A DNA stretch of 64,000 nucleotides. It comes from a bacterium UBP11_UBA4055. GTDB lineage: Bacteria; UBA4055. The notes beneath the pieces are model-generated. The model saw nothing but the letters and a program-made list of their open reading frames with translations. It made no database searches and had not been told where the DNA came from. Below, piece after piece: positions 1-64,000 of this stretch. Position 1 is the first letter of the stretch. Each line of letters starts with the position of its first letter. The position numbers and the translations under genes are program-made. The stretch spans positions 55,542-119,541 of the forward strand of contig DFZN01000071.1 of the NCBI GenBank assembly GCA_002382735.1. Reading direction: 5' to 3'.

Positions 1-2
1 GT

Positions 3-2447
3 GCAGACAGGACAGGTTATGAGATTGAGCCAGGATCAGAAACTGTTTGGCTGAACGGCAAAAAGCTCAGTAGGGGTTCTGAATATTATTTTGACAATCT
101 CAATGCCGAACTCTATTTTCTTGCAGGCACACCCGTCCATGACGGAGACAGGATCATGATTGATTTCAGATATTTTACAAGTGATTATAATAATATTACA
201 TACGGATTTGACACAAAAGCCCGCCTTAATGAAACAGGCATGAAAATCGGGTTCAATTATTATCAGACATCTGATATAAAGGATAAACCGGTTTCTTTTG
301 ATATGTCTGATGAAATAAAGGAGATGCTCCAGAATTCCGGATCTGAGTATATTCTGGCTTCAGGGGGTGTATTTACACCGGACGAGGGTGATTATGATCT
401 TATTGAGCCTGATTCGATATATGTTTACAGAGGCTCGGGAAACGGAGACTACACAGTAAGGTTCTCATATTTTGAAACGGGAGGCGAATACAAAATTGAT
501 TACGACAGTACCGGAACATCATTCTTTGTACATGATGCTGTCAACGGGGGCAATTATCTTCCTCTTATAAAGATAGAAGCTCCTAATTCATACTCAAGAA
601 TGCACCTGTCGGGCACTTTTCTATCAGAAAGGATATCTATTGAGAGCGAATTCGCGGCATCAGCTCTGAATAAAAATCTTTACAGCAGCAGTGAGACTGA
701 ATTCAACGGTCTCGGTGATAGACAGATGCTGTCTTTTTCTACAGGAAAGGGCAGATTGGGAGAGTTTAAGATAAATTTGAGCAGAAAATTTTATAATGAA
801 GAACTTGTCCTGCCGTCAAGGCTGAAAGAAGTCCTCGAAGATGAAGACATAGACGACAGTGATATGAACACAGGCGGGGACTATCTCAGGTACGGATTCG
901 GACTTGATCATAAGATCGGGAACGATATAGCGAACAACTACAGCATTTTCTATCTGGATAAAGGCGGATCTTTCTTTGAGAACGGACATAAGATCAGTTC
1001 ATACTTGAGAAAAAGAAATTATTATTACAAAGCCGACATCTCGTTTTATAAAGCTGAAAATGATTCAATAATAAAAGAAAAGAAGAGTTTGTTCTTCAAT
1101 CCCGGGTTTACAGGTAATTTGTGGAGTTTCGGGCCTTATCTTAGAGGAAGCACTTCTTCGAAAAATATTAACGGGATCAGTGATAAAGAGATATCTTCAA
1201 AGCTGGGAAATCATTCAGCTTATAATTCTTCGAACACTTTACTTTCACATGATTTTGAATATGGAAGGATAGGTTTAGAAAATAATGACCCCGTTGAGAG
1301 ATATACTAATACTGTAAAAGTCGAGAAGAGGTTAGGATCTGTAATGAGCACAGATGCGGTATGGACTAATGTAAAGGTCGATCGCGCAGATTCTTCAAAT
1401 GTCAATTACGACATGATCAACATCAGGCTGAATTACAACAAAGAAAGCAGATACAGAGTGTTTTGTGAATACGGAACCGAAATAACGAATTATTACCGGA
1501 AGATCAGAACATACTACAAAGTTGATGAAGGTACAGGGCAGTTCGTATTTGTTGATGGTGAATACTATCCTGATGATTTCGGAGATTTTTCATATTACAT
1601 AAACACGGCAGACGACCCGTCAGAAGCAGCCGGAGTCAGGTTGACAGCCAAATCGTTTTTTGATTTTCCCGACAGTGAAGACAGAAGTAATATTCTATAC
1701 TGGCTCTCAAGAATTGACATCGAACAGGATATTGAGATCGAAGAGAAGTCAGGAACAGACAAAACATCCGATGTGATATTTCTAAATTTAAGGACATTTC
1801 AAAATGATTCGACGATCACGGGGATAATAGATTCCCGCACAGGGTTATATTTGTTAAAAAACAGTAAATTCAGTGCGGATTATTCATTGCATTACAGAAA
1901 AAGTCTTTATCGCGAGTTCATGAATTATTCAGACAATTCGTTGATAAAAGAGCACTACATGTCTTTTAAGAGGATATTTGGAGATTTCACTCATAAGATA
2001 TCCGGAAAACTTGAAAGGAAAGAAAGATACAGCTTTACAGATATTAAGATGGATGATCTGTCGAATAATTATGCTTCTTACAACATCAGGCACAGCATCA
2101 GACCGGATCTGATATGGTCGGTTGAGATAGAATACGGGAGAGAGTATGAGGACATACGGGAGGTAACATCCAACAGCTACAGAATGTCGCCAGGGCTATC
2201 TGCAGGATTTTTCAAATACGGAATATTCAGAGCAGGCATAGATGTCATCAAAGTTGATTCATACCAGGAAATACCATTCTCAATGAATGCGGGATTAGGA
2301 AAGGGTATGAGCTACAAATGGCGATCAAACGCAGATTACAGATTCGGTAAGAGGGTATTGGGAAGTTTTTTATATTCGGGCAGATTCCTGTCATACGATA
2401 AAAAGCCTTTCCATGAACTTAGAATAGAATTCAGAATGGAACTTTGA
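3..2447 (+). CDS. 5'-truncated large secreted/outer-membrane-like protein (hypothetical); the ORF is open from the window edge
   Basis: Frame 3 has no stop codon from nt 3 to 2447, whereas the track ORF starts only at the internal ATG at 156, so the gene continues upstream of the window. Composition is Tyr/Asn/Gly/Asp/Ser-rich with alternating hydrophobic residues typical of beta-barrel/beta-rich surface proteins. No recognisable catalytic motif. Confidence 0.55.
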   Translation, partial: ADRTGYEIEPGSETVWLNGKKLSRGSEYYFDNLNAELYFLAGTPVHDGDRIMIDFRYFTSDYNNITYGFDTKARLNETGMKIGFNYYQTSDIKDKPVSFDMSDEIKEMLQNSGSEYILASGGVFTPDEGDYDLIEPDSIYVYRGSGNGDYTVRFSYFETGGEYKIDYDSTGTSFFVHDAVNGGNYLPLIKIEAPNSYSRMHLSGTFLSERISIESEFAASALNKNLYSSSETEFNGLGDRQMLSFSTGKGRLGEFKINLSRKFYNEELVLPSRLKEVLEDEDIDDSDMNTGGDYLRYGFGLDHKIGNDIANNYSIFYLDKGGSFFENGHKISSYLRKRNYYYKADISFYKAENDSIIKEKKSLFFNPGFTGNLWSFGPYLRGSTSSKNINGISDKEISSKLGNHSAYNSSNTLLSHDFEYGRIGLENNDPVERYTNTVKVEKRLGSVMSTDAVWTNVKVDRADSSNVNYDMINIRLNYNKESRYRVFCEYGTEITNYYRKIRTYYKVDEGTGQFVFVDGEYYPDDFGDFSYYINTADDPSEAAGVRLTAKSFFDFPDSEDRSNILYWLSRIDIEQDIEIEEKSGTDKTSDVIFLNLRTFQNDSTITGIIDSRTGLYLLKNSKFSADYSLHYRKSLYREFMNYSDNSLIKEHYMSFKRIFGDFTHKISGKLERKERYSFTDIKMDDLSNNYASYNIRHSIRPDLIWSVEIEYGREYEDIREVTSNSYRMSPGLSAGFFKYGIFRAGIDVIKVDSYQEIPFSMNAGLGKGMSYKWRSNADYRFGKRVLGSFLYSGRFLSYDKKPFHELRIEFRMEL

Positions 2448-2524
2448 TATATATTTCCTGAGAAAAATTACTTGAATTTATGTGTTCGGGGATTTATATT
2501 TATGCCAAATCGAAGGAGAAACCG

Positions 2525-3646
2525 ATGAAAATAAAATTTACCGTAGTATCAGCAGTTTTCCTGATCATAATTATAATAGGCTGCTCCAAAGAGAAAAAAA
2601 AGCATTCATTTGAACTGATCGACGGAATAGAATTTCATAAAAACTCCGGTGAGCCGGGAGGTATTTACAGGCCTCAGGCAGATTTATTATTCGAAATTAA
2701 CGGGCCCCAGAATGTTCCTGATTCAATGAAGGGCTTTGGCATGATAGCTCAGGTTATTACTGATTTTAATGAAAATATATACATACTTGACGGAAAGCAC
2801 GCAGTCATCAAAAAATACAACAGCAGCGGAGAATTCGATAAATATTTTCCCGAGCAAAGCAGTATAGATGTCAGCCAATTCAAAGCTCCTACTCAATTTG
2901 CCGCCCTGTATGATACACTTCTTATTTTTGACCAGGGATCCAACAAACTTGTCAGATATCTTTCTAACGGGCAGTTTATTAATAGCCAGTTCCTCATGTC
3001 CGGCTTCAAACCGGTTTATATGATGTCTGATTCAAAAACAAACCTTTCATCTTTCGTTTGGAAAAGGGCTTTGATCGATTCAGTAGATTATATGACAAAT
3101 GACCTGTGTCTTTTGAATGACAGATTTAAAGTGAGCAAGGTCATAAAAGAGATATGTTTTCCGATTGATAAACTCTCCGCTGCCGACCTTTTCACAACTT
3201 ACGCATTAAGGGACGGAATGTTCTATATAGCTGAAAATAAGGGATCGGATTACAAAATATATGCAATAAACAGCAGATCGAACATCAAACAGATAATTGA
3301 AAAGGATTTCACTCCTGTCAAATATAATGAATACGAACTTAACGCACTGAATGATTTCTTAACATCTGCAGGTTTCAATGCTCTTGATACACGGATCCGG
3401 CACTATAAGAAGGCTATAAATTCAATTCATGTTGACAAAAAAAATAAATTGTGGATAAACTCACCCGCTGAGAGAACATCTCAAAATCAGGACTCGCTTT
3501 ATGTTGACATTTTCGAAAAAGGTGCTTTTATAAACACGACAGTCCTTGACTTTGTGAAATCCGGTGAGACTTTCAGCCTTCTCGGAAACAGGATATATGT
3601 CATTGCAGAAGACAGAAGATCTCTTCGTGTTTATGATTATGAATAA
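2525..3646 (+). CDS. lipoprotein with repeated beta-propeller-like segments (hypothetical)
   Basis: The ATG at 2525 is preceded by GGAGAA. The N-terminus MKIKFTVVSAVFLIIIIIGCSKE is a signal peptide plus lipobox (IIGC). Repeated 'IYILD/IYVIA'-type strands suggest an NHL/TolB-like propeller. The track ORF starts earlier, at 2480. Confidence 0.55.
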   Translation: MKIKFTVVSAVFLIIIIIGCSKEKKKHSFELIDGIEFHKNSGEPGGIYRPQADLLFEINGPQNVPDSMKGFGMIAQVITDFNENIYILDGKHAVIKKYNSSGEFDKYFPEQSSIDVSQFKAPTQFAALYDTLLIFDQGSNKLVRYLSNGQFINSQFLMSGFKPVYMMSDSKTNLSSFVWKRALIDSVDYMTNDLCLLNDRFKVSKVIKEICFPIDKLSAADLFTTYALRDGMFYIAENKGSDYKIYAINSRSNIKQIIEKDFTPVKYNEYELNALNDFLTSAGFNALDTRIRHYKKAINSIHVDKKNKLWINSPAERTSQNQDSLYVDIFEKGAFINTTVLDFVKSGETFSLLGNRIYVIAEDRRSLRVYDYE

Positions 3647-3663
3647 TAAACTTACTGATCATT

Positions 3664-4146
3664 TTATTTCTTATATCTGATCATTCTCAAGAAATCGTAC
3701 CGCCATTTTTTGTCTTCATTTGTTTCAATCCCGGCCGGTTTTGAGCCGTCAATTACTCCAAGTATGCCGCGTCCCCGTTCTGTTGACACAACAATAACTT
3801 CGACAGGATTGGCTGTGGCGCAGAAAATATTGCATACTTCCGGTACATCCTTTACCCTTCCCATCAGGTTTATCGGGAAAGCGTCTTTCAAAACGATAAT
3901 GAACGAATGTCCGCACGAAAGGCTGAATGCGTTTTCTGTAGCTGTCTTCTCAAGCTCTTCATCGTTCCCGTCGAATCTGATCAGACATTTTCCGGAGGCC
4001 TCGCAGAACGCGATTCCGAATTTTACTCCCGGAACAGTATTGACGACAGCTTCATAGATGTCTTCGACGGTCTTGATAAAATGAGCCTGCCCCAGTATTA
4101 TATTGCAGCCTTCCGGGGTATTTATTTTTACGATTTCAAGGTTCAT
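3664..4146 (-). CDS. conserved hypothetical cytoplasmic protein (weak resemblance to adenosine-specific kinase/DUF355-like small proteins; tentative)
   Basis: A 160-aa ORF with no signal peptide and compact globular composition. The family assignment is from memory only and is uncertain. Confidence 0.45.
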
Positions 4147-4160
4147 AATGAAACTCCTTA

Positions 4161-4658
4161 TTACCAGTTAGAACTTAAAGCCAGAACGATCTTTTCGGAG
4201 ATCCTTTCAATAAGTATATCGAAAGCTGTTCTTCTCTCTTCGTCTCCGCCTGAAGCCATGAAATATTCGCTGTCGGATATTCTCTGTCTATTGACAATGT
4301 ATTCGTCGGTTCCGTTATTGAAGAAACTGATCTCGACAGTGAGAGATATTACCATCTGGTCAATATTTTCATCTCTTGTTTGAGAAGATGCGTTTTCTGA
4401 ATACGAGATCACAGTTCCATAGATCTTCGCATCAGCGTCAGACAGGTTCTCAAGATCGAAATAATTATAATTTTCTATCTGCTTTATAATGCTTTCGTTC
4501 AGGATCTCAGGCAGGCTGAGATCGTATCTTCCCGAATAGTCCTCGAATATCAGAAGCTGGGCATTTTTTACATTGGAGGGAATACTTTTACCTGAGAACG
4601 AATAATTTCCGCATGAAATTAAAAAGAGAAAAGCTGCGATACTGATCAGATATTTCAT
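4161..4658 (-). CDS. small lipoprotein (LptE-like size; hypothetical)
   Basis: [21 protein letters not shown] is a signal peptide plus lipobox (LISC). The gene overlaps the upstream sigma-54 activator gene stop by 4 nt, so it is probably co-transcribed. Confidence 0.55.
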
Positions 4659-5800
4659 AATTCGATCCCGTATTTTTCTATCTTTCTGTAAAGAGTTCGT
4701 TCACTTATATTCAGTTCTTCGGCGGCTCTTCTTCTGTTCCCGCGGTGTTTTTTGAGCGTCAGCAGTATCTCATCCTTCTCAGAAAGTTCCTCTGTAGGTA
4801 CGATCTCTCTTTCAGATGTGAGTATGTCTTTTACATTGCTCCCGTAAACGGGCGGAGCATCTTTGTCGGAATATATATCGATAATGAATTTTTTTATAAT
4901 ATTAAGATCGCTTTTTATTTCAAGCAGAGTCCTGAAAATAAGATCAGTGTCCCTTTTAGGTTCATCCTGAATGATCATAGGCAGGTATGAGGCTGTATTC
5001 TCAGTCTTAAGATACTTACGGATGATCTCACCTGTGACAGTTTTACCTGTTTCCATTACAGTCAGCATATCGATGAAATTCTTTAGTTCCCTTATATTTC
5101 CTTTCCAGTGGTGATTCATCATCTCGGAGAGCGCATCTTTATCAAAAATCAGCTGGCTTCTGTTGTATTTTTGTGCCGAATCTGAAGAGAACTTCATCAC
5201 GAAAACCGGAATGTCGGCAAGTCTTTCTTTAAGCGAGGGAAGCTGTAGTGTAACAGCTTTAAGTCTGAAGAAAAGATCCTCGCGGAATGTGCCTTTTGCA
5301 ACCATTTTAGGCAGGTTCTTATTAGTAGCGGTTATAACTCTCGCATCAACTTTCACATTGGAGGAGCCTCCAACTTTCATGAATGTTCCGTTCTCGAGAA
5401 CCCTCAGCAGTTTGACCTGACTTGCCAGTGGGAGTTCACCTATCTCATCAAGAAAGATAGTTCCTTTATCCGCCATCTCAAAATATCCTTTTGATTTGTC
5501 GGTGGCGCTGGTGTACGATCCTTTCTCATGTCCGAAAAGTTCGTTTTCAATCAGGCCTTCAGGTATCGCTCCGCAGTTTATCGGGATGAATTTGTTATTT
5601 TTTCTTTCACTCAGGTCGTGAATAAGCTGCGCAAAGACCTCTTTCCCCGTACCGCTTTCACCAGAAATCAAAACCGACAGATTGGTCGGAGCTACTGTCT
5701 TCGCGATAGCGACCACCTCTGAAATTTTCTCAGAATATCCGATTATGTTATGTTCTCTGAAATTCGGTCCCAGTTCGATTCCGAGCTGTTTTATACTCAT
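4655..5800 (-). CDS. sigma-54-type enhancer-binding protein (AAA+ sigma-54 interaction domain + C-terminal Fis-type HTH), with no N-terminal sensory/receiver domain
   Basis: Walker A is GESGTGKE, Walker B is IFLDEIGE and the arginine-finger region is GNIRELKNF. The C-terminal HTH is RRAAEELNISERTLYRKI. The GAFTGA loop is degenerate (ELFGHEKGSYTSA). Confidence 0.85.
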   Translation of the reverse strand: MSIKQLGIELGPNFREHNIIGYSEKISEVVAIAKTVAPTNLSVLISGESGTGKEVFAQLIHDLSERKNNKFIPINCGAIPEGLIENELFGHEKGSYTSATDKSKGYFEMADKGTIFLDEIGELPLASQVKLLRVLENGTFMKVGGSSNVKVDARVITATNKNLPKMVAKGTFREDLFFRLKAVTLQLPSLKERLADIPVFVMKFSSDSAQKYNRSQLIFDKDALSEMMNHHWKGNIRELKNFIDMLTVMETGKTVTGEIIRKYLKTENTASYLPMIIQDEPKRDTDLIFRTLLEIKSDLNIIKKFIIDIYSDKDAPPVYGSNVKDILTSEREIVPTEELSEKDEILLTLKKHRGNRRRAAEELNISERTLYRKIEKYGIEL

Positions 5801-6040
5801 AACGTTCCCATGGCATTTAAGTTAACAAGGAACATAATATAACAAATCGGTCAGCATTCTTCAAGTGTTCAGTTGAGTATTTCATGATAAAAATAAAAAA
5901 TCGTCGTTAATAATCAATTTAGTTGTTGATTTTGCCGAAAATATGTTTTAACATACTATACCCAATCAAAAAAATTGGAGAGAGGGCGGTTTGATCCGTA
6001 CAGAAAAAATAAACAGGGAAACGCAAATCAGGAGAGGCGA

Positions 6041-6409
6041 ATGAAAATCTATGTGGGAAATCTGTCTTACAACACGACCGATGACGATCTTAAAGATGCA
6101 TTTGAGAAATTCGGTACCGTAGAATCGGCAGTGGTAGTTAAAGACAAGATCGACGGGAGATCTAAAGGATTCGGTTTCGTTGAGATGTCATCTGAATCCG
6201 AAGCTAAAGAAGCCATTGACGGTATGGACGGTCAGGAATTGAACGGCAGAGCTGTGAAAGTTAACGAATCCAAACCCAGACCGGAAGGCGACAGGGGATT
6301 TAGACCTCCGAGAAGCAATTTCGGCGGTAACAGAGGCGGAAGAGGCGGAGACAGTAACAGAGGCGGATTTGGCGGAGCCAACAGAGGCGGAAGAGGCGGA
6401 GACAGATAA
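6041..6409 (+). CDS. RRM-type RNA-binding protein with RGG/Gly-rich C-terminal tail
   Basis: RNP1/RNP2 motifs are KIYVGNLSY and KGFGFVEM. The tail is GGNRGGRGGDSNRGGFGGANRGGRGG. A GGAGAGG RBS lies before the ATG at 6041. The track ORF starts earlier, at 5975. Confidence 0.85.
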   Translation: MKIYVGNLSYNTTDDDLKDAFEKFGTVESAVVVKDKIDGRSKGFGFVEMSSESEAKEAIDGMDGQELNGRAVKVNESKPRPEGDRGFRPPRSNFGGNRGGRGGDSNRGGFGGANRGGRGGDR

Positions 6410-6436
6410 TCCCCGTTTGAAAATATTTTTTTAAAA

Positions 6437-6464
6437 AAATTAGGCGCTCCGTGCGCCTAATTTT
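6437..6464 (+). terminator. rho-independent terminator hairpin after the RRM gene
   Basis: AAATTAGGCGC-tccgt-GCGCCTAATTT is a perfect 11-bp stem with a 5-nt loop. It is flanked by an A-run and a T-run, so it may act bidirectionally. Confidence 0.75.
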
Positions 6465-6487
6465 ATAATATAAATCTGGAATAAAAA

Positions 6488-8095
6488 ATGCTAAGGATCA
6501 CTGATGTTATTTTAAAGACCGATCATTCTGCAGATGAGATAGGAACTGCAGTTTTGAAGAGGCTAAGGATCGTTAAAAAAAGATTGCTGTCAACTAAGGT
6601 AGTGAAGAGAAGTTATGACGCAAGAAATAAAGAGAATATACTGTTCGTTTATACTTTAGATGTAGAGATAGAAAATGAGAAAGAGATCCTTGATAAGATC
6701 AAAACTTACAAAAAAATAAGCCTTGCGCCTGATACTGAATACCGGTTCAAAGCTAAAGCAAATTCACAGAATTTCAAAAGACCTGTAGTGATCGGTTCAG
6801 GGCCGTGCGGGCTGTTCTGTGCTCTGATACTTGCACAGGCAGGTTTTCGACCTCTTATAATTGAAAGAGGTAAACCCGTCAAGGAAAGGAGCGCGGACAC
6901 ATTCGGATTCTGGCGGGGCGGTCATTTCGATCCCGCATCGAACATCCAGTTCGGCGAAGGCGGCGCCGGTACATTTTCCGACGGCAAGCTCAACACGCAG
7001 ATAAGGGATACGGAAAATTACAGGATAAAAGTTCTAAATGAGCTTGCATCGGCAGGCGCGCCTGACGAGATCAGGTTCGTTTCAAAGCCGCACATCGGGA
7101 CTTTCCGCCTCGTGAAGGTGGTAGAGAACATCCGGAACAAGATAATTGAGCTCGGCGGCGAGTATCTCTTTGAAACTCAGGTAACGGACCTGATGTCGGA
7201 AAACGGCGAAGTTACGGGACTTGTCCTGAGCAACGGCGGTACAATCGGGACGGACAGTGCCGTCCTCGCGATTGGCCACAGCGCCCGGGACACATTTGAA
7301 ATGCTCCTGAACAGAGGCGTGACGATGGAACCCAAGCCGTTCTCGGTCGGGTTCAGGATAGAGCACCCGCAGGAGCTGATAGACAGGGCGCGGCTGGGGA
7401 AATACGCGGGCGATGACAGGTTCGGAGCCGCGGATTATAAACTCGTACATCACTGTTCGAACGGCAGGAGCGTTTACACTTTCTGCATGTGCCCGGGCGG
7501 AAGGGTGGTCGCCGCCACTTCGGAAGAAGGCTGCGTAGTCACGAACGGCATGAGCCAGTACCAGCGTAACGATGTGAACGCCAACAGTGCGATCGTAGTA
7601 GGGGTGAAGCCGTCCGATTTTTTCACGGGAGTGCCGGGCGGCGTCGAATTCCAGAGGGATATTGAAAGAAAAACATTTCTGCTCGGCGGGGGAGATTACA
7701 AAGCTCCGACCCAGCTTGTCGGCGACTTTTTGAAAGGTGTTCCTTCAGCTTCTCAGGGCACCGTCAAACCTTCATATCAGCCCGGAGTGAAATGGACAGA
7801 ACTTTCATCGTTACTGCCTGAGTTCGCGATAAATGCGATCAGAGAAGCGATCCCTGAATTCGCAAAGCAGATAAAAGGTTTTGATATGTACGATGCTGTT
7901 CTCACGGGATCCGAGACCAGAACTTCCTCGCCTGTAAGGATCGTCAGGGGAGATGACTTCCAGAGCGTCAGCGTAAGGGGGCTGTTCCCGGGCGGAGAAG
8001 GAGCAGGTTATGCGGGAGGGATAATGTCTGCCTCGATCGACGGTATAAAGATCGCCGAGGCTGTTTCGCTTCGTATAGTAAACGGGGACAGGTAA
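6488..8095 (+). CDS. FAD-dependent dehydrogenase of the COG2509 'FAD-dependent protein' family
   Basis: The dinucleotide-binding motif is VVIGSGPCGLFCALILAQAG at about aa 100. Length (535 aa) and overall layout are typical of COG2509. Confidence 0.7.
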   Translation: MLRITDVILKTDHSADEIGTAVLKRLRIVKKRLLSTKVVKRSYDARNKENILFVYTLDVEIENEKEILDKIKTYKKISLAPDTEYRFKAKANSQNFKRPVVIGSGPCGLFCALILAQAGFRPLIIERGKPVKERSADTFGFWRGGHFDPASNIQFGEGGAGTFSDGKLNTQIRDTENYRIKVLNELASAGAPDEIRFVSKPHIGTFRLVKVVENIRNKIIELGGEYLFETQVTDLMSENGEVTGLVLSNGGTIGTDSAVLAIGHSARDTFEMLLNRGVTMEPKPFSVGFRIEHPQELIDRARLGKYAGDDRFGAADYKLVHHCSNGRSVYTFCMCPGGRVVAATSEEGCVVTNGMSQYQRNDVNANSAIVVGVKPSDFFTGVPGGVEFQRDIERKTFLLGGGDYKAPTQLVGDFLKGVPSASQGTVKPSYQPGVKWTELSSLLPEFAINAIREAIPEFAKQIKGFDMYDAVLTGSETRTSSPVRIVRGDDFQSVSVRGLFPGGEGAGYAGGIMSASIDGIKIAEAVSLRIVNGDR

Positions 8096-8659
8096 ATGGA
8101 ATACAGAATAATCAAACCTGACGAATACAGAACAATGCCGTGGAAGAACGGAAAGGGTATGACGACCGAACTTTTTGTCAAGAACTGTTCTGATTCGGAC
8201 AAATACATTTACAGGCTGAGCATAGCGGGAGTTACCGAGAACGGTCAGTTCTCCGACTTTTCAGGTTACGACAGAAAGCTTATTATGCTCGAAGGCAACG
8301 GGGTCAGGCTTAAACATTCTGACGGGAAAAGCAGCAGCATCTTAACTACTTCTGATATAGCAGAATTTTCCGGAGATGAAGAGACTCATGCAGAGCTTGT
8401 AAACGGACCGATAAGAGATTTCAATGTCATGACTTTAAGAAAGAAGTGCAGCTCTTCTGTAGAAGTTATTCACGGCACAAAAAAATTAAGCTGTATCTGC
8501 GATGAGCTTCTGATCTACGCAAAGTCATGCAGTAAAATCGATTTTTTGAACAAAGAACTGACTCTGGAAAGTGATAATCTGTTTTGTTTCCAAGATCCCG
8601 GTCAGTCAGAAATTTCTGTATCCGGTTCTGTGATCGTCTCCGGTATTAAATACAACTAA
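8096..8659 (+). CDS. hutD: HutD/Ves family protein
   Basis: A 187-aa protein whose N-terminal sequence ([21 protein letters not shown]) matches the HutD/Ves family signature. The start overlaps the upstream stop (TAAATGG). Confidence 0.55.
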
Positions 8660-10083
8660 TACCTGTAGTGCTCGGGTTTATACGGGCCCTCAAGCGCAAC
8701 GCCGATGTAATCAGCCTGATCTTTTGTCATTTTTGTCAGTTTTACTCCGATCTTTTCAAGATGCAGTCTCGCCACTTCCTCGTCAGCTTTCTTTGAAAGC
8801 CTGTAAACTCCGATCTTATACTTTTTACGGTTCGCCCACAGATCAAGCTGGGCAAGCACCTGATTCGAGAATGAATTGCTCATAACGAACGAAGGGTGTC
8901 CGGTCGCGCACCCGAGGTTCACGAGCCTGCCTTCAGCAAGAAGGAATATCTCATGATTGTCCTTGAAAGTATATTTATCGACCTGAGGCTTAATATTTGT
9001 TTTCTTTTTAAGCTCTTTGCATTTTTCAAGCTTTTCAACCTCAATCTCATTGTCGAAATGGCCGATGTTGCATACGATAGCCTGATCTTTCATCTTAAGA
9101 ATATGCTCTATCCTTATAACATCCTTGTTGCCTGTGGTCGTTACATAAATGTCCGCTCTGCCGAGTGTGTCCTCGACCGTCGTAACTTCATAGCCTTCCA
9201 TTGATGCCTGAAGCGCGCAGATCGGGTCTATCTCGGTCACTATAACTCTTGCGCCGTAGTTCCTCAAAGATCTCGCCGAGCCTTTTCCGACATCTCCGTA
9301 TCCGCAGACTACAGCTACTTTGCCCGCAAGCATTACATCGGTGGCTCTCTTGATACCGTCAGGCAGTGATTCTCTGCATCCGTACAGGTTGTCGAACTTG
9401 GATTTAGTCACTGAATCGTTCACATTAATAGCCGGTATTAAAAGCTCGCCTTTTTCGAACATTTTGTACAACCTGTGAACGCCCGTAGTCGTCTCTTCTG
9501 AAACGCCTTTGAGCTCTTTGGCGCATCTGTGCCATTTATCCTTATCTTCTTCATACATCAGCTTTAGAGATCTCAACAAAGCCTTACCGTCAGAGCTTGA
9601 ATCCTTAATATTGAAAAGTTTCGGGTCTTTCTCGGCATAGTATCCTTTCTGGAACATTAGAGTTGCATCGCCGCCGTCATCAACTATAAGTTGCGGACCT
9701 TTTCCTCCGGGGAACGACATTGCCTGTGCAGTACACCACCAGAACTCGTCTAAGGTTTCGCCTTTCCAGGCAAAAACAGGCACTCCGGCTTTTGCTATGG
9801 CCGCAGCGGCGTGATCCTGAGTTGAAAAAATGTTGCAGCTTGACCACCTGACATCTGCGCCGAGGTCAACAAGGGTCTCGATTAGAACCGCAGTCTGGAT
9901 CGTCATGTGCAGTGAGCCTGTTATCCTGACATTCTTAAGAGGTCGTTCCGGCGCATACTTTTTTCTGATAGACATAAGCCCGGGCATTTCTTTTTCGGCT
10001 ATCTCGATCTCTTTTCTGCCGAAATCCGCCAGCTTAATATCCTTAACTTTGTAAGGCATTTTTTCATCGATGTATTTTTTCAT
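8656..10083 (-). CDS. ahcY: adenosylhomocysteinase (S-adenosyl-L-homocysteine hydrolase)
   Basis: A 475-aa protein with an NAD-binding Rossmann motif ([15 protein letters not shown]) and conserved SAHH blocks ([47 protein letters not shown]). Confidence 0.95.
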
Positions 10084-10097
10084 GCTGTCTCCAATAA

Positions 10098-10997
10098 TTA
10101 TTTTTTCCCCCGAACAAGAAATATCTCCCTCAACGGAATGTGGAAAGGTGTCCGTGTCGTTATAAATGTAAAATAAATTTTCTTTTCGGTAAACACTTTT
10201 CTGAACTTGTTTATGTGCTCGTCATAGATCTTTTTATACTTTTCCTTCAAAAGCGGCGTTTTGATTATCAGGCTGTCATCCGTTTCCGAATCGATGAGGT
10301 TCATGTGAGTCCCAAGCTCAAGGTTGTACTCGTCATCATCCGCTATCATGAACACAATAATGTCCTGCTGTCTTTTCTGCAGCGTAAGTATTCTGCCGAT
10401 CAGATCCTGCGGCTCTTCGAGCATGTCCGAGATCACGACAAGAATTCCGGATTTGCTTAATTTGAGGCTGATATGGTCAAATGAACGGTATGTTTCGTTC
10501 GTTTTATAAGATCCGTGACCTTCAAGGTTTATCAGTATGTTCTTCAGATGCTGTTTCGACGATCTTGGCGGGATATATTCCTTAAGTCCATCGGAGTAAT
10601 TTCCGAAACCCACGGAGTCTTTCTGATTGATAAGGATAGTCGCAACGGCCGCGGCAAGCTGTTTTCCGTAATCTAGCTTTGAGTATTTGAATTTGCCCGA
10701 ACGGAAATCCATTGAGGCCGATCTGTCGAGAAAAATATTTGCGTAGATATTCGTTTCATCTTCGAACTGCTTCAAAAAATACTTTTCTGTCCTGCCGAAT
10801 ATCTTCCAGTCTATAAACCTGGTCGAGTCACCGTCGTTGTACTGCTTATGCTCAGAAAATTCTGCCGAAAAACCCTTCATTGGGCTTGAGTGAATTCCGA
10901 GCATATAACCTTTTAGAACCATCCTCGTCGTCAGGCTCAGGTTTGAAAAAGTCGCGATAAATTCCGGATCAAGATATTTTTTGTAGTCTTCTGCCAT
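10098..10997 (-). CDS. DUF58-family protein (vWA-like; often partnered with MoxR ATPases)
   Basis: A 299-aa protein with a 'FLDRSASM' vWA/MIDAS-like motif and the overall DUF58 arrangement. Confidence 0.65.
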
Positions 10998-11194
10998 TGC
11001 GGACTAAATTTACGACAAAGTAAGGAAAATCTCAAATGAAATAAAAACTGGAATGTACCCGATTTCCTGTTGAAAGTTACTTCGCGGTTTCCTTTTCTGC
11101 TCATGCTTTGCATGAACTCAAGTTCTTTTAGCCGCGCTGCGAAGTCGTTACTGCGATACTGAGAACCACGGTCAGAATGAAATTATCTGGTAAA

Positions 11195-11374
11195 CTATCT
11201 TGTATATTTTGCTTTTGGGGGGATATCTTCCGGCATTATTTTTACAATTTTACCGGATTTGCTTACCACAAGAGGACTGTTCTTTTCTTTTTTGAACTTG
11301 ACCAGCTTAATGTAAGCTTCTTCTAGTCCTATTCTGATAAGCTCGTTTTCTTTTTGGATTTCTTCTTTAGTCAT
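11195..11374 (-). CDS. small ORF (59 aa) overlapping the 3' end of the zeta-like ATPase pseudogene by 8 nt; possible toxin-antitoxin partner
   Basis: Hand translation gives MTKEEIQKENELIRIGLEEAYIKLVKFKKEKNSPLVVSKSGKIVKIMPEDIPPKAKYTR. It is absent from the ORF track because it is below 60 aa. The ATGACTAA overlap with the upstream gene suggests translational coupling. Confidence 0.35.
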   Translation of the reverse strand: MTKEEIQKENELIRIGLEEAYIKLVKFKKEKNSPLVVSKSGKIVKIMPEDIPPKAKYTR

Positions 11375-11814
11375 TATATTGTCCGGTTAAATTATTCCAT
11401 TCTTTTTTATGATAAATAATTTCACTATTTCGAGTACCTTCAGCTATAATCTTATACGGATTGCCGGAATTGTTAATAAATATCCAGCTGTATATAGAAT
11501 TCTTATAAATTTTGAAGTTCTCTAAACCTCTTTTATATCTTCGTTTGATAACATCGAGCGGGTTATCGTGTCCACCTTCAGTAACTCGACATTTTACCCT
11601 TTCAACTGCAAGCTCCTGAGCATTCAACCAAAGAAAAACTAATTTAGTCGAGTATCCTTTGCTTTGAGCTTTATCAATGTATTTAATAAATGATTTTGAT
11701 GCAAGAGTAGTCTCGAAAGCAAAGTTCTCGTCTTCTGAGATTAATGTATTTATACGGCCAAGCATTAGTTTTTCCAGCTCCGTTCGCACCCGATATGATG
11801 TGAAGTTTCTTCAT
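11367..11814 (-). pseudogene. zeta-toxin/AAA_33-like P-loop kinase, frameshifted
   Basis: The ATG at 11814-11812 opens MKKLHIISGANGAGKTNAWPYK (Walker A GANGAGKT) in one frame. The rest of the protein (…FAFETTLASKSF…LVFLWLNAQELAVERV…) lies in the track ORF 11367-11789 in another frame. A single-base shift falls near 11770-11790. Confidence 0.6.
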
Positions 11815-12049
11815 CCACTTCCAAAGTTTTATTCGTGTAATTTAAAGCAGAAAACAGCTAAAAACAAGTTTATAATTTTTTTAACCTGTCAGAAAAGCAT
11901 ATTATTATTCCGGCAAATAAATATTTAAAACAATCCCTTTGCATAAATGACCTTTTGATGATTGAAAAAACTCTTAATTTTCTCTGTGTTTCTCTTTTTA
12001 ATTGCCGTGGTAATATATTGAGTTATGAAAATTAAACTGGAGGTGTCGC

Positions 12050-12175
12050 ATGACAACAAAGGAATTATATAAGATCGAAATAATGAAAGAGCTTGGACTC
12101 TTACCGGAAGACAGCCTGAAAAATGTAAAACTTTCTCTTGACAAAGCGTACGAAATTCCGTACTTTTATTCCTAG
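12050..12175 (+). CDS. small ORF (41 aa) with a strong RBS, immediately upstream of yefM
   Basis: CTGGAGGTGTCGC precedes the ATG. Translation is MTTKELYKIEIMKELGLLPEDSLKNVKLSLDKAYEIPYFYS. The ORF is absent from the track because it is under 60 aa. Confidence 0.35.
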   Translation: MTTKELYKIEIMKELGLLPEDSLKNVKLSLDKAYEIPYFYS

Positions 12176-12189
12176 AAGGAGGTAATCGG

Positions 12190-12432
12190 ATGACTACAAT
12201 AAATGTAACTGAAGCCAGAAAAAATTTATACAATCTTGTGGATTTAGCAAATGAATCGCATGAAACCATTCTGATATCAGGCAAACGGGGAAATGCTGTT
12301 TTAATATCAGAAGAAGACTGGTCAGCCATCAATGAAACTCTTTATCTTCTCTCAATTCCAAAGATGAGAGAATCAATAAAGAAAGGGCTGGAAACCCCTG
12401 TTGATGATTGCGATACGGATCTTTACTGGTGA
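12190..12432 (+). CDS. yefM: type II antitoxin of the Phd/YefM family
   Basis: An 80-aa protein beginning MTTINVTEARKNLYNLVD…TILISGKRGNAVLISEEDWSAINETLYLLS, the classical YefM signature. It is preceded by AGGAGG. Confidence 0.85.
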   Translation: MTTINVTEARKNLYNLVDLANESHETILISGKRGNAVLISEEDWSAINETLYLLSIPKMRESIKKGLETPVDDCDTDLYW

Positions 12433-12692
12433 AGTGGAAATTAATATATACAAAACAGGCTCAGAAAGATGCTCTGAAGCTAAAATCAGCCGCGCTCAAA
12501 GATAAAGCTGCGGAACCGCTTAAGATTCTCTCAGACGATCCTTTACAAAATCCCCCCAAGTATGAAAAGCTTGTCGGTGATCTTTCCGGTGCATATTCAA
12601 GAAGAATAAATATTCAGCACCGTCTTGTATATCAGATCTACGATCAGGAAAGAATCGTGAAAGTTATCAGAATATGGACTCATTATGAGTAG
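12429..12692 (+). CDS. yoeB: type II toxin of the YoeB/Txe family (RelE superfamily mRNA interferase)
   Basis: KLIYTKQAQKDALKL…LSGAYSRRINIQHRLVYQI matches the YoeB core (LSGxWSRRIxxEHRLVY). A GTG start overlaps the yefM stop (GTGA). The in-frame ATG at 12408 is an alternative start. Confidence 0.8.
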   Translation: MKWKLIYTKQAQKDALKLKSAALKDKAAEPLKILSDDPLQNPPKYEKLVGDLSGAYSRRINIQHRLVYQIYDQERIVKVIRIWTHYE

Positions 12693-12696
12693 GGTG

Positions 12697-13380
12697 ATGA
12701 CAGAAGAACTCAAAACACACTATATCGGCCACGACGGAGCATACAGGTACCGGAAAGCAAAAGGTGAACCCGGTTGGGCTTCAGAAGAAGATAATTTGAA
12801 GTTCGAAAAGGTGATCGAAGACAGCCTAAGGATAGCCTGCATTCCTAAAGATGGTAGAGTTCTGGAGCTTGGCTGCGGTGCAGGCGATATGACTTTGGTT
12901 TTGGCCTCAAAAGGCTATGAAGCATACGGGATTGATATTTCACCGACTGCTATAGAATGGGCAAAAGAAAAAGCGAAAGAAAGGAATTTAAAACCTGATT
13001 TCATGATCGGAAGCGTGATGGATCTTTGCGATTTTCCTGACAATTACTTTGATTATATTCTGGACGGTCACTGCCTGCACTGCATAATAGGCAAAGATAG
13101 AGAAAAGTTTCTTTCTGAAGCGCTTCGTGTTCTTAAACCCTGCGGAATTTTCTTCTCCGAAACAATGTGCGGAGGAATAAGAGACCCTGAAGTTCTTAAA
13201 TTGTTCGATCCTGAATCAAGATGCATGATAAGAGATGGTGTCGCAGGCAGATATATTGGATTACCTGAAGATATAGTTGAAGAGTTTAAAAGTGCCGGAT
13301 TCAAGTTGATCAGTTACGAAATCAGTCCGGATCCTGACGCTCAGGACGATCTGAGAATTCATGCGACGAAAAAGACATGA
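12697..13380 (+). CDS. class I SAM-dependent methyltransferase (small-molecule type, not a DNA MTase)
   Basis: Motif I is VLELGCGAGDMTLVLASKG. There is no DPPY/NPPY or other DNA-MTase motif. The start codon lies just before the left 29-bp repeat. Confidence 0.8.
   Translation: MTEELKTHYIGHDGAYRYRKAKGEPGWASEEDNLKFEKVIEDSLRIACIPKDGRVLELGCGAGDMTLVLASKGYEAYGIDISPTAIEWAKEKAKERNLKPDFMIGSVMDLCDFPDNYFDYILDGHCLHCIIGKDREKFLSEALRVLKPCGIFFSETMCGGIRDPEVLKLFDPESRCMIRDGVAGRYIGLPEDIVEEFKSAGFKLISYEISPDPDAQDDLRIHATKKT
12711..12739. repeat. left copy of a 29-bp direct repeat (caaaacRcactatatcggccacgacgRag), 27/29 identical to 14172-14200
   Basis: Seen by eye: the two copies encode ELKTHYIGHDGAY in the MTase versus IELQSKTHYIGHDEEYK* in the + frame at 14158-14211. 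Confidence 0.7.
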
Positions 13381-13438
13381 AAAATTTTGATTTAAGCCGA
13401 AATTATTTGTATATTATTAGTAACCAAAGGAAACATGA

Positions 13439-13864
13439 ATGAAATCAAAGCTTTCCGAAAATATTGACAGAAATGACATAAATATGATCGTTGAATTTTG
13501 GGTTAACGGCTCGGATAGAGATTTTCAGACTATGAACTCAATGTTTGAAAAGAAAGAATACAACTGGTCACTTTTTATCGGACATTTGGTAATAGAAAAG
13601 CTTCTTAAGGCTTATTATGTAAAAATTATCGGAACACACGCACCTTTGATCCATAATTTATTAAAGCTGGCTATGGATTCTAAGCTTGAATTTGATGAAG
13701 AAAAGAGAATATTCTTTATCACTGTTACCGCATTCAACATTAATGCAAGATATGACGATTATAAAACTAATTTCTATAAAAAATGCACAAAAAAGTTCAC
13801 TGAGGAATGGTTAAATAAAATAACAGAGAACCGGGAATGGATAAAAAAACAGCTAAACTGGTAA
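13439..13864 (+). CDS. HEPN-domain protein (putative toxin partner of the downstream nucleotidyltransferase)
   Basis: A 141-aa protein with a HEPN-like helical core (…EKLLKAYYVKIIGTHAPLIHNLLKL…). It overlaps the downstream NTase gene by 28 nt. Confidence 0.65.
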   Translation: MKSKLSENIDRNDINMIVEFWVNGSDRDFQTMNSMFEKKEYNWSLFIGHLVIEKLLKAYYVKIIGTHAPLIHNLLKLAMDSKLEFDEEKRIFFITVTAFNINARYDDYKTNFYKKCTKKFTEEWLNKITENREWIKKQLNW

Positions 13865-14148
13865 ATGAGTTTATAAAAGCAGCGATCAAATTGAACCCTC
13901 ATCTTGTGAATGCATACCTTTTCGGGTCTTATGCAAAAGGTAATTTTGATGAGAACAGTGATATAGATATAGCTTTGGTGCTGGATAAACTTAAAGATAA
14001 TGAAAGATTTGACTTCCAGGTTGAACTTATGCTATTGTCTTCTAAATATGATAACAGAATAGAACCGCATCCTATCGCAAAAAAGGATTTGAATTTGAAT
14101 AACCCTTTTGCGGCGGAGATTTTAAAAACCGGCATTCCGCTTTTGTAA
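13837..14148 (+). CDS. minimal nucleotidyltransferase (MNT/Pol-beta superfamily; putative antitoxin)
   Basis: LFGSYAKGNFDENSDIDIALVL is the canonical GS…DxD NTase motif. Confidence 0.8.
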   Translation: MDKKTAKLVNEFIKAAIKLNPHLVNAYLFGSYAKGNFDENSDIDIALVLDKLKDNERFDFQVELMLLSSKYDNRIEPHPIAKKDLNLNNPFAAEILKTGIPLL

Positions 14149-14155
14149 CACCCTA

Positions 14156-14632
14156 CTATTGAATTACAGAGCAAAACGCACTATATCGGCCACGACGAAG
14201 AATATAAATGAAGAATATGATCGCCACTATTGTAACATAGTCCCAATCAATAAAATATTCTTTATCACTGACTGAATCAGTCATAAACAGTGTGTATTCC
14301 ATATCAGAAAAAGGCGCATCATAAATATAGTCGTAGTATCTGCCCTTATCCGTTTCTTTTACAAGTTCAGTTTTCTTGATGTCCGGCATGAACACAGGAT
14401 ATTCTTCAACGGCCTTTATTATATTGTAACAGTCCTCAGGTTCTGCCTGAACTCTAAATACCGCTTCGGCAGTCTTTATATCAGAATCCGGTATCTCGAC
14501 CAGTCTGATTATCATATCGTCATCTGTAACCAATATCTTTCCTTTACTGTCCGTAAAAGATAATGAAAACAGAGTTCCGGCAAAAATCGTCATAATTACG
14601 ATCAAATGTGCATAACAGGCATGAGTTCTCAT
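14156..14632 (-). CDS. secreted START/SRPBCC-like lipid-binding protein, apparently C-terminally shortened or remodelled
   Basis: It has an N-terminal hydrophobic signal and a DAPFSDMEY motif that matches the DAPWPFSDRDM block of the START-like protein at 55512. It is about 40 aa shorter than that paralogue, and its tail (…YILRRGRYSAFCSVIQ) is encoded by the 29-bp repeat. Confidence 0.5.
   Translation of the reverse strand: MRTHACYAHLIVIMTIFAGTLFSLSFTDSKGKILVTDDDMIIRLVEIPDSDIKTAEAVFRVQAEPEDCYNIIKAVEEYPVFMPDIKKTELVKETDKGRYYDYIYDAPFSDMEYTLFMTDSVSDKEYFIDWDYVTIVAIIFFIYILRRGRYSAFCSVIQ
14172..14200. repeat. right copy of the 29-bp direct repeat
   Basis: See 12711-12739. This copy also encodes the last ~10 codons of the minus-strand START-like ORF. 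Confidence 0.7.
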
Positions 14633-14924
14633 TTATACAAAAACCTGTAAGTAAAAGAAAAATTCAATATAATATCCTTATACCATTATTTCACAAAAAT
14701 ATACACATAAAACTTGCGTCCGGTAATAATTAATTTTAGTCACTTAAATAAAACGCAGTTTGACAGTTGCTATGTTTCTTATCTGTTTACGGTTTAAATT
14801 CCTTCGGGATCAGAAGCAGTAATGATTTTAAAGGCATTAAATATGTAAGCTGAACAGTAATGTCTTTCTAAAATGGGAATGAGGATGGTTTGAGTCTGAC
14901 ATACACATTTTAGAAGTCTTAATC

Positions 14925-15884
14925 TCATTTTATTGATAGATTATATTTTATGCCTAAACCAATAGCATCATTTTTATAATATGGAACAAATCGCACAGCT
15001 GTTTTATCATGATCTGAAACTACCCTTCTTCCGTTATCTGCTGCAATCCTTCCGAAACCGTATCCGATAGCAAGAGCTAAAGGATAATCACTTGCCCAGT
15101 GTACGCCGTTGTTCATCATCTGAAAAGATAACAGCCCCATGAGTGTCCATCCTACTGGTTTGACCCACCGGTTGTATTCCGGATAATTTTCCGTGATCAC
15201 AGTAAAAGTCATCATTGCCGTAGCCAGATGCCCGGATGGAAAAGCATCATAACTTGAAACATGCTCATGGTAATCGATCTGGTCGGGAAAGAAATCCCAT
15301 TTTCCTCCTTCTTCGGTCGATCTGTAAGGACTCTGCCTGCCTGTTATATGTTTTAGCACTTGGGTAGCGATCCCGGTAGTTATAAGTCCTTCAGCCAGCT
15401 GTGATGCGGTCTGCAGAGCCCTGTTGTCGTCTTTGATCAGACCGTAAGTTAGAAATCCTGTCATGATTGATCCGTGCAGCCACCCGTCGCCGAGGAAATA
15501 TAAAGATGATCCGAGATCGGTCGGACCTCTGAAAACAGGTATGCCTCCGATAGTAATGAACGATTGAGTCATATCTTTGCTGTTTATATTCAGATCCCGT
15601 CCCAGATCTTTAGCTTCATCGATAAGTTCCTGATCGTATATGATCAAAACAGCCGTAGAAACTGCAACAAGCGAATAGGTGATCAGACTATTCTTTTGCG
15701 TAAAAAGTCCGGCATATTCAAGATAATCGGGCACAATTCTTTTAAAAGGGTCAGGCAGACGGGGTCTTGAATATTCGTACACAGTTCCTTTATATTCGAA
15801 GATTTGCCTGTCTTCAAATCCCGCAAATAATGTGATACATATTGTCAGAATAATAAGCAGGATATTTACTTTAAAACATCTCAT
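14925..15884 (-). CDS. PAP2-family (type 2 phosphatidic acid/lipid phosphate) phosphatase, membrane
   Basis: PAP2 motifs are KxxxxxxRP-like, FPSGHLATAMM, and SDYPLA with H/D residues. It has an N-terminal TM segment. Confidence 0.7.
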   Translation of the reverse strand: MRCFKVNILLIILTICITLFAGFEDRQIFEYKGTVYEYSRPRLPDPFKRIVPDYLEYAGLFTQKNSLITYSLVAVSTAVLIIYDQELIDEAKDLGRDLNINSKDMTQSFITIGGIPVFRGPTDLGSSLYFLGDGWLHGSIMTGFLTYGLIKDDNRALQTASQLAEGLITTGIATQVLKHITGRQSPYRSTEEGGKWDFFPDQIDYHEHVSSYDAFPSGHLATAMMTFTVITENYPEYNRWVKPVGWTLMGLLSFQMMNNGVHWASDYPLALAIGYGFGRIAADNGRRVVSDHDKTAVRFVPYYKNDAIGLGIKYNLSIK

Positions 15885-15890
15885 AACCGT

Positions 15891-16430
15891 TCAGAAATTA
15901 TAAGAAAAACTAAATCCGTACATATCGCTCCCTGAAATGATACCGACAGACAGATCGTTTTTTGTATATCTGTCCGTAAAATAATAAGAGCATGATATGC
16001 CCAGAGCGGCTCCGCCGAGCACATCCCAGATGTCGTGCATGTCAGATTCGCCCTCAATGCGACTGTATCCCACGAACGAGGCGAGCAGGTATGAGGGAAT
16101 ACCCCATTTCCAACCGTATCTGCGCTGGATAAAAGAGGCTCCCTGAAACGCAGCAGAAGTGTGACCGGAAGGGAAAGCGTAATGACCGTTGCCTTCCGGC
16201 CTTGGTTTATCTATGATATATTTTAAACCGTGAGTCAGAGCAGTATTGACAATCACTGATTTTAGGAACATGTTCCTGCCGTCCTTATCACCTATAACGA
16301 GAGCGGTTAGAAATCCTGCAACAGGTATGGCGAGCTGAATTATATCACCAGCATTCGCAACATCAGGATTCTCCTCAAAGTCAACTGCGAAAAGTAAATA
16401 TCCTGATAAAAGAAAAATGATAAGCATAAG
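15891..16430 (-). CDS. PAP2-family phosphatase (second copy)
   Basis: Motifs are KYIIDKPRPEG, FPSGHTSAAF and SRIEGESDMHDIWDVLGGAALG. I chose the internal start MLIIFLL; the track N-terminal extension to 16535 is the antisense of the Lys/Ala repeat of the neighbouring gene. Confidence 0.7.
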   Translation of the reverse strand, partial: LMLIIFLLSGYLLFAVDFEENPDVANAGDIIQLAIPVAGFLTALVIGDKDGRNMFLKSVIVNTALTHGLKYIIDKPRPEGNGHYAFPSGHTSAAFQGASFIQRRYGWKWGIPSYLLASFVGYSRIEGESDMHDIWDVLGGAALGISCSYYFTDRYTKNDLSVGIISGSDMYGFSFSYNF

Positions 16431-16440
16431 TCTTTTCAAA

Positions 16441-18036
16441 TCAGAATCCCGGTATCTTGATCTTTTTCTTGGCTTCCGCCGCAGCTTTCTCAGCCTCAGC
16501 TTTTGCTTTGGCTTCCGCCGCAGCTTTCTCGGCATCGATCTTAGCCTGCGCTTTTGCCTTCTCTTCCTCCAGCTTCGCTTCGGCTTCAGCTTTTGCTTTG
16601 TCGATCTCTTCCTGAGCTTTCTGCTTTACTTCGTCTATCTTCTCGTCAACGAACGCGCCGGCTTTCTTTTTTATGAGTTCGGTGAGGCTGACGGGCATGA
16701 ACGATACTTTTACTTCGGGATCTGAGATGTCGCCTGTTGAAGTGAATTCGATAAATATTCTTCCGTCTCTGACCACGCCTGCGAGTAATTCGTTCTTGAT
16801 CTCCTGTTTGTCGATCTTGACACCTTTGATCTTGACATCCTTCATGCTGTCGTCGATGAATTTATCCGCCTGATCAAGCAGCTTTTTGGATTCCGCCTCA
16901 GATACAGTCAGATCACCTTTGAAACTGTGCTGATTGTTCATAACATTGAACCAGCTCTCTTTCTGAATTGCGACATCGTAATCGGCCGTAAGCACCTTCA
17001 GGTTTTCCTCGAAAGAAACTTTCCCTTCTTTGTATCTTATGTCAGTATCGGCATTCTTGCTTAGAACGGCTTTTTTACTCAGGATGTCGAGATTTATACC
17101 GACTTTCTCCAGAGTGGCAAGTGAAGATTTGACTTTTTCTAACGCGACAAGAGCCTGAATGAAAGAGCCTTTCCCGATAGATATCGCGTAAACAGCTTCG
17201 GGATCGACTTTACCTGTATTAGGATTGAACGGTCTGAGAACGGCACTCGACTTTATGCCGAGTCTGGCCTGTTCGGACTTCTCTTTGTTGTATATAGCCA
17301 TATTCGTATTGAAAGTGACTGTAGCTTTGTTGTGGTTAATCAGGTCCTTGGGATCAATGTCGATCTTATCTATGACCATGAAGAAGTCCGAGATCAGAAA
17401 GCGCTGCTGCGTGGTCTTAAAGAAAATGTCAACCTCGCCGTTCTCTATCCCGATCTGGTTCATCGTCGCGGCTATAGGCATGTCCTTAGCCGAAAAATCC
17501 TCCTGCGGCTCATCGGGCTGCTGTGCAGCAGGTTCCTGCGCAGCCTCAGTTTCAGCCTGCTCAGAAACTTCTGCCGGTCTTCCTTCTGCCGCTTTCCCTG
17601 AAGGCTGACCGAGCAGGGGAGTGAGATTGTCCTGCCCTTCTTCACCGAGTGTAAGTCTCGCTACCGGCCTCTGAATAATGAACTTGTTCAGCTCGAACCT
17701 TTTGTCGAATAGCGGGATCAGATTGGCCTTCAGCTCAATATTCTCAATTGAGATTATCTCACCTTCTATCTTCGGCCTTTCGTCGATGTGGACTTTGTCG
17801 TCCGCGTACTTATCTCTCTTTCCGAGCTTTATCCCGTCGATCTTCAGAGAGGGTGTGAAAGAAAAGATCCCGATGCTCACATCTGTAAGTTCGAACCTTG
17901 AATTAGTCTCAGCCTCCACAGCCTTGACGATTATGTCCTTGTCGAAATATTTCTCAAGGTAGATCTTTACCCCGAAAAGACCGACAACGACTATGAATAC
18001 TACAGCCAGAACGATCCTGAACAGCCACTTGAACAT
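16441..18036 (-). CDS. AsmA-like / DUF748-like membrane-anchored protein with a C-terminal KAEAEAK low-complexity tail
   Basis: It has a single N-terminal TM (MFKWLFRIVLAVVFIVVVGLFGV) followed by a long soluble region. The C-terminus is (KAEAE)n coiled-coil-like. Confidence 0.45.
   Translation of the reverse strand: MFKWLFRIVLAVVFIVVVGLFGVKIYLEKYFDKDIIVKAVEAETNSRFELTDVSIGIFSFTPSLKIDGIKLGKRDKYADDKVHIDERPKIEGEIISIENIELKANLIPLFDKRFELNKFIIQRPVARLTLGEEGQDNLTPLLGQPSGKAAEGRPAEVSEQAETEAAQEPAAQQPDEPQEDFSAKDMPIAATMNQIGIENGEVDIFFKTTQQRFLISDFFMVIDKIDIDPKDLINHNKATVTFNTNMAIYNKEKSEQARLGIKSSAVLRPFNPNTGKVDPEAVYAISIGKGSFIQALVALEKVKSSLATLEKVGINLDILSKKAVLSKNADTDIRYKEGKVSFEENLKVLTADYDVAIQKESWFNVMNNQHSFKGDLTVSEAESKKLLDQADKFIDDSMKDVKIKGVKIDKQEIKNELLAGVVRDGRIFIEFTSTGDISDPEVKVSFMPVSLTELIKKKAGAFVDEKIDEVKQKAQEEIDKAKAEAEAKLEEEKAKAQAKIDAEKAAAEAKAKAEAEKAAAEAKKKIKIPGF
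16471..16530. repeat. 39-bp-period tandem duplication (ggcttccgccgcagctttctc x2) inside the Lys/Ala/Glu-rich 3' end of the AsmA-like gene
   Basis: Two identical 21-mers lie at 16471-16491 and 16510-16530. Confidence 0.6.
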
Positions 18037-18047
18037 AATGCCCTCCT

Positions 18048-20570
18048 TTAATTGCCGAACGGGTCTATCAGTCCTGCCTCGGACATTTTTCCCGTCCTGA
18101 TCTTTTTTATGGGATATTTATAATAATCCATTTCTGCTATTTTAAAAACATGTTCGAATATCTCTGACATCTTCACGGAAGCCCCGTCAATGAAATTTAT
18201 GCCCGCGATAATATTATCTCCGTCGAATTGGAGCTTCTGCACGAAAGGAATTATATCGAACTCTTTTACTTTTCCCTTGTTCTCGCGGCTGATGACGAGT
18301 TTCTTTTTTGACCTGAACTTCAAGATGCATTCGGTGAAGTATTCTGCCGAGTCGTCCGGGATGATGATGAGGTATTCTGTGTAATCAATAAAATTCATAA
18401 GCGGAGTGAACTTTCCGGCCAGCTTTTTGACCTCGACGAACTCCATTATGTTCGAGAAAACTTTTCTCATGTCGGCCTCGATATCACCAATGTAATCATC
18501 CTTGAAGCCGATGTCGGCGAACTCGCAGTCGGATGTAAAACCGAAGGGCAGGGGGTGGGAGAAGCTTAAGACGGGCATCGGGTGAAAGCCTTTTGAAAAT
18601 GCGACAGGAATGTCGTGGATGAAGAATTCCCTTTCGATATATGCGCTTAAGTTCCTCTGGGAAAGAAACCTTGACTGCCTGAGCCTTCGGAACTTGACCC
18701 TGTACCTCATATCCGCCTTTGGCACTGGAGCCGCTTTGTGGCCGAGCACTTCCGAATGTTCCCTGACGATCTCCTTAATGCCCGGAGCCTTCACTTTTTC
18801 AGCAAGAAGCTCTCTGCATTTGTATTCCTTCTCAATCCCGCATTTTGCGCACTGTTTCAGGCAGTACTTCGTGAGGGACTCGTTCCGAGCTTTCTCCCAT
18901 TCAGATTCAAGGAATTTTCTGCTCACGCCTATATCGATAAAATCCCAGGGAAGCGGTTCGTTCAATCTCTTTTCCGAAAGATAATCATCCGGATTTATGC
19001 CTGTCTTTTTGAAAACTTTATTCCACAGCGAAAAGTCGAAAGTTTCCGTCCATGCATCAAAGAGAGCACCCTGTTTATATGCTTCCTCAATCGCTTTGGA
19101 GAGTTTTCTGTCTCCTCTCGAGAAAACAGCTTCGAGTATAGAGACTTCAGGATCGCGCCATGTCATGTGCACATTCGGTGTTCTTATTCGTGAGAGTAGA
19201 ATACCTATCCTGCCCTTGAAAACGCTCAGAGGAACCTGCTCAGCCCACTGGAAAGGCGTATGCGGTTTGGGGTTGAAAGGGGAGATCGAGACATTTATTT
19301 TGACCCTGCCGTAGGAGCTGCTGTACCGGCCGATCTCGTTTATCATTTCCGCCATCTCGATGATGTCCTCATCGGTCTCGAAAGGAAGTCCGATCATATA
19401 ATAAAGTTTTATGCTTTTCCATCCGAGCCTGAGCACTTTTTCCATCACATCGAGTATGGATGACAGTTCGATCGGCTTGTTGATGATCATCCTCATCCTT
19501 TCAGAGCCTGCCTCGGGCGCGAAAGTGAAGGAACTTTTCCTGCCGATCGAGGCTATTACCGCGATATTGTCGGTAAATGATTCCGCCCGCATTGATGGAA
19601 AGGACAGTTTCACCCCCTTCATCGAGCATTTTTCGTAAAGCACTTCGAGAAGAGGCTCGATGTTGGTGTAGTCCGAGGTCGAGAGGGAAAGAAGCGTCAG
19701 CTCTTTCCAGCCCGAGCGGGCGATCATCGAGGACGCCTGCCTGACAATGTCAGTGACGGGGCGCTCCCTTAAGGGGCGGTAATAATAGCCCGCCTGACAG
19801 AACCGGCATCCGCGGTCGCAGCCGCGCATGACCTCCACGGAGACCCTGTCCTGCGTGATCTCCATCAGCGGGACTACGGGCGCATCTGTGTAGTTATCAG
19901 CCTTAAGCATCGCCACGGCTTTTTTTATCCTTGTGCCGCCCGTCAGAAGAGCGGGGACATAAATGCTTTCAAGCGCGGAAAGTTCTTTCAAAAGTCCCGC
20001 TCTGTCATTTTGTCCCGCTGCTTTTTCGGCATATAGCTTCAAAAGCTCAGGCAGGCGTTCCTCTCCGTCCCCGATAAGGAACAGGTCGAAGAAGTCCGCG
20101 ACGGGCTCCGGGTTTATCGCATTGATCCCTCCGCCGAGTACAAGGGGTTTCTTTCCCTTCCTGTCTTTCGAGTAGAGCGGTATGTCCGAAAGCGAGAGTA
20201 TCTCAAGTATGTTCGTAAAACACAGCTCGTAGGGGAGAGTTATGCCCACAAGATCAAATTCCGACAGCGAAGTTCTGGTCTCCAGACTGAAAAGCGGAAT
20301 ATTCTTCTGCCTGAGAAGATCACAGGCATCCTTTTCAGGGATAAAGGCTCTCTCGCAAACAATATCGTCATAACTGTTGAGCACATGGTAGAGGATGTGG
20401 AAGCCTTTGTAGGACATTCCGATCTCGTATTTGTCCGGATAGAGAAGTACTATGCTCGTTCTTCCGGCGTGTTTTTTTACAACGGTGTTTTTTTCGGCAC
20501 CTGAATAACGCAAAGGCTTATTTACGAACGGCAGAAATTCCGTTTCTATTTTATCGAATAATGCAGTCAT
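18048..20570 (-). CDS. B12-binding-domain radical SAM protein (TIGR03960-like) fused to a DUF2344 (TIGR03936-like) C-terminal domain
   Basis: The CxxxCxxC cluster is MRGCDRGCRFCQAGYYY. The N-terminus (FLPFVNKPLRYSG) is typical of the family. Total length is 840 aa. Confidence 0.8.
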   Translation of the reverse strand: MTALFDKIETEFLPFVNKPLRYSGAEKNTVVKKHAGRTSIVLLYPDKYEIGMSYKGFHILYHVLNSYDDIVCERAFIPEKDACDLLRQKNIPLFSLETRTSLSEFDLVGITLPYELCFTNILEILSLSDIPLYSKDRKGKKPLVLGGGINAINPEPVADFFDLFLIGDGEERLPELLKLYAEKAAGQNDRAGLLKELSALESIYVPALLTGGTRIKKAVAMLKADNYTDAPVVPLMEITQDRVSVEVMRGCDRGCRFCQAGYYYRPLRERPVTDIVRQASSMIARSGWKELTLLSLSTSDYTNIEPLLEVLYEKCSMKGVKLSFPSMRAESFTDNIAVIASIGRKSSFTFAPEAGSERMRMIINKPIELSSILDVMEKVLRLGWKSIKLYYMIGLPFETDEDIIEMAEMINEIGRYSSSYGRVKINVSISPFNPKPHTPFQWAEQVPLSVFKGRIGILLSRIRTPNVHMTWRDPEVSILEAVFSRGDRKLSKAIEEAYKQGALFDAWTETFDFSLWNKVFKKTGINPDDYLSEKRLNEPLPWDFIDIGVSRKFLESEWEKARNESLTKYCLKQCAKCGIEKEYKCRELLAEKVKAPGIKEIVREHSEVLGHKAAPVPKADMRYRVKFRRLRQSRFLSQRNLSAYIEREFFIHDIPVAFSKGFHPMPVLSFSHPLPFGFTSDCEFADIGFKDDYIGDIEADMRKVFSNIMEFVEVKKLAGKFTPLMNFIDYTEYLIIIPDDSAEYFTECILKFRSKKKLVISRENKGKVKEFDIIPFVQKLQFDGDNIIAGINFIDGASVKMSEIFEHVFKIAEMDYYKYPIKKIRTGKMSEAGLIDPFGN

Positions 20571-20578
20571 AGTATTAT

Positions 20579-21232
20579 CTAAATTTCGCCCCTGAGAATT
20601 TTTACAGCCTTTTCTCTGTCGGGATGTTTGAAGAAATAATTACCCGAAACAAGGCAGTTCACGCCTCTTTTTGTCAGCATTCCGCAGGTTTCGGCATTAA
20701 CGCCCCCGTCCACCTGTATAATAAAATCATCTTTCAGTCGGTCTTTGTATCTCTGATTGAAAAGATCAATTTTCTTAAGTACCGAAGGAATGAACTTCTG
20801 GCCTGAAAAGCCGGGATTTACCGTCATGAACAGGATCATATCCAATTCATCGATCACATAATCAATAAAATCAATTTCGGTCGCGGGATTAACGGCAACC
20901 GCGGATTTTGCTCCGAGAGACCTTATAAGCTGAAGCTGCCTGTGGAGGTGTGGACAGGTCTCGGCATGGACAGAAATTATATCGGCGCCGGCATTAATGA
21001 AGTTCTCAATATATCTTTCGGGGTTCTCTATCATAAGATGCACATCGAGTACGAGGTCAGACGCTTTTCTGCAGAATTCCACAACGAACGGGCCGAAAGT
21101 GATGTTGGGAACGAAATGACCGTCCATTATATCGAGATGAAGCCAGTCGGCACCGGAATCTTTCACGCTCTTAATTTCGGTTTTAAGTTCCAGAAAATCC
21201 GCTGAGAGAAGTGACGGCGCTATGTGTATCAT
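20579..21232 (-). CDS. rpe: ribulose-phosphate 3-epimerase
   Basis: MIHIAPSLLSADF…LHLDIMDGHFVPNITFGP…DVHLM…GADIISVH…VNPGFSGQKF…QVDGG are all conserved RPE blocks. Confidence 0.92.
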   Translation of the reverse strand: MIHIAPSLLSADFLELKTEIKSVKDSGADWLHLDIMDGHFVPNITFGPFVVEFCRKASDLVLDVHLMIENPERYIENFINAGADIISVHAETCPHLHRQLQLIRSLGAKSAVAVNPATEIDFIDYVIDELDMILFMTVNPGFSGQKFIPSVLKKIDLFNQRYKDRLKDDFIIQVDGGVNAETCGMLTKRGVNCLVSGNYFFKHPDREKAVKILRGEI

Positions 21233-21252
21233 CTGAATTCTCCTTAAATTTG

Positions 21253-24200
21253 TTAAAAATTCGTTCCGAGGCTGAAAATATGTATAGGTGACGAAGTTGC
21301 GGAATTAAAGTCCCATGTCCATGAAACATCGTACCTTAATATGAAATAGCCGGCGTTCATTCTTGTACCGATCCCGGAAGAGAAAAGAATGTCTTTCAGT
21401 CTTCTGTCGCCGTCTTCAGTCTTGACCGTACCTCTGAAGTCAGAATTGTTCCATGCGCTCCCTGCGTCGGTAAACAGGACGCCGTCGATCTTTCCCAGAA
21501 CCATCGGGAACGGAAAACCGAGAACCATGTATTTCACGAAAGGATACCTGAATTCGGCGTTGACCAGAGCATACCTGTTGCCCGATCTCTCCAGAAGCCT
21601 GTAACCCCTCAAGGGATAAACTCTTGAAGAGTAATACTTGTCAATAAAAGTATCATAGTTGTAATCGTCATTATATTTGTAGTTCAGCCAGTTCGAAAAG
21701 CCCCCGAGATAAAAATTCTGCGGAGTGCTGCCTTCGCTGACTGCTCCTGACAGTCTCAGCGCGATCTGATATTCTCCTTTAAGCCTGAAATATTTCCTGT
21801 AGTCCAGAGCGAAAGTGGAAAAATAACCCGTGCTCTCTTCTTTTAGCGTCAGATCGTCCGTTTCCGAACCGTAAACAGCGTCAACCCTCATCCTCGTTCC
21901 GTTCTCAGGCCCGTAATATCCCCAGATAACATTATCGTACGAAAAACCTCCGCCTGCAGTCATGAAGGTATTGGTGTGATCATGCTGATAATCTTCAGCC
22001 GAATCCAGCCACTTTTCATTTATTATACTTGTAATATCAACAGATGAGTCCACTCTTGAAAATCTGCTGAATGGGTATTGCGCGGATAAATGCATACATA
22101 GAAGCCTGTCCCTGTACCAGTCATCAACCTCTGTCTCACTTTCGTCCCAGATGTAATAATAGACGACTTCGTGACTGATGCCCATGCCTATGTTCATTCT
22201 TTTCTTCAGGTAGTAGTAATATAAACCGAGATTAGAGTTCAGAATGTCCTGATTGAGATCGGTGGCCAGAATAAAACGGTGATCGGAAAGATAATCGGAG
22301 AATTGAAGATAAGTCGAACCCACGACTCCGTAACCGGTAGCATACCCGGCATTGACCGTTATAATATCAGGGGTAAAGTGGATCGCATAGGATTTAGGCT
22401 TTCTCAGCTCTATCCTCTGTTCCTCGGTGATGACTTCTTCCGGCTTCTCTTCCAAAAGGTCTTTTCTGAACTTGAATTTCCTCAGATCGGTCTTTGAGAA
22501 TTCGAAAGTGGAGTCTTTTTCCACAGAGACTTTTGAGAAATCGGTCTCTTCATACCATCTGACCTCAAGAGGGTCTTTTTTATTTTCGATCAGCTTTTCC
22601 GCATCATTTATCATGAATATATCATATCCGGCTTTAAATACAGCCGTAAAAGCAATTTTGTTGTCGCTGTATGAAGCCTGTGAACAGCCTGTCATCAGAT
22701 TGGTGAGACCGGATGATCGTCCTGATGAGAGGTCTTTATAGTATATATTCGAAATTCCTGACTCGTCTGAAATATATCCTAATCTGCTGTCATCTATCCA
22801 GAACGGAGAGAATTCCCTGAAACCTCCCGGATCTGTGACCGGAGTGATCGTGTCTGAAGCTATATCAAGTACGAAAATATCTTTGACATTCAAATTCCTG
22901 TCCATGATGCCTGAGAGCAATTTCTTGTCGATCGTGAGGTCATCAAGCCTGTCAGATGAAAAGGCTATTTTTGTACCGTCGGGCGAGAACCTGGGTTCGT
23001 TGTCTGAATAGATGTCGTCGGTGAGCTTCTTAAGTTCTCCTGTTTCTATCGTATAAAGGTAAATGTCAGAGAACCCGTCTTTCAGACCGGTAAAACAAAT
23101 ATGCTCGCCGTCCTTAGACCATTCGGGATAATACAGTCCGTCCAGCCCGAATTTCACTCTCTTCAGCCTTTTACCTGTTTCAGCTTCATAGATGAAAAGG
23201 GCGTCCTCGTCAGTGCTTTTTGTGAAAAACGCTATGTTCCTGCTGTCCGGCGACCATGCAAAACCGGGTCTGAGCCAGTGAAATTCCTCAAAATCTCCCG
23301 AGGACTGGCCTGAGATAATCTTCTTTATTATCTTGCCGTCGAATGTTCTCATCAGATAAATGTCAAAGTAATCAGACTTATTGCTCAGGAACACGATCTT
23401 TTTTCCGTCGGGGCTTATGACCGGTGAATTATTTATCGAATTCCCGTATTCTTCATGATCTGTCAGTATCACCGCTGCTGATTTAGGTTCATCTGTTGCT
23501 ATCAGCGTGTCCCAGAATTTTGTCTTGAGCCATTTATCCCAGTTCTGTGAAAGGTCCTTGAAGTTCGTGCCCAGCGCATCGAGAAAGGCATCTTCGGTAG
23601 ATCTGATTATGTTTATCGACCTCAGGATCTCTCCGATCTTCTTGCTTCCGTAAGTGTCCGCTATGTATTTAAAAAGGGACTGCCCGCCTTTATAGGCCAT
23701 ATAATTATTGAGATAGTATAAATTCCCGATATAATTATGGTAAACTGCGTCCCTTACTGTCTGATCGGATTCGCTGTCCCACCCGCCCCGGCTTTCATAC
23801 TCTGCGATCCCCTCTATGAACCAGAGCGGCATGTTCATATTAGCGAGACCCGAAACTATCGACTGGTAATTACCCTGAAAAAGCATCTGGTTCATTATCG
23901 CATGAGTGAGCTCATGGTGGATCACATGCCTGAAATCCTCCCAGTTACCCTCGTAAGGCACAACGACCCTGTTCTTGAAGAATTCGGTAAAGCCGCCGAC
24001 CGATTCTTCCGGAATCCCTCCCATTATATTTGTTTCCTCGAAATGGTTGTGGGAGTTGTAAACTATTACATGGATCTTGGATCTGGGAATATACATCATA
24101 TCTTTTCTCAGCCGTTCCAGTGACCTTTCAGCCATTTCGGCAGTGAAATCGGCAAGATGATCGCCACCCTGATAATAATAGATCCTGAAGTGGTCCGTCT

Positions 24201-24303
24201 CAATAAATTTCCAGTCAAAATCATGATGCTGAACTTTATTCTTTCCGAAAGGGAATAGTGCCGAAGCGATCAAGAGTATGTAAAATATGCGGAAAAATCT
24301 CAT
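21253..24303 (-). CDS. multidomain outer-membrane protein with an N-terminal peptidase-MA-like zinc-metallopeptidase domain (HEXXH), a central TolB/PD40-type beta-propeller and a C-terminal Omp85/BamA-like (bacterial surface antigen) beta-barrel
   Basis: It has a signal peptide and a VIHHELTHAIM zincin motif. PD40 repeats include SPDGKKIVFLS…DIYLM, SPDSRNIAFF…FIYEAETG, SKDGEHICFTG…DIYLYTIETGE and SPDGTKIAFSSDR. The C-terminus has a RGY…NAEFRYP…GVLFTDAGSAW…RYDVSW pattern and a terminal …SLGTNF (aromatic C-terminus). Confidence 0.7.
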   Translation of the reverse strand: MRFFRIFYILLIASALFPFGKNKVQHHDFDWKFIETDHFRIYYYQGGDHLADFTAEMAERSLERLRKDMMYIPRSKIHVIVYNSHNHFEETNIMGGIPEESVGGFTEFFKNRVVVPYEGNWEDFRHVIHHELTHAIMNQMLFQGNYQSIVSGLANMNMPLWFIEGIAEYESRGGWDSESDQTVRDAVYHNYIGNLYYLNNYMAYKGGQSLFKYIADTYGSKKIGEILRSINIIRSTEDAFLDALGTNFKDLSQNWDKWLKTKFWDTLIATDEPKSAAVILTDHEEYGNSINNSPVISPDGKKIVFLSNKSDYFDIYLMRTFDGKIIKKIISGQSSGDFEEFHWLRPGFAWSPDSRNIAFFTKSTDEDALFIYEAETGKRLKRVKFGLDGLYYPEWSKDGEHICFTGLKDGFSDIYLYTIETGELKKLTDDIYSDNEPRFSPDGTKIAFSSDRLDDLTIDKKLLSGIMDRNLNVKDIFVLDIASDTITPVTDPGGFREFSPFWIDDSRLGYISDESGISNIYYKDLSSGRSSGLTNLMTGCSQASYSDNKIAFTAVFKAGYDIFMINDAEKLIENKKDPLEVRWYEETDFSKVSVEKDSTFEFSKTDLRKFKFRKDLLEEKPEEVITEEQRIELRKPKSYAIHFTPDIITVNAGYATGYGVVGSTYLQFSDYLSDHRFILATDLNQDILNSNLGLYYYYLKKRMNIGMGISHEVVYYYIWDESETEVDDWYRDRLLCMHLSAQYPFSRFSRVDSSVDITSIINEKWLDSAEDYQHDHTNTFMTAGGGFSYDNVIWGYYGPENGTRMRVDAVYGSETDDLTLKEESTGYFSTFALDYRKYFRLKGEYQIALRLSGAVSEGSTPQNFYLGGFSNWLNYKYNDDYNYDTFIDKYYSSRVYPLRGYRLLERSGNRYALVNAEFRYPFVKYMVLGFPFPMVLGKIDGVLFTDAGSAWNNSDFRGTVKTEDGDRRLKDILFSSGIGTRMNAGYFILRYDVSWTWDFNSATSSPIHIFSLGTNF

Positions 24304-24443
24304 TTTAGGTTCCGTAATTTACTCAAGTGTGTAATATATGTAATCAAAACACTTTTTGCGACGATAAAAAAGATTAATTATTTTTCTTGAATTTACAGAT
24401 ACATGAGTTATATTAACCTTATAAAATCTGGTACGGAGACATT

Positions 24444-26243
24444 ATGGGAATATATTTTGTCAAAGCCTTTCTGCTACTGTCTGTTATGTTACATTCAATT
24501 CCCGCATTCGGTCTCAAAATTGGAGTTTATGATAATCCGCCCAAGATATTTTTGAACGAGAAAGGCGATGTTGACGGTTTCTGGCATGCAGTTACTGTTG
24601 AAATAGCCAAAAAAGAGAACTGGAAGATCGAATGGGTATGCGGTTCATGGGACGAATGTCTGCACAGACTTGAAACAGGCGAGATTGATATAATGCCGGA
24701 TACGGGAGTGACCCCCGACCGGAAATTGAAATATGTTTTCAATGAAGAAACAGTTTACCTGAGCTGGAACAGGGTTTATTCAAGAATTGATGCCGGCATA
24801 ATTACGGTACTGGATCTTGAGGGTAAAAAAGTTGCCGGTCTCAGGAACAGTTTTGATCTGGAAGGACCCGAAGGTTTGAAAAAACTTTTAACAGATTTTT
24901 CCGTGAATGCGCAGATAATAGAAATGGACAGTTATGAAGATATATTCACGGCACTTGGAAAAAACGAGATATCAGCCGGCCTAGTGGATAAAGATTTCGG
25001 TCTATTTAATGAGCAGAAGCACCCGGTCTTTAAGACCCCGATCATTCTACAGCCCGCAAAGATGCAGTTCGCTATGGAAAAAAATTCGCCATTCTCGAAA
25101 GATATCATCCGGATCATTGATATGAGAATGGCTGAGATGAAAGCAGACAAAAATTCTGTTTACTATAAAGCTTTTGATCACTTTTTCGGAGAAGAGGGCA
25201 GGCGTTTTAGAATACCCGGCTGGCTTTGGATAATTCTGATCGGACTTTGCTCACTGATCGCGGTCGTAGTGCTTTTGAACCGATATTTGAGAAACGAGGT
25301 AAAGAAAAAAACGCTGAGCCTGAAAGAGAGTGAGGAAAGTCTGAGGATCACTCTGGAGTCTATCGGTGACGGAGTTATAGCTGCCGACATGAACGGTCTG
25401 ACCACGATAATGAACAAGACTGCCGAAAGTCTTACCGGATGGAAGTTCTCTGAAGCCATCGGGAAGCCGATAAAAGAAATATTCAGAATAGTTAATTCTG
25501 AAACAAGACAGGAAGTAATAAATCCCGTCGAATTGGTGATAAAGAACGGTGTTATCGTGGGACTGGCTAATCATACTGTACTGATCTCAAGGAACGGTAA
25601 AGAATATCAGATATCCGACTCGGCTGCGCCGATAAAAGATGATAAAGGAGATATACACGGCATGATCCTCGTATTCTCCGATGTTACAGAAAAATATTCA
25701 ATCAGATACAGGGTAGAAGAAAATGAGAGATTTCTTGACTCTCTCATTTCCAATCTGAACGGAATGGTGTACCGTTGCGTCAATGACAAGAAATGGTCGC
25801 TGATATATTCAACTGTCGGATCAAAGGAAATAACAGGTTATATGCCTGAAGAGCTTATCAGGGGAACCTTAAGATACGCTGATATGGTATTTCCGGAGGA
25901 TGTGCCTGTTCTCAAGAACGCAATAGACAGAGCGATCGCATCCAGACAGCATTTTAATGTTGAATACAGGCTCACTGACCGTAACGGTAAGCTGAAATGG
26001 GTGCTGGAAAAGGGCAAAGGCATATATGATGAGAACGGTAATGTCAAATTCATTGAGGGTTTCGTTACTGATATTACTCCGAGTAAGACCTCAGAAATGG
26101 AAATAAGGGAAAAATCAGAAGAACTTGAAAGGACAAACCGGCTTATGGTGGACAGGGAATTAAAGATGATAGAGCTCAAAAAAGAGATCAATGCTCTGTT
26201 AAAAGCCTCAGGAAAAGAACCCAGATATATAACAAACGAATAG
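24444..26243 (+). CDS. membrane sensor made of a periplasmic family-3 solute-binding-protein domain, one TM, two PAS domains and a coiled coil, with no kinase or other output domain
   Basis: It has a signal peptide, an SBP_bac_3-like region to about aa 250, a TM (WLWIILIGLCSLIAVVVLL) and PAS boxes (…ITLESIGDGVIAAD…), and ends in a heptad coiled coil. Confidence 0.7.
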   Translation: MGIYFVKAFLLLSVMLHSIPAFGLKIGVYDNPPKIFLNEKGDVDGFWHAVTVEIAKKENWKIEWVCGSWDECLHRLETGEIDIMPDTGVTPDRKLKYVFNEETVYLSWNRVYSRIDAGIITVLDLEGKKVAGLRNSFDLEGPEGLKKLLTDFSVNAQIIEMDSYEDIFTALGKNEISAGLVDKDFGLFNEQKHPVFKTPIILQPAKMQFAMEKNSPFSKDIIRIIDMRMAEMKADKNSVYYKAFDHFFGEEGRRFRIPGWLWIILIGLCSLIAVVVLLNRYLRNEVKKKTLSLKESEESLRITLESIGDGVIAADMNGLTTIMNKTAESLTGWKFSEAIGKPIKEIFRIVNSETRQEVINPVELVIKNGVIVGLANHTVLISRNGKEYQISDSAAPIKDDKGDIHGMILVFSDVTEKYSIRYRVEENERFLDSLISNLNGMVYRCVNDKKWSLIYSTVGSKEITGYMPEELIRGTLRYADMVFPEDVPVLKNAIDRAIASRQHFNVEYRLTDRNGKLKWVLEKGKGIYDENGNVKFIEGFVTDITPSKTSEMEIREKSEELERTNRLMVDRELKMIELKKEINALLKASGKEPRYITNE

Positions 26244-26251
26244 GATGAAAA

Positions 26252-26527
26252 TTGGTACAGGAAAATGAAATAATAACTTTTTTACTTTTTGCGCTCGTAG
26301 TGATCTTTTATTTTATCAACAGGCAGAAGCTTTCGGGATTCCCTGGAATAAAGTATTTTCTGATCTCGATAGTTTTCCTGTTGATAAGCAGTATTCTGAC
26401 GATAATAGAAGGCTTTTTCTTTGAAGAGATCATCAACACAGCAGAACATATAACACGACTCGTCTCCACAGTAATGCTTTTTGTTTGGGCTTATTCTTTA
26501 AGAGCAAAAAAAGGAAGTGCGAAATGA
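26252..26527 (+). CDS. small 3-TM membrane ORF (TTG start) overlapping the next kinase gene by 4 nt; possibly a detached N-terminal membrane module
   Basis: Hydrophobic helices are FLLFALVVIFYF, YFLISIVFLLISSILTII and LVSTVMLFVWAY. There is no in-frame ATG. It ends ATGA, overlapping the kinase start. Confidence 0.35.
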   Translation: MVQENEIITFLLFALVVIFYFINRQKLSGFPGIKYFLISIVFLLISSILTIIEGFFFEEIINTAEHITRLVSTVMLFVWAYSLRAKKGSAK

Positions 26528-28383
26528 TAGGTTATATAGATTTTTTGTGCCTGATTTTTACAGTAATGTCCGGAATTTTTATGGTCAGAATAAAAAAAGT
26601 CAAACTCCCGTTATTTCTAAATGTCACTAAAATATTATTTCTTCTCCTTTTTTTCCATTACCTGAGTAATTCGCTCGAATGGCTCGGGATTTCGGATATA
26701 CTCGATCCTTACGAAGATTTTATTGAGCTTTTTGAACCGTATTTTTTGTTTATGATTGTGTACTTGTTTATAGCTGAAAAATCCGGTGAAAGTTTAAAAG
26801 CGTCAGAAGAAAAATACAGACTTCTTATTGAAAACCAGGATACTCTTGTTGTAAAGATCGATCCTGAAGGGCGCTTTATCTATGTGAGCCCGAGTTATTG
26901 TAAAGCCTTCGGAAAGAAAGAGGAAGAACTTCTGGGACAGAAATTCCTTCCCCTTGTGCATGAAGAAGATATCGGACCTACTTTAATGGAGATGGAGAAG
27001 CTTTATAGTCCTCCATATAGCTGTTATATTGAACAGAGGGCGATGACCGTTAAAGGGTCGAGATGGTTGGGCTGGGCTGACAAGGCTGTTTTTGATAAAG
27101 ACGGTAAAATGATCGAGATAATCGGAGTGGCCCACGATGTTACCGAAAGAAAGAACAATGATAACGAAATAAAGAATCTTAAAACCCAGTTCGAATATGT
27201 TCTCGGTGCTACAAATACGGGTTTCGATCTGATCGATGAGGATTATAATGTGCTCTATATTGATCCGATGTGGGCAAAAGTTCTCGGGGATTATTCAGGA
27301 AAGAAATGTTATGAATACTTTATGGACAGAGAGGAACCATGTTTAACATGCGGCATTCCGTCAGTACTTAAAACCGGCAACACTGAAGTTACTGAAGAAT
27401 ATCTTGTTAAGGAAGACAGGCACATCGTGGTACATACGATACTGCTCAAAGAAAAAGTGAACGGAAAGCGTGTAGTAGCCGAATTCAATATTGATATCAC
27501 TGAAAGAAAGAAAAAGGTGCACGACCTCAGACAGGCACTTGATGATCTGAAAAAGAGCAGGCTGGCCGAATTGAATCTTATTGAAGATCTTAAATTCGAG
27601 ATAAATGAAAAAGAAGAAGCAAGGCTCGAGATCAAGAAGCTTAACGACACGCTTGAAAAGAGAGTAGAGGAAAGAACAAGAGAGCTTGAACTCTCGAACA
27701 GAGAGCTGGAGGCTTTCAGCTATTCGGTTTCTCATGATCTCAGGGCTCCGTTAAGACATATTCTGGGATTTACTGTACTTCTAAACGACGCAGTTCAAAA
27801 TGGTACTATTCAGGATGCTGTTCATGATATTGAAAAGATCAGAGAAAGCGCCGAAAGCATGGGTGGGCTGATCGACGACCTTCTCAATTATTCCAGAACG
27901 GGAAGAACTGAGATCAATGTGGGAACAGTTAAAATGAAAGAAATCGTACTTGAGATAAAAGAAAGGATGATGAACGAGAATCAGTCCAGAGATATCGAAT
28001 GGATCGTCCGTAATATGCCTGACGCTGAATGTGACGAAAATCTAATAAGAACTGTCTGGCTCAATATTATTGATAACGCCGTCAAATATACTTCGAAAAA
28101 AGACAAAGCTGTGATTGAGATAGGTTTTGAAGAAACTGACCGGACATACGGCTATTTTGTAAAGGACAACGGCGCGGGATTCGACATGAAGTATTCCGAT
28201 AAGCTGTTCGGCGTATTCCAAAGGCTACACTCAAAGAATGAATTTCCGGGTACAGGTATAGGACTTGCGAATGTAAGGCGCATAATATCCCGGCACAGAG
28301 GTACCGTAAATGCGGTCTCTGAAGGTGAGGGAAAAGGCGCATGTTTTTATTTCATTCTGCCTGTTAAGGAGAATATCAAATGA
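26524..28383 (+). CDS. membrane PAS/PAS sensor histidine kinase
   Basis: It has 3 N-terminal TM helices and PAS domains. HisKA is FSYSVSHDLRAPLRHI and the HATPase_c N/G boxes are IIDNAVKYT and GTGIGLANVRRI. I chose the start at MIGYIDF; the track starts at 26485. Confidence 0.8.
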   Translation: MIGYIDFLCLIFTVMSGIFMVRIKKVKLPLFLNVTKILFLLLFFHYLSNSLEWLGISDILDPYEDFIELFEPYFLFMIVYLFIAEKSGESLKASEEKYRLLIENQDTLVVKIDPEGRFIYVSPSYCKAFGKKEEELLGQKFLPLVHEEDIGPTLMEMEKLYSPPYSCYIEQRAMTVKGSRWLGWADKAVFDKDGKMIEIIGVAHDVTERKNNDNEIKNLKTQFEYVLGATNTGFDLIDEDYNVLYIDPMWAKVLGDYSGKKCYEYFMDREEPCLTCGIPSVLKTGNTEVTEEYLVKEDRHIVVHTILLKEKVNGKRVVAEFNIDITERKKKVHDLRQALDDLKKSRLAELNLIEDLKFEINEKEEARLEIKKLNDTLEKRVEERTRELELSNRELEAFSYSVSHDLRAPLRHILGFTVLLNDAVQNGTIQDAVHDIEKIRESAESMGGLIDDLLNYSRTGRTEINVGTVKMKEIVLEIKERMMNENQSRDIEWIVRNMPDAECDENLIRTVWLNIIDNAVKYTSKKDKAVIEIGFEETDRTYGYFVKDNGAGFDMKYSDKLFGVFQRLHSKNEFPGTGIGLANVRRIISRHRGTVNAVSEGEGKGACFYFILPVKENIK

Positions 28384-30239
28384 TCAGGGTGTATAAAGAG
28401 ATACTTGACGAATTACCTTCGGGTGTGTGGGTCACCGACAGAGAGGATAAGGTAGTTTACATAAATAAAGCCATGACGGCTATAGCCGGAGCTTCGATAG
28501 AAGAGTTTACAGGATTGAATGTTTTTAAAGATATGGATAATCCGGGGAATAAAGAATTCCTTGAATCCTACAGAAAAGTAAAACGGAATCTCTTTCCCGG
28601 AGAATACGAGGTCAGGCTGAAAGATTCCAAAGGGCAAGGTTTCGTTCACAGGGGATGGCTCACTCCGCTGATCAAGAACTGTTTTTATGGCGGAATGATC
28701 GTTACGGCTGAAGATATCACAGAGAAAGATATCTATCTGAAAGCTGTGAAAGAATCAGAGGATAAGTTCAGAAGAACGATCGAATTTGCGGCCGACGGAA
28801 TACTTCTCGGCTCACCTGAAGGCTATATTACTGAAGCCAATCAAGCTGTCTGCGAACTGTTCGGTATGGATAAAAAGAATATGATGCAGCTTCATAAAAT
28901 GCCGTTCACAAAAGAGAGCCTTGAAAGATACCCTATGAGATTCGACCTTTTAAAACAGGGAAAGACCGTGATCAGCGAGAGAGTAATAAAAAGGAAGGAC
29001 GGTTCGGAGATCATGATCGAAATGAAAACTAAGATGATGGATGACGGTAGCTATCAGTCCATATACAGGGATATTACCGAGAGGAAACAGAATGAGAATG
29101 CCCTGAAAGAAAACGAGGAGAAATTCAGGACGATTTTTGAAGAGTCCAATGATGCGATATATCTAATGGACGGCGACACTTTTATTGACTGTAACGAACA
29201 GGCCGTTAAAATGTTCGAATGCGCCGACAGAAATGAAATGATCAATCACAAACCGATGGAATTCTCACCGTCCGTTCAACCCGACGGGTCAGAAAGTGTT
29301 CCATCGGCACTTGAGCATATAAATGAGGCACTGGCCGGAAGACAGCAGAGGTTCTACTGGAAACACAGGAAGAAGAACGGACAGGATTTTGACGCCGAAG
29401 TTTCCCTCAACGCAGTTTTTCTAAAAGGCAAAAAGTTCCTTCAGGCGATCGTTAAAGATATAACATTCAGAATGGAGGCTGAAAAAGAGATTAAACAGAT
29501 AAACGAATCTCTTGAGCAGAAGATCAAGGAACGGACAGCTGAGCTTGAAGAAGCCTACAAAGAACTTGAATCGTTCAGTTATTCGGTGTCGCACGATCTG
29601 AGGGCACCTTTGAGGCATATTTCCGGTTTCTCGGATATAACAAGGAAAAACCTTTCTTCAGGCAATATTGAGAAAGCCTCAAATTCTCTAAAGAAAGTCG
29701 AGGAAGCTACAGAAAAAATGGAAAAACTGATCGATGGCCTTCTCAAATTGTCAAGGACAGGAAGAGTAGAGCTCAATATGACTGAACTGAACATGAACGG
29801 TATTATTGCGGATGTGATAGATGAGTATAAAGACTGCCCTGAGTATAATGCGGCAGAGTGGCACATAAGAGAGCTGCCTTCCGTCTATGCTGACAGGACA
29901 CTTATGACTTCAGTTTGGGAAAATCTTATAGATAATGCACTTAAATACACTGGTAAGAACGATGATCCCAAGATCGAGATCGGATGTAATAACTCAGCCG
30001 ACCGCTGCGAATTTTATATAAAGGATAACGGCGTAGGATTCGATCCTGAGTTCACAAATAAGTTATTCGGGGTTTTTCAGAGGCTGCATCTTGATAAAGA
30101 ATTCCGCGGTACAGGCATAGGTCTTGCCACAGTGAAAAGAATAATCGACCGTCACGGGGGAACTGTGCGGGCGGAAGGAGAGACAAATAAAGGCGCAACA
30201 TTTTATTTTACACTACCAAAAGTACAGGGGGAAAAATGA
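28380..30239 (+). CDS. cytoplasmic multi-PAS sensor histidine kinase
   Basis: It has three PAS-like segments. HisKA is FSYSVSHDLRAPLRHI. HATPase_c motifs are LIDNALKYT, DNGVGFD and GTGIGLATVKRI. Confidence 0.85.
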   Translation: MIRVYKEILDELPSGVWVTDREDKVVYINKAMTAIAGASIEEFTGLNVFKDMDNPGNKEFLESYRKVKRNLFPGEYEVRLKDSKGQGFVHRGWLTPLIKNCFYGGMIVTAEDITEKDIYLKAVKESEDKFRRTIEFAADGILLGSPEGYITEANQAVCELFGMDKKNMMQLHKMPFTKESLERYPMRFDLLKQGKTVISERVIKRKDGSEIMIEMKTKMMDDGSYQSIYRDITERKQNENALKENEEKFRTIFEESNDAIYLMDGDTFIDCNEQAVKMFECADRNEMINHKPMEFSPSVQPDGSESVPSALEHINEALAGRQQRFYWKHRKKNGQDFDAEVSLNAVFLKGKKFLQAIVKDITFRMEAEKEIKQINESLEQKIKERTAELEEAYKELESFSYSVSHDLRAPLRHISGFSDITRKNLSSGNIEKASNSLKKVEEATEKMEKLIDGLLKLSRTGRVELNMTELNMNGIIADVIDEYKDCPEYNAAEWHIRELPSVYADRTLMTSVWENLIDNALKYTGKNDDPKIEIGCNNSADRCEFYIKDNGVGFDPEFTNKLFGVFQRLHLDKEFRGTGIGLATVKRIIDRHGGTVRAEGETNKGATFYFTLPKVQGEK

Positions 30240-30679
30240 GATCAAAATTCATTCTGCTGGTAGAGGATGACCAGAACGATGTAGAGCTTACTTTAAGAGC
30301 TCTCAAGCACGGGTACGACGGGAATATCACAGTAGTAAATGACGGAGCCGAGGGACTTGATTTTCTTTTCCGAAAAGGAAAATACGCAGACAGGGGGACT
30401 GAAGATCCGGGTTTTATTATTCTGGACAAGAAGATGCCCAAAATGGACGGTATTGAATTACTCATTGCCGTAAAAAAAGACGAAGTGTTAAAGAATATTC
30501 CCGTAATAATGTTCAGCTCGTCTAATTACGAAAAGGACATTTCGGACTCCTACAAAGCCGGCGTGAACGCTTACATTGTAAAACCTATAAATATTGATGA
30601 ATATTATAAAGCAGTCAGAGAGATCGGGCACTTTTGGGGTGAGTTGAACGAAGCACCTTCAATGCAAAACCGTCCTTGA
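30236..30679 (+). CDS. single-domain response regulator (CheY-like receiver only)
   Basis: ILLVEDDQND…FIILDKKMPKMDG…PVIMFSSS…K carries the receiver DD / D / T-S / K positions. Confidence 0.85.
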   Translation: MRSKFILLVEDDQNDVELTLRALKHGYDGNITVVNDGAEGLDFLFRKGKYADRGTEDPGFIILDKKMPKMDGIELLIAVKKDEVLKNIPVIMFSSSNYEKDISDSYKAGVNAYIVKPINIDEYYKAVREIGHFWGELNEAPSMQNRP

Positions 30680-30755
30680 GATAAACGGTTAGACAAAAAA
30701 ATGGTAATTGCCGGTTGGCATTGAACAAGACAGTCCAAATATAACAGGCTTAATA

Positions 30756-32243
30756 ATGGAAAAGATAATAATACTTATACTTGAAGATAACGAAAACGAT
30801 ATCGACCTTATCAGGTATGAACTTGAAAAGATCAGTTCTGAAACAGTATTTCTGATAACGAGAAACAAGAATGAATACATCAATTCGTTGACAAACAATG
30901 AACCGGATATAATACTTTCCGATTATAATCTTCCTGACATTGACGGTGAAGAAGTGCTGTCCTTGTTAAGAGAAAGAAATTCCGACACTCCTTTCATTCT
31001 TGTCTCAGGCACTATCGGTGAAGAAAAAGCTGTCGAGCTTATGCGTAACGGTGCTAATGATTTTATTGTTAAAAATAATCTTAAGAAACTTATCCCGACA
31101 ATTGAAAGGGAAATAAACGCATATAAGAGCAGAAAGAAGGCGAAAGAAGATCATGCCGAACTTATTAAGCTTAAAGCGGCTGTGAATCAAAGTCCTACAA
31201 TAATAGTCATGACCGATATTAAAGGGAATGCTGAATATGTAAATCCGCGTTTTACCGAGGTAACTGGTTATACTCTCGATGAAGTAAAAAACAAAAATCC
31301 GAGAATTTTAACATCAGGTGAAATGACCGATGAAGAGTATTCAGAAATGTGGAATACTATAACCGAAGGCAATATTTGGAAAAGTGAATTTCTGAACCGA
31401 AAAAAGAACGGGAAGCTTTATTGGGAAGGAGCTACCGTAGGCCCGGTATTTGACGAAAACAAAAGGATCACAAACTTTCTGAAACTGTCTCAGGATATAA
31501 CAGATAAAAAACAACTCATAAAAGAATTGCTGAAAGAAAAAGAAGCACTTGTTGCATCGAACAATGAACTCGAACAGTTCGCCTATATCACTTCACACGA
31601 CCTGCAGGAACCCCTGAGGATGGTTTCCAGTTTTACCGACCTGTTAATGAAAAAATATTCAGATAAACTAAATGAAGAAGCAAGAAGTTATATGAATTTC
31701 GCGATAAACGGCGCAAAGAGAATGCAGATGCAAATTCAGGGGCTGCTGACTTATTCAAGAGTGTCAACAAGATCTAATCCGTTTGAGAAAATATCATTAA
31801 ATGAAGTTCTCAAAGAAGCTTTAATGAACATTTCGGCATCGGTAAAAGAATCCGGCGCACAGATCGAAAGTGCTGATCTTCCTGTTGTTCTGGGGGACAA
31901 GTATCTGCTTCTATCGGTTTTCCAGAACCTTATTGGCAATGCCGTTAAATTCAGAAAGGACGGAATTGTACCGAAGATCAATATCCTTGCGACAGATACG
32001 AGAATTTCCGATAAAATCGAAGTGTCAATATCTGATAATGGAATCGGTATCCCGGAGAAAGATATTGATAAAATATTCTTCATTTTTCAGAGACTTCATT
32101 CGCAGGATAAATATCAGGGAACAGGCATTGGTTTGGCAGTTGTTAAAAAAATAATCGAAAAACACGGAGGAGAGATACATGTTGAATCTGTATTGAATGA
32201 AGGAACAAAATTCATTTTTTCACTAATAAAAGGCTCGCTATGA
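30756..32243 (+). CDS. hybrid receiver-PAS-histidine kinase
   Basis: REC is ILILEDNEND…IILSDYNLPDIDG…K. PAS is at about aa 150-260. HisKA is ITSHDLQEPLRMV. HATPase is IGNAVKF…GTGIGLAVVKKI. The start was moved to MEKIIIL (ATG at 30756). Confidence 0.85.
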   Translation: MEKIIILILEDNENDIDLIRYELEKISSETVFLITRNKNEYINSLTNNEPDIILSDYNLPDIDGEEVLSLLRERNSDTPFILVSGTIGEEKAVELMRNGANDFIVKNNLKKLIPTIEREINAYKSRKKAKEDHAELIKLKAAVNQSPTIIVMTDIKGNAEYVNPRFTEVTGYTLDEVKNKNPRILTSGEMTDEEYSEMWNTITEGNIWKSEFLNRKKNGKLYWEGATVGPVFDENKRITNFLKLSQDITDKKQLIKELLKEKEALVASNNELEQFAYITSHDLQEPLRMVSSFTDLLMKKYSDKLNEEARSYMNFAINGAKRMQMQIQGLLTYSRVSTRSNPFEKISLNEVLKEALMNISASVKESGAQIESADLPVVLGDKYLLLSVFQNLIGNAVKFRKDGIVPKINILATDTRISDKIEVSISDNGIGIPEKDIDKIFFIFQRLHSQDKYQGTGIGLAVVKKIIEKHGGEIHVESVLNEGTKFIFSLIKGSL

Positions 32244-32644
32244 AAGATCGATCGGGAAACAATATAATACTTGTCGAAGACAATGAGGGAGATGTAGTTC
32301 TTGCGGGAGAAGCGTTAAAATTTATCGGATCGAACTCAAATATAATACATATTAATGACGGAGAAAGCCTTTTCGAACACCTTAGCGACCGTAAAAATGA
32401 TACACCCGATGTAATAATTCTTGATCTTAATCTTCCGGGAATGAACGGAACTGAAATACTAAAAATTCTAAAAAAAAATCCCGAAACTGAGAACATACCG
32501 GTTATTATATTATCAACATCCAATAACCAGAATGACATTGATAAATGCAGTGAATTGAAAGCAGATAAATATATCACAAAACCGATCGATCTGAACGAAT
32601 TCTTTGAAGTATTCAGGGATATCGACAGCTGGATTAAACATTGA
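32240..32644 (+). CDS. single-domain response regulator
   Basis: ILVEDNEGD…VIILDLNLPGMNG…PVIILSTS…K. Confidence 0.85.
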   Translation: MKDRSGNNIILVEDNEGDVVLAGEALKFIGSNSNIIHINDGESLFEHLSDRKNDTPDVIILDLNLPGMNGTEILKILKKNPETENIPVIILSTSNNQNDIDKCSELKADKYITKPIDLNEFFEVFRDIDSWIKH

Positions 32645-32669
32645 ATTGCTGATAAATTAAGGATAAATA

Positions 32670-34955
32670 ATGGAAAGAGAAAAACTGAAAATAGCTGTAG
32701 TTGAGGATAACGAAGGTGATGCAGTATTGATAAAAGAAATGCTTACTTTCGGGGATGTCGAGATCACACATTTCAAAGATATAGAAAGCGCGCTGGAAGA
32801 TTTTGAGTTCAGCCGTTACGATGTCGCGGTGGTAGATCTCGGCCTGCCCGGATGTGTCGGCTCAGAAGCACCGATGATGATCATTAATGAAAATCCCACT
32901 TTACCGGTCATAGCTTTAACCGGAAGCGATGATATAAGAGTGATACAGAAAGTTCTGAGCGTAGGCGCACAAGATTATCTTATAAAGGGAAAATTCGACA
33001 GAGACACGCTGATCAGATCAATACGATATTCGATCGAAAGAAAAAAAGTTCACGATAATCTTTATGCTCAAAAACAATTTTCAGAAAATATTATTAATAC
33101 CGCAGGCGCGATAATAATGGTGCTGGATGGATCAGGCAGGATCACAAGAATAAACGAATATTTTAGAGATGTCACAGGATTTAGAACCGAAGACGCAAAA
33201 AACAGAGTTTTTGCAAGTTCTTTTGTTTCTCAAGGCTATATTGATAAAACTGAGGATGCACTTAGAAGGTCATTTACCGAAGATTTTGACAGAAGATTTG
33301 TGAACGCTATTCTAAAAAAAGGAGGCGGGTCGGTCATTGTCGAATGGCATTTTTCTCAAATGAAGAACAATGATAACGCTATACTGGGTCTGTTATGCGT
33401 AGGTATTGATATTACTGAGAGGGTAGAAGCGGAAGATCATCTCAAAAGAAGTGAAGAGCTTTTAAAAAGAACTCAATCTATCGCCAATGTCGGGAGCTGG
33501 ATATTTGAAAGCAAAACATCGGAACTTGTATGGTCGGATGAGGTTTACAAGATATTCGGGATCGATAAGAGGAGAATAAAACCCAGTTATGAAATTCTGG
33601 CGAATTCAATACCGGGAGATGAGCGAGCTGCTTTTGAAAGCGAATTCAAGTCGGCAGTAAATGAGGGGAAGCCTTTTGAAATAATTCACAGTATCAAAAG
33701 GAAAGACGGAACCCTCAGAACTGTCCATCAGAAAGCTGAGCATGAAAAGGACAGCAAAGGCAATGTTGTAAGGATTCTTGGGATGATTCATGATATTACG
33801 GATCAGAAAGAACTGGAAGAGCAGCTCAGACAATCCCAGAAAATGGAAGCTATAGGGCTTCTAGCAGGCGGTATCGCTCACGATTTCAATAATCTTCTTA
33901 TGGTGATATTATGCAACTGTGATCTCATGCTTGCCGACATGAAGAAAAACGATCCCCATACCGACGACATAATAGAGATAAAGAAAAGCGGGCAGAGAGC
34001 CGCAGAACTCACTAAACAGCTTCTTGCTTTCAGCAGGAAACAGGTCTTAAAACCCCAAATCCTTGACCTGAACATGATAATAGGCGATCTTGAGAAGATG
34101 ATCAGGAGACTGGTAGGAGAAAAAATAGATATTGTAACAAAAATGAGACCGAATATCGATATGGTTAAAGCCGACAGGGGACAGGTAGATCAGATAATCA
34201 TGAATCTGGTAGTGAACGCCAGAGACGCTATGCCTAAGGGTGGTAAAATAATTATTGAAACTATGAATGTAGCCCTTGATGATAACTATATCAAGAAATA
34301 CTCTGACATTGAACCCGGGAACTATGTCATGATGGCAGTTACAGACACCGGGTCGGGAATGAATAAAGAAACTGTTGATAAGATATTTGAACCGTTTTTT
34401 ACAACAAAAGGTATAGGGAAGGGTACAGGACTGGGGCTGTCAACTGTATATGGTATCGTAAGACAGAGCGGAGGTTATATTTACTGTTACAGCGAACCGG
34501 GAAAAGGAACTGCTTTCAAGATATATCTGCCTGTTGCGGATGAAGATATTATTTCTGATAAAGATAAGAAGGAAATGAATGACCTCAGGTCACACGGTGG
34601 AACAATTGTTGTTATTGATGATGAAAAAGAGATAAGAGAAGTTATAACCCGTATGCTTGAACAGGAAGGTTACGAGGTGCTGACAGCAGATAAATACGAA
34701 GATGTTTTGAATTATTTCGAGACTCGGAAAATTGATCTTTTGATCACTGATGTAATAATGCCAGAAATAAACGGTGACGAGATCGGCGAGATGATCCTCG
34801 AGAAATACCCCGGGTCAAAGATAATATTCATGTCGGGATATACAGAGAGCACAATTATAGATTTCAGTCTGCTCGATAAAAACAAAATCTATCTCCAGAA
34901 ACCCTTTTCGAGACAATCTCTTGTTCAGAGCGTTAACGAAATACTCATCAGTTAA
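32670..34955 (+). CDS. hybrid sensor kinase with domain order REC, PAS, PAS, HisKA, HATPase_c, C-terminal REC
   Basis: The N-terminal REC is VVEDNEGD…VAVVDLGLPG. HisKA is IAHDFNNLL. HATPase is LVVNARDAM…GTGLGLSTVYGI. The C-terminal REC is IVVIDDEKE…LLITDVIMPEING. Confidence 0.85.
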   Translation: MEREKLKIAVVEDNEGDAVLIKEMLTFGDVEITHFKDIESALEDFEFSRYDVAVVDLGLPGCVGSEAPMMIINENPTLPVIALTGSDDIRVIQKVLSVGAQDYLIKGKFDRDTLIRSIRYSIERKKVHDNLYAQKQFSENIINTAGAIIMVLDGSGRITRINEYFRDVTGFRTEDAKNRVFASSFVSQGYIDKTEDALRRSFTEDFDRRFVNAILKKGGGSVIVEWHFSQMKNNDNAILGLLCVGIDITERVEAEDHLKRSEELLKRTQSIANVGSWIFESKTSELVWSDEVYKIFGIDKRRIKPSYEILANSIPGDERAAFESEFKSAVNEGKPFEIIHSIKRKDGTLRTVHQKAEHEKDSKGNVVRILGMIHDITDQKELEEQLRQSQKMEAIGLLAGGIAHDFNNLLMVILCNCDLMLADMKKNDPHTDDIIEIKKSGQRAAELTKQLLAFSRKQVLKPQILDLNMIIGDLEKMIRRLVGEKIDIVTKMRPNIDMVKADRGQVDQIIMNLVVNARDAMPKGGKIIIETMNVALDDNYIKKYSDIEPGNYVMMAVTDTGSGMNKETVDKIFEPFFTTKGIGKGTGLGLSTVYGIVRQSGGYIYCYSEPGKGTAFKIYLPVADEDIISDKDKKEMNDLRSHGGTIVVIDDEKEIREVITRMLEQEGYEVLTADKYEDVLNYFETRKIDLLITDVIMPEINGDEIGEMILEKYPGSKIIFMSGYTESTIIDFSLLDKNKIYLQKPFSRQSLVQSVNEILIS

Positions 34956-36847
34956 TACTGCCAAGTTATCTCGTCAGTATATAGCATAAATTCCTGAAGA
35001 TATGTGACGATCAGTTTTCCGTTGTAAAAAGTATATTCGGCCTTTCCGAAAGGACCCATTTTCATGCCGTTAATATTCAAATAAACACCGTCACTGTTTT
35101 GATACCTGAATATAAATATCCTGCTGTCCGGTGAAAAGGACGGAAAGTCCGCATATTCATACGGTCCGAAGGTCTCGTCGCAAATCTGAACATAGTAATG
35201 AGTATCAGAAAAGTGGATGAAGCCGTATTTCTTTTTGTCGTTGCTGAAGATCGGAATATAGATCTGAAGATTCTTATTTCTTGATAAATACTTTCTTCCG
35301 TTTATCTGTAAATTATCTATATCGGACTGTTTATCTCTGTACTTAAAGGCGAAAAGCGACTCGTCAGGTAAAAATCTCCATTCCGAGATACTTTCGTAAG
35401 GTCCGAATAATGTATCATTGAGATTTATGAACCACGAATTGTTCCTTTTAAAAATAATAGCTTCAATTCCTATATAATTCGTCTGATAATCAATTATCTC
35501 GGCATCATCCTCAATAATCTCTCCGTTGAAGGAAATATAATTCTGGAGTTTGGAGAACAAATGTCCGGTCTTCTGTTTTTTTGAGAAACTATAAATATAA
35601 CTGCTCCCATTAAGGATCAAATTCGAAGCAGAATCGTACATTCCGTGAAGATTGTTCGAAATGTTCACAAAATATTTAGCGTTCTTCATAAAAATAAAAC
35701 CAAAGGACGAAGCTGAATCCGTGATCTCGACATCTGAAACAGTTATATATGGGCCAAAAATTTCGCCGTTTATATTGATATAGTAATTGTCATATTGTTT
35801 CTGATATACAAAACAATAGTTTTCTCCGCCGGAGCTGATCTTCATACCGGAAATGCTTTTATACGGACCATATTCATATTCACCGGTCACAACATAATAC
35901 TGACCGTCCTTCATATATGAAAAAATATAACTGTCACCTGTTCTACTAAGACGGTGATCAGTTACATTTGAAAAGAGACCTATGTCTTTAACAATCACAT
36001 GATACGAAGTTTCTTTTTTTGACATTTGGAATGATGCTTCCGTTCTTAATACAGAGCTCACGAGAATAAAATTCTTGTTCACCTTTTCGACTACATATTT
36101 ATCGAATCCGCTTAGGACACTGTCGTTGATCCGGCAAAAATCAGTTTTATCCTTTGTAAAAAGGAATGTATAGTGACCGTACTCTTTATAGTAATGAAGA
36201 TCTGAAGCCGATTCGAAAGGTCCGAAAACACTGTCGTTTATTTTTACAAAATATTCGCCCTCATTTTTTTTGAAAATGTATGCCATAAAACTGCTTGGGT
36301 AGTCCATAATAAAATCTGACAGATCGTCATAAGGCTCGGAAATCACTTCGTTAACCCTTACATATTTCTTTGAACCTGACCTGTAACATAATGCGAACGA
36401 GGTACCGTCGGGCGAAAATTCTACATTATAGATCTTTCTGAAACTTCCGAATTTATTGTTGTTTACCAACAGAAATGCGTCACCTAGAGTTTCGTACCAC
36501 AAATAATAAGTAATGTTGTCATTAAGCCCGAAATCTTTAATTTTATAAAATGGTCCCAATATCCTTCCGTTTATGATGACCGAATCCTGATTTTCATCTT
36601 TTATGAGGCCAAGCTTTTTTGAGAATGTTGAGGATTTGAAAGCCACTATTTTACCGTTCTTTCTGAATATGATCTTTTCAATAGAATCGAATCCGCCGTA
36701 TATTTTATCTTTATTCTGCGCAAAATATTTACCCTGTGTTCTAAAAACGAACAGGAAATTGTTCCCCTCGTTGGATATATACAGAGAAGCGTTCTCGAAT
36801 TCTTTTCCCGATGAGTATTCAGATATTCTGAAAAGGTTTATGCCCAT
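34952..36847 (-). CDS. tandem-repeat protein with about 11 repeats of ~50 aa, each containing an [IV]N[GD]xxFGP[YF] core; no signal peptide; function unknown
   Basis: Repeats are read directly, for example INGEIFGPY, INDSVFGPF, LNDTLFGPYE, ICDETFGPYE, INGMKMGPFG and VTGEYEYGPYKSI. Confidence 0.6.
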   Translation of the reverse strand: MGINLFRISEYSSGKEFENASLYISNEGNNFLFVFRTQGKYFAQNKDKIYGGFDSIEKIIFRKNGKIVAFKSSTFSKKLGLIKDENQDSVIINGRILGPFYKIKDFGLNDNITYYLWYETLGDAFLLVNNNKFGSFRKIYNVEFSPDGTSFALCYRSGSKKYVRVNEVISEPYDDLSDFIMDYPSSFMAYIFKKNEGEYFVKINDSVFGPFESASDLHYYKEYGHYTFLFTKDKTDFCRINDSVLSGFDKYVVEKVNKNFILVSSVLRTEASFQMSKKETSYHVIVKDIGLFSNVTDHRLSRTGDSYIFSYMKDGQYYVVTGEYEYGPYKSISGMKISSGGENYCFVYQKQYDNYYININGEIFGPYITVSDVEITDSASSFGFIFMKNAKYFVNISNNLHGMYDSASNLILNGSSYIYSFSKKQKTGHLFSKLQNYISFNGEIIEDDAEIIDYQTNYIGIEAIIFKRNNSWFINLNDTLFGPYESISEWRFLPDESLFAFKYRDKQSDIDNLQINGRKYLSRNKNLQIYIPIFSNDKKKYGFIHFSDTHYYVQICDETFGPYEYADFPSFSPDSRIFIFRYQNSDGVYLNINGMKMGPFGKAEYTFYNGKLIVTYLQEFMLYTDEITWQY

Positions 36848-36853
36848 ATGATA

Positions 36854-38641
36854 TTAATCCCTGATTAGTTCGTAACTGAGAGTGAACCTGATCACGGTAC
36901 CTTTACTCTTACCTTCAGAGTCTGCCCAAATTCTTCCGTTGTGGAGTTCAATGACTTTTCTGCAGAAAGCAAGTCCGGCACCCGATCTGAGGCTGTTATC
37001 TTTATCCGATTTAAAACCGGGAAAAAATATCCGCTCCAGATCTTCATTAGCTATGCCCTTGCCGTCATCTGCAACGAAAAAAGAGTTATCTTCATAGCCA
37101 ATGGAAATTTGTCTGCCGCCGTAAATGACTGCGTTAGATACCAGTTGATTAAAGAGTAGTTTAATATTTTCTTTATCCGCAAATATGTCCGGGATCTTAT
37201 CTCTGTTCACTAATTCGATCACCGCATTATATTTTTCGATCAAAATTTTATTGTCGGAAATGACCTGATCGATTATTTTTGAGGTATTAACCATCTCGAA
37301 GGGATTCTTCACGGCGTTCAATTTTGATATATCGTAAAAATTCCTGAAAAGTTCGTTCATTCTCTTGATATTTGAGATTATTTTTTCAAGGTAGATACTG
37401 CTTTCATTCCCTGCTTCAGACAATGATGAAGTCTTCAACAGCAGTTTGGAAAATCCTTCCACTGCTATGATAGGAGACTGGAGGTCATGAGTAGTCATGT
37501 ATATCAGTTTCTTCATGTCCTCGGTTGTTCTCTTTACTTCATTCTCGATCTTCTTTTTTTCGGTTATATCCTGCAGTATTCCTGATATCTTTCGAAGGTT
37601 GCCATTACCGTGAATGTTTTTTGCCTTAATTCTGAAATATCTGGTCTTGTCATTAAATTCTGAACTCCTGTCCATGTATGTAATCTCATTGTCGATTTCA
37701 TCCTTTTGAGAATGCATACTCTTAAGCTCAATATAGAACTGCTCGAATTTTAGATTTTCACGAATATCTTCGAGTTTAGATTTTTTTTCGTAAGGAATGT
37801 TGAGTATCCTGAAGAATTCTTTTGAAGCCGTAATCTCATCGGTTTCGGGTAAATAAGTCCAGCTTCCCATGCTGGCGATCTCCTGAGCCTGAGAGAGAAG
37901 TTCTTTGCTTTCCTTTAACGCAGCGTCCTTCTTGATAAGGTCCGTAATGTCAACCATAGAAGTGAGTTCCTCGGTACCTGCCATCAGGATTACTGTCACG
38001 ATCACATGCCTAAGATCGCCGTTTTTCCTTCTGAATTTCATGGTATATTCTCTCGGTGCTTTCTCAGGGTCGTATTTTCTCAGCCGGTCAAATTCGAAAA
38101 CTCTTTTGATATCGTCTTCATAAACTACTTTTCCCCAGTGCATCTTTCCGATTATCTCCTCCCGGTCATATCCTGAAAGCTCTACAAATTTCCTGTTACA
38201 GTCGCTGATGAGTTCATTATCTCCTACTATCAGTATCGCAGTTCCGTTGTTTTCAAAAAGAGATCTGTATTTAGCTTCTTTTTCCATTATCTCCCTGGAA
38301 TTTTTGGTTACATCCTCCAGATAATTCAGTTTTTTAAAATCCGAGATCCATTTACGCATAAGAAAATGGATCGTGACAGCCATTGCCAGGACTGAGAATA
38401 TTATTATTCCGGACATGAGGTAATAATGACCGATAGTATCTTTGTAGGCGTTAAAAAGAGCTTCATATTCCTCTACATATTTCTCGGCCAGATTATATTT
38501 TGTAACGATAGCGTCATTTAGGAAAATATCTTTATTACGCCATGTAAAATAACCCACAACGGCTATTATCTCAGCGGTAAATATACCGAGATACAGGAAG
38601 TAGTTTTTGAACAGAGAATTAAATTTGTCTTTTTTCGGCAT
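36854..38641 (-). CDS. membrane-anchored PAS/PAS sensor histidine kinase
   Basis: It has two N-terminal TM helices and PAS domains. HisKA is MTTHDLQSPI. HATPase_c motifs are SNAVIYG, DDGKGIA and GAGLAFCRKV. Confidence 0.85.
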   Translation of the reverse strand: MPKKDKFNSLFKNYFLYLGIFTAEIIAVVGYFTWRNKDIFLNDAIVTKYNLAEKYVEEYEALFNAYKDTIGHYYLMSGIIIFSVLAMAVTIHFLMRKWISDFKKLNYLEDVTKNSREIMEKEAKYRSLFENNGTAILIVGDNELISDCNRKFVELSGYDREEIIGKMHWGKVVYEDDIKRVFEFDRLRKYDPEKAPREYTMKFRRKNGDLRHVIVTVILMAGTEELTSMVDITDLIKKDAALKESKELLSQAQEIASMGSWTYLPETDEITASKEFFRILNIPYEKKSKLEDIRENLKFEQFYIELKSMHSQKDEIDNEITYMDRSSEFNDKTRYFRIKAKNIHGNGNLRKISGILQDITEKKKIENEVKRTTEDMKKLIYMTTHDLQSPIIAVEGFSKLLLKTSSLSEAGNESSIYLEKIISNIKRMNELFRNFYDISKLNAVKNPFEMVNTSKIIDQVISDNKILIEKYNAVIELVNRDKIPDIFADKENIKLLFNQLVSNAVIYGGRQISIGYEDNSFFVADDGKGIANEDLERIFFPGFKSDKDNSLRSGAGLAFCRKVIELHNGRIWADSEGKSKGTVIRFTLSYELIRD

Positions 38642-38645
38642 TTAG

Positions 38646-39827
38646 TTAAACTCCCTGCGCGTTACCGTCAACCGGAATAGAAACCGAGAATGTCGATCCG
38701 CCGCCGAATTTACTTTCTACGGATATATCGCCTTTGTGCGCTTCGATTATCTTTTTAGCGATCGGAAGGCTGATACCCTGCCTGTTCTCCTCTTCACCTG
38801 TATTGAACTTAAAAATATCCTTAAGATCTTCTTCAATTATACCGATCCCGTGGTCTTTGATCAGGAATTTTATGATTCCGTTTTCGTACTTCATGCCGAT
38901 TTCAATACTTGTTGAGTTTTCAGAATATTTAATTGCGTTCTCGATCATTCTTGACAGCGCGATCAAGATCTTGTTTGTGTCCATCATTACTTCAACAGGA
39001 AGTATGTTGTCATGATAAGCTTCTATCCTGATCTGTTTTTTTTCAGCGGAAGCTGTATTACGAGAAATCAATTCATTAAAGAACTCAAGCGTTCTTACTT
39101 TTGAATATTTCAGCTTCAGATTTCCGGAAGTGATGTCTGCCACATTCATTATCTTTGCGTATATCTTGGCAAGCTCTTCTGCTTTTCCGAAAATTTTTTC
39201 GGTTACCGCAAGCTTTTCGCTGTCAGTTCCCGGATCAAACATTTCTGAGAGTTCAGTTGTCAGATCGGCAATTTTCTGGGTAGAATTCCTGAAATCGTTC
39301 ATCGCGATCTCTATGAACTGGTTTTTGATATCATTGAGTTCCTCAAGTTCAGCTTTCTGATCTTTTATAACTTCATACAGCCTGTTCAGTTCGTTGTTCG
39401 CTGAAGTTAATTCTTCGGTTGAGCTCTTGAGTTCGTCATGCATCATTTTAAAATTTAGGACATTTTCTATCCTTAGTACGAATTCTTCGGGGATTACAGG
39501 CTTGTTGACGAACTCTATTATTCCGCATTCGAGCGCTTCTTTCCTCATATCGTCGTCCACATATCCTGTCAGCATAATAGTCGGGATGTCTTTCGTAATA
39601 CCCTTACTCTTCATCTCCTTTAACATTTCACTGCCGCTCATACCGGGCATCTTACCGTCAGTTACGATCAGGTCGAATTCCATGATTGATGCTTTTTGGA
39701 TACCTTCTTTCCCACTCGATGCGAAAACAAGTTCCCAGTCGCTTCTTCTCGCCTGGAAGATCCTCCTTATCCCGTTCAGCACAGGCACTTCGTCGTCAAC
39801 GAAAAGTATCCTGAAATTTTTTTCCAT
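38646..39827 (-). CDS. hybrid receiver + coiled-coil + histidine-kinase-like transmitter
   Basis: REC is ILFVDDEVPV…LIVTDGKMPGMSG…TIMLTG…K. The C-terminus has HATPase_c motifs (IENAIKYS, DHGIGI, GISLPIAKKI). Confidence 0.8.
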   Translation of the reverse strand: MEKNFRILFVDDEVPVLNGIRRIFQARRSDWELVFASSGKEGIQKASIMEFDLIVTDGKMPGMSGSEMLKEMKSKGITKDIPTIMLTGYVDDDMRKEALECGIIEFVNKPVIPEEFVLRIENVLNFKMMHDELKSSTEELTSANNELNRLYEVIKDQKAELEELNDIKNQFIEIAMNDFRNSTQKIADLTTELSEMFDPGTDSEKLAVTEKIFGKAEELAKIYAKIMNVADITSGNLKLKYSKVRTLEFFNELISRNTASAEKKQIRIEAYHDNILPVEVMMDTNKILIALSRMIENAIKYSENSTSIEIGMKYENGIIKFLIKDHGIGIIEEDLKDIFKFNTGEEENRQGISLPIAKKIIEAHKGDISVESKFGGGSTFSVSIPVDGNAQGV

Positions 39828-39845
39828 AAATTTCTCCGCTATTAA

Positions 39846-41411
39846 TTATTCATTATTTTCAATCGGCAGTTTGATCGTAAAAACTGTTCCCTTGCCATGT
39901 TCTGAATCGACTTTTATACCGCCATTATGCTTATTTACGATTATGTCGTAACTCAAAGCCAGCCCCTGACCCGTGCCTTTCCCGATCTGTTTGGTCGTAA
40001 AAAAAGGCTGGAATATTTTTTCTTTAAGTTCGGCAGGTATCCCGGCCCCGTTATCCTCTATTGTTATGTAAATAAATGCTTCATCGAAAGATGTCGATAT
40101 TTTTATCAGGCCTTTTTCTTCGCCTTTTCTTTCCGATATAGCGTCGCACGAATTCGTTATCATATTAAGAATAACCTGGTTTATGTCTCCGATATGGCAG
40201 GTGATCTCGGGAAGATTTTCGGCGGGGCAGGTCTCAACATCAGCAATATACTTCCAGACATTTTTAGTTATGGTCACAGTCGAAGTTATTGCGTCATTTA
40301 TGTCAGCTTTCTGCATTGTTTTAAGCCCAGGATGCGAGAATGTTTTCATGGCGGTCACGATCTTTCTCACTATCCGGATGCCGTTCATGCTTTCCTCTAG
40401 TGCTTCAGGTATCTCGTTCATCAGATATTCCAGGTCAGTGCCGACAGCTATCTTATTTTCTGAGCCGCTTTCAGCTGATTTTTTGATATTGGAATAGAAA
40501 TCAGATATTTTTTTGAACGAATCTTTGATGAACAGGGTGTTGTCGCTAATATACTGAAGAGGTGTATTTATCTCGTGCGCTATACCTGCGGCCAGAGTTC
40601 CGATCCCTTCCATTTTTTGAGCGTGTCTCAATTGATTTTCAATTCTTATCATATCTGAAATATCCCTTTTAAGCGCGACGAAATTAATTATGTTCCCGCT
40701 TTCGTCAAATACTGGGGACACGGATGCATCCTCTTCATAAACATCCCCGTTCTTCTTTTTATTGATAAAATGACCCTTCCATGGTTTTCCTGCAAGAATC
40801 GTTTTCCAGAGATCATCGTAAAAAGCCCTGTCATGCTGACCGCTCTTTAAAACTGATACCGGCATTCCCAAAACCTCTCCGGCCGAATATCCCGTTGTTC
40901 TTTCGAAAGCAGGATTAACAAATTCGATTATACCTTTGATATCCGTTATTACAATTGTTTCTGAGGAATGATAAATGGCAGTACTGAGCTTGTTCTGTCG
41001 TTCTGCTATGGCATTTCTGTCTTTTCTCAGGTTGCTTAATTCAAGGAACCTATCGGTTTTTTCCGGAAGAGATTCGAACATATCTGCGGATTTATTTACA
41101 TAATCGAGAACACCGGATTTTATAAGAGTTACTACGGTTTCCTGATCAACAAAGCTCTCAAGGACTATGACAGGTACATTTTTGTATATGTAGGGATCCT
41201 TTAACAGATCTAAAGGACTTCCGTCGTCAAGGTAGAGATTGCTAATGATAATATCGGAACTCTCGGCATATTTCCGTGCAATTTCGATGTCAGGTACGAT
41301 CGTCAGCCTGTAACGGTTACCGTATCTGAGAAATACGCTGTTTATGAGTATTCCGTGATCCTCATTTTTTTCTATAAGCAGTACTTTTACCGGCATGTCA
41401 GCTCTGTCCAA
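39846..41411 (-). CDS. PAS sensor histidine kinase with an N-terminal pseudo-receiver (phospho-acceptor Asp replaced by Asn)
   Basis: The receiver-like region is VLLIEKNED…[16 protein letters not shown]…VPVIVLES…K, with Asn where the Asp normally sits. HisKA is [12 protein letters not shown]. HATPase is ITNSCDAI…[12 protein letters not shown]. Confidence 0.8.
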
Positions 41412-41487
41412 TTTTGATCATCTTGTTATAGTTAAATTTATATATAAGAAATACTCCCCATTAAATCAATCATTAAATCGTTAATTT

Positions 41488-42663
41488 TTATTCTTCTCGC
41501 ATGAAAGGAATACCGTCCTTGAGAAGATCGAAGAACTGGCCGGTGGGGCAGAGGTAAACGCACCACGGATTTTTAATGAAAACCGAAGCAATAAATATTA
41601 TTATGCTGCCTGTAACGGTTATTATTGATGCGGTTGAGAATATGAATATCGAAAAAGGCTCAATGATCGTCAGGTCAATTCTGATCGAAGCGGAAACGGC
41701 TATAAGCAGGGATATGAAAATTAGAAGTCTGAGCCGCCTGAAGAAAATTATGATCTTAGCACTTGGAATGACCTTTTTAACCTGTATTTTTGCAAGTATG
41801 GTCTGAACTCCGCCGAAGGGGCAGATATAATAACAGTAATAATGTCTATTGAAGAAAAGCGGAACAAGAACCGAAAGAATCAGGAGAACGATCGTCGTTA
41901 ATGAAGTTAAAAAGCTTATGCCGTTCAACGAAAGACTTTCAAGAAAATAGATCGAAATAAATTTGCCTGATATGACACCAAAAAATATAATAGATAGAAG
42001 CTGTATGAAAATTCTGAACTTATTTATTTTCTTTATGAATATTCCCAGTAATGATATAAATAGAATAAAATATAAAACTGCTTCGTATGGAGATTTCAAT
42101 AGCGATATTTCTGTTTTTGGGGTCGATTTTGCATACGCTGTTTTCCCGGTAAATATACCCACTCTTTTACTGATAATTTTTCCGACTGCTTCGCTTGTAT
42201 ATGTTGCTCCTGACACGGCATCTATTTCCATTTCTTCAAGTTCCTCAAGAGTTTTGCCTTTCCATGAATTGAAATATCCGATGTTTTCAAGCCCGGAAAT
42301 CCAGGCCGGCGTTTCTCTGTGATTTACGACCAAGATCCCGGTGATCTTTTCATTTTCATCCGCAAGGACCGCAAGGCTTAAATTCCCTCCGTACCCTATA
42401 ATATCGTCGCTGAAAGGTGATGTAAGAATGAATTTGCCTGCGACATTTCCCTTCCCGTCATAAATTTTTGACCACGAGTTAAGATAATTCTTCTCTTCGA
42501 CAGATGCGGCTTCAGGTATGATCCTTTTGAATTTCTCTGCAAGATCATATCTGCCAAAATCAAAATCCTCTTTTATTTCGCCTTTGGAAAGTATGAAAAC
42601 CAAAACGAACACTGCAATTACTGGGAGCTTTAAAAGATATCTGATCCGGGTACTTTTCGTCAT
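41488..42663 (-). CDS. polytopic membrane redox protein with an FMN-binding domain and two CxxC(P) 4Fe-4S-type motifs (NosR/NapH-like)
   Basis: The FMN_bind signature is AVSGATYTSEAV. The iron-sulfur motifs are YYCYYICPFGG and WCVYLCPTGQ. It has an N-terminal TM and about 6 further TM helices. Confidence 0.7.
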   Translation of the reverse strand: MTKSTRIRYLLKLPVIAVFVLVFILSKGEIKEDFDFGRYDLAEKFKRIIPEAASVEEKNYLNSWSKIYDGKGNVAGKFILTSPFSDDIIGYGGNLSLAVLADENEKITGILVVNHRETPAWISGLENIGYFNSWKGKTLEELEEMEIDAVSGATYTSEAVGKIISKRVGIFTGKTAYAKSTPKTEISLLKSPYEAVLYFILFISLLGIFIKKINKFRIFIQLLSIIFFGVISGKFISIYFLESLSLNGISFLTSLTTIVLLILSVLVPLFFNRHYYCYYICPFGGVQTILAKIQVKKVIPSAKIIIFFRRLRLLIFISLLIAVSASIRIDLTIIEPFSIFIFSTASIITVTGSIIIFIASVFIKNPWCVYLCPTGQFFDLLKDGIPFMREE

Positions 42664-42781
42664 ATATTCACCTTAAAAAAAATCCTCTTATCATTTTTTC
42701 ATTGCTTGCACCAAGCTTTAAGAAATATACACACGAATTCAAATTACTTCCAACCATATCTTCTAATAATCCTATATAAAG

Positions 42782-42834
42782 AAAGGAACGCCGTTTTTTT
42801 GATTTAGAGGCGGGGAGTGTAAAAAACGGCGTTC
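42782..42834. promoter_or_regulatory. perfect 15-bp inverted repeat (GGAACGCCGTTTTTT…AAAAAACGGCGTTCC) with a 23-bp spacer, immediately upstream of the FMN/Fe-S membrane protein gene
   Basis: Seen in sequence. It could be an operator for a dimeric regulator or a bidirectional terminator-like hairpin. Confidence 0.4.
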
Positions 42835-42850
42835 CCGTGGAGAGATCTGT

Positions 42851-43111
42851 TTATTCGTTACTTATCCTGTAATATTCTGGTATGTCTGGTTTTCTTTGTT
42901 GTCCGCATCTGACCATAATGATGTTTTTAAGATAGATCGCATAAGGCTGTCTGGCTGAAAGGTCGTAGCATATAAGGAAGCCCCCGTCAAGTTTTATCGG
43001 AAATACTTCCAGTATGAGATGTTCTCTTATTATTTCAGAAAAATAATGATCGCAAATAAGCGTGTTCCCCGAACTTATCGCTTCATATATCGCAGATCTC
43101 AATTTCCGCAT
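42851..43111 (-). CDS. hypothetical small protein
   Basis: An 86-aa ORF that overlaps the upstream ORF by 29 nt. It could be the 3' part of a frameshifted single gene. Confidence 0.35.
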   Translation of the reverse strand: MRKLRSAIYEAISSGNTLICDHYFSEIIREHLILEVFPIKLDGGFLICYDLSARQPYAIYLKNIIMVRCGQQRKPDIPEYYRISNE

Positions 43112-43418
43112 TTATACATTTCCTTGTTGTTGTTTTCGCACTTAGCGTTATTTCATTATTGAACCACCTGACCGTCATGGTATTGACAAAATCTCCAATG
43201 TCTGAAGGTACAGTAAAAGACACTACCTCACCTTCGGTGATCTCTCCGGGATCCTTTAGTAAGCTGATTCTGTCACCAACAGAAATCAGGGCGCATTTTT
43301 TCCCGTAGAGATAAAACCTTTTTAATATGTACCGGCTGTTTTTCCTGAAAATATCCGGGTTTTCTTTCGGGTCAAAAAAGACAGCCACGGCTCCGCAGCT
43401 GTCGTTAATGATGCTCAT
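43083..43418 (-). CDS. hypothetical protein (RxxxR…D/G-rich; weak PilZ-like resemblance)
   Basis: A 111-aa ORF with an FRKNSRY motif. The assignment is weak. Confidence 0.4.
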   Translation of the reverse strand: MSIINDSCGAVAVFFDPKENPDIFRKNSRYILKRFYLYGKKCALISVGDRISLLKDPGEITEGEVVSFTVPSDIGDFVNTMTVRWFNNEITLSAKTTTRKCINAEIEICDI

Positions 43419-43444
43419 GTCGGCACCTCTTGTTTATTAGTTTT

Positions 43445-43606
43445 TTATTTTTTGATTGGGGGCGGCGGAGGTATAGGGTCCACACCGTCACCTGTATAAA
43501 CCCATCCCGTTCCGATCCAAGTCCAGTCCGGATATATTTCATCAGCGTAAAGACCGGCAGTCAATGCCGTGAGAGCTAAGATCGCCGCGATAATAAGTTT
43601 CTTCAT
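43445..43606 (-). CDS. small secreted peptide precursor (53 aa; mature part about 32 aa, Trp/Gly-rich with a PPPPP tract)
   Basis: Hand translation gives MKKLIIAAILALTALTAGLYADEIYPDWTWIGTGWVYTGDGVDPIPPPPPIKK. An AAGGAGG RBS lies 8 nt upstream. It sits directly downstream of the TPR protein gene on the same strand and is absent from the track because it is under 60 aa. Confidence 0.5.
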   Translation of the reverse strand: MKKLIIAAILALTALTAGLYADEIYPDWTWIGTGWVYTGDGVDPIPPPPPIKK

Positions 43607-43781
43607 TCTTTGCCTCCTTTTTGTTGTTCGAAGGCAAGATACCTCTGTAAAACTCTCGTGTCAATCATACAGCATTTTTAGGGCGGAAAAAATGCCGTTG
43701 TGGCCCTTCAACTTTTTATTGTCATATTGTGTAAAGTATTGATATATTATAAAATGCGGAATAAAAAAAATGGTTCGAAAT

Positions 43782-45632
43782 TCAGTTCGACAAACCCTTC
43801 ATTATACCTTTTATATCAACAATGTCGTTTTCCGCTTCGGGTGATCCAATAGCTTTAAGATGCCTGAGCGCTTCTTTAAAATGTTTGGCGGCTTTGGAAA
43901 CATTGTTCATTTTCGCACAGTTTATGCCCGCAAGTTTATGGCAGTGAGCTTTAAGAACGGTGTCCGGTATGTTCTCCGACTCAATTATTTGAAAGCATTT
44001 GTTAAGGTGTGAGTTGGATTTTCTGTACCTTGAGGTTTCGCTGTATATGACCGCGAGAGTATTTTCAATGTAGGCCGGGTAGAGTCTGATTGAGTTCAGG
44101 GCGCATATCTCGGTAAGCCTGTTCAGAAATCTTACCGCGCCAATGTACTTTTTCTTTTCTGTCATGATCTTGGCGAGATAGATCATGTTAACGATATGCT
44201 CCTCAAGACTCTCACTCTTTTCATTAAAAATGACCGCCGATCTTCTGAAATATTTTTCAGCCTTGTCTTTCTCTCCCTTTTTGTAAAGATATATCGCGAA
44301 ACTGATAAGCGAATTGTAGTAATACGAGTCCTTGCCGGTCTTTTTTGAAAGCTGTTTTATGCGTCTAAGGTATTCATCCGCCGCTGAATGTTCGATACTG
44401 CCTGAATACGATGAAGTTGAAAATATCTGGGAAATGCATTTTGATTCGCCTATCAGATCTTTATTCTTTCTTGTATATTCAAGCTGCATATCCAGGCATT
44501 CGAGAGCTTTATTATATTTTCTGTCCCTGATATATATTTCAGATTTTACTCCGTAGAAGTAACCAAGCTCTTTATCATTAGTTCTCCTGAAAGCTTCCCT
44601 GATGCATTCATTCACCTTGACGAGTGCGTTTTTCAGGTCGTTCTTAACGATTTTTTTTCTTATCTGAGCATCATAATGTATATATTTTTTTTCCTCATTT
44701 TCGGTTTTATTAAGAAACCACAGGGTGCGGGTAAAACAACGGTCTGCTTCCTGCAGGTTGTTAGAATATGCGGAGATCATTCCCAGATAATAATATAGTT
44801 CTCCCAGTTCATCATTGTAATGAGCATCTGTCATTATTCCTATTCCGTCAAGAACGATATCTCTACACTTTTCATACTGTTCGAGATGAAAAAATATTTT
44901 CGCTTTTTTCATGATGATGCCCGCACTGAATTTTTCAGAGCCATGAAGCTCGGAAGCGGCGTTCTGGAGCCTGTTGTAAAGCATTACGGCTCTCTCGAAA
45001 TCCAGTTCGTCCTCATATCTCTCAACATCTTTCGCGGTTTCGTATAAAGTGCTCAGGAGAATATCGTTATCCTCCTTTGAAAGGCTGTAATCTTTCCAGA
45101 AATCAGTAAAATCCCTCATCTTTTCAATATCTTTTATGAATGAATCGACAAAAACCGGAGGTATGACGGGACTGTCAGACAAAAAGGCGCCTTCATTTTT
45201 CGCATAACCTCCGCTCAAAAGAAGTTCTTTATACAGCTTTTTTAATATTTCCCTGTGGTCTATACCGTTCTTCATCGGCGAATTGTTCCTGCCGGAGAAA
45301 TGAACTGGCTCCATTTTTACTGAGGTGTGATCAAGTTTTCTGCTGTCTGAAATTTTAATACAGGCAGGATCATTATTTTTAGGTCTGAGATTGGAAAGAA
45401 TATAACTCGTGAATATTTCGATGCCTGTCTGGCTCTTATCCAGACTGTAGCCTAAGAATCTGTGATGCGATGAAGTATCCTCAACGATTATCTTATAGAC
45501 AGATATTGTTTTGCCTTCAGTTTCTGTCCTCGAAAACAGTTCAATAAACGCGCTTAAGCCTTTAAGTTCCCTGAAAGTATCCAGTTTATTCATGTTCGCT
45601 TTAAAATGATCGAATCTCTTTGTTCTCATCAA
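43782..45632 (-). CDS. TPR-repeat protein (616 aa)
   Basis: The C-terminal 400 aa show multiple 34-residue helical repeats with W/L-G-Y-A-F-A-P-like positions (…AKHFKEALRHLKAIG…, …YYYLGMISAYSNNLQEAD…). Confidence 0.7.
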   Translation of the reverse strand: MMRTKRFDHFKANMNKLDTFRELKGLSAFIELFSRTETEGKTISVYKIIVEDTSSHHRFLGYSLDKSQTGIEIFTSYILSNLRPKNNDPACIKISDSRKLDHTSVKMEPVHFSGRNNSPMKNGIDHREILKKLYKELLLSGGYAKNEGAFLSDSPVIPPVFVDSFIKDIEKMRDFTDFWKDYSLSKEDNDILLSTLYETAKDVERYEDELDFERAVMLYNRLQNAASELHGSEKFSAGIIMKKAKIFFHLEQYEKCRDIVLDGIGIMTDAHYNDELGELYYYLGMISAYSNNLQEADRCFTRTLWFLNKTENEEKKYIHYDAQIRKKIVKNDLKNALVKVNECIREAFRRTNDKELGYFYGVKSEIYIRDRKYNKALECLDMQLEYTRKNKDLIGESKCISQIFSTSSYSGSIEHSAADEYLRRIKQLSKKTGKDSYYYNSLISFAIYLYKKGEKDKAEKYFRRSAVIFNEKSESLEEHIVNMIYLAKIMTEKKKYIGAVRFLNRLTEICALNSIRLYPAYIENTLAVIYSETSRYRKSNSHLNKCFQIIESENIPDTVLKAHCHKLAGINCAKMNNVSKAAKHFKEALRHLKAIGSPEAENDIVDIKGIMKGLSN

Positions 45633-45695
45633 ACCTGCCTTTGTACGGATTTTAGTGACTCATCTTCATCAAACTTTGCATCTGCTTAATATAAG

Positions 45696-45735
45696 AAAAA
45701 AAAAACAGAAAAACCGCAATCGTTTTTCTGTTTTA
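45696..45735 (-). terminator. rho-independent terminator downstream of phoU (end of the pst-phoU operon)
   Basis: The minus-strand read is AAAACAGAAAAACGATTGCGGTTTTTCTGTTTTTTTTTT: a 10-bp stem, a 7-nt loop and a 10-nt U-tract. Confidence 0.65.
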
Positions 45736-45756
45736 TGTTCCTGTATAAAATATTTA

Positions 45757-46410
45757 TTATCCCTGATGCCTTACGATCGTTCCGTTTATCATATAGACCA
45801 CATCCTCGGCTATATTTGTAGCATGATCGCCAATTCTTTCAAGAGATCTTGATATGGTCAGATATTGTGAGAGGAGCTCAAAATTATCCGGCTGTTTTTC
45901 CAGAGCTTTCTTCACTTTACCAAAAACCGACTCATGAAGCCTGTCAACTTCATCATCAGCTTCAATGACCATTTCTGCTTTCTTCATATCCAAGTCTATC
46001 ATCGAGTCTATGCTGTTCTTTACCATTAAAAGAGCTTTTTCGCACATATCGGTAAAATCGAACGAATCGTCCTTCCTGTTCAGGCTGATGATCTTTATAC
46101 ATCTCTCGGAAATGTTCACTGCGAGATCGCCTATCCTTTCAAGGTCGGAATTGATCTTAAGCATAGAGATTATAAGCCTTAAGTCGATGGCTACAGGCTG
46201 ATAAAGGGCGAGAAGTTTTAAACAGTCCTCCTCTATCTCTATCTCCGTCAGATCTATCTGCCTGTCTTTCTCTATTACTTTCTCAGCGAGTTTGACATCT
46301 CCTTCGTAAACTGATCTGACCGCGTCTCTGACATCTTCTTCGACCACGGCACAGAGTTCGTAAAATTTCTTTTTGAGTTTTGTTAATTCGTTCTGCAGGT
46401 ATTTTGACAT
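45757..46410 (-). CDS. phoU: phosphate-specific transport system accessory protein PhoU
   Basis: A 217-aa protein with the two-repeat PhoU architecture and conserved E/DxxxD metal motifs (…DLAVNISE…, …GDHATNIAEDV…). It lies immediately downstream of pstB. Confidence 0.9.
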   Translation of the reverse strand: MSKYLQNELTKLKKKFYELCAVVEEDVRDAVRSVYEGDVKLAEKVIEKDRQIDLTEIEIEEDCLKLLALYQPVAIDLRLIISMLKINSDLERIGDLAVNISERCIKIISLNRKDDSFDFTDMCEKALLMVKNSIDSMIDLDMKKAEMVIEADDEVDRLHESVFGKVKKALEKQPDNFELLSQYLTISRSLERIGDHATNIAEDVVYMINGTIVRHQG

Positions 46411-46419
46411 AATTTACTC

Positions 46420-47196
46420 CTATCCGAATTGTCCGGTAATATATTCCTCTGTCCTTTTCTGGTCAGGGCTGGTGAATATCTTGGTTGTTTTGTTGTATTC
46501 GATGAGGCTGCCTATATAGAAGAATGCCGTATAATCCGAAACCCTTGAAGCCTGCTGCATGTTGTGTGTCACGATTATGATGGTCACCTGATCCTTTAAT
46601 TCGCCGATGAGTTCCTCAATCCTGTTGGTTGACTGAGGGTCAAGAGAGCTTGTGGGTTCGTCCATTAAGAGCACTTCAGGTTCCACTGCGAGGGCTCTTG
46701 CTATCGAAAGTCTCTGCTGCTGACCTCCCGACAGACTTCCCCCTGGCGTTTTCAGCCTGTCCTTAACTTCATCCCACAGAGCTGACTGGCGAAGAGATCT
46801 TTCACAGACCTCGTCAAGAAGCTTTCTGTCCCTGAAACCCACAAGTTTAAGGCCCGCGACCACATTATCGTATATGGACATTGTGGGGAAGGGTGTAGGC
46901 TTCTGGAATACCATTCCTATTTTTCTTCTGATTATTACCGGATCGAGCTTGGGATCATATATATCCTGACCGTCAATGAGAGCTTTTCCGGTCACTTTCG
47001 CGCCTCTCGTAAGGTCGTGCATCCTGTTGAGAGCTCTTAAGAAAGTAGTCTTTCCGCATCCTGAAGGTCCGATGAGCGCGGTTACTTTTTTATCATAGAT
47101 CTTAAGGCTCACATCTTTAACCCCCGGATTCTCTCCGTAAAAAACTGAAAGTCCTATGGTCTCGAGCCTTAATTTATTTTCAATAACATTGTCCAT
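46420..47196 (-). CDS. pstB: phosphate ABC transporter ATP-binding protein PstB
   Basis: Walker A is GPSGCGKTT. The ABC signature is [15 protein letters not shown]. Walker B is [11 protein letters not shown]. The H-loop is VTHNM. Confidence 0.95.
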
Positions 47197-47198
47197 CT

Positions 47199-48062
47199 CT
47201 ATTCCTGTTTTTTATCTCTTATGAAAAATCTTGCCGCTGCGAAAGACGCTGTGATGACCGCCAAAAGGATTATAGCCGCCGCCCATCCCATTCCGTGCCA
47301 GTGCTCGTACGGGCTGATAGCCAGGTTGTACAGCCTTTGCGGCAGAGTATCGACCGGTCCGAATATCCAGCCTGTCCACTTGACCGGCAGGTAATTGTTG
47401 CCGAACGAGGTAAAAACCAGCGGCGCTGCTTCTCCGGCTGCCCTTGCGAACGCGATCAAAAATCCCGTTACGAGCCCTACTTTGGCCGCAGGGATGATAG
47501 TAGAGAGAATTACTCTCCATCTGGGCAGGCCGATAGCGAGCCCGGCTTCTCTGATCGACCACGGGATGTTCATCAGCGCGCTTTCGGTCGCTCTGGCGAT
47601 TATGGGGAACATGACGAAAGCCAGCGCGACGCCTCCGGAAAGCCCGGAAAACGAGCCCATGGGTTTTACGACAAGCACGAAAGCGAGCAGGCCTTTTAAG
47701 ACCGCGGGCATTCCGTTGAGCGTGTCGTTGAGCACTCTGAGGATCGGGTTCGCCCAATGGTCGGGATATTCTGACAGCATGACGCCCGCACCGATCCCGA
47801 ACGGGATCGATATCAGCACGGCCATAATATCAACGACAGCCGTACCTATGATCGTGTGAACAAGTCCTGTCGGTTCTCCCATCATGTTCCTTGTCGGCGA
47901 TCCGAGTTCTTTCGTGAACAGGTCGAGGCTGATATAATTAAATCCCTGGACTATTACATAGCCGAGTATGATAAAAAGAGGAATAAGAACCGCGACAGTA
48001 TTGAGTATTATAAAAACGAGCACAACATTATCCCGTGCGTATCTGCTTCTGAGACTCCTCAT
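47199..48062 (-). CDS. pstA: phosphate ABC transporter permease PstA
   Basis: A multi-TM permease with an EAA-like loop (…[14 protein letters not shown]…). The true start, MRSLRSRY, overlaps the pstC stop (ATGA). The track ORF to 48608 is an alternative-frame read-through of GC-rich DNA. Confidence 0.9.
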
Positions 48063-49063
48063 ACCGCCCTCCCGCCGGTCACCGCATATTTTCTCTGTAT
48101 ATAAGCGGCCGCCAGATTCACGATAAGCGATATCAGGAACAGGTAGAACCCTACGGCCATAAGGCTTGTTAAATGAATGTTCTCGACCGCTTCCCTGAAC
48201 TCGTTCACTATTACCGATGCCATGGTCGAACCGGGGCCGAAGAGGGTGAAGGGGAGAGTGTTCTTGTTCCCGATCAGCATCGCGACCGCCATCGTCTCGC
48301 CGATAGCTCTGCCCAGCGAGAGCATAGTGCCGGCAAGTATTCCGCCCCTTGAGTACGGGATCACGGCCATCCTGATGACCTCCCATTTGGTCGCGCCGAG
48401 AGCACTGGCGGCTTCCCGCTGCTCTTTGGGCACCATTCTGAACGCGTCCACCGTGAGAGCCGTAGTAAAAGGAATGATCATGATCGTTAAGATTATCGTC
48501 GCGGTCATCATTCCGTACCCGATCGGGTTTCCCAGAATGGGAGTCAGTCCCGGCGCGTTCTCCAGCGACCAGATGTAAACGGGAATCTCGACCGTGTCCC
48601 TGATCCACGGTGTGAATACGAACACTCCCCAGATCCCGATAACGACGGACGGGACAGCCGCTATCAGGTTAACAAGGTTCTCGATAATATGCGAGAGCCA
48701 GTGCGGAGCGTATTCGGCCGTGAAGACCGCGATCGCGATCGCGGGGATGAACGAAAGTGCCAGAGCACCGAGGCTTGTTGACACCGTGCCGACTATGAAC
48801 GGCCACGCACCGAATTCCATGGTTATAGCAGGATCCCATTTTTCGCCTGTTAAAAATCCCCAGAACCCGAATCTCGTGATCGCTTCCGAGCCCTCATAAT
48901 AAAGTGAAATGGCCATAGCGAGAGTCGTAAAAATGACGATAAATCCTAAAACGAAGACGGAGACAGCGAATATTCTGTCTCCGAGCCATCCGTACAGCGC
49001 AGACGGGCTGACATTTATTTTTTTTGTGTTGTTATCGGACACTTTATTAGTCTCCTTAGCCAA
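48059..49063 (-). CDS. pstC: phosphate ABC transporter permease PstC
   Basis: A multi-TM permease with an EAA motif (REAASALGATKWEVI). It has a TTG start; a GTG about 20 nt downstream is an alternative start. Confidence 0.9.
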   Translation of the reverse strand: MAKETNKVSDNNTKKINVSPSALYGWLGDRIFAVSVFVLGFIVIFTTLAMAISLYYEGSEAITRFGFWGFLTGEKWDPAITMEFGAWPFIVGTVSTSLGALALSFIPAIAIAVFTAEYAPHWLSHIIENLVNLIAAVPSVVIGIWGVFVFTPWIRDTVEIPVYIWSLENAPGLTPILGNPIGYGMMTATIILTIMIIPFTTALTVDAFRMVPKEQREAASALGATKWEVIRMAVIPYSRGGILAGTMLSLGRAIGETMAVAMLIGNKNTLPFTLFGPGSTMASVIVNEFREAVENIHLTSLMAVGFYLFLISLIVNLAAAYIQRKYAVTGGRAV

Positions 49064-50135
49064 GTATTTTTTTGCCGATCTCTTCGCCGTTCCATTTAAG
49101 TTCTCTTATCATAGCTTTGTTCTTATCTACTGCAGCCTTAGGAAGTTTTGCATATCCGAGCCTTTCCGAAAGACCCTGTCCGTCAGTGATAGCCCAAATA
49201 AGGAATTTTATCAGTTCTTCCGCTTCATTTTTTGATTTGATGGCTTTGTTCTTCTCGAGGTTCTCGTAAACGAGCATCCATGTGAATCCTGCCACAGGAT
49301 AGCCCTGAGCAGCAGGAGTATCGGTAAATATTATTCTTGTGTCCTCGGGAAGGTCTATGTTTGCAGCTTCTGAAGTCGCTTCGAAATTAGGCTTAATAGT
49401 ATTTCCTGACTTATTGATCAGATAACCGTAAGATATTTTGTTGAGCAGGGCATAGGCATAGCTGTTGTATCCCAGAGCTCCCGGAGTGTTCATTACGACT
49501 CCTGCGACTCCTTCATTCCCTTTAGCACCTACTCCGACAGGCCAGTTCACGCTTGTTGCATAACCGATCTTGTCGGCCCACTCTTTTGAAACTTTTGTCA
49601 GATAGCTTGTCCAGATGTTGGTGGTCCCCGATCCGTCAGATCTGTGTACGACTGTTATGTTCAGGTTTGGAAGCTTGATGCTTTTGTTCAGAGCCTGGAT
49701 ATTTTTGTCGTTCCATTTTTTGATCTTGCCCAGGAAAATGTCCGCGAGGACTTCGCCGTTAAAAACAACGCCTTCCTTTACGCCCGGTACATTATAAGTG
49801 ACTACAACATCAGCAAGTGTAATAGGCATGTTGAAAGCTCTTCCGCCCGTCTTTTTTTCCACTTCTTCAACGATCTCATCATTTAAAAAAGCCTCGGTCA
49901 TTCCGAACATTATCGTCTGTTCGCCGAACTGCCTGATACCGCCGCCAGAACCGATCGACTGATAGTTTACCGTTACTCTTCCGTCAGTTAAAGTTCTGTA
50001 CTGGTCAGCCATTGCTGTTACGAGAGGTGCCGGGAATGATGCCCCCGCACCGATCACTTCGATCTTCTGAGCAAAAGCCGTGCTCATTGCCGCAGCGATC
50101 ACGAGAGCGGCTGCCATTTTTTTTGTAAATCTCAT
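49056..50135 (-). CDS. pstS: phosphate-binding periplasmic protein PstS
   Basis: It has a signal peptide and blocks conserved in PstS/PBP family 2 (…GAGASFPAPL…, …YQSIGSGGG…, …SDGSGTT…). An AAGGAG RBS lies 7 nt before the ATG at 50135. Confidence 0.9.
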   Translation of the reverse strand: MRFTKKMAAALVIAAAMSTAFAQKIEVIGAGASFPAPLVTAMADQYRTLTDGRVTVNYQSIGSGGGIRQFGEQTIMFGMTEAFLNDEIVEEVEKKTGGRAFNMPITLADVVVTYNVPGVKEGVVFNGEVLADIFLGKIKKWNDKNIQALNKSIKLPNLNITVVHRSDGSGTTNIWTSYLTKVSKEWADKIGYATSVNWPVGVGAKGNEGVAGVVMNTPGALGYNSYAYALLNKISYGYLINKSGNTIKPNFEATSEAANIDLPEDTRIIFTDTPAAQGYPVAGFTWMLVYENLEKNKAIKSKNEAEELIKFLIWAITDGQGLSERLGYAKLPKAAVDKNKAMIRELKWNGEEIGKKILG

Positions 50136-50201
50136 AAACAATCTCCTTGTTAGTTTTCGTCTGTAATATCATGTTTGATTGTTTGAATAGTTTTTGCGAA
50201 T

Positions 50202-50221
50202 TGTTAGAATTGTGTTAGAAT
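50202..50221 (-). promoter_or_regulatory. putative Pho box: two TGTTAGAAT (minus-strand ATTCTAACA) direct repeats with 11-bp periodicity, 67-86 bp upstream of pstS
   Basis: The sequence is ttgTGTTAGAATtgTGTTAGAATtat. PhoB/PhoP-type boxes are 11-bp-periodic direct repeats. The same TCTAACA heptamer recurs at 55450. Confidence 0.45.
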
Positions 50222-50398
50222 TATAATTTTTAACATTAATTATTATGAATGACATTTAGTATTTATGTAACAAAAGTATCGAAATTCGGTATTTATCTCG
50301 TAGAGGAACTAAGATATGAGCATAACTGAAAATGATTTTTAACATTAAAATGGACAGTGCCCTGTATCTCTTTTCGAATTAAAAAAAAATCGGAAAAA

Positions 50399-50749
50399 CT
50401 AAATTATTTTAAGAGCGATGTCAGAAATCTGCTGTTTATTCTGAGGTAAATGGTTTTTTATCACATCCCAGATTATTTCATGATCTATCCCGAAGTATTC
50501 GTGAGAGACTTTGTTTCTCATAAGATACATCTCCATCCATGGAAAATCGGGGTATTGATCTTTTATTCCCTGAGAAATATTCTTTGCCGCTTCTCCAATC
50601 ACTTCTAAATTCCTGATAACAGCATCAACAGTCTTAGAGTCGTCAAGAAAATCATCATACTCCATACCGTTCACATACTCTTCAATTTTCTCAATTGAAA
50701 GGACTATATCTTCAAAATACATTCTATTTGTTCGAAGTTCTTTCTTCAT
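50399..50749 (-). CDS. hepT: HepT-like HEPN (DUF86) toxin
   Basis: The Rx4HxY motif is RNKVSHEY. It is a 116-aa protein whose start overlaps the upstream NTase stop. Confidence 0.8.
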   Translation of the reverse strand: MKKELRTNRMYFEDIVLSIEKIEEYVNGMEYDDFLDDSKTVDAVIRNLEVIGEAAKNISQGIKDQYPDFPWMEMYLMRNKVSHEYFGIDHEIIWDVIKNHLPQNKQQISDIALKII

Positions 50750-51039
50750 CAGATATATTTCACCTGGCTTAATATACTATCTCTAATCTGAGATTTCAGG
50801 GCATTTCTGGTTACAAGATCAACTTTTCTGCCAAGAATTTTTTGAAGGTATAATTCAAGAGTGAAATATTTCCAGCCGACAGGTTTCTTGAAATCTACTA
50901 AAATATCGACATCACTGTCGTTATTATAGCTGCCGTCTGAGAAAGATCCGAAAATACCGAGCCTTTCGACTGCGTATTCTTTAGCCAGTTCGGGCATTGA
51001 TCTTTTAAGGATTCCGATTATTTCTTCATCTTTTTTCAT
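50749..51039 (-). CDS. mntA: MntA-like minimal nucleotidyltransferase antitoxin
   Basis: LGIFGSFSDGSYNNDSDVDILVDF is the NTase GS…DxD motif. It lies upstream of, and overlapping, hepT. Confidence 0.8.
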   Translation of the reverse strand: MKKDEEIIGILKRSMPELAKEYAVERLGIFGSFSDGSYNNDSDVDILVDFKKPVGWKYFTLELYLQKILGRKVDLVTRNALKSQIRDSILSQVKYI

Positions 51040-51209
51040 AAAGGGAATTTAAACAAATTTAACTCCAACTGCAATGATTTTAACAAAAATCCTTTCTCCG
51101 CCATTATTTGGCGTAATCCTTTGTTTATATTTCTTCTGTCGTTAATTTTACTCGGAGGTAAATTATATGAAAGGCGCGATACATTATAAACTGAAAACGG
51201 AGTAAAATA

Positions 51210-52163
51210 ATGCCTGAAAAATATCAGATGGAAAGAATTCTCGCGGCTTTAAAAGCGCTCACGACGGTCGGTTACATCAAAAGAGAAAGCTTAATGGAGG
51301 AATGCCGGATAAGCTCGAGGACATTCGACAGGTTCATCGCCGATCTCAAGTTATATGTGCCCGTCATATATGACGATGTGAAAAACCGGTATGTGATCGA
51401 CCGCACCAAGGCTAATCAGAGAACCGAGATGCTTGAGTATTATAAAAAGGTGATGATAAAAGATGACTTTCTGCTTTTTTACGCGTTCGTTCGCAGCATG
51501 ATAAAAAGCAAATATTTTTTCCCGCCGTTCAGCACTGAATACGGTACATCATCGCAGCCCAGAGATTTTGCAAAGGTACTTAAGATGCTCGAGGATCTTG
51601 TCAGCCCTGTGGATAAAAAGATTTACGATAAGGTCGAATATTTTCTATCGGGGCATTATCATTTCCGGAACAGACCGCACTACAAAGATGTGTGCGAAAG
51701 GATATGGTATATGATCGCATATCTTGTTGAATCGAGCAAAGTGCCTGAAGAAGAATGCAATGTAGTCAGAACATACAAAATAGCATATATTAAGAATTCC
51801 GAGCTTGTAAAAGGCGAATTCTATCCCGTTCACGAAGAAGAACCGGAATACAGTTTCCAGAATTCCTTCGGGATCTATATGGATGAGGCTTTAAAAAGAG
51901 CGGTCATCAATATTTATGGACATGCTGCGCATGACGCAATGGAGATCGTATGGCATCAGGATCAGTTCACGCGAGATCTGAAAGACGGGGACGGAAACAA
52001 GTTTACCCAGATAAGCCTGGATTATCCCGAAAAGGGCGGGGTTGAGCTGATGTCGAGAGTTTTGTCATTCGGTACAAATGCCGAAATAGTGTCGCCACCG
52101 GAATTGAAAGCTCAGTGGCAGAATGAAATTAATGCTATGGGCAAAAAGTTTCTAAAGGAATAA
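51210..52163 (+). CDS. WYL-domain transcriptional regulator (N-terminal HTH, central WYL, C-terminal WCX-like; PafBC/BrxR/CapW-like)
   Basis: The N-terminal HTH is YIKRESLMEECRISSRTFDRFIADL. The C-terminal VLSFGTNAEIVSPPELKAQW resembles the conserved '…ILSFGxxVEVLEPxELR' tail of WYL regulators. Confidence 0.6.
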   Translation: MPEKYQMERILAALKALTTVGYIKRESLMEECRISSRTFDRFIADLKLYVPVIYDDVKNRYVIDRTKANQRTEMLEYYKKVMIKDDFLLFYAFVRSMIKSKYFFPPFSTEYGTSSQPRDFAKVLKMLEDLVSPVDKKIYDKVEYFLSGHYHFRNRPHYKDVCERIWYMIAYLVESSKVPEEECNVVRTYKIAYIKNSELVKGEFYPVHEEEPEYSFQNSFGIYMDEALKRAVINIYGHAAHDAMEIVWHQDQFTRDLKDGDGNKFTQISLDYPEKGGVELMSRVLSFGTNAEIVSPPELKAQWQNEINAMGKKFLKE

Positions 52164-52175
52164 TCCCGAATAAAA

Positions 52176-52595
52176 TTATAAATTATTTCGAACTGAATGA
52201 ATCCTTACCGGAATCACTTTTGAGAACTCAAAAAAGTCTTTGTCGGTACTAAAAATGCTTATATTTCTGTTTATAGAGACGGCGCAGATGAGAAAATCTA
52301 TATGAGACCCCTGTATTCCATTCTTACGGCAGATATTATACAGCTCAGAAGCCTTCTCGTAATCTTCAGAATTTATAGCCATATCTTCAAAATATTTTAA
52401 TTTGTCTTTCAGCATTTCATATTTTTCAGCCTGAGAAATTCCTGATAATAACTCCTGCCTAACAGGTCCGATGATCACCGCTCTAAATTCTTTTATCAGT
52501 TCCTTAAGCTCATTCACCGTCTTTTTTTCATCGCCTGTAAGAGTCTTTTTTCTCAGAGCGAGTGACCATACCGAGGTGTCAATAAGAACTTTCAT
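52176..52595 (-). CDS. vapC: PIN-domain ribonuclease toxin VapC
   Basis: MKVLIDTSVW carries Asp6. Acidic residues are conserved in later helices. It overlaps the upstream antitoxin by 4 nt. Confidence 0.8.
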   Translation of the reverse strand: MKVLIDTSVWSLALRKKTLTGDEKKTVNELKELIKEFRAVIIGPVRQELLSGISQAEKYEMLKDKLKYFEDMAINSEDYEKASELYNICRKNGIQGSHIDFLICAVSINRNISIFSTDKDFFEFSKVIPVRIHSVRNNL

Positions 52596-52792
52596 TTTCT
52601 GTTTCTCATTTTTTTATAATCATAATCTTTTTCATATTCGACAGTCCCGAATATCCCGATTATTTCTTCCTGCTTGTGGTGCATGATAAATTCGCGCAGA
52701 GCTGTATTAACGGTTTCTTTCTTGGTCGGAATACAGGAAATTTTCTGTGCTTCGATTATTAGATTATCGTCAAGTGATAGATTCGTAGGCAT
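52592..52792 (-). CDS. vapB: VapB-family antitoxin
   Basis: MPTNLSLDDNLIIEAQKISCIPTKKETVNTALREF is the typical VapB/DUF2191 N-terminus. AGGAGG lies 6 nt upstream of the ATG at 52792. The track starts earlier, at 52831. Confidence 0.7.
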   Translation of the reverse strand: MPTNLSLDDNLIIEAQKISCIPTKKETVNTALREFIMHHKQEEIIGIFGTVEYEKDYDYKKMRNRK

Positions 52793-52862
52793 AACAACCT
52801 CCTTGTTTCTTTTGTGTGTAATATAACACAAACCAATGTGTAAGTCAAATTTTTATTATAAA

Positions 52863-54635
52863 TTATTTCGGGATAACCAGTGTAAAAGTCGATCCCTTGC
52901 CGACTTCGCTTTCAACTGTCGCTCTGCCTTTGTGCAGGTTCATGATGTGTTTGACTATGGAAAGCCCTAAACCCGTTCCGCCTTCTTTTCTGCTTCTTGA
53001 TTTGTCTATGCGGTAAAATCGCTCGAATATTTTGTCGAAATGAACAGGACTGATCCCCTGGCCTTTGTCAGTTACGGAGAAGTTGACTGTACCTTCCTCC
53101 TCGAAACATTTTACTGAGACTTCGGAACCTTCAGGGCTGTATTTTATCGCATTGTCAACGAGGTTCAAAAGAGCCTGTTCGATAAGAGGCTGGCTGCATC
53201 TGAAGTTCCCTGATAAAGAAGAACCGGACTGAATCGCGATCTTTTTTTCACCGGCCTTTCCGGAGCACAATTCTTTTACATTATTAATAATGACATCGGC
53301 TTTTGCTTCGCTCAGTTCGAATTCTTCTTCCTTCTCCTCTTTCTCCAGAGTAGCCAGTGTAAGCAGGTCCTCGATTATTGAATTGAGCCTGTCAACATGT
53401 TTTTGTATAATATTGAGAAATTTCCGCCGGTCATCGTCAGACTGTTCCTCGTCGATAAGAGTTTCAACGAACCCCTTTATGGAAGTCAGCGGAGTTCTTA
53501 ATTCGTGCGAGACATTGGCTACGAATTCCCGCCTGATGTTCTCGAGCCTCTTAATATCGGTGATATCGTGCATAACTATGACCGCGCCTATCGTTTTACC
53601 GAAAGCGTCCTGCAGCGAACTTCCCTGAATGTGAATGAAAATATCTCTGCCTTCAAAATTGAGCCGCATTTCCTTCTTTTCGGAGGTCACAAGATTATTC
53701 TTAACTAGTGATGTAATGAATTCCTGGATCTTTGTGTTCCTTGTTGCCTCCTGGATCAGTTTACCCTGGGCTTTCTGCGGATCAGCACCGAGTATTCTGC
53801 AGGCCGACTGGTTTATCATTATGACCCTGTCGTCCAAATCAACTGCGATCACACCCTCGATCATGGATTTTAGAATAGCGGACTGTTCCTTATTCCTCAG
53901 CTCAAGTTTTTTGATCTTTTCCTCAAGCTCGCCGGCCATAAAATCCATTGTTTCCGAAAGCTGATTGGTCTCGTATTGCGAATATTCCTCGATCAGATGT
54001 TTAAAATCCCCGTTGGCGAACTTCTTTGCCTTGTTCTTAAGCTGTATCAGGGGCGCGCTGAGCCTTTTTGACAAATACAGGCTTACTGCGGCGAGGAGCA
54101 GCACGACTATAGTTACCACCCAGAGTATCCTTTTTGTGAAAAGTATGATCGTTTCAGTGAAGCTCATCAGCGGATAGGCGGTTCTCACCACGATTTTCCT
54201 GCCGTTTACATTATATACGGGGAGAGCGGCGTACATCAGGTCCTTCTTTAAAGTGGAGCTGAACCTGACCGACCTTCCTCTTTCTCCGGACAGCGCGGCT
54301 GAGACTTCGGGCCTTGTCCTGTGATTTTCCATTGCCGATGCTGTTTCTTTGCTGTCTGCCAGAACAACACCGTTCTCATCGATCACCGTTATTCTGGTGG
54401 TAAGAGCCGAAGCGTATCCCGTAACGATACTGTCGAGCATAGATAACTCATCATCATCCACACTTTCAAGCTGGGCTTTGACGAGCGTGCCTTCATTAAC
54501 TATCTTTTCGAAAATAAAATCCGAGTAGATGTTTTTAAATGTTCTCACCGAAAATATTACTATCAGCAGTCCCGACACGAAGGTTATAAAAACGAATGCG
54601 GGAAAAATGCTCCAGAAAAAAGGTTTTCTTTTCAT
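52863..54635 (-). CDS. phoR: phosphate-regulon-type sensor histidine kinase (2 TM, HAMP, PAS, HisKA, HATPase_c)
   Basis: HisKA is NVSHELRTPLTSIKGFVETL, the PhoR-type H-box. HATPase motifs are LVDNAIKYS, DKGQGIS and GTGLGLSIVKHI. It is adjacent to phoB and near pst. The start was chosen at MKRKPFF. Confidence 0.75.
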   Translation of the reverse strand: MKRKPFFWSIFPAFVFITFVSGLLIVIFSVRTFKNIYSDFIFEKIVNEGTLVKAQLESVDDDELSMLDSIVTGYASALTTRITVIDENGVVLADSKETASAMENHRTRPEVSAALSGERGRSVRFSSTLKKDLMYAALPVYNVNGRKIVVRTAYPLMSFTETIILFTKRILWVVTIVVLLLAAVSLYLSKRLSAPLIQLKNKAKKFANGDFKHLIEEYSQYETNQLSETMDFMAGELEEKIKKLELRNKEQSAILKSMIEGVIAVDLDDRVIMINQSACRILGADPQKAQGKLIQEATRNTKIQEFITSLVKNNLVTSEKKEMRLNFEGRDIFIHIQGSSLQDAFGKTIGAVIVMHDITDIKRLENIRREFVANVSHELRTPLTSIKGFVETLIDEEQSDDDRRKFLNIIQKHVDRLNSIIEDLLTLATLEKEEKEEEFELSEAKADVIINNVKELCSGKAGEKKIAIQSGSSLSGNFRCSQPLIEQALLNLVDNAIKYSPEGSEVSVKCFEEEGTVNFSVTDKGQGISPVHFDKIFERFYRIDKSRSRKEGGTGLGLSIVKHIMNLHKGRATVESEVGKGSTFTLVIPK

Positions 54636-54645
54636 GATCTTATCT

Positions 54646-55335
54646 CTATTTATCCATAAATCTGTATCCGATGCCTCTGACCGTCTGAATATATTTTCCG
54701 GCATCTTTAAGTTTCTTCCTCAGGCTGACCATCATAACATCCACGCTTCTGTCGGTCACCGGATAATTCTCCCCGTGAACGCTTTCAACGATCTGATACC
54801 GCGTGAATACCCAGCCCGGCCGTCCTGCAAGTAGGTGCAGCGCTTTGAATTCCGATGCCGTAAGCATGATCTTTTCATTTTTGACTATAACTTCGTATCT
54901 GCCGGGTACTATCTGCATCTCATGTACCGAGATATTCTCTTTTTTGATCTCGGTGATCTGTTCTTTACGCCTGAGAACTGCTTTAATCCTTGCCACGAGA
55001 ACTTTTGGCGAGAAGGGTTTCAGAATATAATCGTCAGCGCCTATCTCGAGCCCCGTGATAATGTCAGTTTCTTCTCCTTTCGCGGTCAGCATGATCACAG
55101 GGATATTTTCTGTGGAAGGAGACTTTTTCAGTTTCTTGCATATCTCAAGACCGTCCATTCCCGGAAGCATGAGGTCGAGAAGAACAAGATCACAGGCGTC
55201 TGTTTCGATGTATTCCAGAAATTCCTCGCCACTGCCGAATACTTTTGTTACGAACGAATTTTTTGCAAGATTGTAGGAGATCAGCTCCTGTATATCTTCC
55301 TCGTCCTCTACTACAAATATTCTTTCCCTGCCCAT
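54646..55335 (-). CDS. phoB: OmpR/PhoB-family response regulator
   Basis: REC is IFVVEDEEDI…LVLLDLMLPGMDG…VIMLTAKGEE…DDYILKPFSPKVLVARIKAVLRR, a PhoB-like signature. It has a C-terminal winged helix (…VRGIGYRF). Confidence 0.85.
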   Translation of the reverse strand: MGRERIFVVEDEEDIQELISYNLAKNSFVTKVFGSGEEFLEYIETDACDLVLLDLMLPGMDGLEICKKLKKSPSTENIPVIMLTAKGEETDIITGLEIGADDYILKPFSPKVLVARIKAVLRRKEQITEIKKENISVHEMQIVPGRYEVIVKNEKIMLTASEFKALHLLAGRPGWVFTRYQIVESVHGENYPVTDRSVDVMMVSLRKKLKDAGKYIQTVRGIGYRFMDK

Positions 55336-55449
55336 AATTTTCCTCTCGGCTTATGTTTTACAATATACCAAATATCGGATAAAAATGTTAGAGAAATATT
55401 GCACAATTATTAGTATTGAGTTAGAAAACAGTATTTTGCAGAAAAATAT

Positions 55450-55478
55450 TCTAACAAATATTTAACAATACGCTGACA
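55450..55478 (+). promoter_or_regulatory. putative Pho-box array: three heptamers (TCTAACA / TTTAACA / GCTGACA) at exact 11-bp spacing, 34-62 bp upstream of the START-protein gene and in the phoB-divergent intergenic region
   Basis: ttCTAACAaatatTTAACAatacgcTGACAat. It matches the TT(A/T/C)ACA-N5 periodic architecture of PhoP/PhoB boxes. Confidence 0.45.
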
Positions 55479-55511
55479 ATCTTCAAACAATAACTGTTTA
55501 TATTTGGCAGT

Positions 55512-56105
55512 ATGAAATATATCCTTTACATCATATTTCTGATATTTGCGTTCATTCTGGCAGCGGATGAAAACTGGGAACTGAAAAAACAGGGCGGTAA
55601 CTTCAAAGCCTATTTAAAAGACCGCAACGGAAAACACTACAGGATCGAAGCTGAATTCAGCTGTTCTTCCGATTCCGTTTATAATTTTCTGACCGGATTT
55701 GAGCGTTTCCCGGATCACTTCGACAACATAAGTTCTCTGGCGATCCTGAGCTCGAACGATTCTGTCACGATACACTACTCAGTTATCGACGCACCCTGGC
55801 CTTTTTCAGACAGGGACATGATCACAAGAGTAGAGGTTGACAAAGCTCAGGGAAAGACCACGATATTGTCATCAGCCTGCGATCATAAGATCGGATTCAG
55901 TACGGGAAACAGGATCAGAATAGATGATTTCGAAGAAAAACTGGAGATAACAGAAATAGAAAGCGGAAGAACTCTTCTTACGATATCAGGCAGGATCAGG
56001 CTCAAGGAAAATCTTCCCGAATGGCTACAGAACAGGCTCATTCTTTCGGGACCTGTTAAGACGATAGAAATTATCAATAAAAAATACAACCGGAGAATAA
56101 ATTGA
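55512..56105 (+). CDS. secreted START/SRPBCC lipid-binding-domain protein
   Basis: It has a signal peptide and the START-like DAPWPFSDRDMITRVEV block. Length is 197 aa. Confidence 0.55.
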   Translation: MKYILYIIFLIFAFILAADENWELKKQGGNFKAYLKDRNGKHYRIEAEFSCSSDSVYNFLTGFERFPDHFDNISSLAILSSNDSVTIHYSVIDAPWPFSDRDMITRVEVDKAQGKTTILSSACDHKIGFSTGNRIRIDDFEEKLEITEIESGRTLLTISGRIRLKENLPEWLQNRLILSGPVKTIEIINKKYNRRIN

Positions 56106-58771
56106 AAAAGAAGTCTTCATTTCAAGATCAGATGAAAACGGAATTACAGGATTTTCTTGCTTCTCAGCTTGAAAAATATCCCATGGATGAGGTAATAAAG
56201 ATCGACCTTCATTGTCACGATCATAACAGCGATGTGCCCGATGAGCTTATCGGAAGGATACTGAATGTACCTGAGACATGGCTGAGAACAGAGGAACTAT
56301 TATCGGCATTGAAAGCTGAGAAGTGCGATCTGGCAACTATAACCAACCACAATAACGCAAGATCCTGTTTCGAGATGATCAAAAAAGGGGAAGATGTACT
56401 TACGGGAGCCGAATTCAGCTGTCTCGTGCCGGACTATGATATTGGAATACATGTTCTTGCCTACGGGTTCGATGAGGAACAGGAAACGGAGCTCTTCAGG
56501 CTAAAGGAGAATCTTTACGAATTTTTGAAATATGCCCGATCCAAGGATATACCGACGATATGGGCCCACCCTCTTTTCCAGTACAAATCCGACGGCGTTC
56601 CGCCCTTTGATTTTTTTATAAAGCTCTCTCTTTTATTTGAAAGGTTCGAAGTAATTAACGGACAGAGAAATACATGGCAGAACCTGTTATTCAAATCATG
56701 GCTTGAAGGGATCAGATCAGAGGATATGGACAAATGGGCTCTCAAATTCAATATCGATCCTTACGAATACTGCAGAGACCCCTACAGAAAGGTGTTCACC
56801 GGAGGCTCGGACAGCCACATGGGTATTTTCGCAGGTCAGACAGGGTCATTTCTTCATATTCCTGATCTGAAGGAAAGAAGAAAGAAGGAGCCTCTTTCAA
56901 AGCTGGCGCTGGAAGCGATCAGGAAAGGTGATATCGCTGTTTACGGTTCCGATCAGAACACTGAGAAACTCACGATCGCATTTCTGGATTATTTCAGCCA
57001 GGTATGCCTGAATTTTAAAGACCCCGGGCTCACAAGGATGATACTTCACAAAGGCTCAATGAATGATAAGGTCATATCTTTTATCGCCTCTAATGCCGTT
57101 TCAGAGATACAGAGACATAAAGTCACTATAAATTTTATTGAGCTCTTCCACAGATCTTTCAACGGTCAGGTGCCTTCGTACTTCAAAAAACTGCTGATAC
57201 CTTCGGTATATAAACCTGTATTTGATTACGCTGTAGAGATCGCCGAAGCAAAAAAGAAAAAAAATTCCGATACTGTAGGACTTTTCCATAAACATATTAC
57301 ATCTATTTCCGATCAGCTAAATAAAGTGCTTTTTTCAAGGCTGAAGAAGAAACTTGACGAGATCGATTTCGATAAAAAATTCGAAAACACTTCGCTTGAT
57401 AATATAATTAATTTTCTTGAGCTTCCCAGTGACCTTAGGTCATACTCGGGGAGAGAGAATAAAAGATCAGGCAAAATGCTGAATCCCGACATTCCCGGTT
57501 TTCTTGACGGCCTTTCTTTTCCGATGCTGACATCGCTCATAATACTCGCGGCAAATTTCACAAGCGCAAAATCACTGACGCACCTGAGACCTCTTTATAA
57601 TGATTTCTCATTGCGAATAGGTAAATTATCACACCCTAAAAGAATGCTCTGGCTGACCGACACATTCGAAGACAGGAACGGAGTATCAATGTCGTTACAG
57701 GCGATGCACGAAGAAATAAAAAAAAGAAATCTGCCTATAGATTTCCTTGTTTGTTCAAGTACTGTAAAACCGGACAGGAATTTGATCGTTATAAAACCGG
57801 AGATGGAATTCGTTCTTCCGTTTTATAAGCAGCAGCCTATAAGGATACCTAATTTCTTAAAGATACATTCGGTATTTCAGGAAGGTGAATATGACAGAGT
57901 AATATGTTCAACAGAAGGGATCATGGGAGCTGTGGCGCTTTATCTCAAACATGCTTTCACTGTGCCTGCAAGCTTTTATATTCATACCGACTGGATCACT
58001 TTTGCAAAAGATGTGCTGGGATTCGATATACATGAACTTAACAGGACAAGAAGGTATCTCAGGGCTTATTATAAGGCATTCGACAGGCTTTTTGTTCTGA
58101 ATACGGATCAGAAAAAATGGCTTACAGGAAAAGAAATGGGGTTTGAAGAGAATGAGGTATTCGTTACGGCGCACTGGGTAGATGAGATTTTCATGCCTCA
58201 AGAAGTGAAACAAAGGACTGCAAAGAACATTGACAATTCAATATATATGATAGAGGAAAAGAAAGTTCCCACGATCCTCTACGCAGGGAGGATCAGTAAA
58301 GAAAAAGGCGTTATGGAGCTTCCGAAGATATTTAAGAATATACAGAAAAAGATAAAGGACATCAGGATCGTAATAGCCGGAACAGGTCCGGCCGAAAAAG
58401 AGCTTAAGGAACTGCTGCCCGAAGCGGAATATCTGGGCTGGGTGAACCACGCGGACCTTCCAAGGATCTATTCATCGGCCGATATTTTCATATTACCTTC
58501 AAGATTCGACACTTTCGGCTGTGTTATTCTTGAGGCCATGGCCTGCGGACTGCCGGTTATCTCTTACAATACAAAAGGTCCGAAAGATATAATTAATGAT
58601 AATTTCAACGGCTTTCTGGTCGAAAGCGCACAGGAAGCTTCTGACAAGGCCGTATATTATCTGTCAAATCAATGCCTTCATGACAATTTTAAAAAAAGCG
58701 CAGCGGGAAAATCAAAAAGATTCACTCCCGACAGGATACTAAAGGAATTTCTTGAGGCTGTAGAACTGTGA
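56102..58771 (+). CDS. fusion of an N-terminal PHP-family metal-dependent phosphoesterase domain with a C-terminal GT4/GT-B glycosyltransferase
   Basis: PHP motifs are IDLHCHDHNSD, ITNHNN, IHVLAYG and WAHP. GT4 motifs are ILYAGRISKEKGV and ILPSRFDTFGCVILEAMACGLPVI. Its start overlaps the upstream gene by 4 nt. Confidence 0.7.
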   Translation: MKKKSSFQDQMKTELQDFLASQLEKYPMDEVIKIDLHCHDHNSDVPDELIGRILNVPETWLRTEELLSALKAEKCDLATITNHNNARSCFEMIKKGEDVLTGAEFSCLVPDYDIGIHVLAYGFDEEQETELFRLKENLYEFLKYARSKDIPTIWAHPLFQYKSDGVPPFDFFIKLSLLFERFEVINGQRNTWQNLLFKSWLEGIRSEDMDKWALKFNIDPYEYCRDPYRKVFTGGSDSHMGIFAGQTGSFLHIPDLKERRKKEPLSKLALEAIRKGDIAVYGSDQNTEKLTIAFLDYFSQVCLNFKDPGLTRMILHKGSMNDKVISFIASNAVSEIQRHKVTINFIELFHRSFNGQVPSYFKKLLIPSVYKPVFDYAVEIAEAKKKKNSDTVGLFHKHITSISDQLNKVLFSRLKKKLDEIDFDKKFENTSLDNIINFLELPSDLRSYSGRENKRSGKMLNPDIPGFLDGLSFPMLTSLIILAANFTSAKSLTHLRPLYNDFSLRIGKLSHPKRMLWLTDTFEDRNGVSMSLQAMHEEIKKRNLPIDFLVCSSTVKPDRNLIVIKPEMEFVLPFYKQQPIRIPNFLKIHSVFQEGEYDRVICSTEGIMGAVALYLKHAFTVPASFYIHTDWITFAKDVLGFDIHELNRTRRYLRAYYKAFDRLFVLNTDQKKWLTGKEMGFEENEVFVTAHWVDEIFMPQEVKQRTAKNIDNSIYMIEEKKVPTILYAGRISKEKGVMELPKIFKNIQKKIKDIRIVIAGTGPAEKELKELLPEAEYLGWVNHADLPRIYSSADIFILPSRFDTFGCVILEAMACGLPVISYNTKGPKDIINDNFNGFLVESAQEASDKAVYYLSNQCLHDNFKKSAAGKSKRFTPDRILKEFLEAVEL

Positions 58772-60387
58772 CCGAGAGAAACCGTACTGATGATCTTATC
58801 TGGTGGAAGCACGGAATCATCTACCATATATATGTTCTGAGCTTTAAGGATACGAACGGCGACGGTTATGGAGATCTGAGAGGTATCATCGAAAATCTGG
58901 ATCATCTTAAGAATCTTAGAATTCATGCAGTTTGGCTTTCTCCCGTCTTTAAGTCGCCGATGGCTGATTTCGGATATGACATTGAAGATTATTGCTCTAT
59001 TGATCCTGTTTTCGGAACGATGGACGACTTTGACGAACTAATTAAAAAAGCACATGATTCCGGCATAAAGATCATACTCGATATGGTAATGAACCACACT
59101 TCTGATAAACATCCCTGGTTCATCTCGTCCGCTTCATCAAAAGACGATCCTAAAAGGAACTGGTATATCTGGGAGAAAGGCAGGAACGGAAAGCTGCCGA
59201 ACAACTGGAAAACGATCTTTGGTCATACAGCCTGGGAATATGATGCTCGAACTGACGAATATTATTACCACTCGTTCTTAAAAGAGCAGCCCGATCTTAA
59301 CTGGCGAAATCCGGAAGTAAAGGAAAAGTTCTTTAAAATATTCCGTTTCTGGCTCGACAAAGGTGTGGACGGCTTCAGGCTGGATGCCGTAAATTTTATT
59401 GTTAAGGACAAGAAACTTAGAAAAAATCCCAATCTGATCGAACTTCTGTTCGGAAAAAGGAAGTTCTATTCCAGGAACAGGATCGAATCCGTAAAGCTTC
59501 TTCAGGATTTCAGGAATCTTGTAAATTCGTATGATGACAGAATGATGGTAGGGGAGATATTTTCTCTGCCGCCGGGAGAATCGAATGTTGTCGGATTTTA
59601 CCTTTCTTCAGGTGAAGATACATTGAATATGGCTTTTGATTTCTCACTCCTTTTTCAGAGATGGAGCGCAAGAAAATATTACAAAGCTGTGGAACGGTCA
59701 TACGGCGGCATTCCCTCCAAAGGATGGCCGAGCATAGTACTCTCTAATCATGATCTTTCCAGAAGCTACGACAAGTATAAATTCTCTAACCATCCTCTTG
59801 AAAAGGCGAAGATCAAGGCGATGCTCCAGCTGACTCTCAAAGGAACACCTTTCATTTATTACGGCGAAGAAATAGGGATGAAGAACGGTTCTATCCCGAA
59901 AGATAAAATAAAAGACCCGATCGGAAAGATATACTGGCCGCTTTATAAAGGCAGGGACGGGGCCAGGACGCCGATGCAGTGGGACGGTTCTGTCAATGCC
60001 GGATTTTCTGACGCGGAACCGTGGCTGCCTGTAAATAATGACTATGAAATAAATAATGTAATCGCTCAGAAGATCAACGAATACTCGCTTTTAAGATTCT
60101 ACAGCAGGCTGATCTCTATCAGAAATTCTATTCCGGCTTTGAGCAGGGGAGACTGGATCCCTGTATCTAAAGGCAGGGACGATATCTTTTCCTACATAAG
60201 GAGCGCAGGCGGAGAATATCTGCTGATAGTGCTCAATTTCAGCACCAGGGAAAAATCTCTTACTTTTCAGGACTCGAACGAATTCTGTGTTGTCCTTTCT
60301 ACTTCCGGCAGAAGTCTCAATTGTTTTGTTCAGCTGAAGAACTTCAGTGTTCGTCCGCTTGAAGGTCTCATTTTCAGAGTAAAATAA
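58768..60387 (+). CDS. GH13 alpha-glucosidase / oligo-1,6-glucosidase / trehalose-synthase-family enzyme
   Basis: GIIYHIYVLSFKDTNGDGYGDLRGI, DYL…WLSPVFKSP…DFGYDIEDY and GIKIILDMVMNHTSDKHPWF are canonical GH13 subfamily blocks with the catalytic D/E/D context. Its start overlaps the upstream gene. Confidence 0.85.
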   Translation: MTERNRTDDLIWWKHGIIYHIYVLSFKDTNGDGYGDLRGIIENLDHLKNLRIHAVWLSPVFKSPMADFGYDIEDYCSIDPVFGTMDDFDELIKKAHDSGIKIILDMVMNHTSDKHPWFISSASSKDDPKRNWYIWEKGRNGKLPNNWKTIFGHTAWEYDARTDEYYYHSFLKEQPDLNWRNPEVKEKFFKIFRFWLDKGVDGFRLDAVNFIVKDKKLRKNPNLIELLFGKRKFYSRNRIESVKLLQDFRNLVNSYDDRMMVGEIFSLPPGESNVVGFYLSSGEDTLNMAFDFSLLFQRWSARKYYKAVERSYGGIPSKGWPSIVLSNHDLSRSYDKYKFSNHPLEKAKIKAMLQLTLKGTPFIYYGEEIGMKNGSIPKDKIKDPIGKIYWPLYKGRDGARTPMQWDGSVNAGFSDAEPWLPVNNDYEINNVIAQKINEYSLLRFYSRLISIRNSIPALSRGDWIPVSKGRDDIFSYIRSAGGEYLLIVLNFSTREKSLTFQDSNEFCVVLSTSGRSLNCFVQLKNFSVRPLEGLIFRVK

Positions 60388-60665
60388 AAAAAACCGATAT
60401 TTTTATCAGGTCTTCAGGAGCGGATTTTTCCCTTCCCTGCGCTAGTAGGAGGCCTAAGGGTCAGTCCGCTCATTTTGCCTGAATTCTATTTCAAATCTCA
60501 ACTGTAATTTAACGCTCTTATATTAGCATAATATTAAAGCTTAATCAGAATTCTGTTAAATCTTAGAACTTAACTTTCGAAACGATCCCGACCCTCATCT
60601 GAGAATCTTCCGCATCCGAACCCTTTGTGGTAGCAGGTCCCGGCATGAACATCGCGAAATACGGC

Positions 60666-61154
60666 TCAAGCGTCATTTTTTCGAATGCTTTTATCTTCGA
60701 GCTCAAAGAGATCTCCATTCCGATCAGCAAGACCGTAGAGACCGGCAGTAACATCGGGGGTTATTTTGTATGAAGCGTCGATATTGAAAAGCCTTTCCGC
60801 AAAACCGCACGCCGCCCCACCCACGCCCTTTTCGCTTTCATCTTTAGGAATATAGTAGGCTGAGTCGAAATAAAGCTGATTGTACCTGCCTGAATATTTC
60901 ATACCGGCAATATCGTCCTCGAATATCAGCGACTGAGGGTCTTTGTGCCCCATGATACCGAACCACGGCCTTAATCGCATATCGGTGTACCTGAACATTG
61001 TTTGAGTATCGGCGTCCCATGTTGTTTTCATTGTGTAGCTTTCCATTCTTCCCACGGCCTCAACGCCGCTTTTGAACTGCGCATTGGCTGAGAATACGAG
61101 CCCTAGCAGTACCAGCCCCATTCCGATCTTGATCATTATTCTTGTTTTTTTCAT
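60666..61154 (-). CDS. small outer-membrane-like protein (signal peptide); possibly frameshifted near its 3' end
   Basis: MKKTRIMIKIGMGLVLLGLVFSANAQF is a signal peptide. An overlapping minus-strand ORF (60754..60563, shown as + in the track but verified by hand to be minus) ends in …VSKVKF, the aromatic C-terminus typical of beta-barrel OMPs. Confidence 0.5.
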   Translation of the reverse strand: MKKTRIMIKIGMGLVLLGLVFSANAQFKSGVEAVGRMESYTMKTTWDADTQTMFRYTDMRLRPWFGIMGHKDPQSLIFEDDIAGMKYSGRYNQLYFDSAYYIPKDESEKGVGGAACGFAERLFNIDASYKITPDVTAGLYGLADRNGDLFELEDKSIRKNDA

Positions 61155-61369
61155 TCAGTTTCCTCCTTGTTAGATTTTTGTTTGTAATATCGTTCTGTTA
61201 AATTAGAAGAAAACTAAGATAGAGTTAATTTTTTGTTAGAAATGCTTTTATCACAACAAAAAACCCCCCTAAGTGTATATTCAGGAAGGTTTTTCGTGAG
61301 GAGATGTTGTTGAGAAAGAAATTTACGAAACTATTATTAGCAGCTTATTATCGCCTTTTTAGAATATCG

Positions 61370-63376
61370 TTATTTCGTAGCATTCTTAGCAACTATGTAA
61401 TAGAATTTCTTTGCATCATTATATGGTGTAACATACTGATTTGTGGCAACATTAGCTTCGAAAGCGAACCCGCTGTATGGATCGTTCGATGAATAAACAT
61501 CGTAGCTTGTCGCGTCAGCAGAAATAGCCCAGTCGATTACGAGTTCTGTCCCGGATATGCTTGTTACTACATTTGCAGGAATTACCGGTATGATCATTTC
61601 AGGTACAGTATATTCAACTATCAGCTTAGGGGGATATCCTCCCTCATAAGGATCAGCGACCCTTTCATCTGCGTCGCTATCGTCTTTCCAGAAAATACAG
61701 GTCATGCTGTTGCCGCTTGACCATCCGGCTCTGTCAACTACCTCCTGAACTACTGAGGACATATCGGGAAAATTATACACAGTTTCAGCAGTCCATGAAG
61801 GCGGGTTCGTCCAAGTAACCGAGTTGGTTGTTTTAGTCCTTGATGAAAGATTCCATGCGCTTGTGGTGAAAGCCGGCGAATCGTCAATGTCTTCTGCGGC
61901 ATATTTAATATGGTTAAGCGTCCTGGTATCCGATTCGTCAGCTCTGACTTCAAGATACGCCGAAGTAATTGTTGCTCCCTGCGGAATGTTGACTACCTGG
62001 AACCTGATGCCGACCTGCTGATTTCCGGAATCGTCGCAAAATTCAAGGTCAGAACTGTCCATATACATACTGCCATCAGCCATGAACTGCTCGACATCGT
62101 CGGAACCGGAAATCACTGATACAGAGATCGAAGCAGTATTAGTGACGGTTATATATCCTGTCTTCGATTCGGAATCCTGACCGTAAGCATTAGTGACGGT
62201 AAGTGAAACATCATAAGTCCCCGATGCATTCCAGACGACTGAAGGATCTTTTTCAGTGCTGCTTGAAGGATTTCCGCCTGTAAATGTCCATGACCATGAA
62301 GTAGGATTATTCGTCGAAAGATCAGAAAAATTCACAGTCTGACCTATTCCTACACTGACATCATCTGCAGAGAAATCGGCAACGGGCGGGGTCGTAGTCA
62401 TTGTGACAAAACCGAATGGTTGAGTATAAGATGATCCGTTAGAGTTGTCCAGAACGGCTCTTACGAAAGGCTGGTCTGTATAAGAGGAGTAGTCGAAAGT
62501 CGTCCCTGAGCCTACTGTGGTAGTTCCCGCTCCTATCCATGTTATGCTTGCATAGTTCGTGGCGTTGAGAGTGATTGTCTTATTGACATCGTCAACAGTT
62601 ATTCCGCTTATTCTCGGAACAATTGCAGATCCGTTCCCTGACGGTTCATAACAGAAATAGGAAGCTCCGTTATCCATACAGTCGATCAGATCACTCTGTG
62701 TAAGCGCAGGCATAAGCATGAACTGGTAATTATGGTAGAGATGAGACATCGTATGCATGTCATCGTTCGAGTAACCCCAGACAAGCTTCCCTTCAGTGGG
62801 AAAGAAATTCTCATTTATATTATCCCAAAGCTGTCTGTCAGCGGGATACCTGTCCCCCTGATTATAAACCTCAAGTCCTACATTTGTAGGGTAATCTCTA
62901 TACCAAGGAATATACCATGCCCAGTCGTCAGGGGTATAATACCTTCCGGGATGGTTAATATGGGACCTTCCGCCGTTTGATTCTACATTGGGAATTCCCT
63001 GTTCCAGAGTTGCCGATGTTACCGTAAAATTGAAAAATCCGTTGTCATGGTGGCTGTTGGAAAATTCATCACCCCTGACTCCGAGCATTCCGAGTGATTC
63101 CGGAGTAGGTGCTCCGTATGCGTCCCATGGCCAAAGCACAAAATTATGATCTGTCATGGCCAGAATATCATAGTTCGCGTTTGCGTAGGCATTTATGACC
63201 GTGCTTGGTGATTCTGAACCGTCACTGTAAGTCGTGTGTGTGTGAAAATTCGCTTTGTACTGGTTGTAAGTTGACCAGTTTATGTCAGCGTAAGGGTTCT
63301 GAACAAGACTCACAACAGTCTGTCCTAAGAGCGACATTATGATACCGAGTATCAGCACTGCTATCATTTTTTTCAT
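61370..63376 (-). CDS. secreted PHP-domain phosphoesterase-like protein with a central PKD domain
   Basis: It has a signal peptide. PHP motifs are NFHTHTTYSDGS and AMTDHN. The PKD domain is WSWTFTGGNPSSSTEKDPSVVWNASGTYDVSLTVTNAYGQDS. Confidence 0.65.
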   Translation of the reverse strand: MKKMIAVLILGIIMSLLGQTVVSLVQNPYADINWSTYNQYKANFHTHTTYSDGSESPSTVINAYANANYDILAMTDHNFVLWPWDAYGAPTPESLGMLGVRGDEFSNSHHDNGFFNFTVTSATLEQGIPNVESNGGRSHINHPGRYYTPDDWAWYIPWYRDYPTNVGLEVYNQGDRYPADRQLWDNINENFFPTEGKLVWGYSNDDMHTMSHLYHNYQFMLMPALTQSDLIDCMDNGASYFCYEPSGNGSAIVPRISGITVDDVNKTITLNATNYASITWIGAGTTTVGSGTTFDYSSYTDQPFVRAVLDNSNGSSYTQPFGFVTMTTTPPVADFSADDVSVGIGQTVNFSDLSTNNPTSWSWTFTGGNPSSSTEKDPSVVWNASGTYDVSLTVTNAYGQDSESKTGYITVTNTASISVSVISGSDDVEQFMADGSMYMDSSDLEFCDDSGNQQVGIRFQVVNIPQGATITSAYLEVRADESDTRTLNHIKYAAEDIDDSPAFTTSAWNLSSRTKTTNSVTWTNPPSWTAETVYNFPDMSSVVQEVVDRAGWSSGNSMTCIFWKDDSDADERVADPYEGGYPPKLIVEYTVPEMIIPVIPANVVTSISGTELVIDWAISADATSYDVYSSNDPYSGFAFEANVATNQYVTPYNDAKKFYYIVAKNATK

Positions 63377-63732
63377 TTTTCCTCCTCAGTTTTTTTACAT
63401 TTTTTAATTCATGAGCTTTGGCGACGATAAGTTAGCACCCTAATGTTAAAATAATATTGAAAGCGATTTAGAAATGAATGAAATTATAGTTAGCATACCA
63501 TTTTCATCATTTTTAAATAAAACCTGAAAAAACTGCGTTGACGGATTTATCGTCGTAGAGACAGACAAGATGATAAAGAATAAAAAAGGCCGTTATTTTA
63601 AGCACAACTAACAGTATTTTATTACAAAACACACAATTAATTAACAGACAAATAACAGCAATCTAAATTTAAATCAATATACTATTAACATTGGCAACGC
63701 ACATTACATATGAAAATTTTACGAGGAGAGTA

Positions 63733-64000
63733 AATGAAAACATTTTTAAAGGGAGGCAGGTTGAGAAAGATATTTCTGCTTCTTATGATCACAGCTCTGA
63801 CAGGAGCATTCGGGCAAAGGCTGCAGTACGGAAAGATCAGGGGGACTGTCGTCGATAAAGACACAAATGAGCCTGTAATTGACGCCAATGTGTATCTGAC
63901 GAGCGCAAAGGAAGAAAAGAACATCGGTACTGCTACTGATGAAAAGGGCGAATACATCATTAATTACATCCCTTTCGGGGATTACGCCCTTATCTCTGAA
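63733..64000 (+). CDS. 3'-truncated SusC/RagA-like TonB-dependent receptor (N-terminal CarboxypepD_reg-like domain); runs off the window
   Basis: It has a signal peptide and then YGKIRGTVVDKDTNEPVIDANVYLTSAK…GEYIINYIPFGDYALIS, the carboxypeptidase-regulatory-like fold that opens SusC-type receptors. A GAGGAGAG RBS precedes the ATG. The ORF is not in the track because it has no stop within the window. Confidence 0.65.

Follow-up and report, generated by a model that had tools for sequence, protein, structure and literature searches.

A TPR protein gene and an adjoining gene for a predicted exported Trp/Pro-rich peptide share an exchangeable allelic block in Candidatus Delongbacteria

The window, a stretch of 64,000 nucleotides from the bacterium UBP11_UBA4055 (contig DFZN01000071.1), carries on its minus strand a TPR protein gene followed by three small genes. 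In window coordinates, the features of this locus are:

43782–45629, minus strand: TPR protein gene, 615 aa from the ATG at 45629
45075–45629, minus strand: N-terminal domain of the TPR protein, about residues 1–185
43785–45074, minus strand: TPR array, about residues 186–615, roughly 11 helix pairs
43607–43781, minus strand: intergenic region between the TPR and peptide genes, 175 nt, with a run of T past the TPR stop and a promoter-like site
43636–43664, minus strand: promoter-like site TTGACA-17-TATCTT, from a sequence scan and an eight-locus alignment
43613–43619, minus strand: ribosome-binding site AAGGAGG, 6 nt ahead of the peptide-gene ATG
43445–43606, minus strand: peptide precursor gene, 53 aa plus stop, MKKLIIAAILALTALTAGLYADEIYPDWTWIGTGWVYTGDGVDPIPPPPPIKK
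43544–43606, minus strand: predicted Sec signal peptide, residues 1–21, MKKLIIAAILALTALTAGLYA, predicted cut after Ala21
43448–43543, minus strand: predicted mature peptide, 32 aa, DEIYPDWTWIGTGWVYTGDGVDPIPPPPPIKK
43083–43418, minus strand: p111 gene, 111 aa, starting 26 nt past the peptide stop
42851–43111, minus strand: p86 gene, 86 aa, a WYL domain alone, sharing 29 nt with the end of the p111 gene

The list of open reading frames extends the TPR frame to 43782–45632 (616 aa from a TTG at 45632), but the real start is taken to be the ATG at 45629 because the homologues are 615 aa. The order of the two genes on one strand and the strong ribosome-binding site of the small frame, both pointed out in the initial annotation, were confirmed, and GGAG-type sites occur at the equivalent place in other peptide-bearing loci.

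The 53-codon frame is a genuine, conserved gene whose Trp/Pro-rich product is predicted to be exported. A gene of 53–58 aa is called at the same position downstream of TPR homologues that are just 41–45% identical to that of the window, and a small gene is called beside the TPR homologue in every related locus that still carries one. Between the window and locus L001, dN/dS of the peptide gene is 0.15 (13 synonymous and 8 non-synonymous changes; neighbouring genes, 0.08–0.20), not near 1, indicating purifying selection. An exhaustive phmmer search of 1.84 billion representatives, with concatenated window sequences as the query, retrieved 15 peptide-family representatives, small and unannotated, with a common architecture of signal peptide, DWxWxGxxW and DPxPPxPP, and found only in Candidatus Delongbacteria genomes and metagenome contigs. 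The small protein has no match in Pfam.

Precursor length varies from 53 to 66 aa across the family, the window representative having 53. All 22 distinct members have two basic residues close to the N-terminus and then 13–18 residues without charge, followed by an aliphatic residue at position −3 and a small one at −1 (Ala in 20 of the 22, Gly and Cys in one each); Ala21 is almost invariant. The signal peptide proposed from the window sequence is thus matched by Sec-type features throughout the family, from which export and cleavage of the peptide are predicted. The predicted mature parts of the 22 members have 32–37 aa, a net charge of −2 to −8, 2–4 Trp and 5–11 Pro. In the window, an acidic start is followed by the DWxWxGxxW aromatic motif, a Gly/Asp linker and the DPxPPxPP tail. 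Conservation extends over the full length of the mature peptide: W30, W35 and P49 are invariant in the 22 sequences, and W28, D43, P44, P47, P48 and P50 nearly so.

Several assignments of the peptide to known classes were rejected. W-x-W cores occur in darobactin-type products, but the leader here is a Sec signal, and p111 and p86, which complete the cassette, are small and match neither radical-SAM nor other enzyme families, which argues against a RiPP. A cationic Trp/Pro antimicrobial peptide is incompatible with the acidic charge of all the mature peptides. The match of one relative, P0036, to NprX_fam (E 0.0046, below the cut-off) spans the signal peptide only and is meaningless. W-x-W-x-G-x-x-W bears a weak likeness to the Ralstonia fucose lectin repeat, with an E value of 5e-4 for a triple-fusion chain only and of 0.07–0.5 for single chains.

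The large protein matches TPR_12 (61 bits) and TPR_2 (47 bits) in Pfam, both over the curated cut-offs, and its full-length homologues have about 613–628 aa. With a maximum 19-residue hydropathy of 1.11 and no evident signal peptide or membrane segment, it is probably cytoplasmic. The AF2 model (pLDDT 75 overall) exceeds 90 in the solenoid, where about 11 repeats are seen. Confidence is low in the N-terminal domain, modelled as three strands plus helices with the strands at 25–62; this domain shows conserved, family-specific motif blocks in the alignment, has no match in Pfam, NCBIfam or PDB profiles, and has no recognisable fold. A helix-turn-helix was not detected in the protein with Pfam or NCBIfam, but given the low AF2 confidence the model leaves room for a novel DNA-binding fold in the N-terminal domain. 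Neither an NTPase nor a nuclease domain was found with Pfam.

The initial annotation compared the locus with RNPP systems. The published signature of RRNPP systems consists of a small propeptide (10–100 aa), a Sec/SPase I signal, a receptor of 250–500 aa, TPRs and neighbouring genes, and the tool that finds them has been applied only to Firmicutes and viruses (PMC10075063). At the present locus four of these five features are found, namely a small propeptide, a Sec tag as judged from sequence features, a TPR receptor and adjacency, whereas the receptor, at 615 aa, is longer than the signature allows. Like the RRNPP systems of Firmicutes and their phages and plasmids (Rap, Rgg, NprR, PlcR, PrgX, AimR), the locus has a TPR gene adjoining a gene for a Sec-tagged propeptide. 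The gene order and the predicted exported peptide of an RNPP-like arrangement therefore stand; homology to RNPP proteins and an N-terminal helix-turn-helix do not.

PlcR, NprR, PrgX, Rgg and AimR have an N-terminal helix-turn-helix and Rap a three-helix bundle, whereas the N-domain of the window protein (~185 aa; low AF2 confidence) is neither. A 16-member family profile searched against all PDB sequences retrieved no RNPP protein at E≤1, RNPP receptors are absent from the best 50 Foldseek matches, and NCBIfam yields nothing beyond weak similarity to the TPR region of AfsR. The best structural matches are to LGN/Pins; PlcR, Rap and NprR score as generic TPR matches, equalled or bettered by LGN, Pins, APC subunits and designed TPRs, so that in structure the TPR domain stands no nearer to RNPP receptors than to TPR proteins of other kinds. 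LGN/Pins and the kinesin light-chain TPR domains are eukaryotic scaffolds with 13% sequence identity, and the likeness lies in fold and possibly in binding mode, not in function. The TPR protein is not an RNPP receptor. That the pair might be a true RNPP/RRNPP member by descent, transferred from Firmicutes, is an explanation close to refuted by the results above, the length of 615 aa, the unrelated N-domain and a family confined, in the genome scan, to Candidatus Delongbacteria.

The association of the two genes is conserved. The cassette of TPR gene, small gene, ~110-aa gene and ~85-aa gene is kept where the TPR proteins are 41–45% identical to that of the window, and the TPR gene precedes the peptide gene on one strand in every informative locus with a peptide gene. 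Beside the genes of the peptide relatives P0032, P0027 and P0022, at about 50–55% identity, the contig holds only the C-terminal end of the TPR gene; these ends match positions ~480–614 of the TPR family profile (E 3.7e-9, 8.8e-7 and 0.2, in that order), the peptide gene lies 130–210 nt past them, and the genes farther downstream differ. Adjacency of TPR and peptide genes thus outlasts the other neighbours. One lineage (L015, identical to L023) departs from the pattern, having an apparently intact TPR gene, with its 5' end off the contig, and p111 but no peptide gene.

A separate, conserved promoter-like site serves the peptide gene: all eight loci that were aligned share the block TATGATTGAC together with a downstream TAnnTT(T)G, and L015 retains the site directly in front of the p111 gene. 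The 175-nt gap yielded no Rfam match to a regulatory RNA (CsrC scores 17 bits against a gathering score of 61), and its predicted RNA fold is no better than that of shuffles (z 0.48). Loci of the main clade have the peptide gene at the start of an operon that continues with p111 and p86. p111, predicted to be cytoplasmic and belonging to a family without assignment, is conserved in seven aligned loci, where its N-terminus carries SCGAVAVFF(D)P..NP, and has no significant match in Pfam, NCBIfam, PADLOC or PDB; resemblances to Gid8 or the Pml1 FHA domain (PDB profile, E 0.16–0.6) and to Csx16 (NCBIfam, E 0.1) were treated as chance. p86, which has no Pfam WYL match by sequence, forms a five-stranded Sm/SH3-like barrel that has a helix at its N-terminus and can be superposed on solved WYL domains. 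The WYL fold is typical of ligand-sensing regulators. Unlike PafBC, DriD, BrxR and CapW, p86 consists of the WYL domain only, with neither a helix-turn-helix nor a C-terminal extension. A literature search on stand-alone WYL or TPR systems, or on RRNPP systems outside Firmicutes, found nothing relevant.

BrxR and CapW, regulators of defence systems, are among the nearest structural relatives of p86, raising the possibility of a conflict module, acting in phage defence or inter-strain antagonism, in which the variable array would sense an invader or the product of a competitor, the peptide, exported or targeted to the membrane, would be the effector or a bacteriocin-like toxin, and the WYL protein and p111 would be regulators. 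An AbiEii gene lies just upstream in three loci, where the cassette follows recG, and the deep divergence of alleles swapped among near-identical strains, described below, is typical of conflict loci. However, PADLOC gave no match at E≤1 for the TPR protein, the peptide or p86 and a single one for p111, to a restriction-enzyme model at E 0.016, and the TPR protein has no domain of the NTPase or nuclease kind. In most loci sampled the cassette, far from lying in a variable island, occupies a fixed chromosomal position beside the same NosR-like and histidine-kinase genes. The peptide gene is single-copy and under purifying selection, and its acidic product with a cleavable-type signal is unlike cationic pore formers. 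We regard a conflict function as rather improbable.

Comparison of related loci, although resting on few pairs, revealed a single exchangeable allelic block, set between conserved flanks, that spans the TPR array, the promoter and the mature peptide. Loci L026 and L007 are 99–100% identical in upstream nucleotide sequence and nearly so in synonymous sites of the flanking genes (pS 0.00 in p86, 0.01 in the NosR-like gene and 0.10 in p111), but diverge deeply over a stretch that begins at about TPR codon 110, crosses the intergenic region and takes in the mature peptide, with pS 0.74 and pN 0.27 in the TPR gene and pS 0.60 and pN 0.23 in the mature peptide (61% aa identity). Within this stretch, pS of the signal-peptide codons is 0.18, far below that of the sequence on either side, indicating that the block is itself a mosaic. 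Conversely, L026 differs in background from L027/L013 (about 73% nt identity in the N-terminal part of the TPR gene, 75% aa identity in p111, upstream sequence not alignable), yet shares with them the TPR array, at 85–98% nt identity, and an identical peptide. The TPR genes are chimeras of N-domain and array. L004 and L005 have the same right boundary, which falls between the peptide and p111 genes, 21–27 nt apart, in three independent comparisons.

The pattern resembles that of pherotype loci and, by analogy, supports a cognate peptide–TPR pair. In the PlcR–PapR and Rap–Phr pherotypes, receptor and peptide co-vary between strains, as the receptor part and peptide vary together here. In comQXP of Bacillus and agrBDC of Staphylococcus, the signal and the recognition part of the receptor lie in a diverged, exchangeable block between conserved flanks, and the window locus likewise has a diverged signal/recognition block swapped by recombination. 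The receptors of those two systems are, however, membrane histidine kinases and their peptides are modified by dedicated enzymes, whereas the partner here, a TPR protein, is soluble, and there is no sign of a modifying enzyme.

Because the two genes are adjacent, common recombination blocks could partly reflect simple linkage. On this account the TPR gene, encoding a generic scaffold unrelated to the peptide, would by itself be under diversifying selection or a recombination hot spot, and with it the peptide gene, less than 200 nt away, would hitchhike, a block over the TPR 3' end easily reaching across a gene of 160 nt. The peptide tree follows p111/p86 and not the TPR array: the peptide of L004 is closest to that of L005, at 71%, while their arrays are 45% identical and those of L004 and L007/L008 53%. 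Co-divergence is thus not uniform, and in this pair peptide identities go with p111/p86 more than with the TPR protein. The lineage that has the TPR gene without the peptide gene fits hitchhiking as well. Mere linkage accounts poorly, however, for a right boundary that recurs at the same junction in the three comparisons, and for an adjacency that persists at divergences where all other neighbours have changed, and we judge it decidedly improbable.

We favour, tentatively and at somewhat less than an even chance, a cognate recognition pair of a new family, in which the TPR array bears specificity for the peptide encoded just downstream from its own promoter. The 53-aa precursor would be exported by Sec and cut after Ala21, freeing outside the cytoplasm an acidic peptide of ~32 aa that combines a hairpin-like, Trp-rich motif and a polyproline tail. 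The concave groove of the matching TPR allele would recognise this peptide, whole or as a fragment, and recognition would couple the level or type of peptide to the activity of the N-domain. Lineages would hold different matched array/peptide alleles, swapped as a unit by recombination like the pherotypes of Gram-positive bacteria, and the system would work like RRNPP without common descent; the two have no sequence relationship and a structural likeness only at the generic TPR level. In RNPP systems the mature peptide is taken back up by Opp and binds the receptor; here, direct binding of the peptide by the TPR protein, its return across a diderm envelope into the cytoplasm, and the output are steps that we infer.

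Besides linkage, the mosaic block and the uneven co-divergence, several observations count against a cognate pair or burden it. The TPR protein has no recognisable DNA-binding or other output domain, and the L015 lineage keeps the TPR gene without the peptide gene. Unlike the hosts of RRNPP systems, the organism belongs to a candidate phylum and appears to be diderm, given an AsmA-family gene in the window and T9SS-tailed proteins in relatives, so that a peptide of ~3.5 kDa would need further steps to exit the cell or re-enter the cytoplasm. A more specific proposal, an independently evolved system of peptide self-recognition or quorum sensing in this diderm candidate phylum, with multiple cassette-encoded pherotypes and with a TPR receptor of a new type that senses the ~32-aa Trp-hairpin/polyproline signal, or a fragment, in the cytoplasm, is possible but on balance unlikely.

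Cytoplasmic TPR receptors that read genetically encoded peptide signals are regarded as a Firmicute speciality. The present locus has the same two-gene logic, together with pherotype-like allele exchange, in an uncultured diderm lineage and with components unrelated to those of Firmicutes; should the array bind its own peptide allele, such signalling would have evolved more than once and be able to operate across two membranes. The L026 and L007 types would provide a compact pair of natural alleles for the evolution of TPR–peptide specificity.

Two further differences from RRNPP systems bear on an explanation in which the TPR protein never meets the mature peptide. Pro-pheromones yield a signal of 5–10 residues, whereas here the whole ~32-aa mature peptide is conserved, suggesting that it acts intact and perhaps only in the envelope; and in the main clade its gene is followed, in one operon, by those of two more small proteins. 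The exported peptide might then be a mini-protein of the periplasm or outer membrane that binds, for example, a glycan or an envelope protein through the Trp hairpin and the proline tail, while the TPR protein controls the peptide operon or takes charge of the precursor ahead of export, and the polymorphism results from selection acting on a surface-exposed component together with its regulator. Conservation of W-x-W-x-G-x-x-W with the rest of the mature peptide, the weak likeness to the fucose lectin (not significant for single chains), the operon's own promoter with its extended block TATGATTGAC as a possible operator, the diderm envelope, and co-transcription with a WYL-domain protein in the main clade all agree with such a role. 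A regulatory TPR protein sits uneasily with the lack of a detectable DNA-binding domain, a 615-aa solenoid would be a costly chaperone for a 53-aa precursor, and an envelope function alone leaves unexplained why the array, and not the N-domain, swaps with the mature peptide. We consider this explanation a serious one, though unlikely to be correct. Recognition of the peptide by its array remains the reading we prefer, but should the envelope be the peptide's only site of action, the analysis still defines three unannotated protein families, establishes an unannotated 53-codon frame as a real gene and identifies a rare stand-alone WYL protein.

The gene for the TPR protein is followed on the same strand by a 53-codon ORF for a small peptide predicted to be secreted, as described in the initial annotation, with a gap here measured at 175 nt and a protein of 615 aa counted from its ATG. 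This ATG is taken as the real start because homologues are 615 aa. Two further small genes, p111 and p86 (a stand-alone WYL domain), complete the cassette, and in most loci a NosR-like gene comes after it.

Features of the window, in the order of transcription
43782..45632, reverse strand: TPR gene ORF, from TTG; start taken as ATG at 45629
175 nt, reverse strand: intergenic gap between the TPR ORF and the 53-codon ORF
43445..43606, reverse strand: peptide gene, 53 codons, AAGGAGG 6 bases ahead of ATG
43083..43418, reverse strand: p111 gene, 111 aa, beginning 26 nt past the peptide stop
42851..43111, reverse strand: p86 gene, 86 aa, overlapping the p111 gene
41488..42663, reverse strand: NosR/RnfG/NapH-like membrane protein, FMN_bind and two Fer4_5 stretches
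18048..20570, reverse strand: ORF for a large radical-SAM protein (Radical_SAM_N2 and DUF2344)
16441..18036, reverse strand: ORF for an AsmA-family protein

Judged by its conservation, the 53-codon ORF is a genuine gene. The initial annotation had let its proposal hinge on such conservation, and a gene of 53–58 aa, followed by genes of ~110 and ~85 aa, is indeed called 3' of TPR homologues 41–45% identical to that of the window. The translated peptides can be aligned over their full length, and comparison of the window with the related locus L001 gives a peptide dN/dS of 0.15 (neighbours 0.12, 0.08 and 0.20). A word-index search returned one sole close match to the window peptide, at 87% identity, and an exhaustive phmmer search, with the three small proteins joined as query against 1.84 billion representatives, yielded 21 proteins, all from the three small families (15 peptides, 2 p111 and 4 p86). 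No match to the peptide was found among Pfam, NCBIfam or PADLOC models. The proposed ribosome-binding site is present, and sequence features predict a Sec signal of textbook type and an acidic mature part of 32–37 aa in all 22 distinct peptides. Invariant among 22 aligned peptides are W30, W35 and P49, while A21, W28, D43, P44, P47, P48 and P50 are nearly so. Residues 28–39 (43490..43525, reverse strand) form a W-x-W-x-G-x-G-W-x-Y-x-G motif weakly resembling W-C-W-D-G-N-G-W, the repeated blade motif of the fucose lectin from Ralstonia solanacearum; the E value of 5e-4 applies to an engineered triple repeat only (single chains, 0.07–0.5), and we take the likeness as no more than a pointer to sugar or aromatic stacking. 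In locus L013, from a GTDB genome, masked bases (NN; L013:7975-7985) break the peptide gene, so that simple scans would count it as absent; the readable part is C-terminal only, WISITTTDGIEPLPPPPPVKI.

The intergenic regions of eight loci have in common a T-run past the TPR stop and a conserved TATGATTGAC block, which in the window includes TTGACA and, after 17 nt, TATCTT (43664..43636, reverse strand); in other loci the second element fits TAnnTT(T)G. Given this promoter-like block, transcription most likely begins afresh at the peptide gene and, in the main clade, would continue through the p111 and p86 genes. Searches of the gap for known RNA families and for unusual folding were both negative. 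Just past the peptide gene, within codons 6–16 of p111, lies a terminator-like hairpin of 10 pairs followed by TTTTTT (43380..43403, reverse strand), the same DNA encoding SCGAVAVFF, the most conserved motif of p111. Its stem is largely retained in other loci and its T-run is broken in several; the hairpin could curb transcription running on from the peptide gene.

The initial annotation likened this arrangement to the RNPP systems of Firmicutes. The gene order and a receptor–ligand-like coupling stand, while family membership does not: the TPR protein is not an RNPP receptor, and true RNPP membership of the locus is very improbable. Only TPR families are found in the large protein by Pfam. 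An AlphaFold model of the protein, built with 16 sequences, shows a confident solenoid of 22 helices (residues 185–614) behind 180 N-terminal residues of low confidence, with three strands and a few helices. A profile search with the TPR family against all PDB sequences matched TONSOKU, Hop, LGN and kinesin light chains and returned no RNPP protein at E<=1, nor was one among the top 50 Foldseek matches of the model. The protein shows neither signal peptide nor membrane segment (hydropathy over 19 residues peaks at 1.11) and, at 615 aa, exceeds the 250–500 aa of the RRNPP receptor signature (PMC10075063). Among the closest structural relatives of the array are TPR domains solved with partner peptides (LGN/Pins complexes) and KLC2 with a tryptophan-acidic cargo peptide, a chemical precedent by which the array may bind a D-W-x-W ... 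polyproline peptide.

Comparison of related loci indicates that the TPR array, the promoter and the peptide gene are kept together and moved as a unit. Among loci L004, L005 and L010, RecG is 86–89% identical and the TPR gene, which overlaps the recG stop, only 45–48%, with a sharp drop ~150 nt inside it in one pair and just ahead of its start in another. TPR genes are chimeric: P0017 and P0018 are 84–98% identical up to residue ~200 and 38–62% thereafter, and P0011 and P0012 show the opposite pattern. The flanks of L026 and L007 are nearly those of one strain (upstream nucleotide identity 99–100%; pS 0.10 for p111, 0.00 for p86 and 0.01 for the NosR-like gene), but the stretch that starts at ~TPR codon 110, crosses the intergenic region and ends with the mature peptide is as diverged as between distant lineages (TPR pS 0.74, pN 0.27; mature peptide pS 0.60, pN 0.23). 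Since synonymous sites have reached saturation in the block and barely differ beyond it, the pattern reflects replacement by old diverged alleles and not fast protein evolution. Conversely, L026 and L027/L013 have different backgrounds (TPR N-part ~73% nucleotide and p111 75% amino acid identity, upstream unalignable) and share the TPR array at 85–98% nucleotide identity and an identical peptide. The block's right-hand boundary falls within the 21–27 nt separating the peptide gene from p111 in each of three independent comparisons. Divergence is even in the clade of the window itself, where only one allele was sampled.

The contigs that carry distant peptide relatives are short. Upstream of the peptide in L017, L018 and L029, the gene ending 130–210 nt away is TPR-positive by Pfam and matches TPR family profile positions ~480–614 in order (E 0.2, 8.8e-7 and 3.7e-9), and the gene 3' of the peptide varies, being a response regulator in one and a secreted protein in another. 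This gene order suggests that the TPR–peptide partnership outlasts other neighbours. The exception is one lineage, the same sequence in two independent assemblies (L015:1725-1892; L023:1078-1276), in which the conserved promoter region leads directly into p111; both the peptide gene and p86 are missing, and downstream lies the gene for a secreted protein of 1387 aa. This locus may be an orphan paralogue, since MAG UBA12480 also carries the peptide-bearing L013.

The pherotype loci comQXP, agr and PlcR-PapR show the same pattern of a diverged block kept and moved together, and the pattern seen here is that expected of a co-adapted recognition pair. Block co-inheritance and the precedent for peptide binding lead us to favour, tentatively, a cognate TPR–peptide pair that would work like an RRNPP system without relation to it, the array of the cytoplasmic TPR protein recognising its own peptide allele; the locus is best filed as a variant of the peptide-plus-TPR-partner design. 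Against such a pair, the TPR protein has no recognisable output domain, one lineage has the TPR gene without the peptide gene, and in one pair the peptide tree tracks p111/p86, not the array. Conservation extends over the full mature peptide, suggesting action as an intact molecule, and the AsmA-family gene of the window and T9SS-tailed proteins of relatives indicate a diderm envelope; both count against the cognate pair, whose main rival, possible if rather doubtful, is an envelope-acting mini-protein in an operon controlled by cytoplasmic proteins. A conflict or defence module, suggested by the allele pattern, the WYL fold and the proximity of AbiEii genes, is nonetheless unlikely, lacking PADLOC support and fitting poorly with the cassette's fixed position. 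Two more points weaken the cognate pair: co-transfer is likely from adjacency alone, and the signal-peptide codons in the L026/L007 block are less diverged than sequence either side. Pure hitch-hiking, like true RNPP membership, is less likely than the envelope-acting and conflict readings.

The module is unannotated and confined to a small uncultured lineage: in a scan with each species represented by one genome, only three Candidatus Delongbacteria MAGs contained the TPR family, and the remaining related loci are metagenome contigs. In L004, L005, L008 and L010 the TPR gene start overlaps the recG stop by 1–4 nt, with an AbiEii gene immediately upstream of recG in three of these four lineages. 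Upstream of the window cassette are phoU and pstBAC, which in its clade take the place of recG (window 45633..46410 compared), with a terminator-like hairpin at 45702..45734 (reverse strand). A weak Rfam CsrC match overlapping this terminator and the phoU 3' end (45689..45835, reverse strand; 17 bits against a gathering score of 61, E 0.029) most likely arose by chance. Locus L004 has an insertion between p86 and the NosR-like gene, a 1496-aa beta-helix protein with a T9SS tail. Downstream of the window cassette (24444..41411, both strands) lies an unusually dense PAS/HisKA/HATPase/receiver array of at least nine proteins, including three successive hybrid kinases on one strand; its first three proteins keep synteny with the cassette across most related loci.

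Follow-up and report, generated by a model that had tools for sequence, protein, structure and literature searches.

The phoBR and pstSCAB-phoU genes of an uncultured Candidatus Delongbacteria are separated, in the 64,000-nt stretch of DNA analysed here (the window), by an islet of approximately 2.6 kb that carries a regulator gene and two toxin-antitoxin pairs, each of them self-contained (Table 1). The islet extends over the phoR-pstS interval, from about 50221 to 52862, and its five genes are all real, with open reading frames at the coordinates given in a preliminary description of this DNA. Every flanking gene is on the minus strand, as is every gene of the islet but the WYL gene. GC content is 30-37% across mntA-hepT and vapBC versus 42-58% in the pst and pho genes. 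Blast boundaries place the end of homology to genomes with an empty site at about 50220, and the end of homology to the relative L012 at about 50333. The pstS upstream region includes two TGTTAGAA repeats, 11 bp apart, at 50203-50221; an alignment showed that the repeat pair is kept in relatives L012-L015, and it is a candidate Pho box to which PhoB may bind.

Table 1. Positions of genes and sequence features in the islet and at its borders.
Feature	Position	Strand	Description
pstS upstream region	50142-50398	-	Retained downstream of the islet; candidate Pho box
hepT	50399-50749	-	Type VII toxin, a HEPN ribonuclease of 116 aa; PF01934
mntA	50749-51039	-	96-aa minimal nucleotidyltransferase antitoxin; PF01909; 1-nt overlap with hepT
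mntA/WYL divergent intergenic region	51040-51209		170 nt; promoter-like sites, palindrome, uORF
WYL gene	51210-52163	+	317-aa wHTH-(WYL)-WCX regulator; 96-nt in-frame deletion
16-nt direct repeat ATTATAAATTATTTCG, copy 1	52175-52190		Last vapC codons and stop
vapC	52176-52595	-	139-aa PIN-domain toxin; PF01850
vapB	52592-52792	-	66-aa antitoxin from ATG 52792; PF09957; 4-nt overlap with vapC
vapBC promoter-like site	52813-52848	-	-35 TTGACT, 17-nt spacer, TG-extended -10 TATATT
16-nt direct repeat, copy 2	52855-52870		Last phoR codons and stop

Profile searches bore out the toxin-antitoxin domains that had been proposed: HepT matched PF01934 (E 1e-30), MntA matched PF01909 (NTP_transf_2, E 1e-14; Polbeta, 2e-11), VapC matched PF01850 (PIN, E 2e-11) and VapB matched PF09957 (E 2e-15). 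In each pair the antitoxin gene is upstream, and the tight overlaps described earlier are present, that of vapB and vapC indicating translational coupling. Both pairs had also been credited with good ribosome binding sites, which holds for vapB (AAGGAGG) but not for mntA, where no Shine-Dalgarno-like sequence is visible; the WYL gene has a moderate site (GGAG).

HepT carries the RX4HXY motif as RNKVSHEY (residues 78-85), and MntA carries the GSX10DXD motif as GSFSDGSYNNDSDVD (residues 31-45), both motifs being as defined in PMC7641770. MntA also matched the PADLOC candidate family PDC-S09 over its full length (1.8e-28). Scores against the NCBIfam models NF047751 and NF047752 (47.9 bits for HepT, against HepT_toxin, and 45.0 bits for MntA) did not reach the equivalog cut-off of 60, which is a curation threshold and not a mechanistic feature, so the two proteins are divergent members of their families. 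MntA-HepT had been called a type II pair; such pairs are now classed as type VII, in which AMPylation neutralizes the toxin (PMC7641770; NCBIfam names). The pair would be an autonomous type VII system, in which MntA, through its GSX10DXD motif, is predicted to AMPylate the tyrosine of the HepT RX4HXY motif and keep the HEPN RNase off.

VapC passed the NCBIfam VapC equivalog NF047959 (90.7 bits, cut-off 80) and has the acidic PIN residues D6, E48, D100 and D118. The vapB start codon is most likely the ATG at 52792, giving 66 aa, since it is the codon chosen by gene callers and the Pfam match sets in at that point (residue 14 of the 79-aa ORF); the TTG at 52831 is less likely. The promoter-like site of vapBC is the region's best promoter match (10/12 positions), and interlocked palindromes, ACACA-N6-TGTGT and TGTGT-N6-ACACA, span 52815-52841. 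The -35, the -10 and the first palindrome are kept upstream of a vapBC remnant in the relative L015. VapBC would be a type II pair that works autonomously. Having a promoter of its own and an operator-like palindromic site, it is presumably under autoregulation, either by VapB or by the VapBC complex.

The vapBC genes, which are convergent with the WYL gene, are bracketed by an exact 16-nt direct repeat. Its length is beyond chance expectation, since none of 500 simulated versions of the region (first-order Markov) reached 16 nt. The relative L005 has one copy of this repeat, exactly where vapBC is missing. The vapB leader also resembles the pstS leader (repeats D6 and D7; alignment A2), and we rejected a copying event between them; the L015 vapB leader lacks a similar ribosome binding stretch, so the resemblance probably reflects two similar strong Shine-Dalgarno regions and not a duplication.

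The central gene was previously described as encoding a 317-aa HTH-WYL-WCX regulator. The class assignment stands through the fold matches of an intact homologue, but half of the WYL domain is deleted. The protein had no PF13280 (WYL) match at E 0.01 and no Pfam HTH match, and its WCX match (PF25583) scored 21.9 bits, just under the Pfam threshold of 23.9. The PADLOC WYL-regulator model PDLC01457 matched residues 7-64, and the gene product matched generic WYL and Cas3c-type models of PADLOC. By contrast with the absent match in the window protein, the full-length homologues (343-364 aa) all match PF13280, the intact homologues scoring 25.8-35.3 bits against a cut-off of 21.8.

The DNA alignment of the window with L005 contains a single clean gap of 96 nt. 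This in-frame deletion removes 32 codons, with its junction at 51703/51704, between I165 and W166, and its ends share at most 1-2 nt of microhomology. The 32 missing residues are present in all full-length homologues and make up approximately the first, N-terminal half of the WYL domain; the lost codons encode the end of a helix and strands β1-β2 of the WYL barrel. Seven contigs, including four separate metagenome assemblies, carry the 317-aa protein in identical form. The pairwise dN/dS against L005 is 0.05 for the gene and 0.07 within the WYL-domain remnant, values that average all time since the split from L005 and so cannot date the deletion. A truncated gene without signs of decay fits either a very recent deletion or a retained function.

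Structure models were built on a 16-sequence alignment, and their overall confidence was mediocre (mean pLDDT 57 and 67). In the AlphaFold model of the window protein, pLDDT was below 50 for residues 142-175 and 184-227, and 10-residue block means over residues 141-230 were 26-49; the corresponding WYL region of the intact homologue P0002 had pLDDT 67-91, and the intact 348-aa homologue showed a confident five-strand barrel there. The model agrees, weakly, with the profile search that the window protein has no detectable WYL domain. The wHTH (residues 4-63) was modelled as three helices and a β-hairpin, with block means of 74-88 over residues 11-60, and the WCX region (residues 230-315) as β-strands and helices, with most 10-residue block means at pLDDT 52-81.

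Fold searches with the intact homologue gave 29 PDB matches at E <= 0.001, all 29 of them DriD, PafBC, CapW or BrxR, with the match to DriD at E 5e-12; the best fold match of the window model was weaker (5.6e-6). The family profile, searched against PDB sequences, matched DriD over the end of the WYL domain and the WCX domain (E about 1e-6) and did not reach BrxR, which was reached by fold search only (E 9e-7 to 7e-5, 9-14% identity). DriD of Caulobacter crescentus is a WYL transcription activator that is activated by ssDNA (PDB 8TP8, 7TZV; PMC9186387, PMC10853764), and its ligand platform is formed by the linker and strands β2 and β3 of the WYL domain (PMC9186387). The central gene belongs to a small wHTH-WYL-WCX subfamily that is DriD-like by sequence and fold, and the lost strands β1-β2 correspond to a portion of the platform on which DriD binds its ssDNA effector. 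With half of its WYL sensor deleted, the 317-aa protein is either inactive or a signal-blind DNA binder.

The region between mntA and the WYL gene contains divergent promoter-like sites. A promoter scan placed that of the WYL gene at -35 TTAACA (51080-51085) and -10 CATTAT (51102-51107), and that of mntA on the minus strand from 51190 to 51162; a 12-codon uORF lies at 51167-51205. A 16-bp palindrome, GATTTTAACAAAAATC, at 51076-51091 overlaps the -35 of the WYL gene. The palindrome and a 31-nt element are found, 26/31 identical, upstream of a 59%-identical homologue in L009/L010, and we take the palindrome and promoter to be probably functional. If the 317-aa protein binds DNA, its target would be this palindrome at its own promoter, within the leader of the divergent mntA-hepT operon. 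The element is present as a single copy in the 64-kb window, where 0 are expected by chance. An operator common to the two toxin-antitoxin promoters, in the mntA/WYL and phoR/vapB intergenic regions, was sought and rejected, the two regions sharing only short AT-rich repeats. A degenerate palindrome pattern matched at 0 of 96 loci, owing to a one-base difference in the spacing of the L009/L010 copy.

Comparison with other Delongbacteria supported the earlier suggestion that the islet is an insertion between phoBR and pst. In L014, phoB-phoR is followed by a 158-nt gap and then pstSCAB-phoU, and in L013 phoR and pstS are separated by a gap of 242 nt. The other versions of the site carry different contents. 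In L015 there is no WYL gene, and the site holds an RHH/ParE pair together with a fused vapB'-'vapC remnant that is collinear with the phoR-vapB junction of the window. In L012, whose PstS is 97% identical, AbiEi/AbiEii adjoin pstS. The closest-relative type, L005-L008, has two AbiE pairs, genes of no known function and then an intact WYL gene convergent with phoR, with neither vapBC nor mntA-hepT and with a single copy of the 16-nt repeat; these contigs end before any pstS, which places their island only as adjoining phoR. The three units are thus not inherited together: L005-L008, L015 and L012 carry them apart, and separate occurrence in relatives is largely what the preliminary description had named as refuting its reading.

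The WYL gene is also closer to its L005 counterpart than the flanking genes are to theirs. Nucleotide identity is 89% for the WYL gene versus 71% for phoR, 77% for phoB and 72% for the glycosyltransferase gene, and dS is 0.62 for the WYL gene versus 2.28 for phoB and saturation for phoR. The dS values suggest that the WYL gene arrived at the locus after the core genes around it had diverged. Scanning metagenomes with PhoR yielded just six histidine kinases, all distant (25-33% identity) and unsuited to a wider comparison of the phoR-pstS site. A bidirectional WYL-phoR hairpin terminator split by insertion of vapBC was considered and had poor folding support (L005 hairpin -5.4 and -6.4 kcal/mol, z about -1.8; window halves no better than shuffles); we keep it as a weak remark.

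The association of the WYL gene with defence, proposed earlier, was upheld at the level of the subfamily, whose members adjoin defence and toxin-antitoxin genes. Homologues lie at the edge of variable defence or toxin-antitoxin islands at four or more other chromosomal sites, with DarTG, RM, AbiE, PanA/SocA, PemK, Fic, DUF6036, SNF2-PLD, Eco57I-type MTase and SLFN genes as neighbours; these loci have a conserved flank on one side and variable DNA on the other. The subfamily is small: in a set of 1.84 billion representatives it forms only 15 clusters (50% identity, E <= 1e-30). WYL regulators, those of the BrxR family included, are known to occur alongside phage-defence systems and in defence islands (Picton et al. 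2022, PMC9122601). The Delongbacteria subfamily falls outside the strict BrxR family (Picton et al. 2022), as the profile search of PDB sequences gave no sequence-level homology to BrxR and the gene is not the head of an operon at most loci.

One improbable reading of these loci is that the Delongbacteria WYL subfamily is a portable island-boundary element, an anchor or homology arm for swapped toxin-antitoxin and defence cassettes, the window copy being a sensor-less allele that leaves MntA-HepT signal-blind. The gene, its own promoter and the palindrome would then move laterally between lineages and sites. Three footprints fit this reading: L005 has a remnant that consists of the WCX alone, vapC ends in a 16-nt copy of the phoR end, and DarTG has been exchanged for AbiE between 430-nt repeats in L009/L010.

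These comparisons led us to conclude that the islet is probably a small mosaic at a lineage-specific variable site, assembled in at least two or three separate events, the order of which we infer, and not one working unit. It is an ordinary example of known genomic clutter and not a new coordinated defence system. The preliminary description had instead proposed a co-regulated abortive-infection-like cassette, in which the WYL protein would act as a common signal-responsive repressor of both RNase toxin modules. The defence and toxin-antitoxin neighbours of the subfamily agree with that proposal, as do the divergent region common to the WYL gene and mntA-hepT and the position of the palindrome in the predicted mntA leader. 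We nevertheless regard it as very unlikely, since the units occur separately in relatives, the WYL gene appears to have arrived recently, and the sensor domain is half deleted and unmatched by PF13280. In addition, vapBC is convergent with the WYL gene and lies behind a promoter-like site and palindromes of its own, the palindrome of the WYL promoter occurs once in the window, and PADLOC-DB v2 recognised no known multi-gene system at the islet: only MntA matched a system model (PDC-S09), with no match for HepT, VapB or VapC.

A narrower role for the truncated protein is possible, though we think it doubtful. The 32-residue deletion may have produced a working but signal-blind regulator that constitutively occupies 51076-51091, locking its own promoter and, as a roadblock, mntA-hepT. 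Constitutive occupancy would follow from the survival of the wHTH and the WCX dimerisation domain, both of which are still modelled; in DriD the WCX is the dimerisation domain, and the full-length protein binds its operator with a Kd of 25 nM even when ssDNA is absent (PMC9186387). The ORF is intact and identical on all 7 contigs, its dN/dS is low, and L009/L010 share the promoter and palindrome element. However, the dN/dS does not date the deletion, and the half-barrel, poorly modelled across residues 142-227, may misfold and destabilise the whole protein. The DriD WYL domain also positions the HTH domains via the linker, so loss of β1-β2 could abolish productive DNA binding.

The position of the islet within the Pho regulon might itself be functional, with phoBR reading into vapBC and mntA-hepT into pstS, so that toxin-antitoxin expression is tied to phosphate starvation. 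Co-directionality of all genes but the WYL gene would allow this, and the phoR stop is 31 nt from the vapB ORF (70 nt from the preferred ATG). No convincing terminator was found at phoR-vapB or between hepT and pstS, and both the pstS promoter region and the candidate Pho box are still in place. We consider such a role unlikely, because the site in relatives is empty or holds other cargo (AbiE, ParE), which makes any Pho coupling incidental and not selected, and vapBC has its own strong promoter-like site.

The mosaic reading carries a caution: a WYL gene between toxin-antitoxin pairs resembles a regulated defence cassette, yet relatives show piecemeal accumulation, here around a regulator with half of its sensor gone. 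In a poorly studied candidate phylum, the phoR-pstS junction is empty or filled with different toxin-antitoxin and Abi modules, and a single small WYL subfamily recurs at the borders of variable defence islands in several places on the chromosome; the literature on Delongbacteria yielded nothing on defence or toxin-antitoxin loci. Should the truncated regulator have kept its DNA binding, it would provide a WYL allele that naturally lacks the sensor, useful for testing how WYL domains control DNA binding.

Among characterised regulators, DriD is the best profile match of the family and the best fold match of the intact homologue, and is of similar length (about 330-350 aa). Identity is only 16-22%, however, and DriD runs a DNA-damage regulon whereas the Delongbacteria subfamily sits in defence and toxin-antitoxin islands; the window protein has also lost β1-β2 and hence part of the effector-binding platform. 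BrxR-type WYL regulators (PMC9122601; CapW of CBASS) share the wHTH-WYL-WCX architecture with the intact homologues, adjoin variable defence and toxin-antitoxin genes and have a palindrome at their own promoter. They differ in that the fold link is distant (E 1e-6 to 1e-4, 9-14% identity), the Delongbacteria gene is often last or internal in its island and not first in an operon, and half of the WYL domain is gone from the window copy, which makes it a putative regulator.

The Shewanella oneidensis HepT/MntA system (SO_3166/SO_3165; PMC7641770) likewise pairs PF01934 and PF01909 proteins with the MNT gene upstream, and its RX4HXY and GSX10DXD motifs are both present here, although the window proteins score below the equivalog cut-offs and are divergent members of predicted activity. 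The VapBC pair resembles other type II pairs in its above-threshold PIN protein, PF09957 VapB, 4-nt overlap and four acidic residues, and departs from them in that the last five codons of vapC come from the 16-nt copy of the phoR 3' end.

Defence-island and hotspot loci between conserved core genes have been described for E. coli, Pseudomonas and Vibrio. Loci of this kind are also the subject of a Serratia preprint. The Delongbacteria site differs from such hotspots in lying inside the functionally linked Pho gene cluster, and the term hotspot rests here on a small sample, six distinct Delongbacteria versions of the phoR-pstS site. Neither an integrase nor a tRNA or mobile-element boundary was found at the islet, tRNA genes being absent within 45-57 kb and Rfam giving nothing above noise; blastn of the islet against plasmid and phage collections gave no match, and viral contigs contained no relative of the WYL family. 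The site is like these hotspots in its conserved flanks, phoR and pstS, in its empty and differently filled versions and in the low GC content of its cargo.

The DNA between phoR and pstS carries five ORFs at the positions named in a preliminary description, whose observation was largely correct: Pfam agreed with four of its five domain calls, whereas the WYL call on the central 317-aa ORF found no PF13280 match. All genes from phoB to phoU lie on the minus strand, with the central gene as sole exception. The genes overlap by 1 nt (mntA/hepT) or 4 nt (vapB/vapC) within the two toxin-antitoxin (TA) pairs, whose G+C content is 30-37% compared with 42-58% in the pst and pho genes. The most likely vapB start is the ATG at 52792, giving 66 aa. 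Taken together, the islet in this Delongbacteria genome is probably a mosaic, built up stepwise at a variable position in the Pho cluster from two autonomous TA pairs and one WYL gene whose sensor is deleted.

Features of the phoR-pstS region (window numbering)
Feature	Position	Strand	Remarks
pstS	49056-50141	minus	Flank of the islet
Candidate Pho box	50203-50221		Two TGTTAGAA direct repeats 11 bp apart, TTCTAACACAATTCTAACA on the pstS strand, ~60-80 nt upstream of pstS
hepT	50399-50749	minus	HepT-like 1e-30 (Pfam)
mntA	50749-51039	minus	NTP_transf_2 1e-14 (Pfam)
mntA/WYL divergent intergenic region			170 nt; promoter-like sites predicted both ways
WYL-gene promoter-like site	51080-51107		16-bp palindrome GATTTTAACAAAAATC overlaps the -35
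mntA promoter-like site	51190-51162	minus
12-codon uORF MKGAIHYKLKTE	51167-51205		Strong GGAGG Shine-Dalgarno; ends 4 nt before the WYL-gene ATG
WYL-family ORF, 317 aa	51210-52163	plus	Sub-threshold WCX match (Pfam)
16-nt direct repeats	52175-52190 and 52855-52870		Exact; bracket vapBC
vapC	52176-52595	minus	PIN 2e-11 (Pfam)
vapB ORF	52592-52831	minus	VapB_antitoxin 2e-15 (Pfam)
phoR	52863-54704	minus	Flank of the islet

Two of the flanking genes are over-extended in the ORF list: pstA (47199-48608) is listed with 469 aa from a GTG overlapping pstC (287 aa by gene callers), and phoR with 613 aa and a 59-nt overlap with phoB (590 aa in one assembly's gene call). The pstC and pstA genes (window 47200-49000) have 52-58% G+C compared with about 35-46% in adjoining DNA, and the PstS relatives that come next once the Delongbacteria loci are set aside (~70% identity) are from MAGs with the labels Bacteroidales, Cloacimonadota, Chitinispirillum, Elusimicrobia and Fibrobacter; lateral transfer may figure in the history of the pst operon.

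The proposal that the islet is an insertion between pst and phoBR is borne out by two empty sites among comparison loci drawn from a PstS scan of one genome per species, which placed the organism in Candidatus Delongbacteria. In L014, phoB-phoR is followed after a 158-nt gap by pstS-pstC-pstA-pstB-phoU, and in L013 a 242-nt gap separates phoR from pstS. Several more distant lineages also have phoBR co-directional with and upstream of pstS, so adjacency of phoBR and pstS is, judging from these gene orders, likely the ancestral state. Homology with the empty sites restarts at about window 50220, leaving about 50221-52862 as inserted DNA. The TGTTAGAA pair, a candidate Pho box from its sequence, lies just downstream of this restart and recurs at each of the five Delongbacteria pstS loci. 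In phyla further removed, the interval from phoR to pstS often contains a 160-174-aa ORF (L017:9382-9864, L049:2471-2956, L063:2968-3492, L024:6207-6725) and/or a 330-430-aa ORF (L020:4051-5166, L074:8626-9918, L078:8859-9947, L090:7430-8650), which by eye resemble a small sigma-70-type factor and an outer-membrane porin, respectively.

The content of the phoR-pstS site differs in every non-empty relative. In L015 (UBA12480), a decayed vapBC lies directly 3' of phoR, in the same position as in the window, and from phoR into vapB its DNA aligns collinearly with that of the window (77-89% identity); at L015:2566-3353 the remnant, a 73-aa fused ORF joining the VapB C-terminus to the VapC C-terminus, is followed by an RHH-type antitoxin (DUF6364/RHH_5), a ParE-family toxin and then pstS, without a WYL gene. 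In L012, whose PstS is 97% identical to that of the window, AbiEi/AbiEii adjoin pstS in place of mntA-hepT. The contigs L005-L008, which stop short of pstS, carry the closest intact WYL gene, convergent with phoR over a 25-nt gap and without vapBC; ahead of it stand two AbiE pairs, five ORFs without an assigned function and a remnant consisting of WCX only. The earlier idea of a co-regulated abortive-infection cassette is not supported, as the units occur apart in these relatives and no operator common to both TA promoters was found.

The junctions of vapBC bear on how the units came together. The 16-nt direct repeat bracketing it is present as a single copy in L005, exactly at the matching junction, and none of 500 simulated sequences reached a repeat of 16 nt. 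The copy at the vapC end is identical to the phoR terminus and takes the place of the native end that vapC has in L015 (RNNLTS* to RNNL*). By inference, an L005-like WYL-bearing fragment with the last phoR bases still attached would have joined the end of vapC by recombination, the recipient genome having phoR-vapBC in place beforehand. Alternatively, vapBC itself may have been inserted with a 16-nt target duplication. Between the window and L005, the WYL gene has 89% nucleotide identity (dS 0.62) compared with 71-77% in flanking genes (dS 2.3 in phoB, saturated in phoR). This divergence supports a history of the WYL gene separate from its flanks, lateral transfer being put forward from one pairwise dS contrast.

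Although the 317-aa protein lacks a PF13280 match, it matches the PADLOC generic WYL models (5e-11 and 1e-6), and a search of 5.8 billion proteins returned 20 homologues, several of them from Candidatus Delongbacteria MAGs and annotated as YafY or WYL domain-containing protein. Full-length homologues have 343-364 aa, and the majority have precomputed PF13280 and PF25583 matches. Alignment revealed that 32 residues are absent between I165 and W166, corresponding to MNSFKTENLMKFDYFKSTIKVEPLKMVFYNGK in the closest intact homologue (P0002) and taking in positions that hardly vary (S, T, Y, PLK, V and YNGK). In the DNA alignment this is a single clean 96-nt in-frame gap at 51703/51704, with no meaningful microhomology at its ends. 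Since PF13280 covers residues ~161-230 of intact homologues (25.8-35.3 bits, cut-off 21.8) and the gap corresponds to P0002 residues 166-197, about the first half of the domain is lost. An identical protein appears on 7 contigs that include four separate assemblies, which shows that the deletion is genuine and no artefact of assembly.

AlphaFold models of P0002 and the 317-aa protein, built at an equal depth of 16 sequences, agree with a half-missing WYL domain. P0002 was modelled with a helix and five strands over residues ~160-240 (pLDDT 67-91), whereas in the 317-aa protein pLDDT is predicted below 50 across residues 142-175 and 184-227, with the wHTH (74-88) and WCX (mostly 52-81) still modelled. 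All 29 significant fold-search matches of the intact model were wHTH-WYL-WCX regulators, ranked DriD (5e-12), then PafBC, CapW and BrxR; the window model still found DriD, six orders of magnitude more weakly, and lost CapW and BrxR. A profile search of PDB sequences reached DriD alone.

Compared pairwise with L005, the truncated gene has a dN/dS of 0.05 over its length and of 0.07 in what is left of the WYL domain. These values show purifying selection over most of the period after the two copies parted, but they cannot date the deletion. The protein may be a relic; that it persists as a signal-blind DNA binder is, in our estimation, unlikely. In L005, directly after the island's first AbiE pair, a second WYL-family gene survives as a 43-aa piece of WCX only (L005:1865-1996; 79% identical to the C-terminus of another homologue, P0020; PF25583 2e-6), and decay inside islands appears to be a repeated fate of WYL genes in this subfamily.

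With the mntA promoter-like site located at 51190-51162, the palindrome would fall in the mntA leader, and the truncated protein, if still DNA-binding, could act on mntA-hepT as well as on its own gene. Upstream of a 59%-identical homologue in L009/L010, 26 of 31 positions match a 31-nt stretch that takes in part of the palindrome, and the surrounding DNA does not align there; the element has no second copy in the 64-kb window. L005 has an ATGAAA... uORF at the same spot as the uORF of the window, where gene calls for L006 and L008 give a 34-aa ORF. The vapBC pair converges on the WYL gene; its promoter match is the best in the region, and both this match and the pair's own interlocked palindromes are kept in L015. 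Neither the phoR-vapB nor the hepT-pstS interval shows a convincing terminator, so transcriptional read-through between the Pho operons and the TA pairs, in either direction, is possible from the sequence.

HepT carries RX4HXY as RNKVSHEY (residues 78-85) and MntA carries GSX10DXD (residues 31-45), the motifs that mark type VII HepT/MntA pairs (PMC7641770); both score under the NCBIfam equivalog cut-offs and are therefore divergent members. VapC passes its equivalog cut-off (90.7 bits against 80) and has four of four acidic PIN residues.

The WYL subfamily is small, with 15 clusters (50% identity) at E <= 1e-30 among 1.84 billion representatives. Eight further loci occupy three other chromosomal sites, 3' of a 2030-aa helicase-nuclease (L011, L096), 3' of an asparaginase/permease pair (L092-L095) and before an Oxidored_FMN/DUF1036 pair (L009, L010), besides a short contig without recognisable core flanks (L097); MntA-HepT or VapBC adjoins the WYL gene in none of these. 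In every pairwise comparison the DNA is conserved as far as the WYL gene and unrelated past it. The variable side holds DarT-DarG, type I RM subunits, AbiE, HTH-SocA/Panacea, PemK, Fic, DUF6036 NTase, SNF2-PLD, Eco57I-type methyltransferases, SLFN-like ATPase, ORF6N, KilA-N and RhuM, and the family-level association with defence/TA islands is therefore real.

L009 and L010, two contigs of one metagenome, encode the same WYL protein, and the DNA surrounding it is 98.6% identical. The slot upstream holds DarT-DarG in L009 (L009:4267-6940), bracketed by ~430-nt direct repeats of 98-99% identity, and AbiEi/AbiEii in L010 (L010:4341-6444), bracketed by related repeats, which looks like a cassette swap between flanking repeats. 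Within the repeats are small ORFs made up of 17-aa tandem units (YIKDYSSGKRLYQYDGK-like), for which Pfam gave no match. Directly 3' of a PglX-like methyltransferase, L010:2177-4297 encodes a 706-aa protein whose C-terminal half matches the entire WYL regulator at 31% identity (WCX 3e-7, WYL weak), and which appears to be a larger fused relative in the same island.

The islet joins known kinds of element: TA/defence islets on the one hand, WYL regulators situated at the margins of islands on the other. The pocket that takes up the ssDNA effector in DriD is formed by the linker and WYL strands b2 and b3 (PMC9186387), and the deletion in the window protein takes out b1-b2. The island association of this subfamily runs parallel to the published association of BrxR-family WYL regulators with phage defence (PMC9122601).

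Follow-up and report, generated by a model that had tools for sequence, protein, structure and literature searches.

The window, the 64,000-nt stretch of DNA that was analysed, was found to carry a three-gene operon with a predicted phosphate-starvation promoter that, judged from its layout and conservation, is real, and with a gene whose product is, by its predicted domains, an uncharacterised enzyme joining a phosphoesterase-fold domain (PHP) to a sugar transferase (GT4). Through the gene neighbourhoods of this fusion, a lipid reading like that of PlcP-Agt is the best supported, and we tentatively propose a PhoB-controlled, phosphate-sparing glycolipid module that would be PlcP-Agt-like in function and not homologous to PlcP.

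The operon and its fusion enzyme

The gene overlaps, given as ATGA-type in a preliminary description of the region, are real and of another type, with TTGA joining the START stop to the GT start at 56102, and GTGA joining the GT stop to the GH13 start at 58768. Of its domain calls, GT4 and GH13 were clear in Pfam, whereas START was sub-threshold and PHP had no Pfam match in the window protein. The first gene (55512-56105, +) encodes a 197-aa START-domain protein (Pfam START E 7e-4, 19.4 bits vs a threshold of 22), which is matched by PDB 3qsz, a bacterial START protein (E 2.6e-9), and has a hydrophobic N-terminus (MKYILYIIFLIFAFILA|AD) that may be a signal peptide or membrane anchor. Five homologues were found, each at ~50% identity except one near-identical copy, and tblastn matches were confined to Delongbacteria loci; judged by these searches, Delongbacteria alone have added the START protein, and the conserved core consists of PHP-GT4 and GH13.

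The fusion protein (889 aa) gave a confident structure model over its whole length (pTM 0.86) and has three parts. The N-terminal domain (aa 28-285; 56183-56956, +) was missed by Pfam, because of which the fusion has gone unrecognised, and a profile of the family searched against PDB sequences gave no match. Structure comparison using Foldseek bore out the PHP fold proposed earlier, with RNase AM (7ug9/9etk), Cv1693 (2yb1) and BAD_1165 (3o0f) as best fold matches at only 11-20% identity, a DLHxH..SD N-terminal motif, and every metal-ligand position conserved (H37, H39, D44/D47, H83, E104, H117, H156, D237, H239), a trinuclear set typical of phosphoesterases and invariant across phyla. An all-helical linker domain (aa 286-510; 56957-57631, +) comes next; it is basic (family medians: pI 9.5, charge +9), contains a single hydrophobic helix (466-486) and has no family or fold match. 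The C-terminal domain (aa 511-889; 57632-58771, +) is a retaining GT4 glycosyltransferase, as the preliminary description had it, with a D803-x7-E811 motif, Pfam matches to Glyco_transf_4 and Glycos_transf_1, and a GT-B fold closest to BshA, MshA, SPS, PimA and GlgM (15-20% identity); the nearest solved GT4s mix soluble-acceptor (BshA, MshA, SPS) and lipid (PimA, PimB') enzymes. No transmembrane segment was predicted in the fusion. The architecture, earlier called unusual, is not rare: over 1000 homologues of full length (53-79% identity) were found, and the fusion is carried by 421 of 185,579 species genomes; a literature search found no paper on the family.

Gene neighbourhoods and the choice between enzyme readings

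Phosphate genes (pst, PHO4, phoU, phoBR) recur beside the fusion in three phyla. Outside Delongbacteria, pstSCAB is divergent from the GT in L023, PHO4-GPP34-x-pstSCAB-phoU lies near it in L024 and L045, PHO4 is upstream and pstCA and phoBR downstream in L070, a PstS-like PBP is divergent in L002, and in L029, with PHO4 4.5 kb away, a CTTAACA-ATTT-CTTAACA array was located by the Delongbacteria matrix. Glycolipid-type GT4s, DedA proteins and lipid-binding domains also recur, with a gene for a GRAM-domain protein immediately preceding the fusion in L024 and L028, GPP34 in L045 and L023, DedA/VTT genes in 8 loci, and small GT4s in 11 Bacteroidota loci. Three representatives of the small GT4s were scanned (L019, L033, L055), their best full-length matches being BgsA/IagA (E 1e-39) and processive DAG alpha-glucosyltransferase (1e-35), MGlcDAG synthase (5e-26), and GlcNAc-PG synthase (3e-42). 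All glycolipid-GT matches lie far under NCBIfam curated cut-offs, which counts against the lipid reading. Over 300 aa, the GT domain of the fusion shares 27% identity with the GlcNAc-PG-synthase-like neighbour found in L055, and its own best NCBIfam matches, among models whose alignment starts before ~residue 600 and reaches the acceptor-binding half, were GlcNAc-PG synthase and MGlcDAG synthase. It shares a retaining GT4 fold with the glycolipid synthases (alMGS/Mgs, BgsA/IagA, Dgs, GlcNAc-PG synthase), has paralogues of such types beside it, and differs in scoring far under their curated cut-offs and in its PHP and helical domains, which they lack. A sister PHP-GT4 family (~820 aa) directly follows an OlsB/GlsB-type N-acyltransferase in Cryomorphaceae. 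Together with the START gene in the operon and the basic helical domain, these neighbours support a lipid link; most loci are without a lipid-related neighbour, and START, GRAM and GPP34 are each restricted to few lineages. The absence of a membrane segment, with membrane association suggested by charge only, counts against the lipid reading.

The most faithful partner of the fusion is the cytoplasmic GH13 alpha-glucosidase (539 aa; 58768-60387, +; catalytic D206, E263 and D329 present), which lies next to the GT gene at 57 of the 83 loci (Bacteroidota, Spirochaetota, Desulfobacteraceae, Delongbacteria), with ~20 loci having no adjacent GH13, and is closest to Halomonas HaG, QsGH13 and XgtA (E 1e-127), disaccharide- and heteroside-specific alpha-glucosidases acting on small soluble alpha-glucosides. 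To our knowledge, a soluble-type cytoplasmic GH13 has no established role in glycolipid synthesis, and the lipid reading leaves the enzyme unexplained, which counts against it. This partner, with its catalytic triad intact, favours a soluble glucoside cycle, the main rival of the lipid reading though less probable, and akin to the glycoside synthase/phosphatase fusions mentioned in the preliminary description, in which the GT4 would glucosylate a phosphorylated metabolite (hexose phosphate, glycerol-3-P, glycerate-P or inositol-P, for example), the PHP domain would dephosphorylate the product in the mode of SPS/SPP, TPS/TPP and GgpPS, and GH13 would hydrolyse the alpha-glucoside; under PhoB control, such a cycle would free Pi from sugar phosphates, like the yeast trehalose cycle, or build a phosphate-free solute. 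It is also favoured by the soluble acceptors, two of them phosphorylated, of the top GT4 structural neighbours BshA, MshA, SPS and GlgM, which likewise count against the lipid reading, by the cytoplasmic conserved-core proteins without transmembrane segments, and by LysE exporter and OsmC genes neighbouring the fusion in some loci. Among compatible-solute enzymes, synthase/phosphatase fusion is the rule, and cyanobacteria encode solute synthases and hydrolases side by side, which also speaks for the cycle. SPS-SPP, TPS-TPP and GgpPS resemble the window enzyme in having a glycosyltransferase fused to a phosphatase, with a product hydrolase that may be encoded nearby, but their phosphatase is HAD-fold (C-terminal in SPS-SPP), as is every solute phosphatase known to us, their GT is GT20 or a strongly matching SPS-type GT4, whereas SPS models matched here weakly and briefly (TIGR02472, 1e-9 over 63 aa), and they respond to osmotic stress, not phosphate. 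No kinase, NDP-sugar pyrophosphorylase or solute transporter was recurrent in the fusion clusters, and the cycle would leave START, GRAM, GPP34, DedA, the glycolipid-type GT4s and the basic helical domain unexplained.

Envelope glycans were weighed as a further possible target, since the setting of the sister family (~800 aa) is polysaccharide-like: L092 has Wzi and a second GT4, L093 has GtrA, an epimerase and Glyco_trans_1_3, and L089 lies near a Wzm/Wzt cluster. In addition, the DedA neighbour has the undecaprenyl-phosphate transporter UptA as its best named match, and many GT4s use lipid-linked glycans. The fusion would then dephosphorylate and glycosylate a polyprenyl-phosphate-linked or lipid A/LPS-type substrate, so that sugar would replace envelope phosphate in phosphate starvation, or a capsule or exopolysaccharide would be built. 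This is improbable, since the 890-aa family usually stands alone or forms a pair with GH13, outside large glycan clusters, no flippase, polymerase or Wz gene was found near it, and GH13 would have no obvious role.

Little credence is given to a PHP domain that does not perform the first step of a two-step pathway, and that would instead cleave a GT by-product or donor nucleotide (NDP, pAp-like), or be non-hydrolytic or regulatory; the protein would then be no more than a GT4 induced through the Pho response, its PHP part being accessory. RNase AM, Cv1693 and BAD_1165, its closest solved relatives, bind 5'-phosphorylated nucleotides, and PsfC has a PHP fold with non-hydrolytic chemistry; relatives that act on nucleotides or RNA, and one that is not a hydrolase, also count against the lipid reading. 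The COG0613/TrpH-type PHP phosphoesterases, as best Foldseek match, share the N-terminal motif and the full metal-ligand set and act on nucleotides or short RNA, an activity that need not hold for the window domain. That domain differs from them in its low sequence identity, in being missed by profile searches and in its fusion to a GT4. Against an accessory role stand this low identity and the invariant trinuclear ligand set. The order of the fused parts and the helical linker are also strictly conserved, which speaks for coupled chemistry.

Pho-box promoters in the window

The START-operon promoter (55450-55504, +) consists of four 7-mers with an 11-bp period, TCTAACA (55450-55456), TTTAACA (55461-55467), GCTGACA (55472-55478) and TCAAACA (55483-55489), and a -10-like TATATT (55499-55504) exactly 9 nt past the fourth. 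The first three, reported earlier, were confirmed at exact 11-bp spacing, 62 to 34 bp upstream of the START ATG (55512) in the phoB/START divergent intergenic region; the fourth unit, the -10 box and a mirror-image minus-strand array for phoB had been missed. Since the -10 box ends only 7 nt upstream of the ATG, the mRNA is probably leaderless.

The phoB-phoR promoter (55371-55425, -; TCTAACT, ACTAATA, TGCAATA, TCTAACA, 9 nt, GATATT), with predicted autoregulation and its four-unit array at 55386-55425 (-), was the best-conserved segment of the intergenic region in the four genomes compared, and serves the phoB response regulator (54646-55335, -; best model PhoB TIGR02154, 233 bits, curated cut-off 296) and a phoR-type sensor kinase (52863-54704, -; sCache, HAMP, PAS, HisKA, HATPase). 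In the reference promoter of pstSCAB-phoU (50165-50219, -; TCTAACA, TCTAACA, GCAAAAA, TCAAACA, 9 nt, GATATT), the heptamer pair noted earlier upstream of pstS was recovered as TCTAACA-N4-TCTAACA at 50202-50219 (-), within the same four-unit layout, and the exact pattern TNTAACA-N4-TNTAACA has 2 matches in 64 kb (pstS, START), both oriented towards their gene. A candidate Pho-regulated small RNA with a convergent Pho-box promoter lies at 60385-60560 (-; promoter part 60506-60560), a predicted conserved non-coding transcript of ~115 nt with core CCUUAGRCCUCCUACUAGCGCAGG, ending with an intrinsic terminator directly against the stop codon of GH13. Six promoters have the common layout: pstS, phoB, START, the candidate small RNA and two before orf162.

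A non-circular matrix was built from pstS promoters only (window, L004, L006 and L007, four Delongbacteria genomes, in all of which the four-unit layout was seen), and the scan of the 64-kb window ranked the START (30.9) and phoB (21.3) arrays as the next-best sites after pstS, with a maximum of 18.7 in 100 Markov-random windows. Composite sites (array and -10 at fixed spacing) numbered 6 in the window, and random windows averaged 0.01. The START-promoter layout was also present in L004, L006, L010 and L011, with the Pho box directly before the GT gene in L010 (Delongbacteria), phoR-phoB <> START-GT-GH13 synteny was kept in four Delongbacteria genomes, and GT-upstream intergenic regions scored higher than other intergenic regions (Mann-Whitney p 1e-5). 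A layout common to pstS and phoB and kept in related genomes upholds the earlier suggestion of PhoB-type control of the START / PHP-GT4 / GH13 operon, and PhoB binding and induction are predicted from it.

As in B. subtilis PhoP and E. coli PhoB promoters, 11-bp-period direct repeats would replace the -35 box ~10 bp upstream of the -10, and four units would equal two dimers; the window promoters differ in a spacing to the -10 fixed at 9 nt and in the apparently leaderless START transcript, and their unit, xTAACA, resembles the Bacillus PhoP repeats, TT(A/T/C)ACA, and not the E. coli Pho box unit, CTGTCAT. A chance AT-rich repeat, or a site for a non-PhoB regulator with the operon outside the phosphate response, would fit that unlikeness to E. 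coli, the response regulator falling under the PhoB cut-off and the poor START promoter of L007 (score 10.4), but is largely refuted and highly improbable given the same layout at pstS, the most reliable Pho regulon marker, the matrix ranking, the excess of composite sites, the Bacillus-like units, and the phosphate genes adjoining the GT in other phyla.

The proposed lipid-remodelling module

PlcP-Agt carries out phosphate-sparing lipid remodelling in SAR11, Roseobacter, Agrobacterium and Pseudomonas (PMC4796936). The window system resembles it in predicted PhoB/Pho-box control, in pairing a metal-dependent phosphoesterase with a GT4, and in its expected outcome, glycolipid for phospholipid with Pi recovered. 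It differs in that PlcP is a calcineurin-like metallophosphoesterase, whereas the window domain has a PHP fold, in joining the two activities in a single polypeptide through a basic helical linker of 225 aa, in its conserved GH13 partner, and in its taxa (Delongbacteria, Bacteroidota, Spirochaetota).

From the folds, ligand positions and neighbourhoods observed, we infer substrates, products and the roles of GH13 and START as follows. Region 55371-60387 would be a divergent PhoB-controlled unit of a Candidatus Delongbacteria-like genome, in which phosphorylated PhoB would bind the four 11-bp-spaced TCTAACA-like units and activate the operon, as it would pstSCAB-phoU, phoBR and neighbouring genes. 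The fusion would be cytoplasmic and probably membrane-peripheral, kept on the anionic membrane by its basic helical domain; its PHP domain would strip phosphate or a phospho-head group from a phospholipid-derived substrate, and the retaining GT4 would move sugar from an NDP-sugar onto the freed hydroxyl, producing a phosphate-free alpha-glycolipid and releasing Pi. GH13 may trim the alpha-glucosyl head group, extend it by transglucosylation, or recycle it, and in Delongbacteria the exported START protein may carry the lipid past the inner membrane. The pair of fusion and GH13 probably makes phosphate-free glycolipids or glucosides.

Pho-box promoters of the phosphate island

The pstS-pstC-pstA-pstB-phoU (45757-50141), phoR (52863-54704) and phoB (54646-55335) genes are all carried on the minus strand. 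Divergent from phoB, the plus strand carries genes for a START-like protein of 197 aa (55512-56105), an 889-aa protein with a PHP-fold and a GT4 glycosyltransferase domain (56102-58771; here the GT or fusion), and a GH13 enzyme of 539 aa (58768-60387). Since the start and stop codons of the three genes overlap, as TTGA and GTGA and not as the ATGA type given in the preliminary description, they are almost certainly one operon. The region from 45.7 to 63.4 kb forms a Pho 'island', in which at least six Pho-box promoters lie, one of them belonging to a candidate small RNA.

Upstream of the START gene, the three heptamers reported previously were found exactly in place, and were extended by a fourth unit, TCAAACA (55483-55489), and by a TATATT hexamer (55499-55504) lying 9 nt past it. 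In 11-mer notation, a common layout of four units, 9 nt, and (G/T)A(T/A)ATT was seen in front of pstS, phoB, START and orf162 (a minus-strand ORF downstream of GH13). Only two copies of the exact pattern TNTAACA-N4-TNTAACA occurred in the 64 kb, one at pstS and the other at START, both facing their genes. To avoid circularity, a unit matrix was trained solely on pstS promoters, taken from four genomes; with this matrix, the START array was the top non-pstS site in the window (score 30.9) and phoB the second (21.3), against a maximum of 18.7 across 100 Markov-random windows. Composite sites, in which a -10 element was required at fixed spacing, numbered six in the window versus 0.01 expected (pstS, phoB, START, two at orf162, and one aimed at the 3' end of GH13).

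Among other Delongbacteria, the START-promoter layout was retained in L004, L006 and L011, and was poor in L007, while L010, which has no START gene, carried the same layout directly before the GT gene. The best-conserved stretch of the phoB/START intergenic region was the phoB-side array. A promoter of the PhoB/PhoP class is expected to have at least two direct repeats of 11-bp period in the -35 place, about 10 bp before a -10 and in common with pstS and phoB of its genome, and the START site, with four units and 9 nt, agrees with this. Its unit is nearer the Bacillus PhoP repeat TT(A/T/C)ACA than the E. coli CTGTCAT. Judged by its sequence, the promoter is of the ordinary Pho-box type, and the predicted control of the operon by PhoB is very probable. 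The predicted START -10 (55499-55504, with the ATG at 55512; equivalents in L004 and L006) ends 5-7 nt before the ATG in three genomes, none of which has a Shine-Dalgarno sequence at this gene, so the START mRNA is probably leaderless, unlike pstS and orf162, which have AAGGAG leaders.

A further Pho-box promoter runs convergent to GH13, and from it a conserved non-coding RNA of about 115-145 nt would be transcribed (promoter and transcript together 60385-60560, transcript 60385-60499, minus strand), with equivalents in L004 (14285-14479), L006 (14300-14505), L094, L095, L097 and L098, all found in Delongbacteria contigs only. The candidate transcript combines the 5' sequence UUUGAAAUAGA with a long-range stem UCAGGC/GCCUGA, an invariant core CCUAGRCCUCCUACUAGCGCAGG in which CCUCCU is anti-Shine-Dalgarno-like, and an intrinsic terminator that shows compensatory changes and adjoins the GH13 stop codon. 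None of its ORFs reached 20 aa and it matched no Rfam family; it is a candidate Pho-regulated small RNA.

Next to it, orf162 (60566-61154, minus strand) is a remnant of a 460-aa secreted protein without a Pfam family, which is intact in L004 (14475-15857), L006, L094 and L095; matches to the window copy fell in two reading frames and residues about 208-407 were missing, indicating a deletion or frameshift. It is preceded by two Pho-box-type promoters (61186-61240 and 61320-61374, minus strand), one of which is kept in L004. Beyond it lies the gene for a 668-aa secreted protein (61370-63376, minus strand) with a PKD domain and, at its N-terminus, a weak match to PHP (E 1.6e-4). It is kept beside the operon in L006 and L012 and may be an extracellular phosphoesterase that also belongs to the phosphate island; the sequence upstream of its gene showed no clear four-unit Pho box. 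In the metagenome contig L096, whose PhoB is 99% identical to that of the window, the order is the 460-aa gene, the small-RNA core (within a terminator hairpin), the phoB Pho-box promoter and phoBR, and the START-GT-GH13 operon is absent between the core and phoBR, so that near-identical genomes differ in where, or whether, they have the operon. The pstS-phoR interval is variable, holding unrelated ORFs in the window (50220-52860; for example 51210-52163, plus strand, and 52176-52595, minus strand), AbiEi/AbiEii and further genes in L004 (2587-6663), and 90 bp in L006 (6681-6770), and looks like an insertion hot spot within the phosphate locus.

Domains of the fusion and its operon partners

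Pfam returned only GT4 matches for the 889-aa protein (aa 526-867), leaving the first 500 residues without a match; the N-terminal 510 aa had none in Pfam or NCBIfam, and PF02811 (PHP) gave none at E <= 1 and hence did not reach its gathering score. Among 40 homologues, 8 matched PHP weakly, the best at E 0.013, and 4 matched PHP_C, and a 40-sequence HMM profile of the family matched no PDB sequence. A distorted (beta/alpha)7 barrel of the PHP fold was revealed by structure prediction only, with truncated database homologues as input for the N-terminus model. The positions of the PHP metal-ligand set (HxH, D/H, H, E, H, H, DxH) were all present, and H37, H39, D44/D47, H83, E104, H117, H156, D237 and H239 were invariant in alignments of 61, 40 and 14 sequences from four phyla. 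The N-terminal PHP domain previously proposed is supported in its predicted fold and its metal-ligand positions, though not by a Pfam match.

Residues 286-510 form a helical domain that is consistently basic (family median pI 9.5, charge +9) and includes one hydrophobic helix; searches for its fold gave just low-scoring, meaningless matches to helical bundles and membrane proteins. The C-terminal part is, as first described, a standard GT4 domain of the retaining GT-B type, with Glyco_transf_4 (35.2 bits) and Glycos_transf_1 (125.3 bits) both over their cut-offs, an invariant D803-x7-E811 corresponding to the (D/E)x7E motif, and Foldseek matches to BshA, MshA, SPS and PimA (target-normalised TM-score up to 0.81). 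The nearest structures (BshA, MshA, SPS, PimA/B' and GlgM) share 15-20% identity. The best NCBIfam matches with an alignment start before about residue 600 were GlcNAc-phosphatidylglycerol synthase and alpha-monoglucosyl-DAG synthase; the acceptor-binding half scanned alone gave a single marginal match, to GlcNAc-PG synthase (E 0.045), too weak to decide the acceptor.

The GH13 enzyme matched the Pfam alpha-amylase domain at 450.9 bits and structure 3wy1 over residues 8-500 (E 1.8e-127). Its Asp nucleophile, Glu acid/base and Asp stabiliser lie in conserved regions (D206, E263, H328-D329), and by sequence it is an HaG/XgtA-like alpha-glucosidase, probably of subfamily 23. The START-like protein scored 19.4 bits against a Pfam cut-off of 22, and matched the bacterial START structure 3qsz over residues 20-189 (E 2.6e-9); its homologues carry PF01852. 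Across 83 non-redundant loci, the START gene was confined to Delongbacteria, and is fast-evolving.

Distribution and gene neighbourhoods

The closest relatives of the 889-aa protein were found in Candidatus Delongbacteria MAGs (69-79% identity). More than 1000 homologues were retrieved, of which almost all of the top 120 span the full length, with identities of 53-79%, and at least 421 of 185,579 species genomes carry the fusion, an architecture which had been regarded as unusual and is instead common. A sister family of about 800 aa has its PHP and GT4 parts in common with the fusion, and proteins of both are annotated as 'glycosyltransferase' only. No paper on the PHP-GT4 family was found in the literature, including that on Bacteroidetes lipid remodelling, the Pho regulon and Delongbacteria.

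A GH13 gene follows the GT in 57 of the 83 loci, with all phyla represented. Phosphate genes recur nearby: phoBR and pst in Delongbacteria; pstSCAB divergent from the GT in L023; PHO4-GPP34-unknown-pstSCAB-phoU, also divergent, in L024 and L045; PHO4 upstream and pstCA and phoBR downstream in L070; a divergent gene for a PstS-like protein in L002; and PHO4 at 4.5 kb in L029. The L029 PHO4 promoter (CTTAACA-ATTT-CTTAACA) was found blind by the Delongbacteria matrix with a score of 21.1, and the Delongbacteria motif therefore transfers to Bacteroidota. As intergenic AT-richness confounds a cross-phylum comparison of the motif with all sequence windows, other intergenic regions only served as control. 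Outside Delongbacteria, the intergenic regions upstream of the GT had higher scores than the remaining intergenic regions of these loci (Mann-Whitney p 1e-5), a statistic that is supportive only, because related genomes are not independent; the same regions were enriched in TAACAT-type 7-mers. In two Spirochaetota loci, TTTCTTTAYR repeats of 11-bp period precede the GT and PHO4. Promoter motifs, together with the gene neighbourhoods, link the fusion to genes of phosphate uptake and regulation in three phyla.

Two other features of these loci were recorded. PHO4, GPP34 (a GOLPH3-like, phosphoinositide-binding family) and a familyless 515-aa protein precede pstSCAB-phoU in some Bacteroidota, at L045 (5771-9727, minus strand), L023 and L024, and are unusual members of a phosphate-uptake operon. 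Directly 3' of GH13 and on the same strand, seven Bacteroidales loci (L013, L017, L019, L026, L027, L028, L030) encode a small protein of about 100-127 aa without a Pfam family.

Possible lipid or soluble product

A lipid product of the fusion is a possibility to which we give slightly less than even weight. Counted for it were the START gene within the operon; neighbours with lipid-binding domains (GRAM in L024 and L028, GPP34 in L045 and L023); DedA/VTT genes at 8 loci; the basic helical domain; an OlsB/GlsB-type acyltransferase gene that, in Cryomorphaceae, immediately precedes the sister-family gene; and small GT4 genes at 11 Bacteroidota loci, located downstream of the GT on the same strand in L019, L027 and L055. 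For three representatives of these small GT4s, the best full-length matches were BgsA/IagA, Dgs, Mgs or GlcNAc-PG synthase.

A soluble product, made and consumed in a glucoside cycle, is unlikely. Counted for it were that the GH13 enzyme is cytoplasmic, has intact catalytic residues and is closest to the small-alpha-glucoside enzymes HaG, QsGH13 and XgtA, that fused synthase/phosphatases are typical of compatible solutes, and that the closest PHP relatives are enzymes of soluble nucleotides. It better explains the core pair of GT and GH13, and more of the variable neighbourhood is explained by a lipid product. SPS-SPP-type fusions are defined by features that differ here, as Pfam found no HAD domain in the 889-aa protein and the SPS model TIGR02472 matched weakly, over 63 aa (1e-9, against a cut-off of 576 bits); their working principle may still apply to PHP-GT4. 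Glycogen synthase or GlgM-GlgE-like glucan synthesis was rejected, the GH13 enzyme being of the oligo-1,6-glucosidase/HaG type and not GlgE, and glg genes being non-recurrent among the neighbours, and a trehalose OtsA/B system was rejected because it uses GT20 and HAD.

A more far-reaching form of the lipid reading, which we consider somewhat doubtful, takes PHP-GT4 as a so far unrecognised 'phospholipid-to-glycolipid converter' that belongs to the Pho regulon, consists of a single polypeptide and is widespread, occurring in Bacteroidota, Spirochaetota, Delongbacteria and Desulfobacterota. It would combine a PHP lipid phosphoesterase, a membrane-binding helical domain and a GT4; the alpha-glucosyl head group would be remodelled or recycled by GH13, possibly through transglucosylation that needs no NDP-sugar, and Delongbacteria would add a START lipid carrier and the Pho-box-driven small RNA.

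Most of what is known of phosphate-sparing membrane remodelling comes from Proteobacteria and phytoplankton, where PlcP-Agt and related enzymes carry it out. The analogy to PlcP-Agt drawn in the preliminary description holds in function only, in the predicted combination of Pho box, phosphoesterase and GT4, with the Pho box and PhoB control supplied by sequence prediction only. PlcP is a calcineurin-like metallophosphoesterase phospholipase C, whereas the fold here is PHP; this difference in fold, the fusion of the two enzymes and the additional GH13 partner place the module outside that system. PlcP-Agt yields glycosyl-diacylglycerols from DAG of phospholipid origin; here such a product would have an indirect context only, in the glycolipid-type GT4, DedA, START, GRAM and GPP34 neighbours. 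The observation as a whole is confirmed and extended, its interpretation is partly supported, and the module is a new, uncharacterised variant of phosphate-starvation response module.

As cultured Dysgonomonas, such as sp. HGC4/BGC7, carries the fusion family, the lipid and soluble readings are directly testable; Prolixibacteraceae/Marinilabiliaceae isolates have the gene as well. If the module is a functional PlcP-Agt counterpart in Bacteroidota, Spirochaetota and candidate phyla, it would provide a new Pho-regulon marker for anoxic-sediment and gut metagenomes, the PHP fold would gain a new activity, and a conserved GH13 subfamily would gain a function. A soluble glucoside cycle, if that is what the module runs, would be new too, as a bacterial analogue of the trehalose loop by which yeast recovers Pi.
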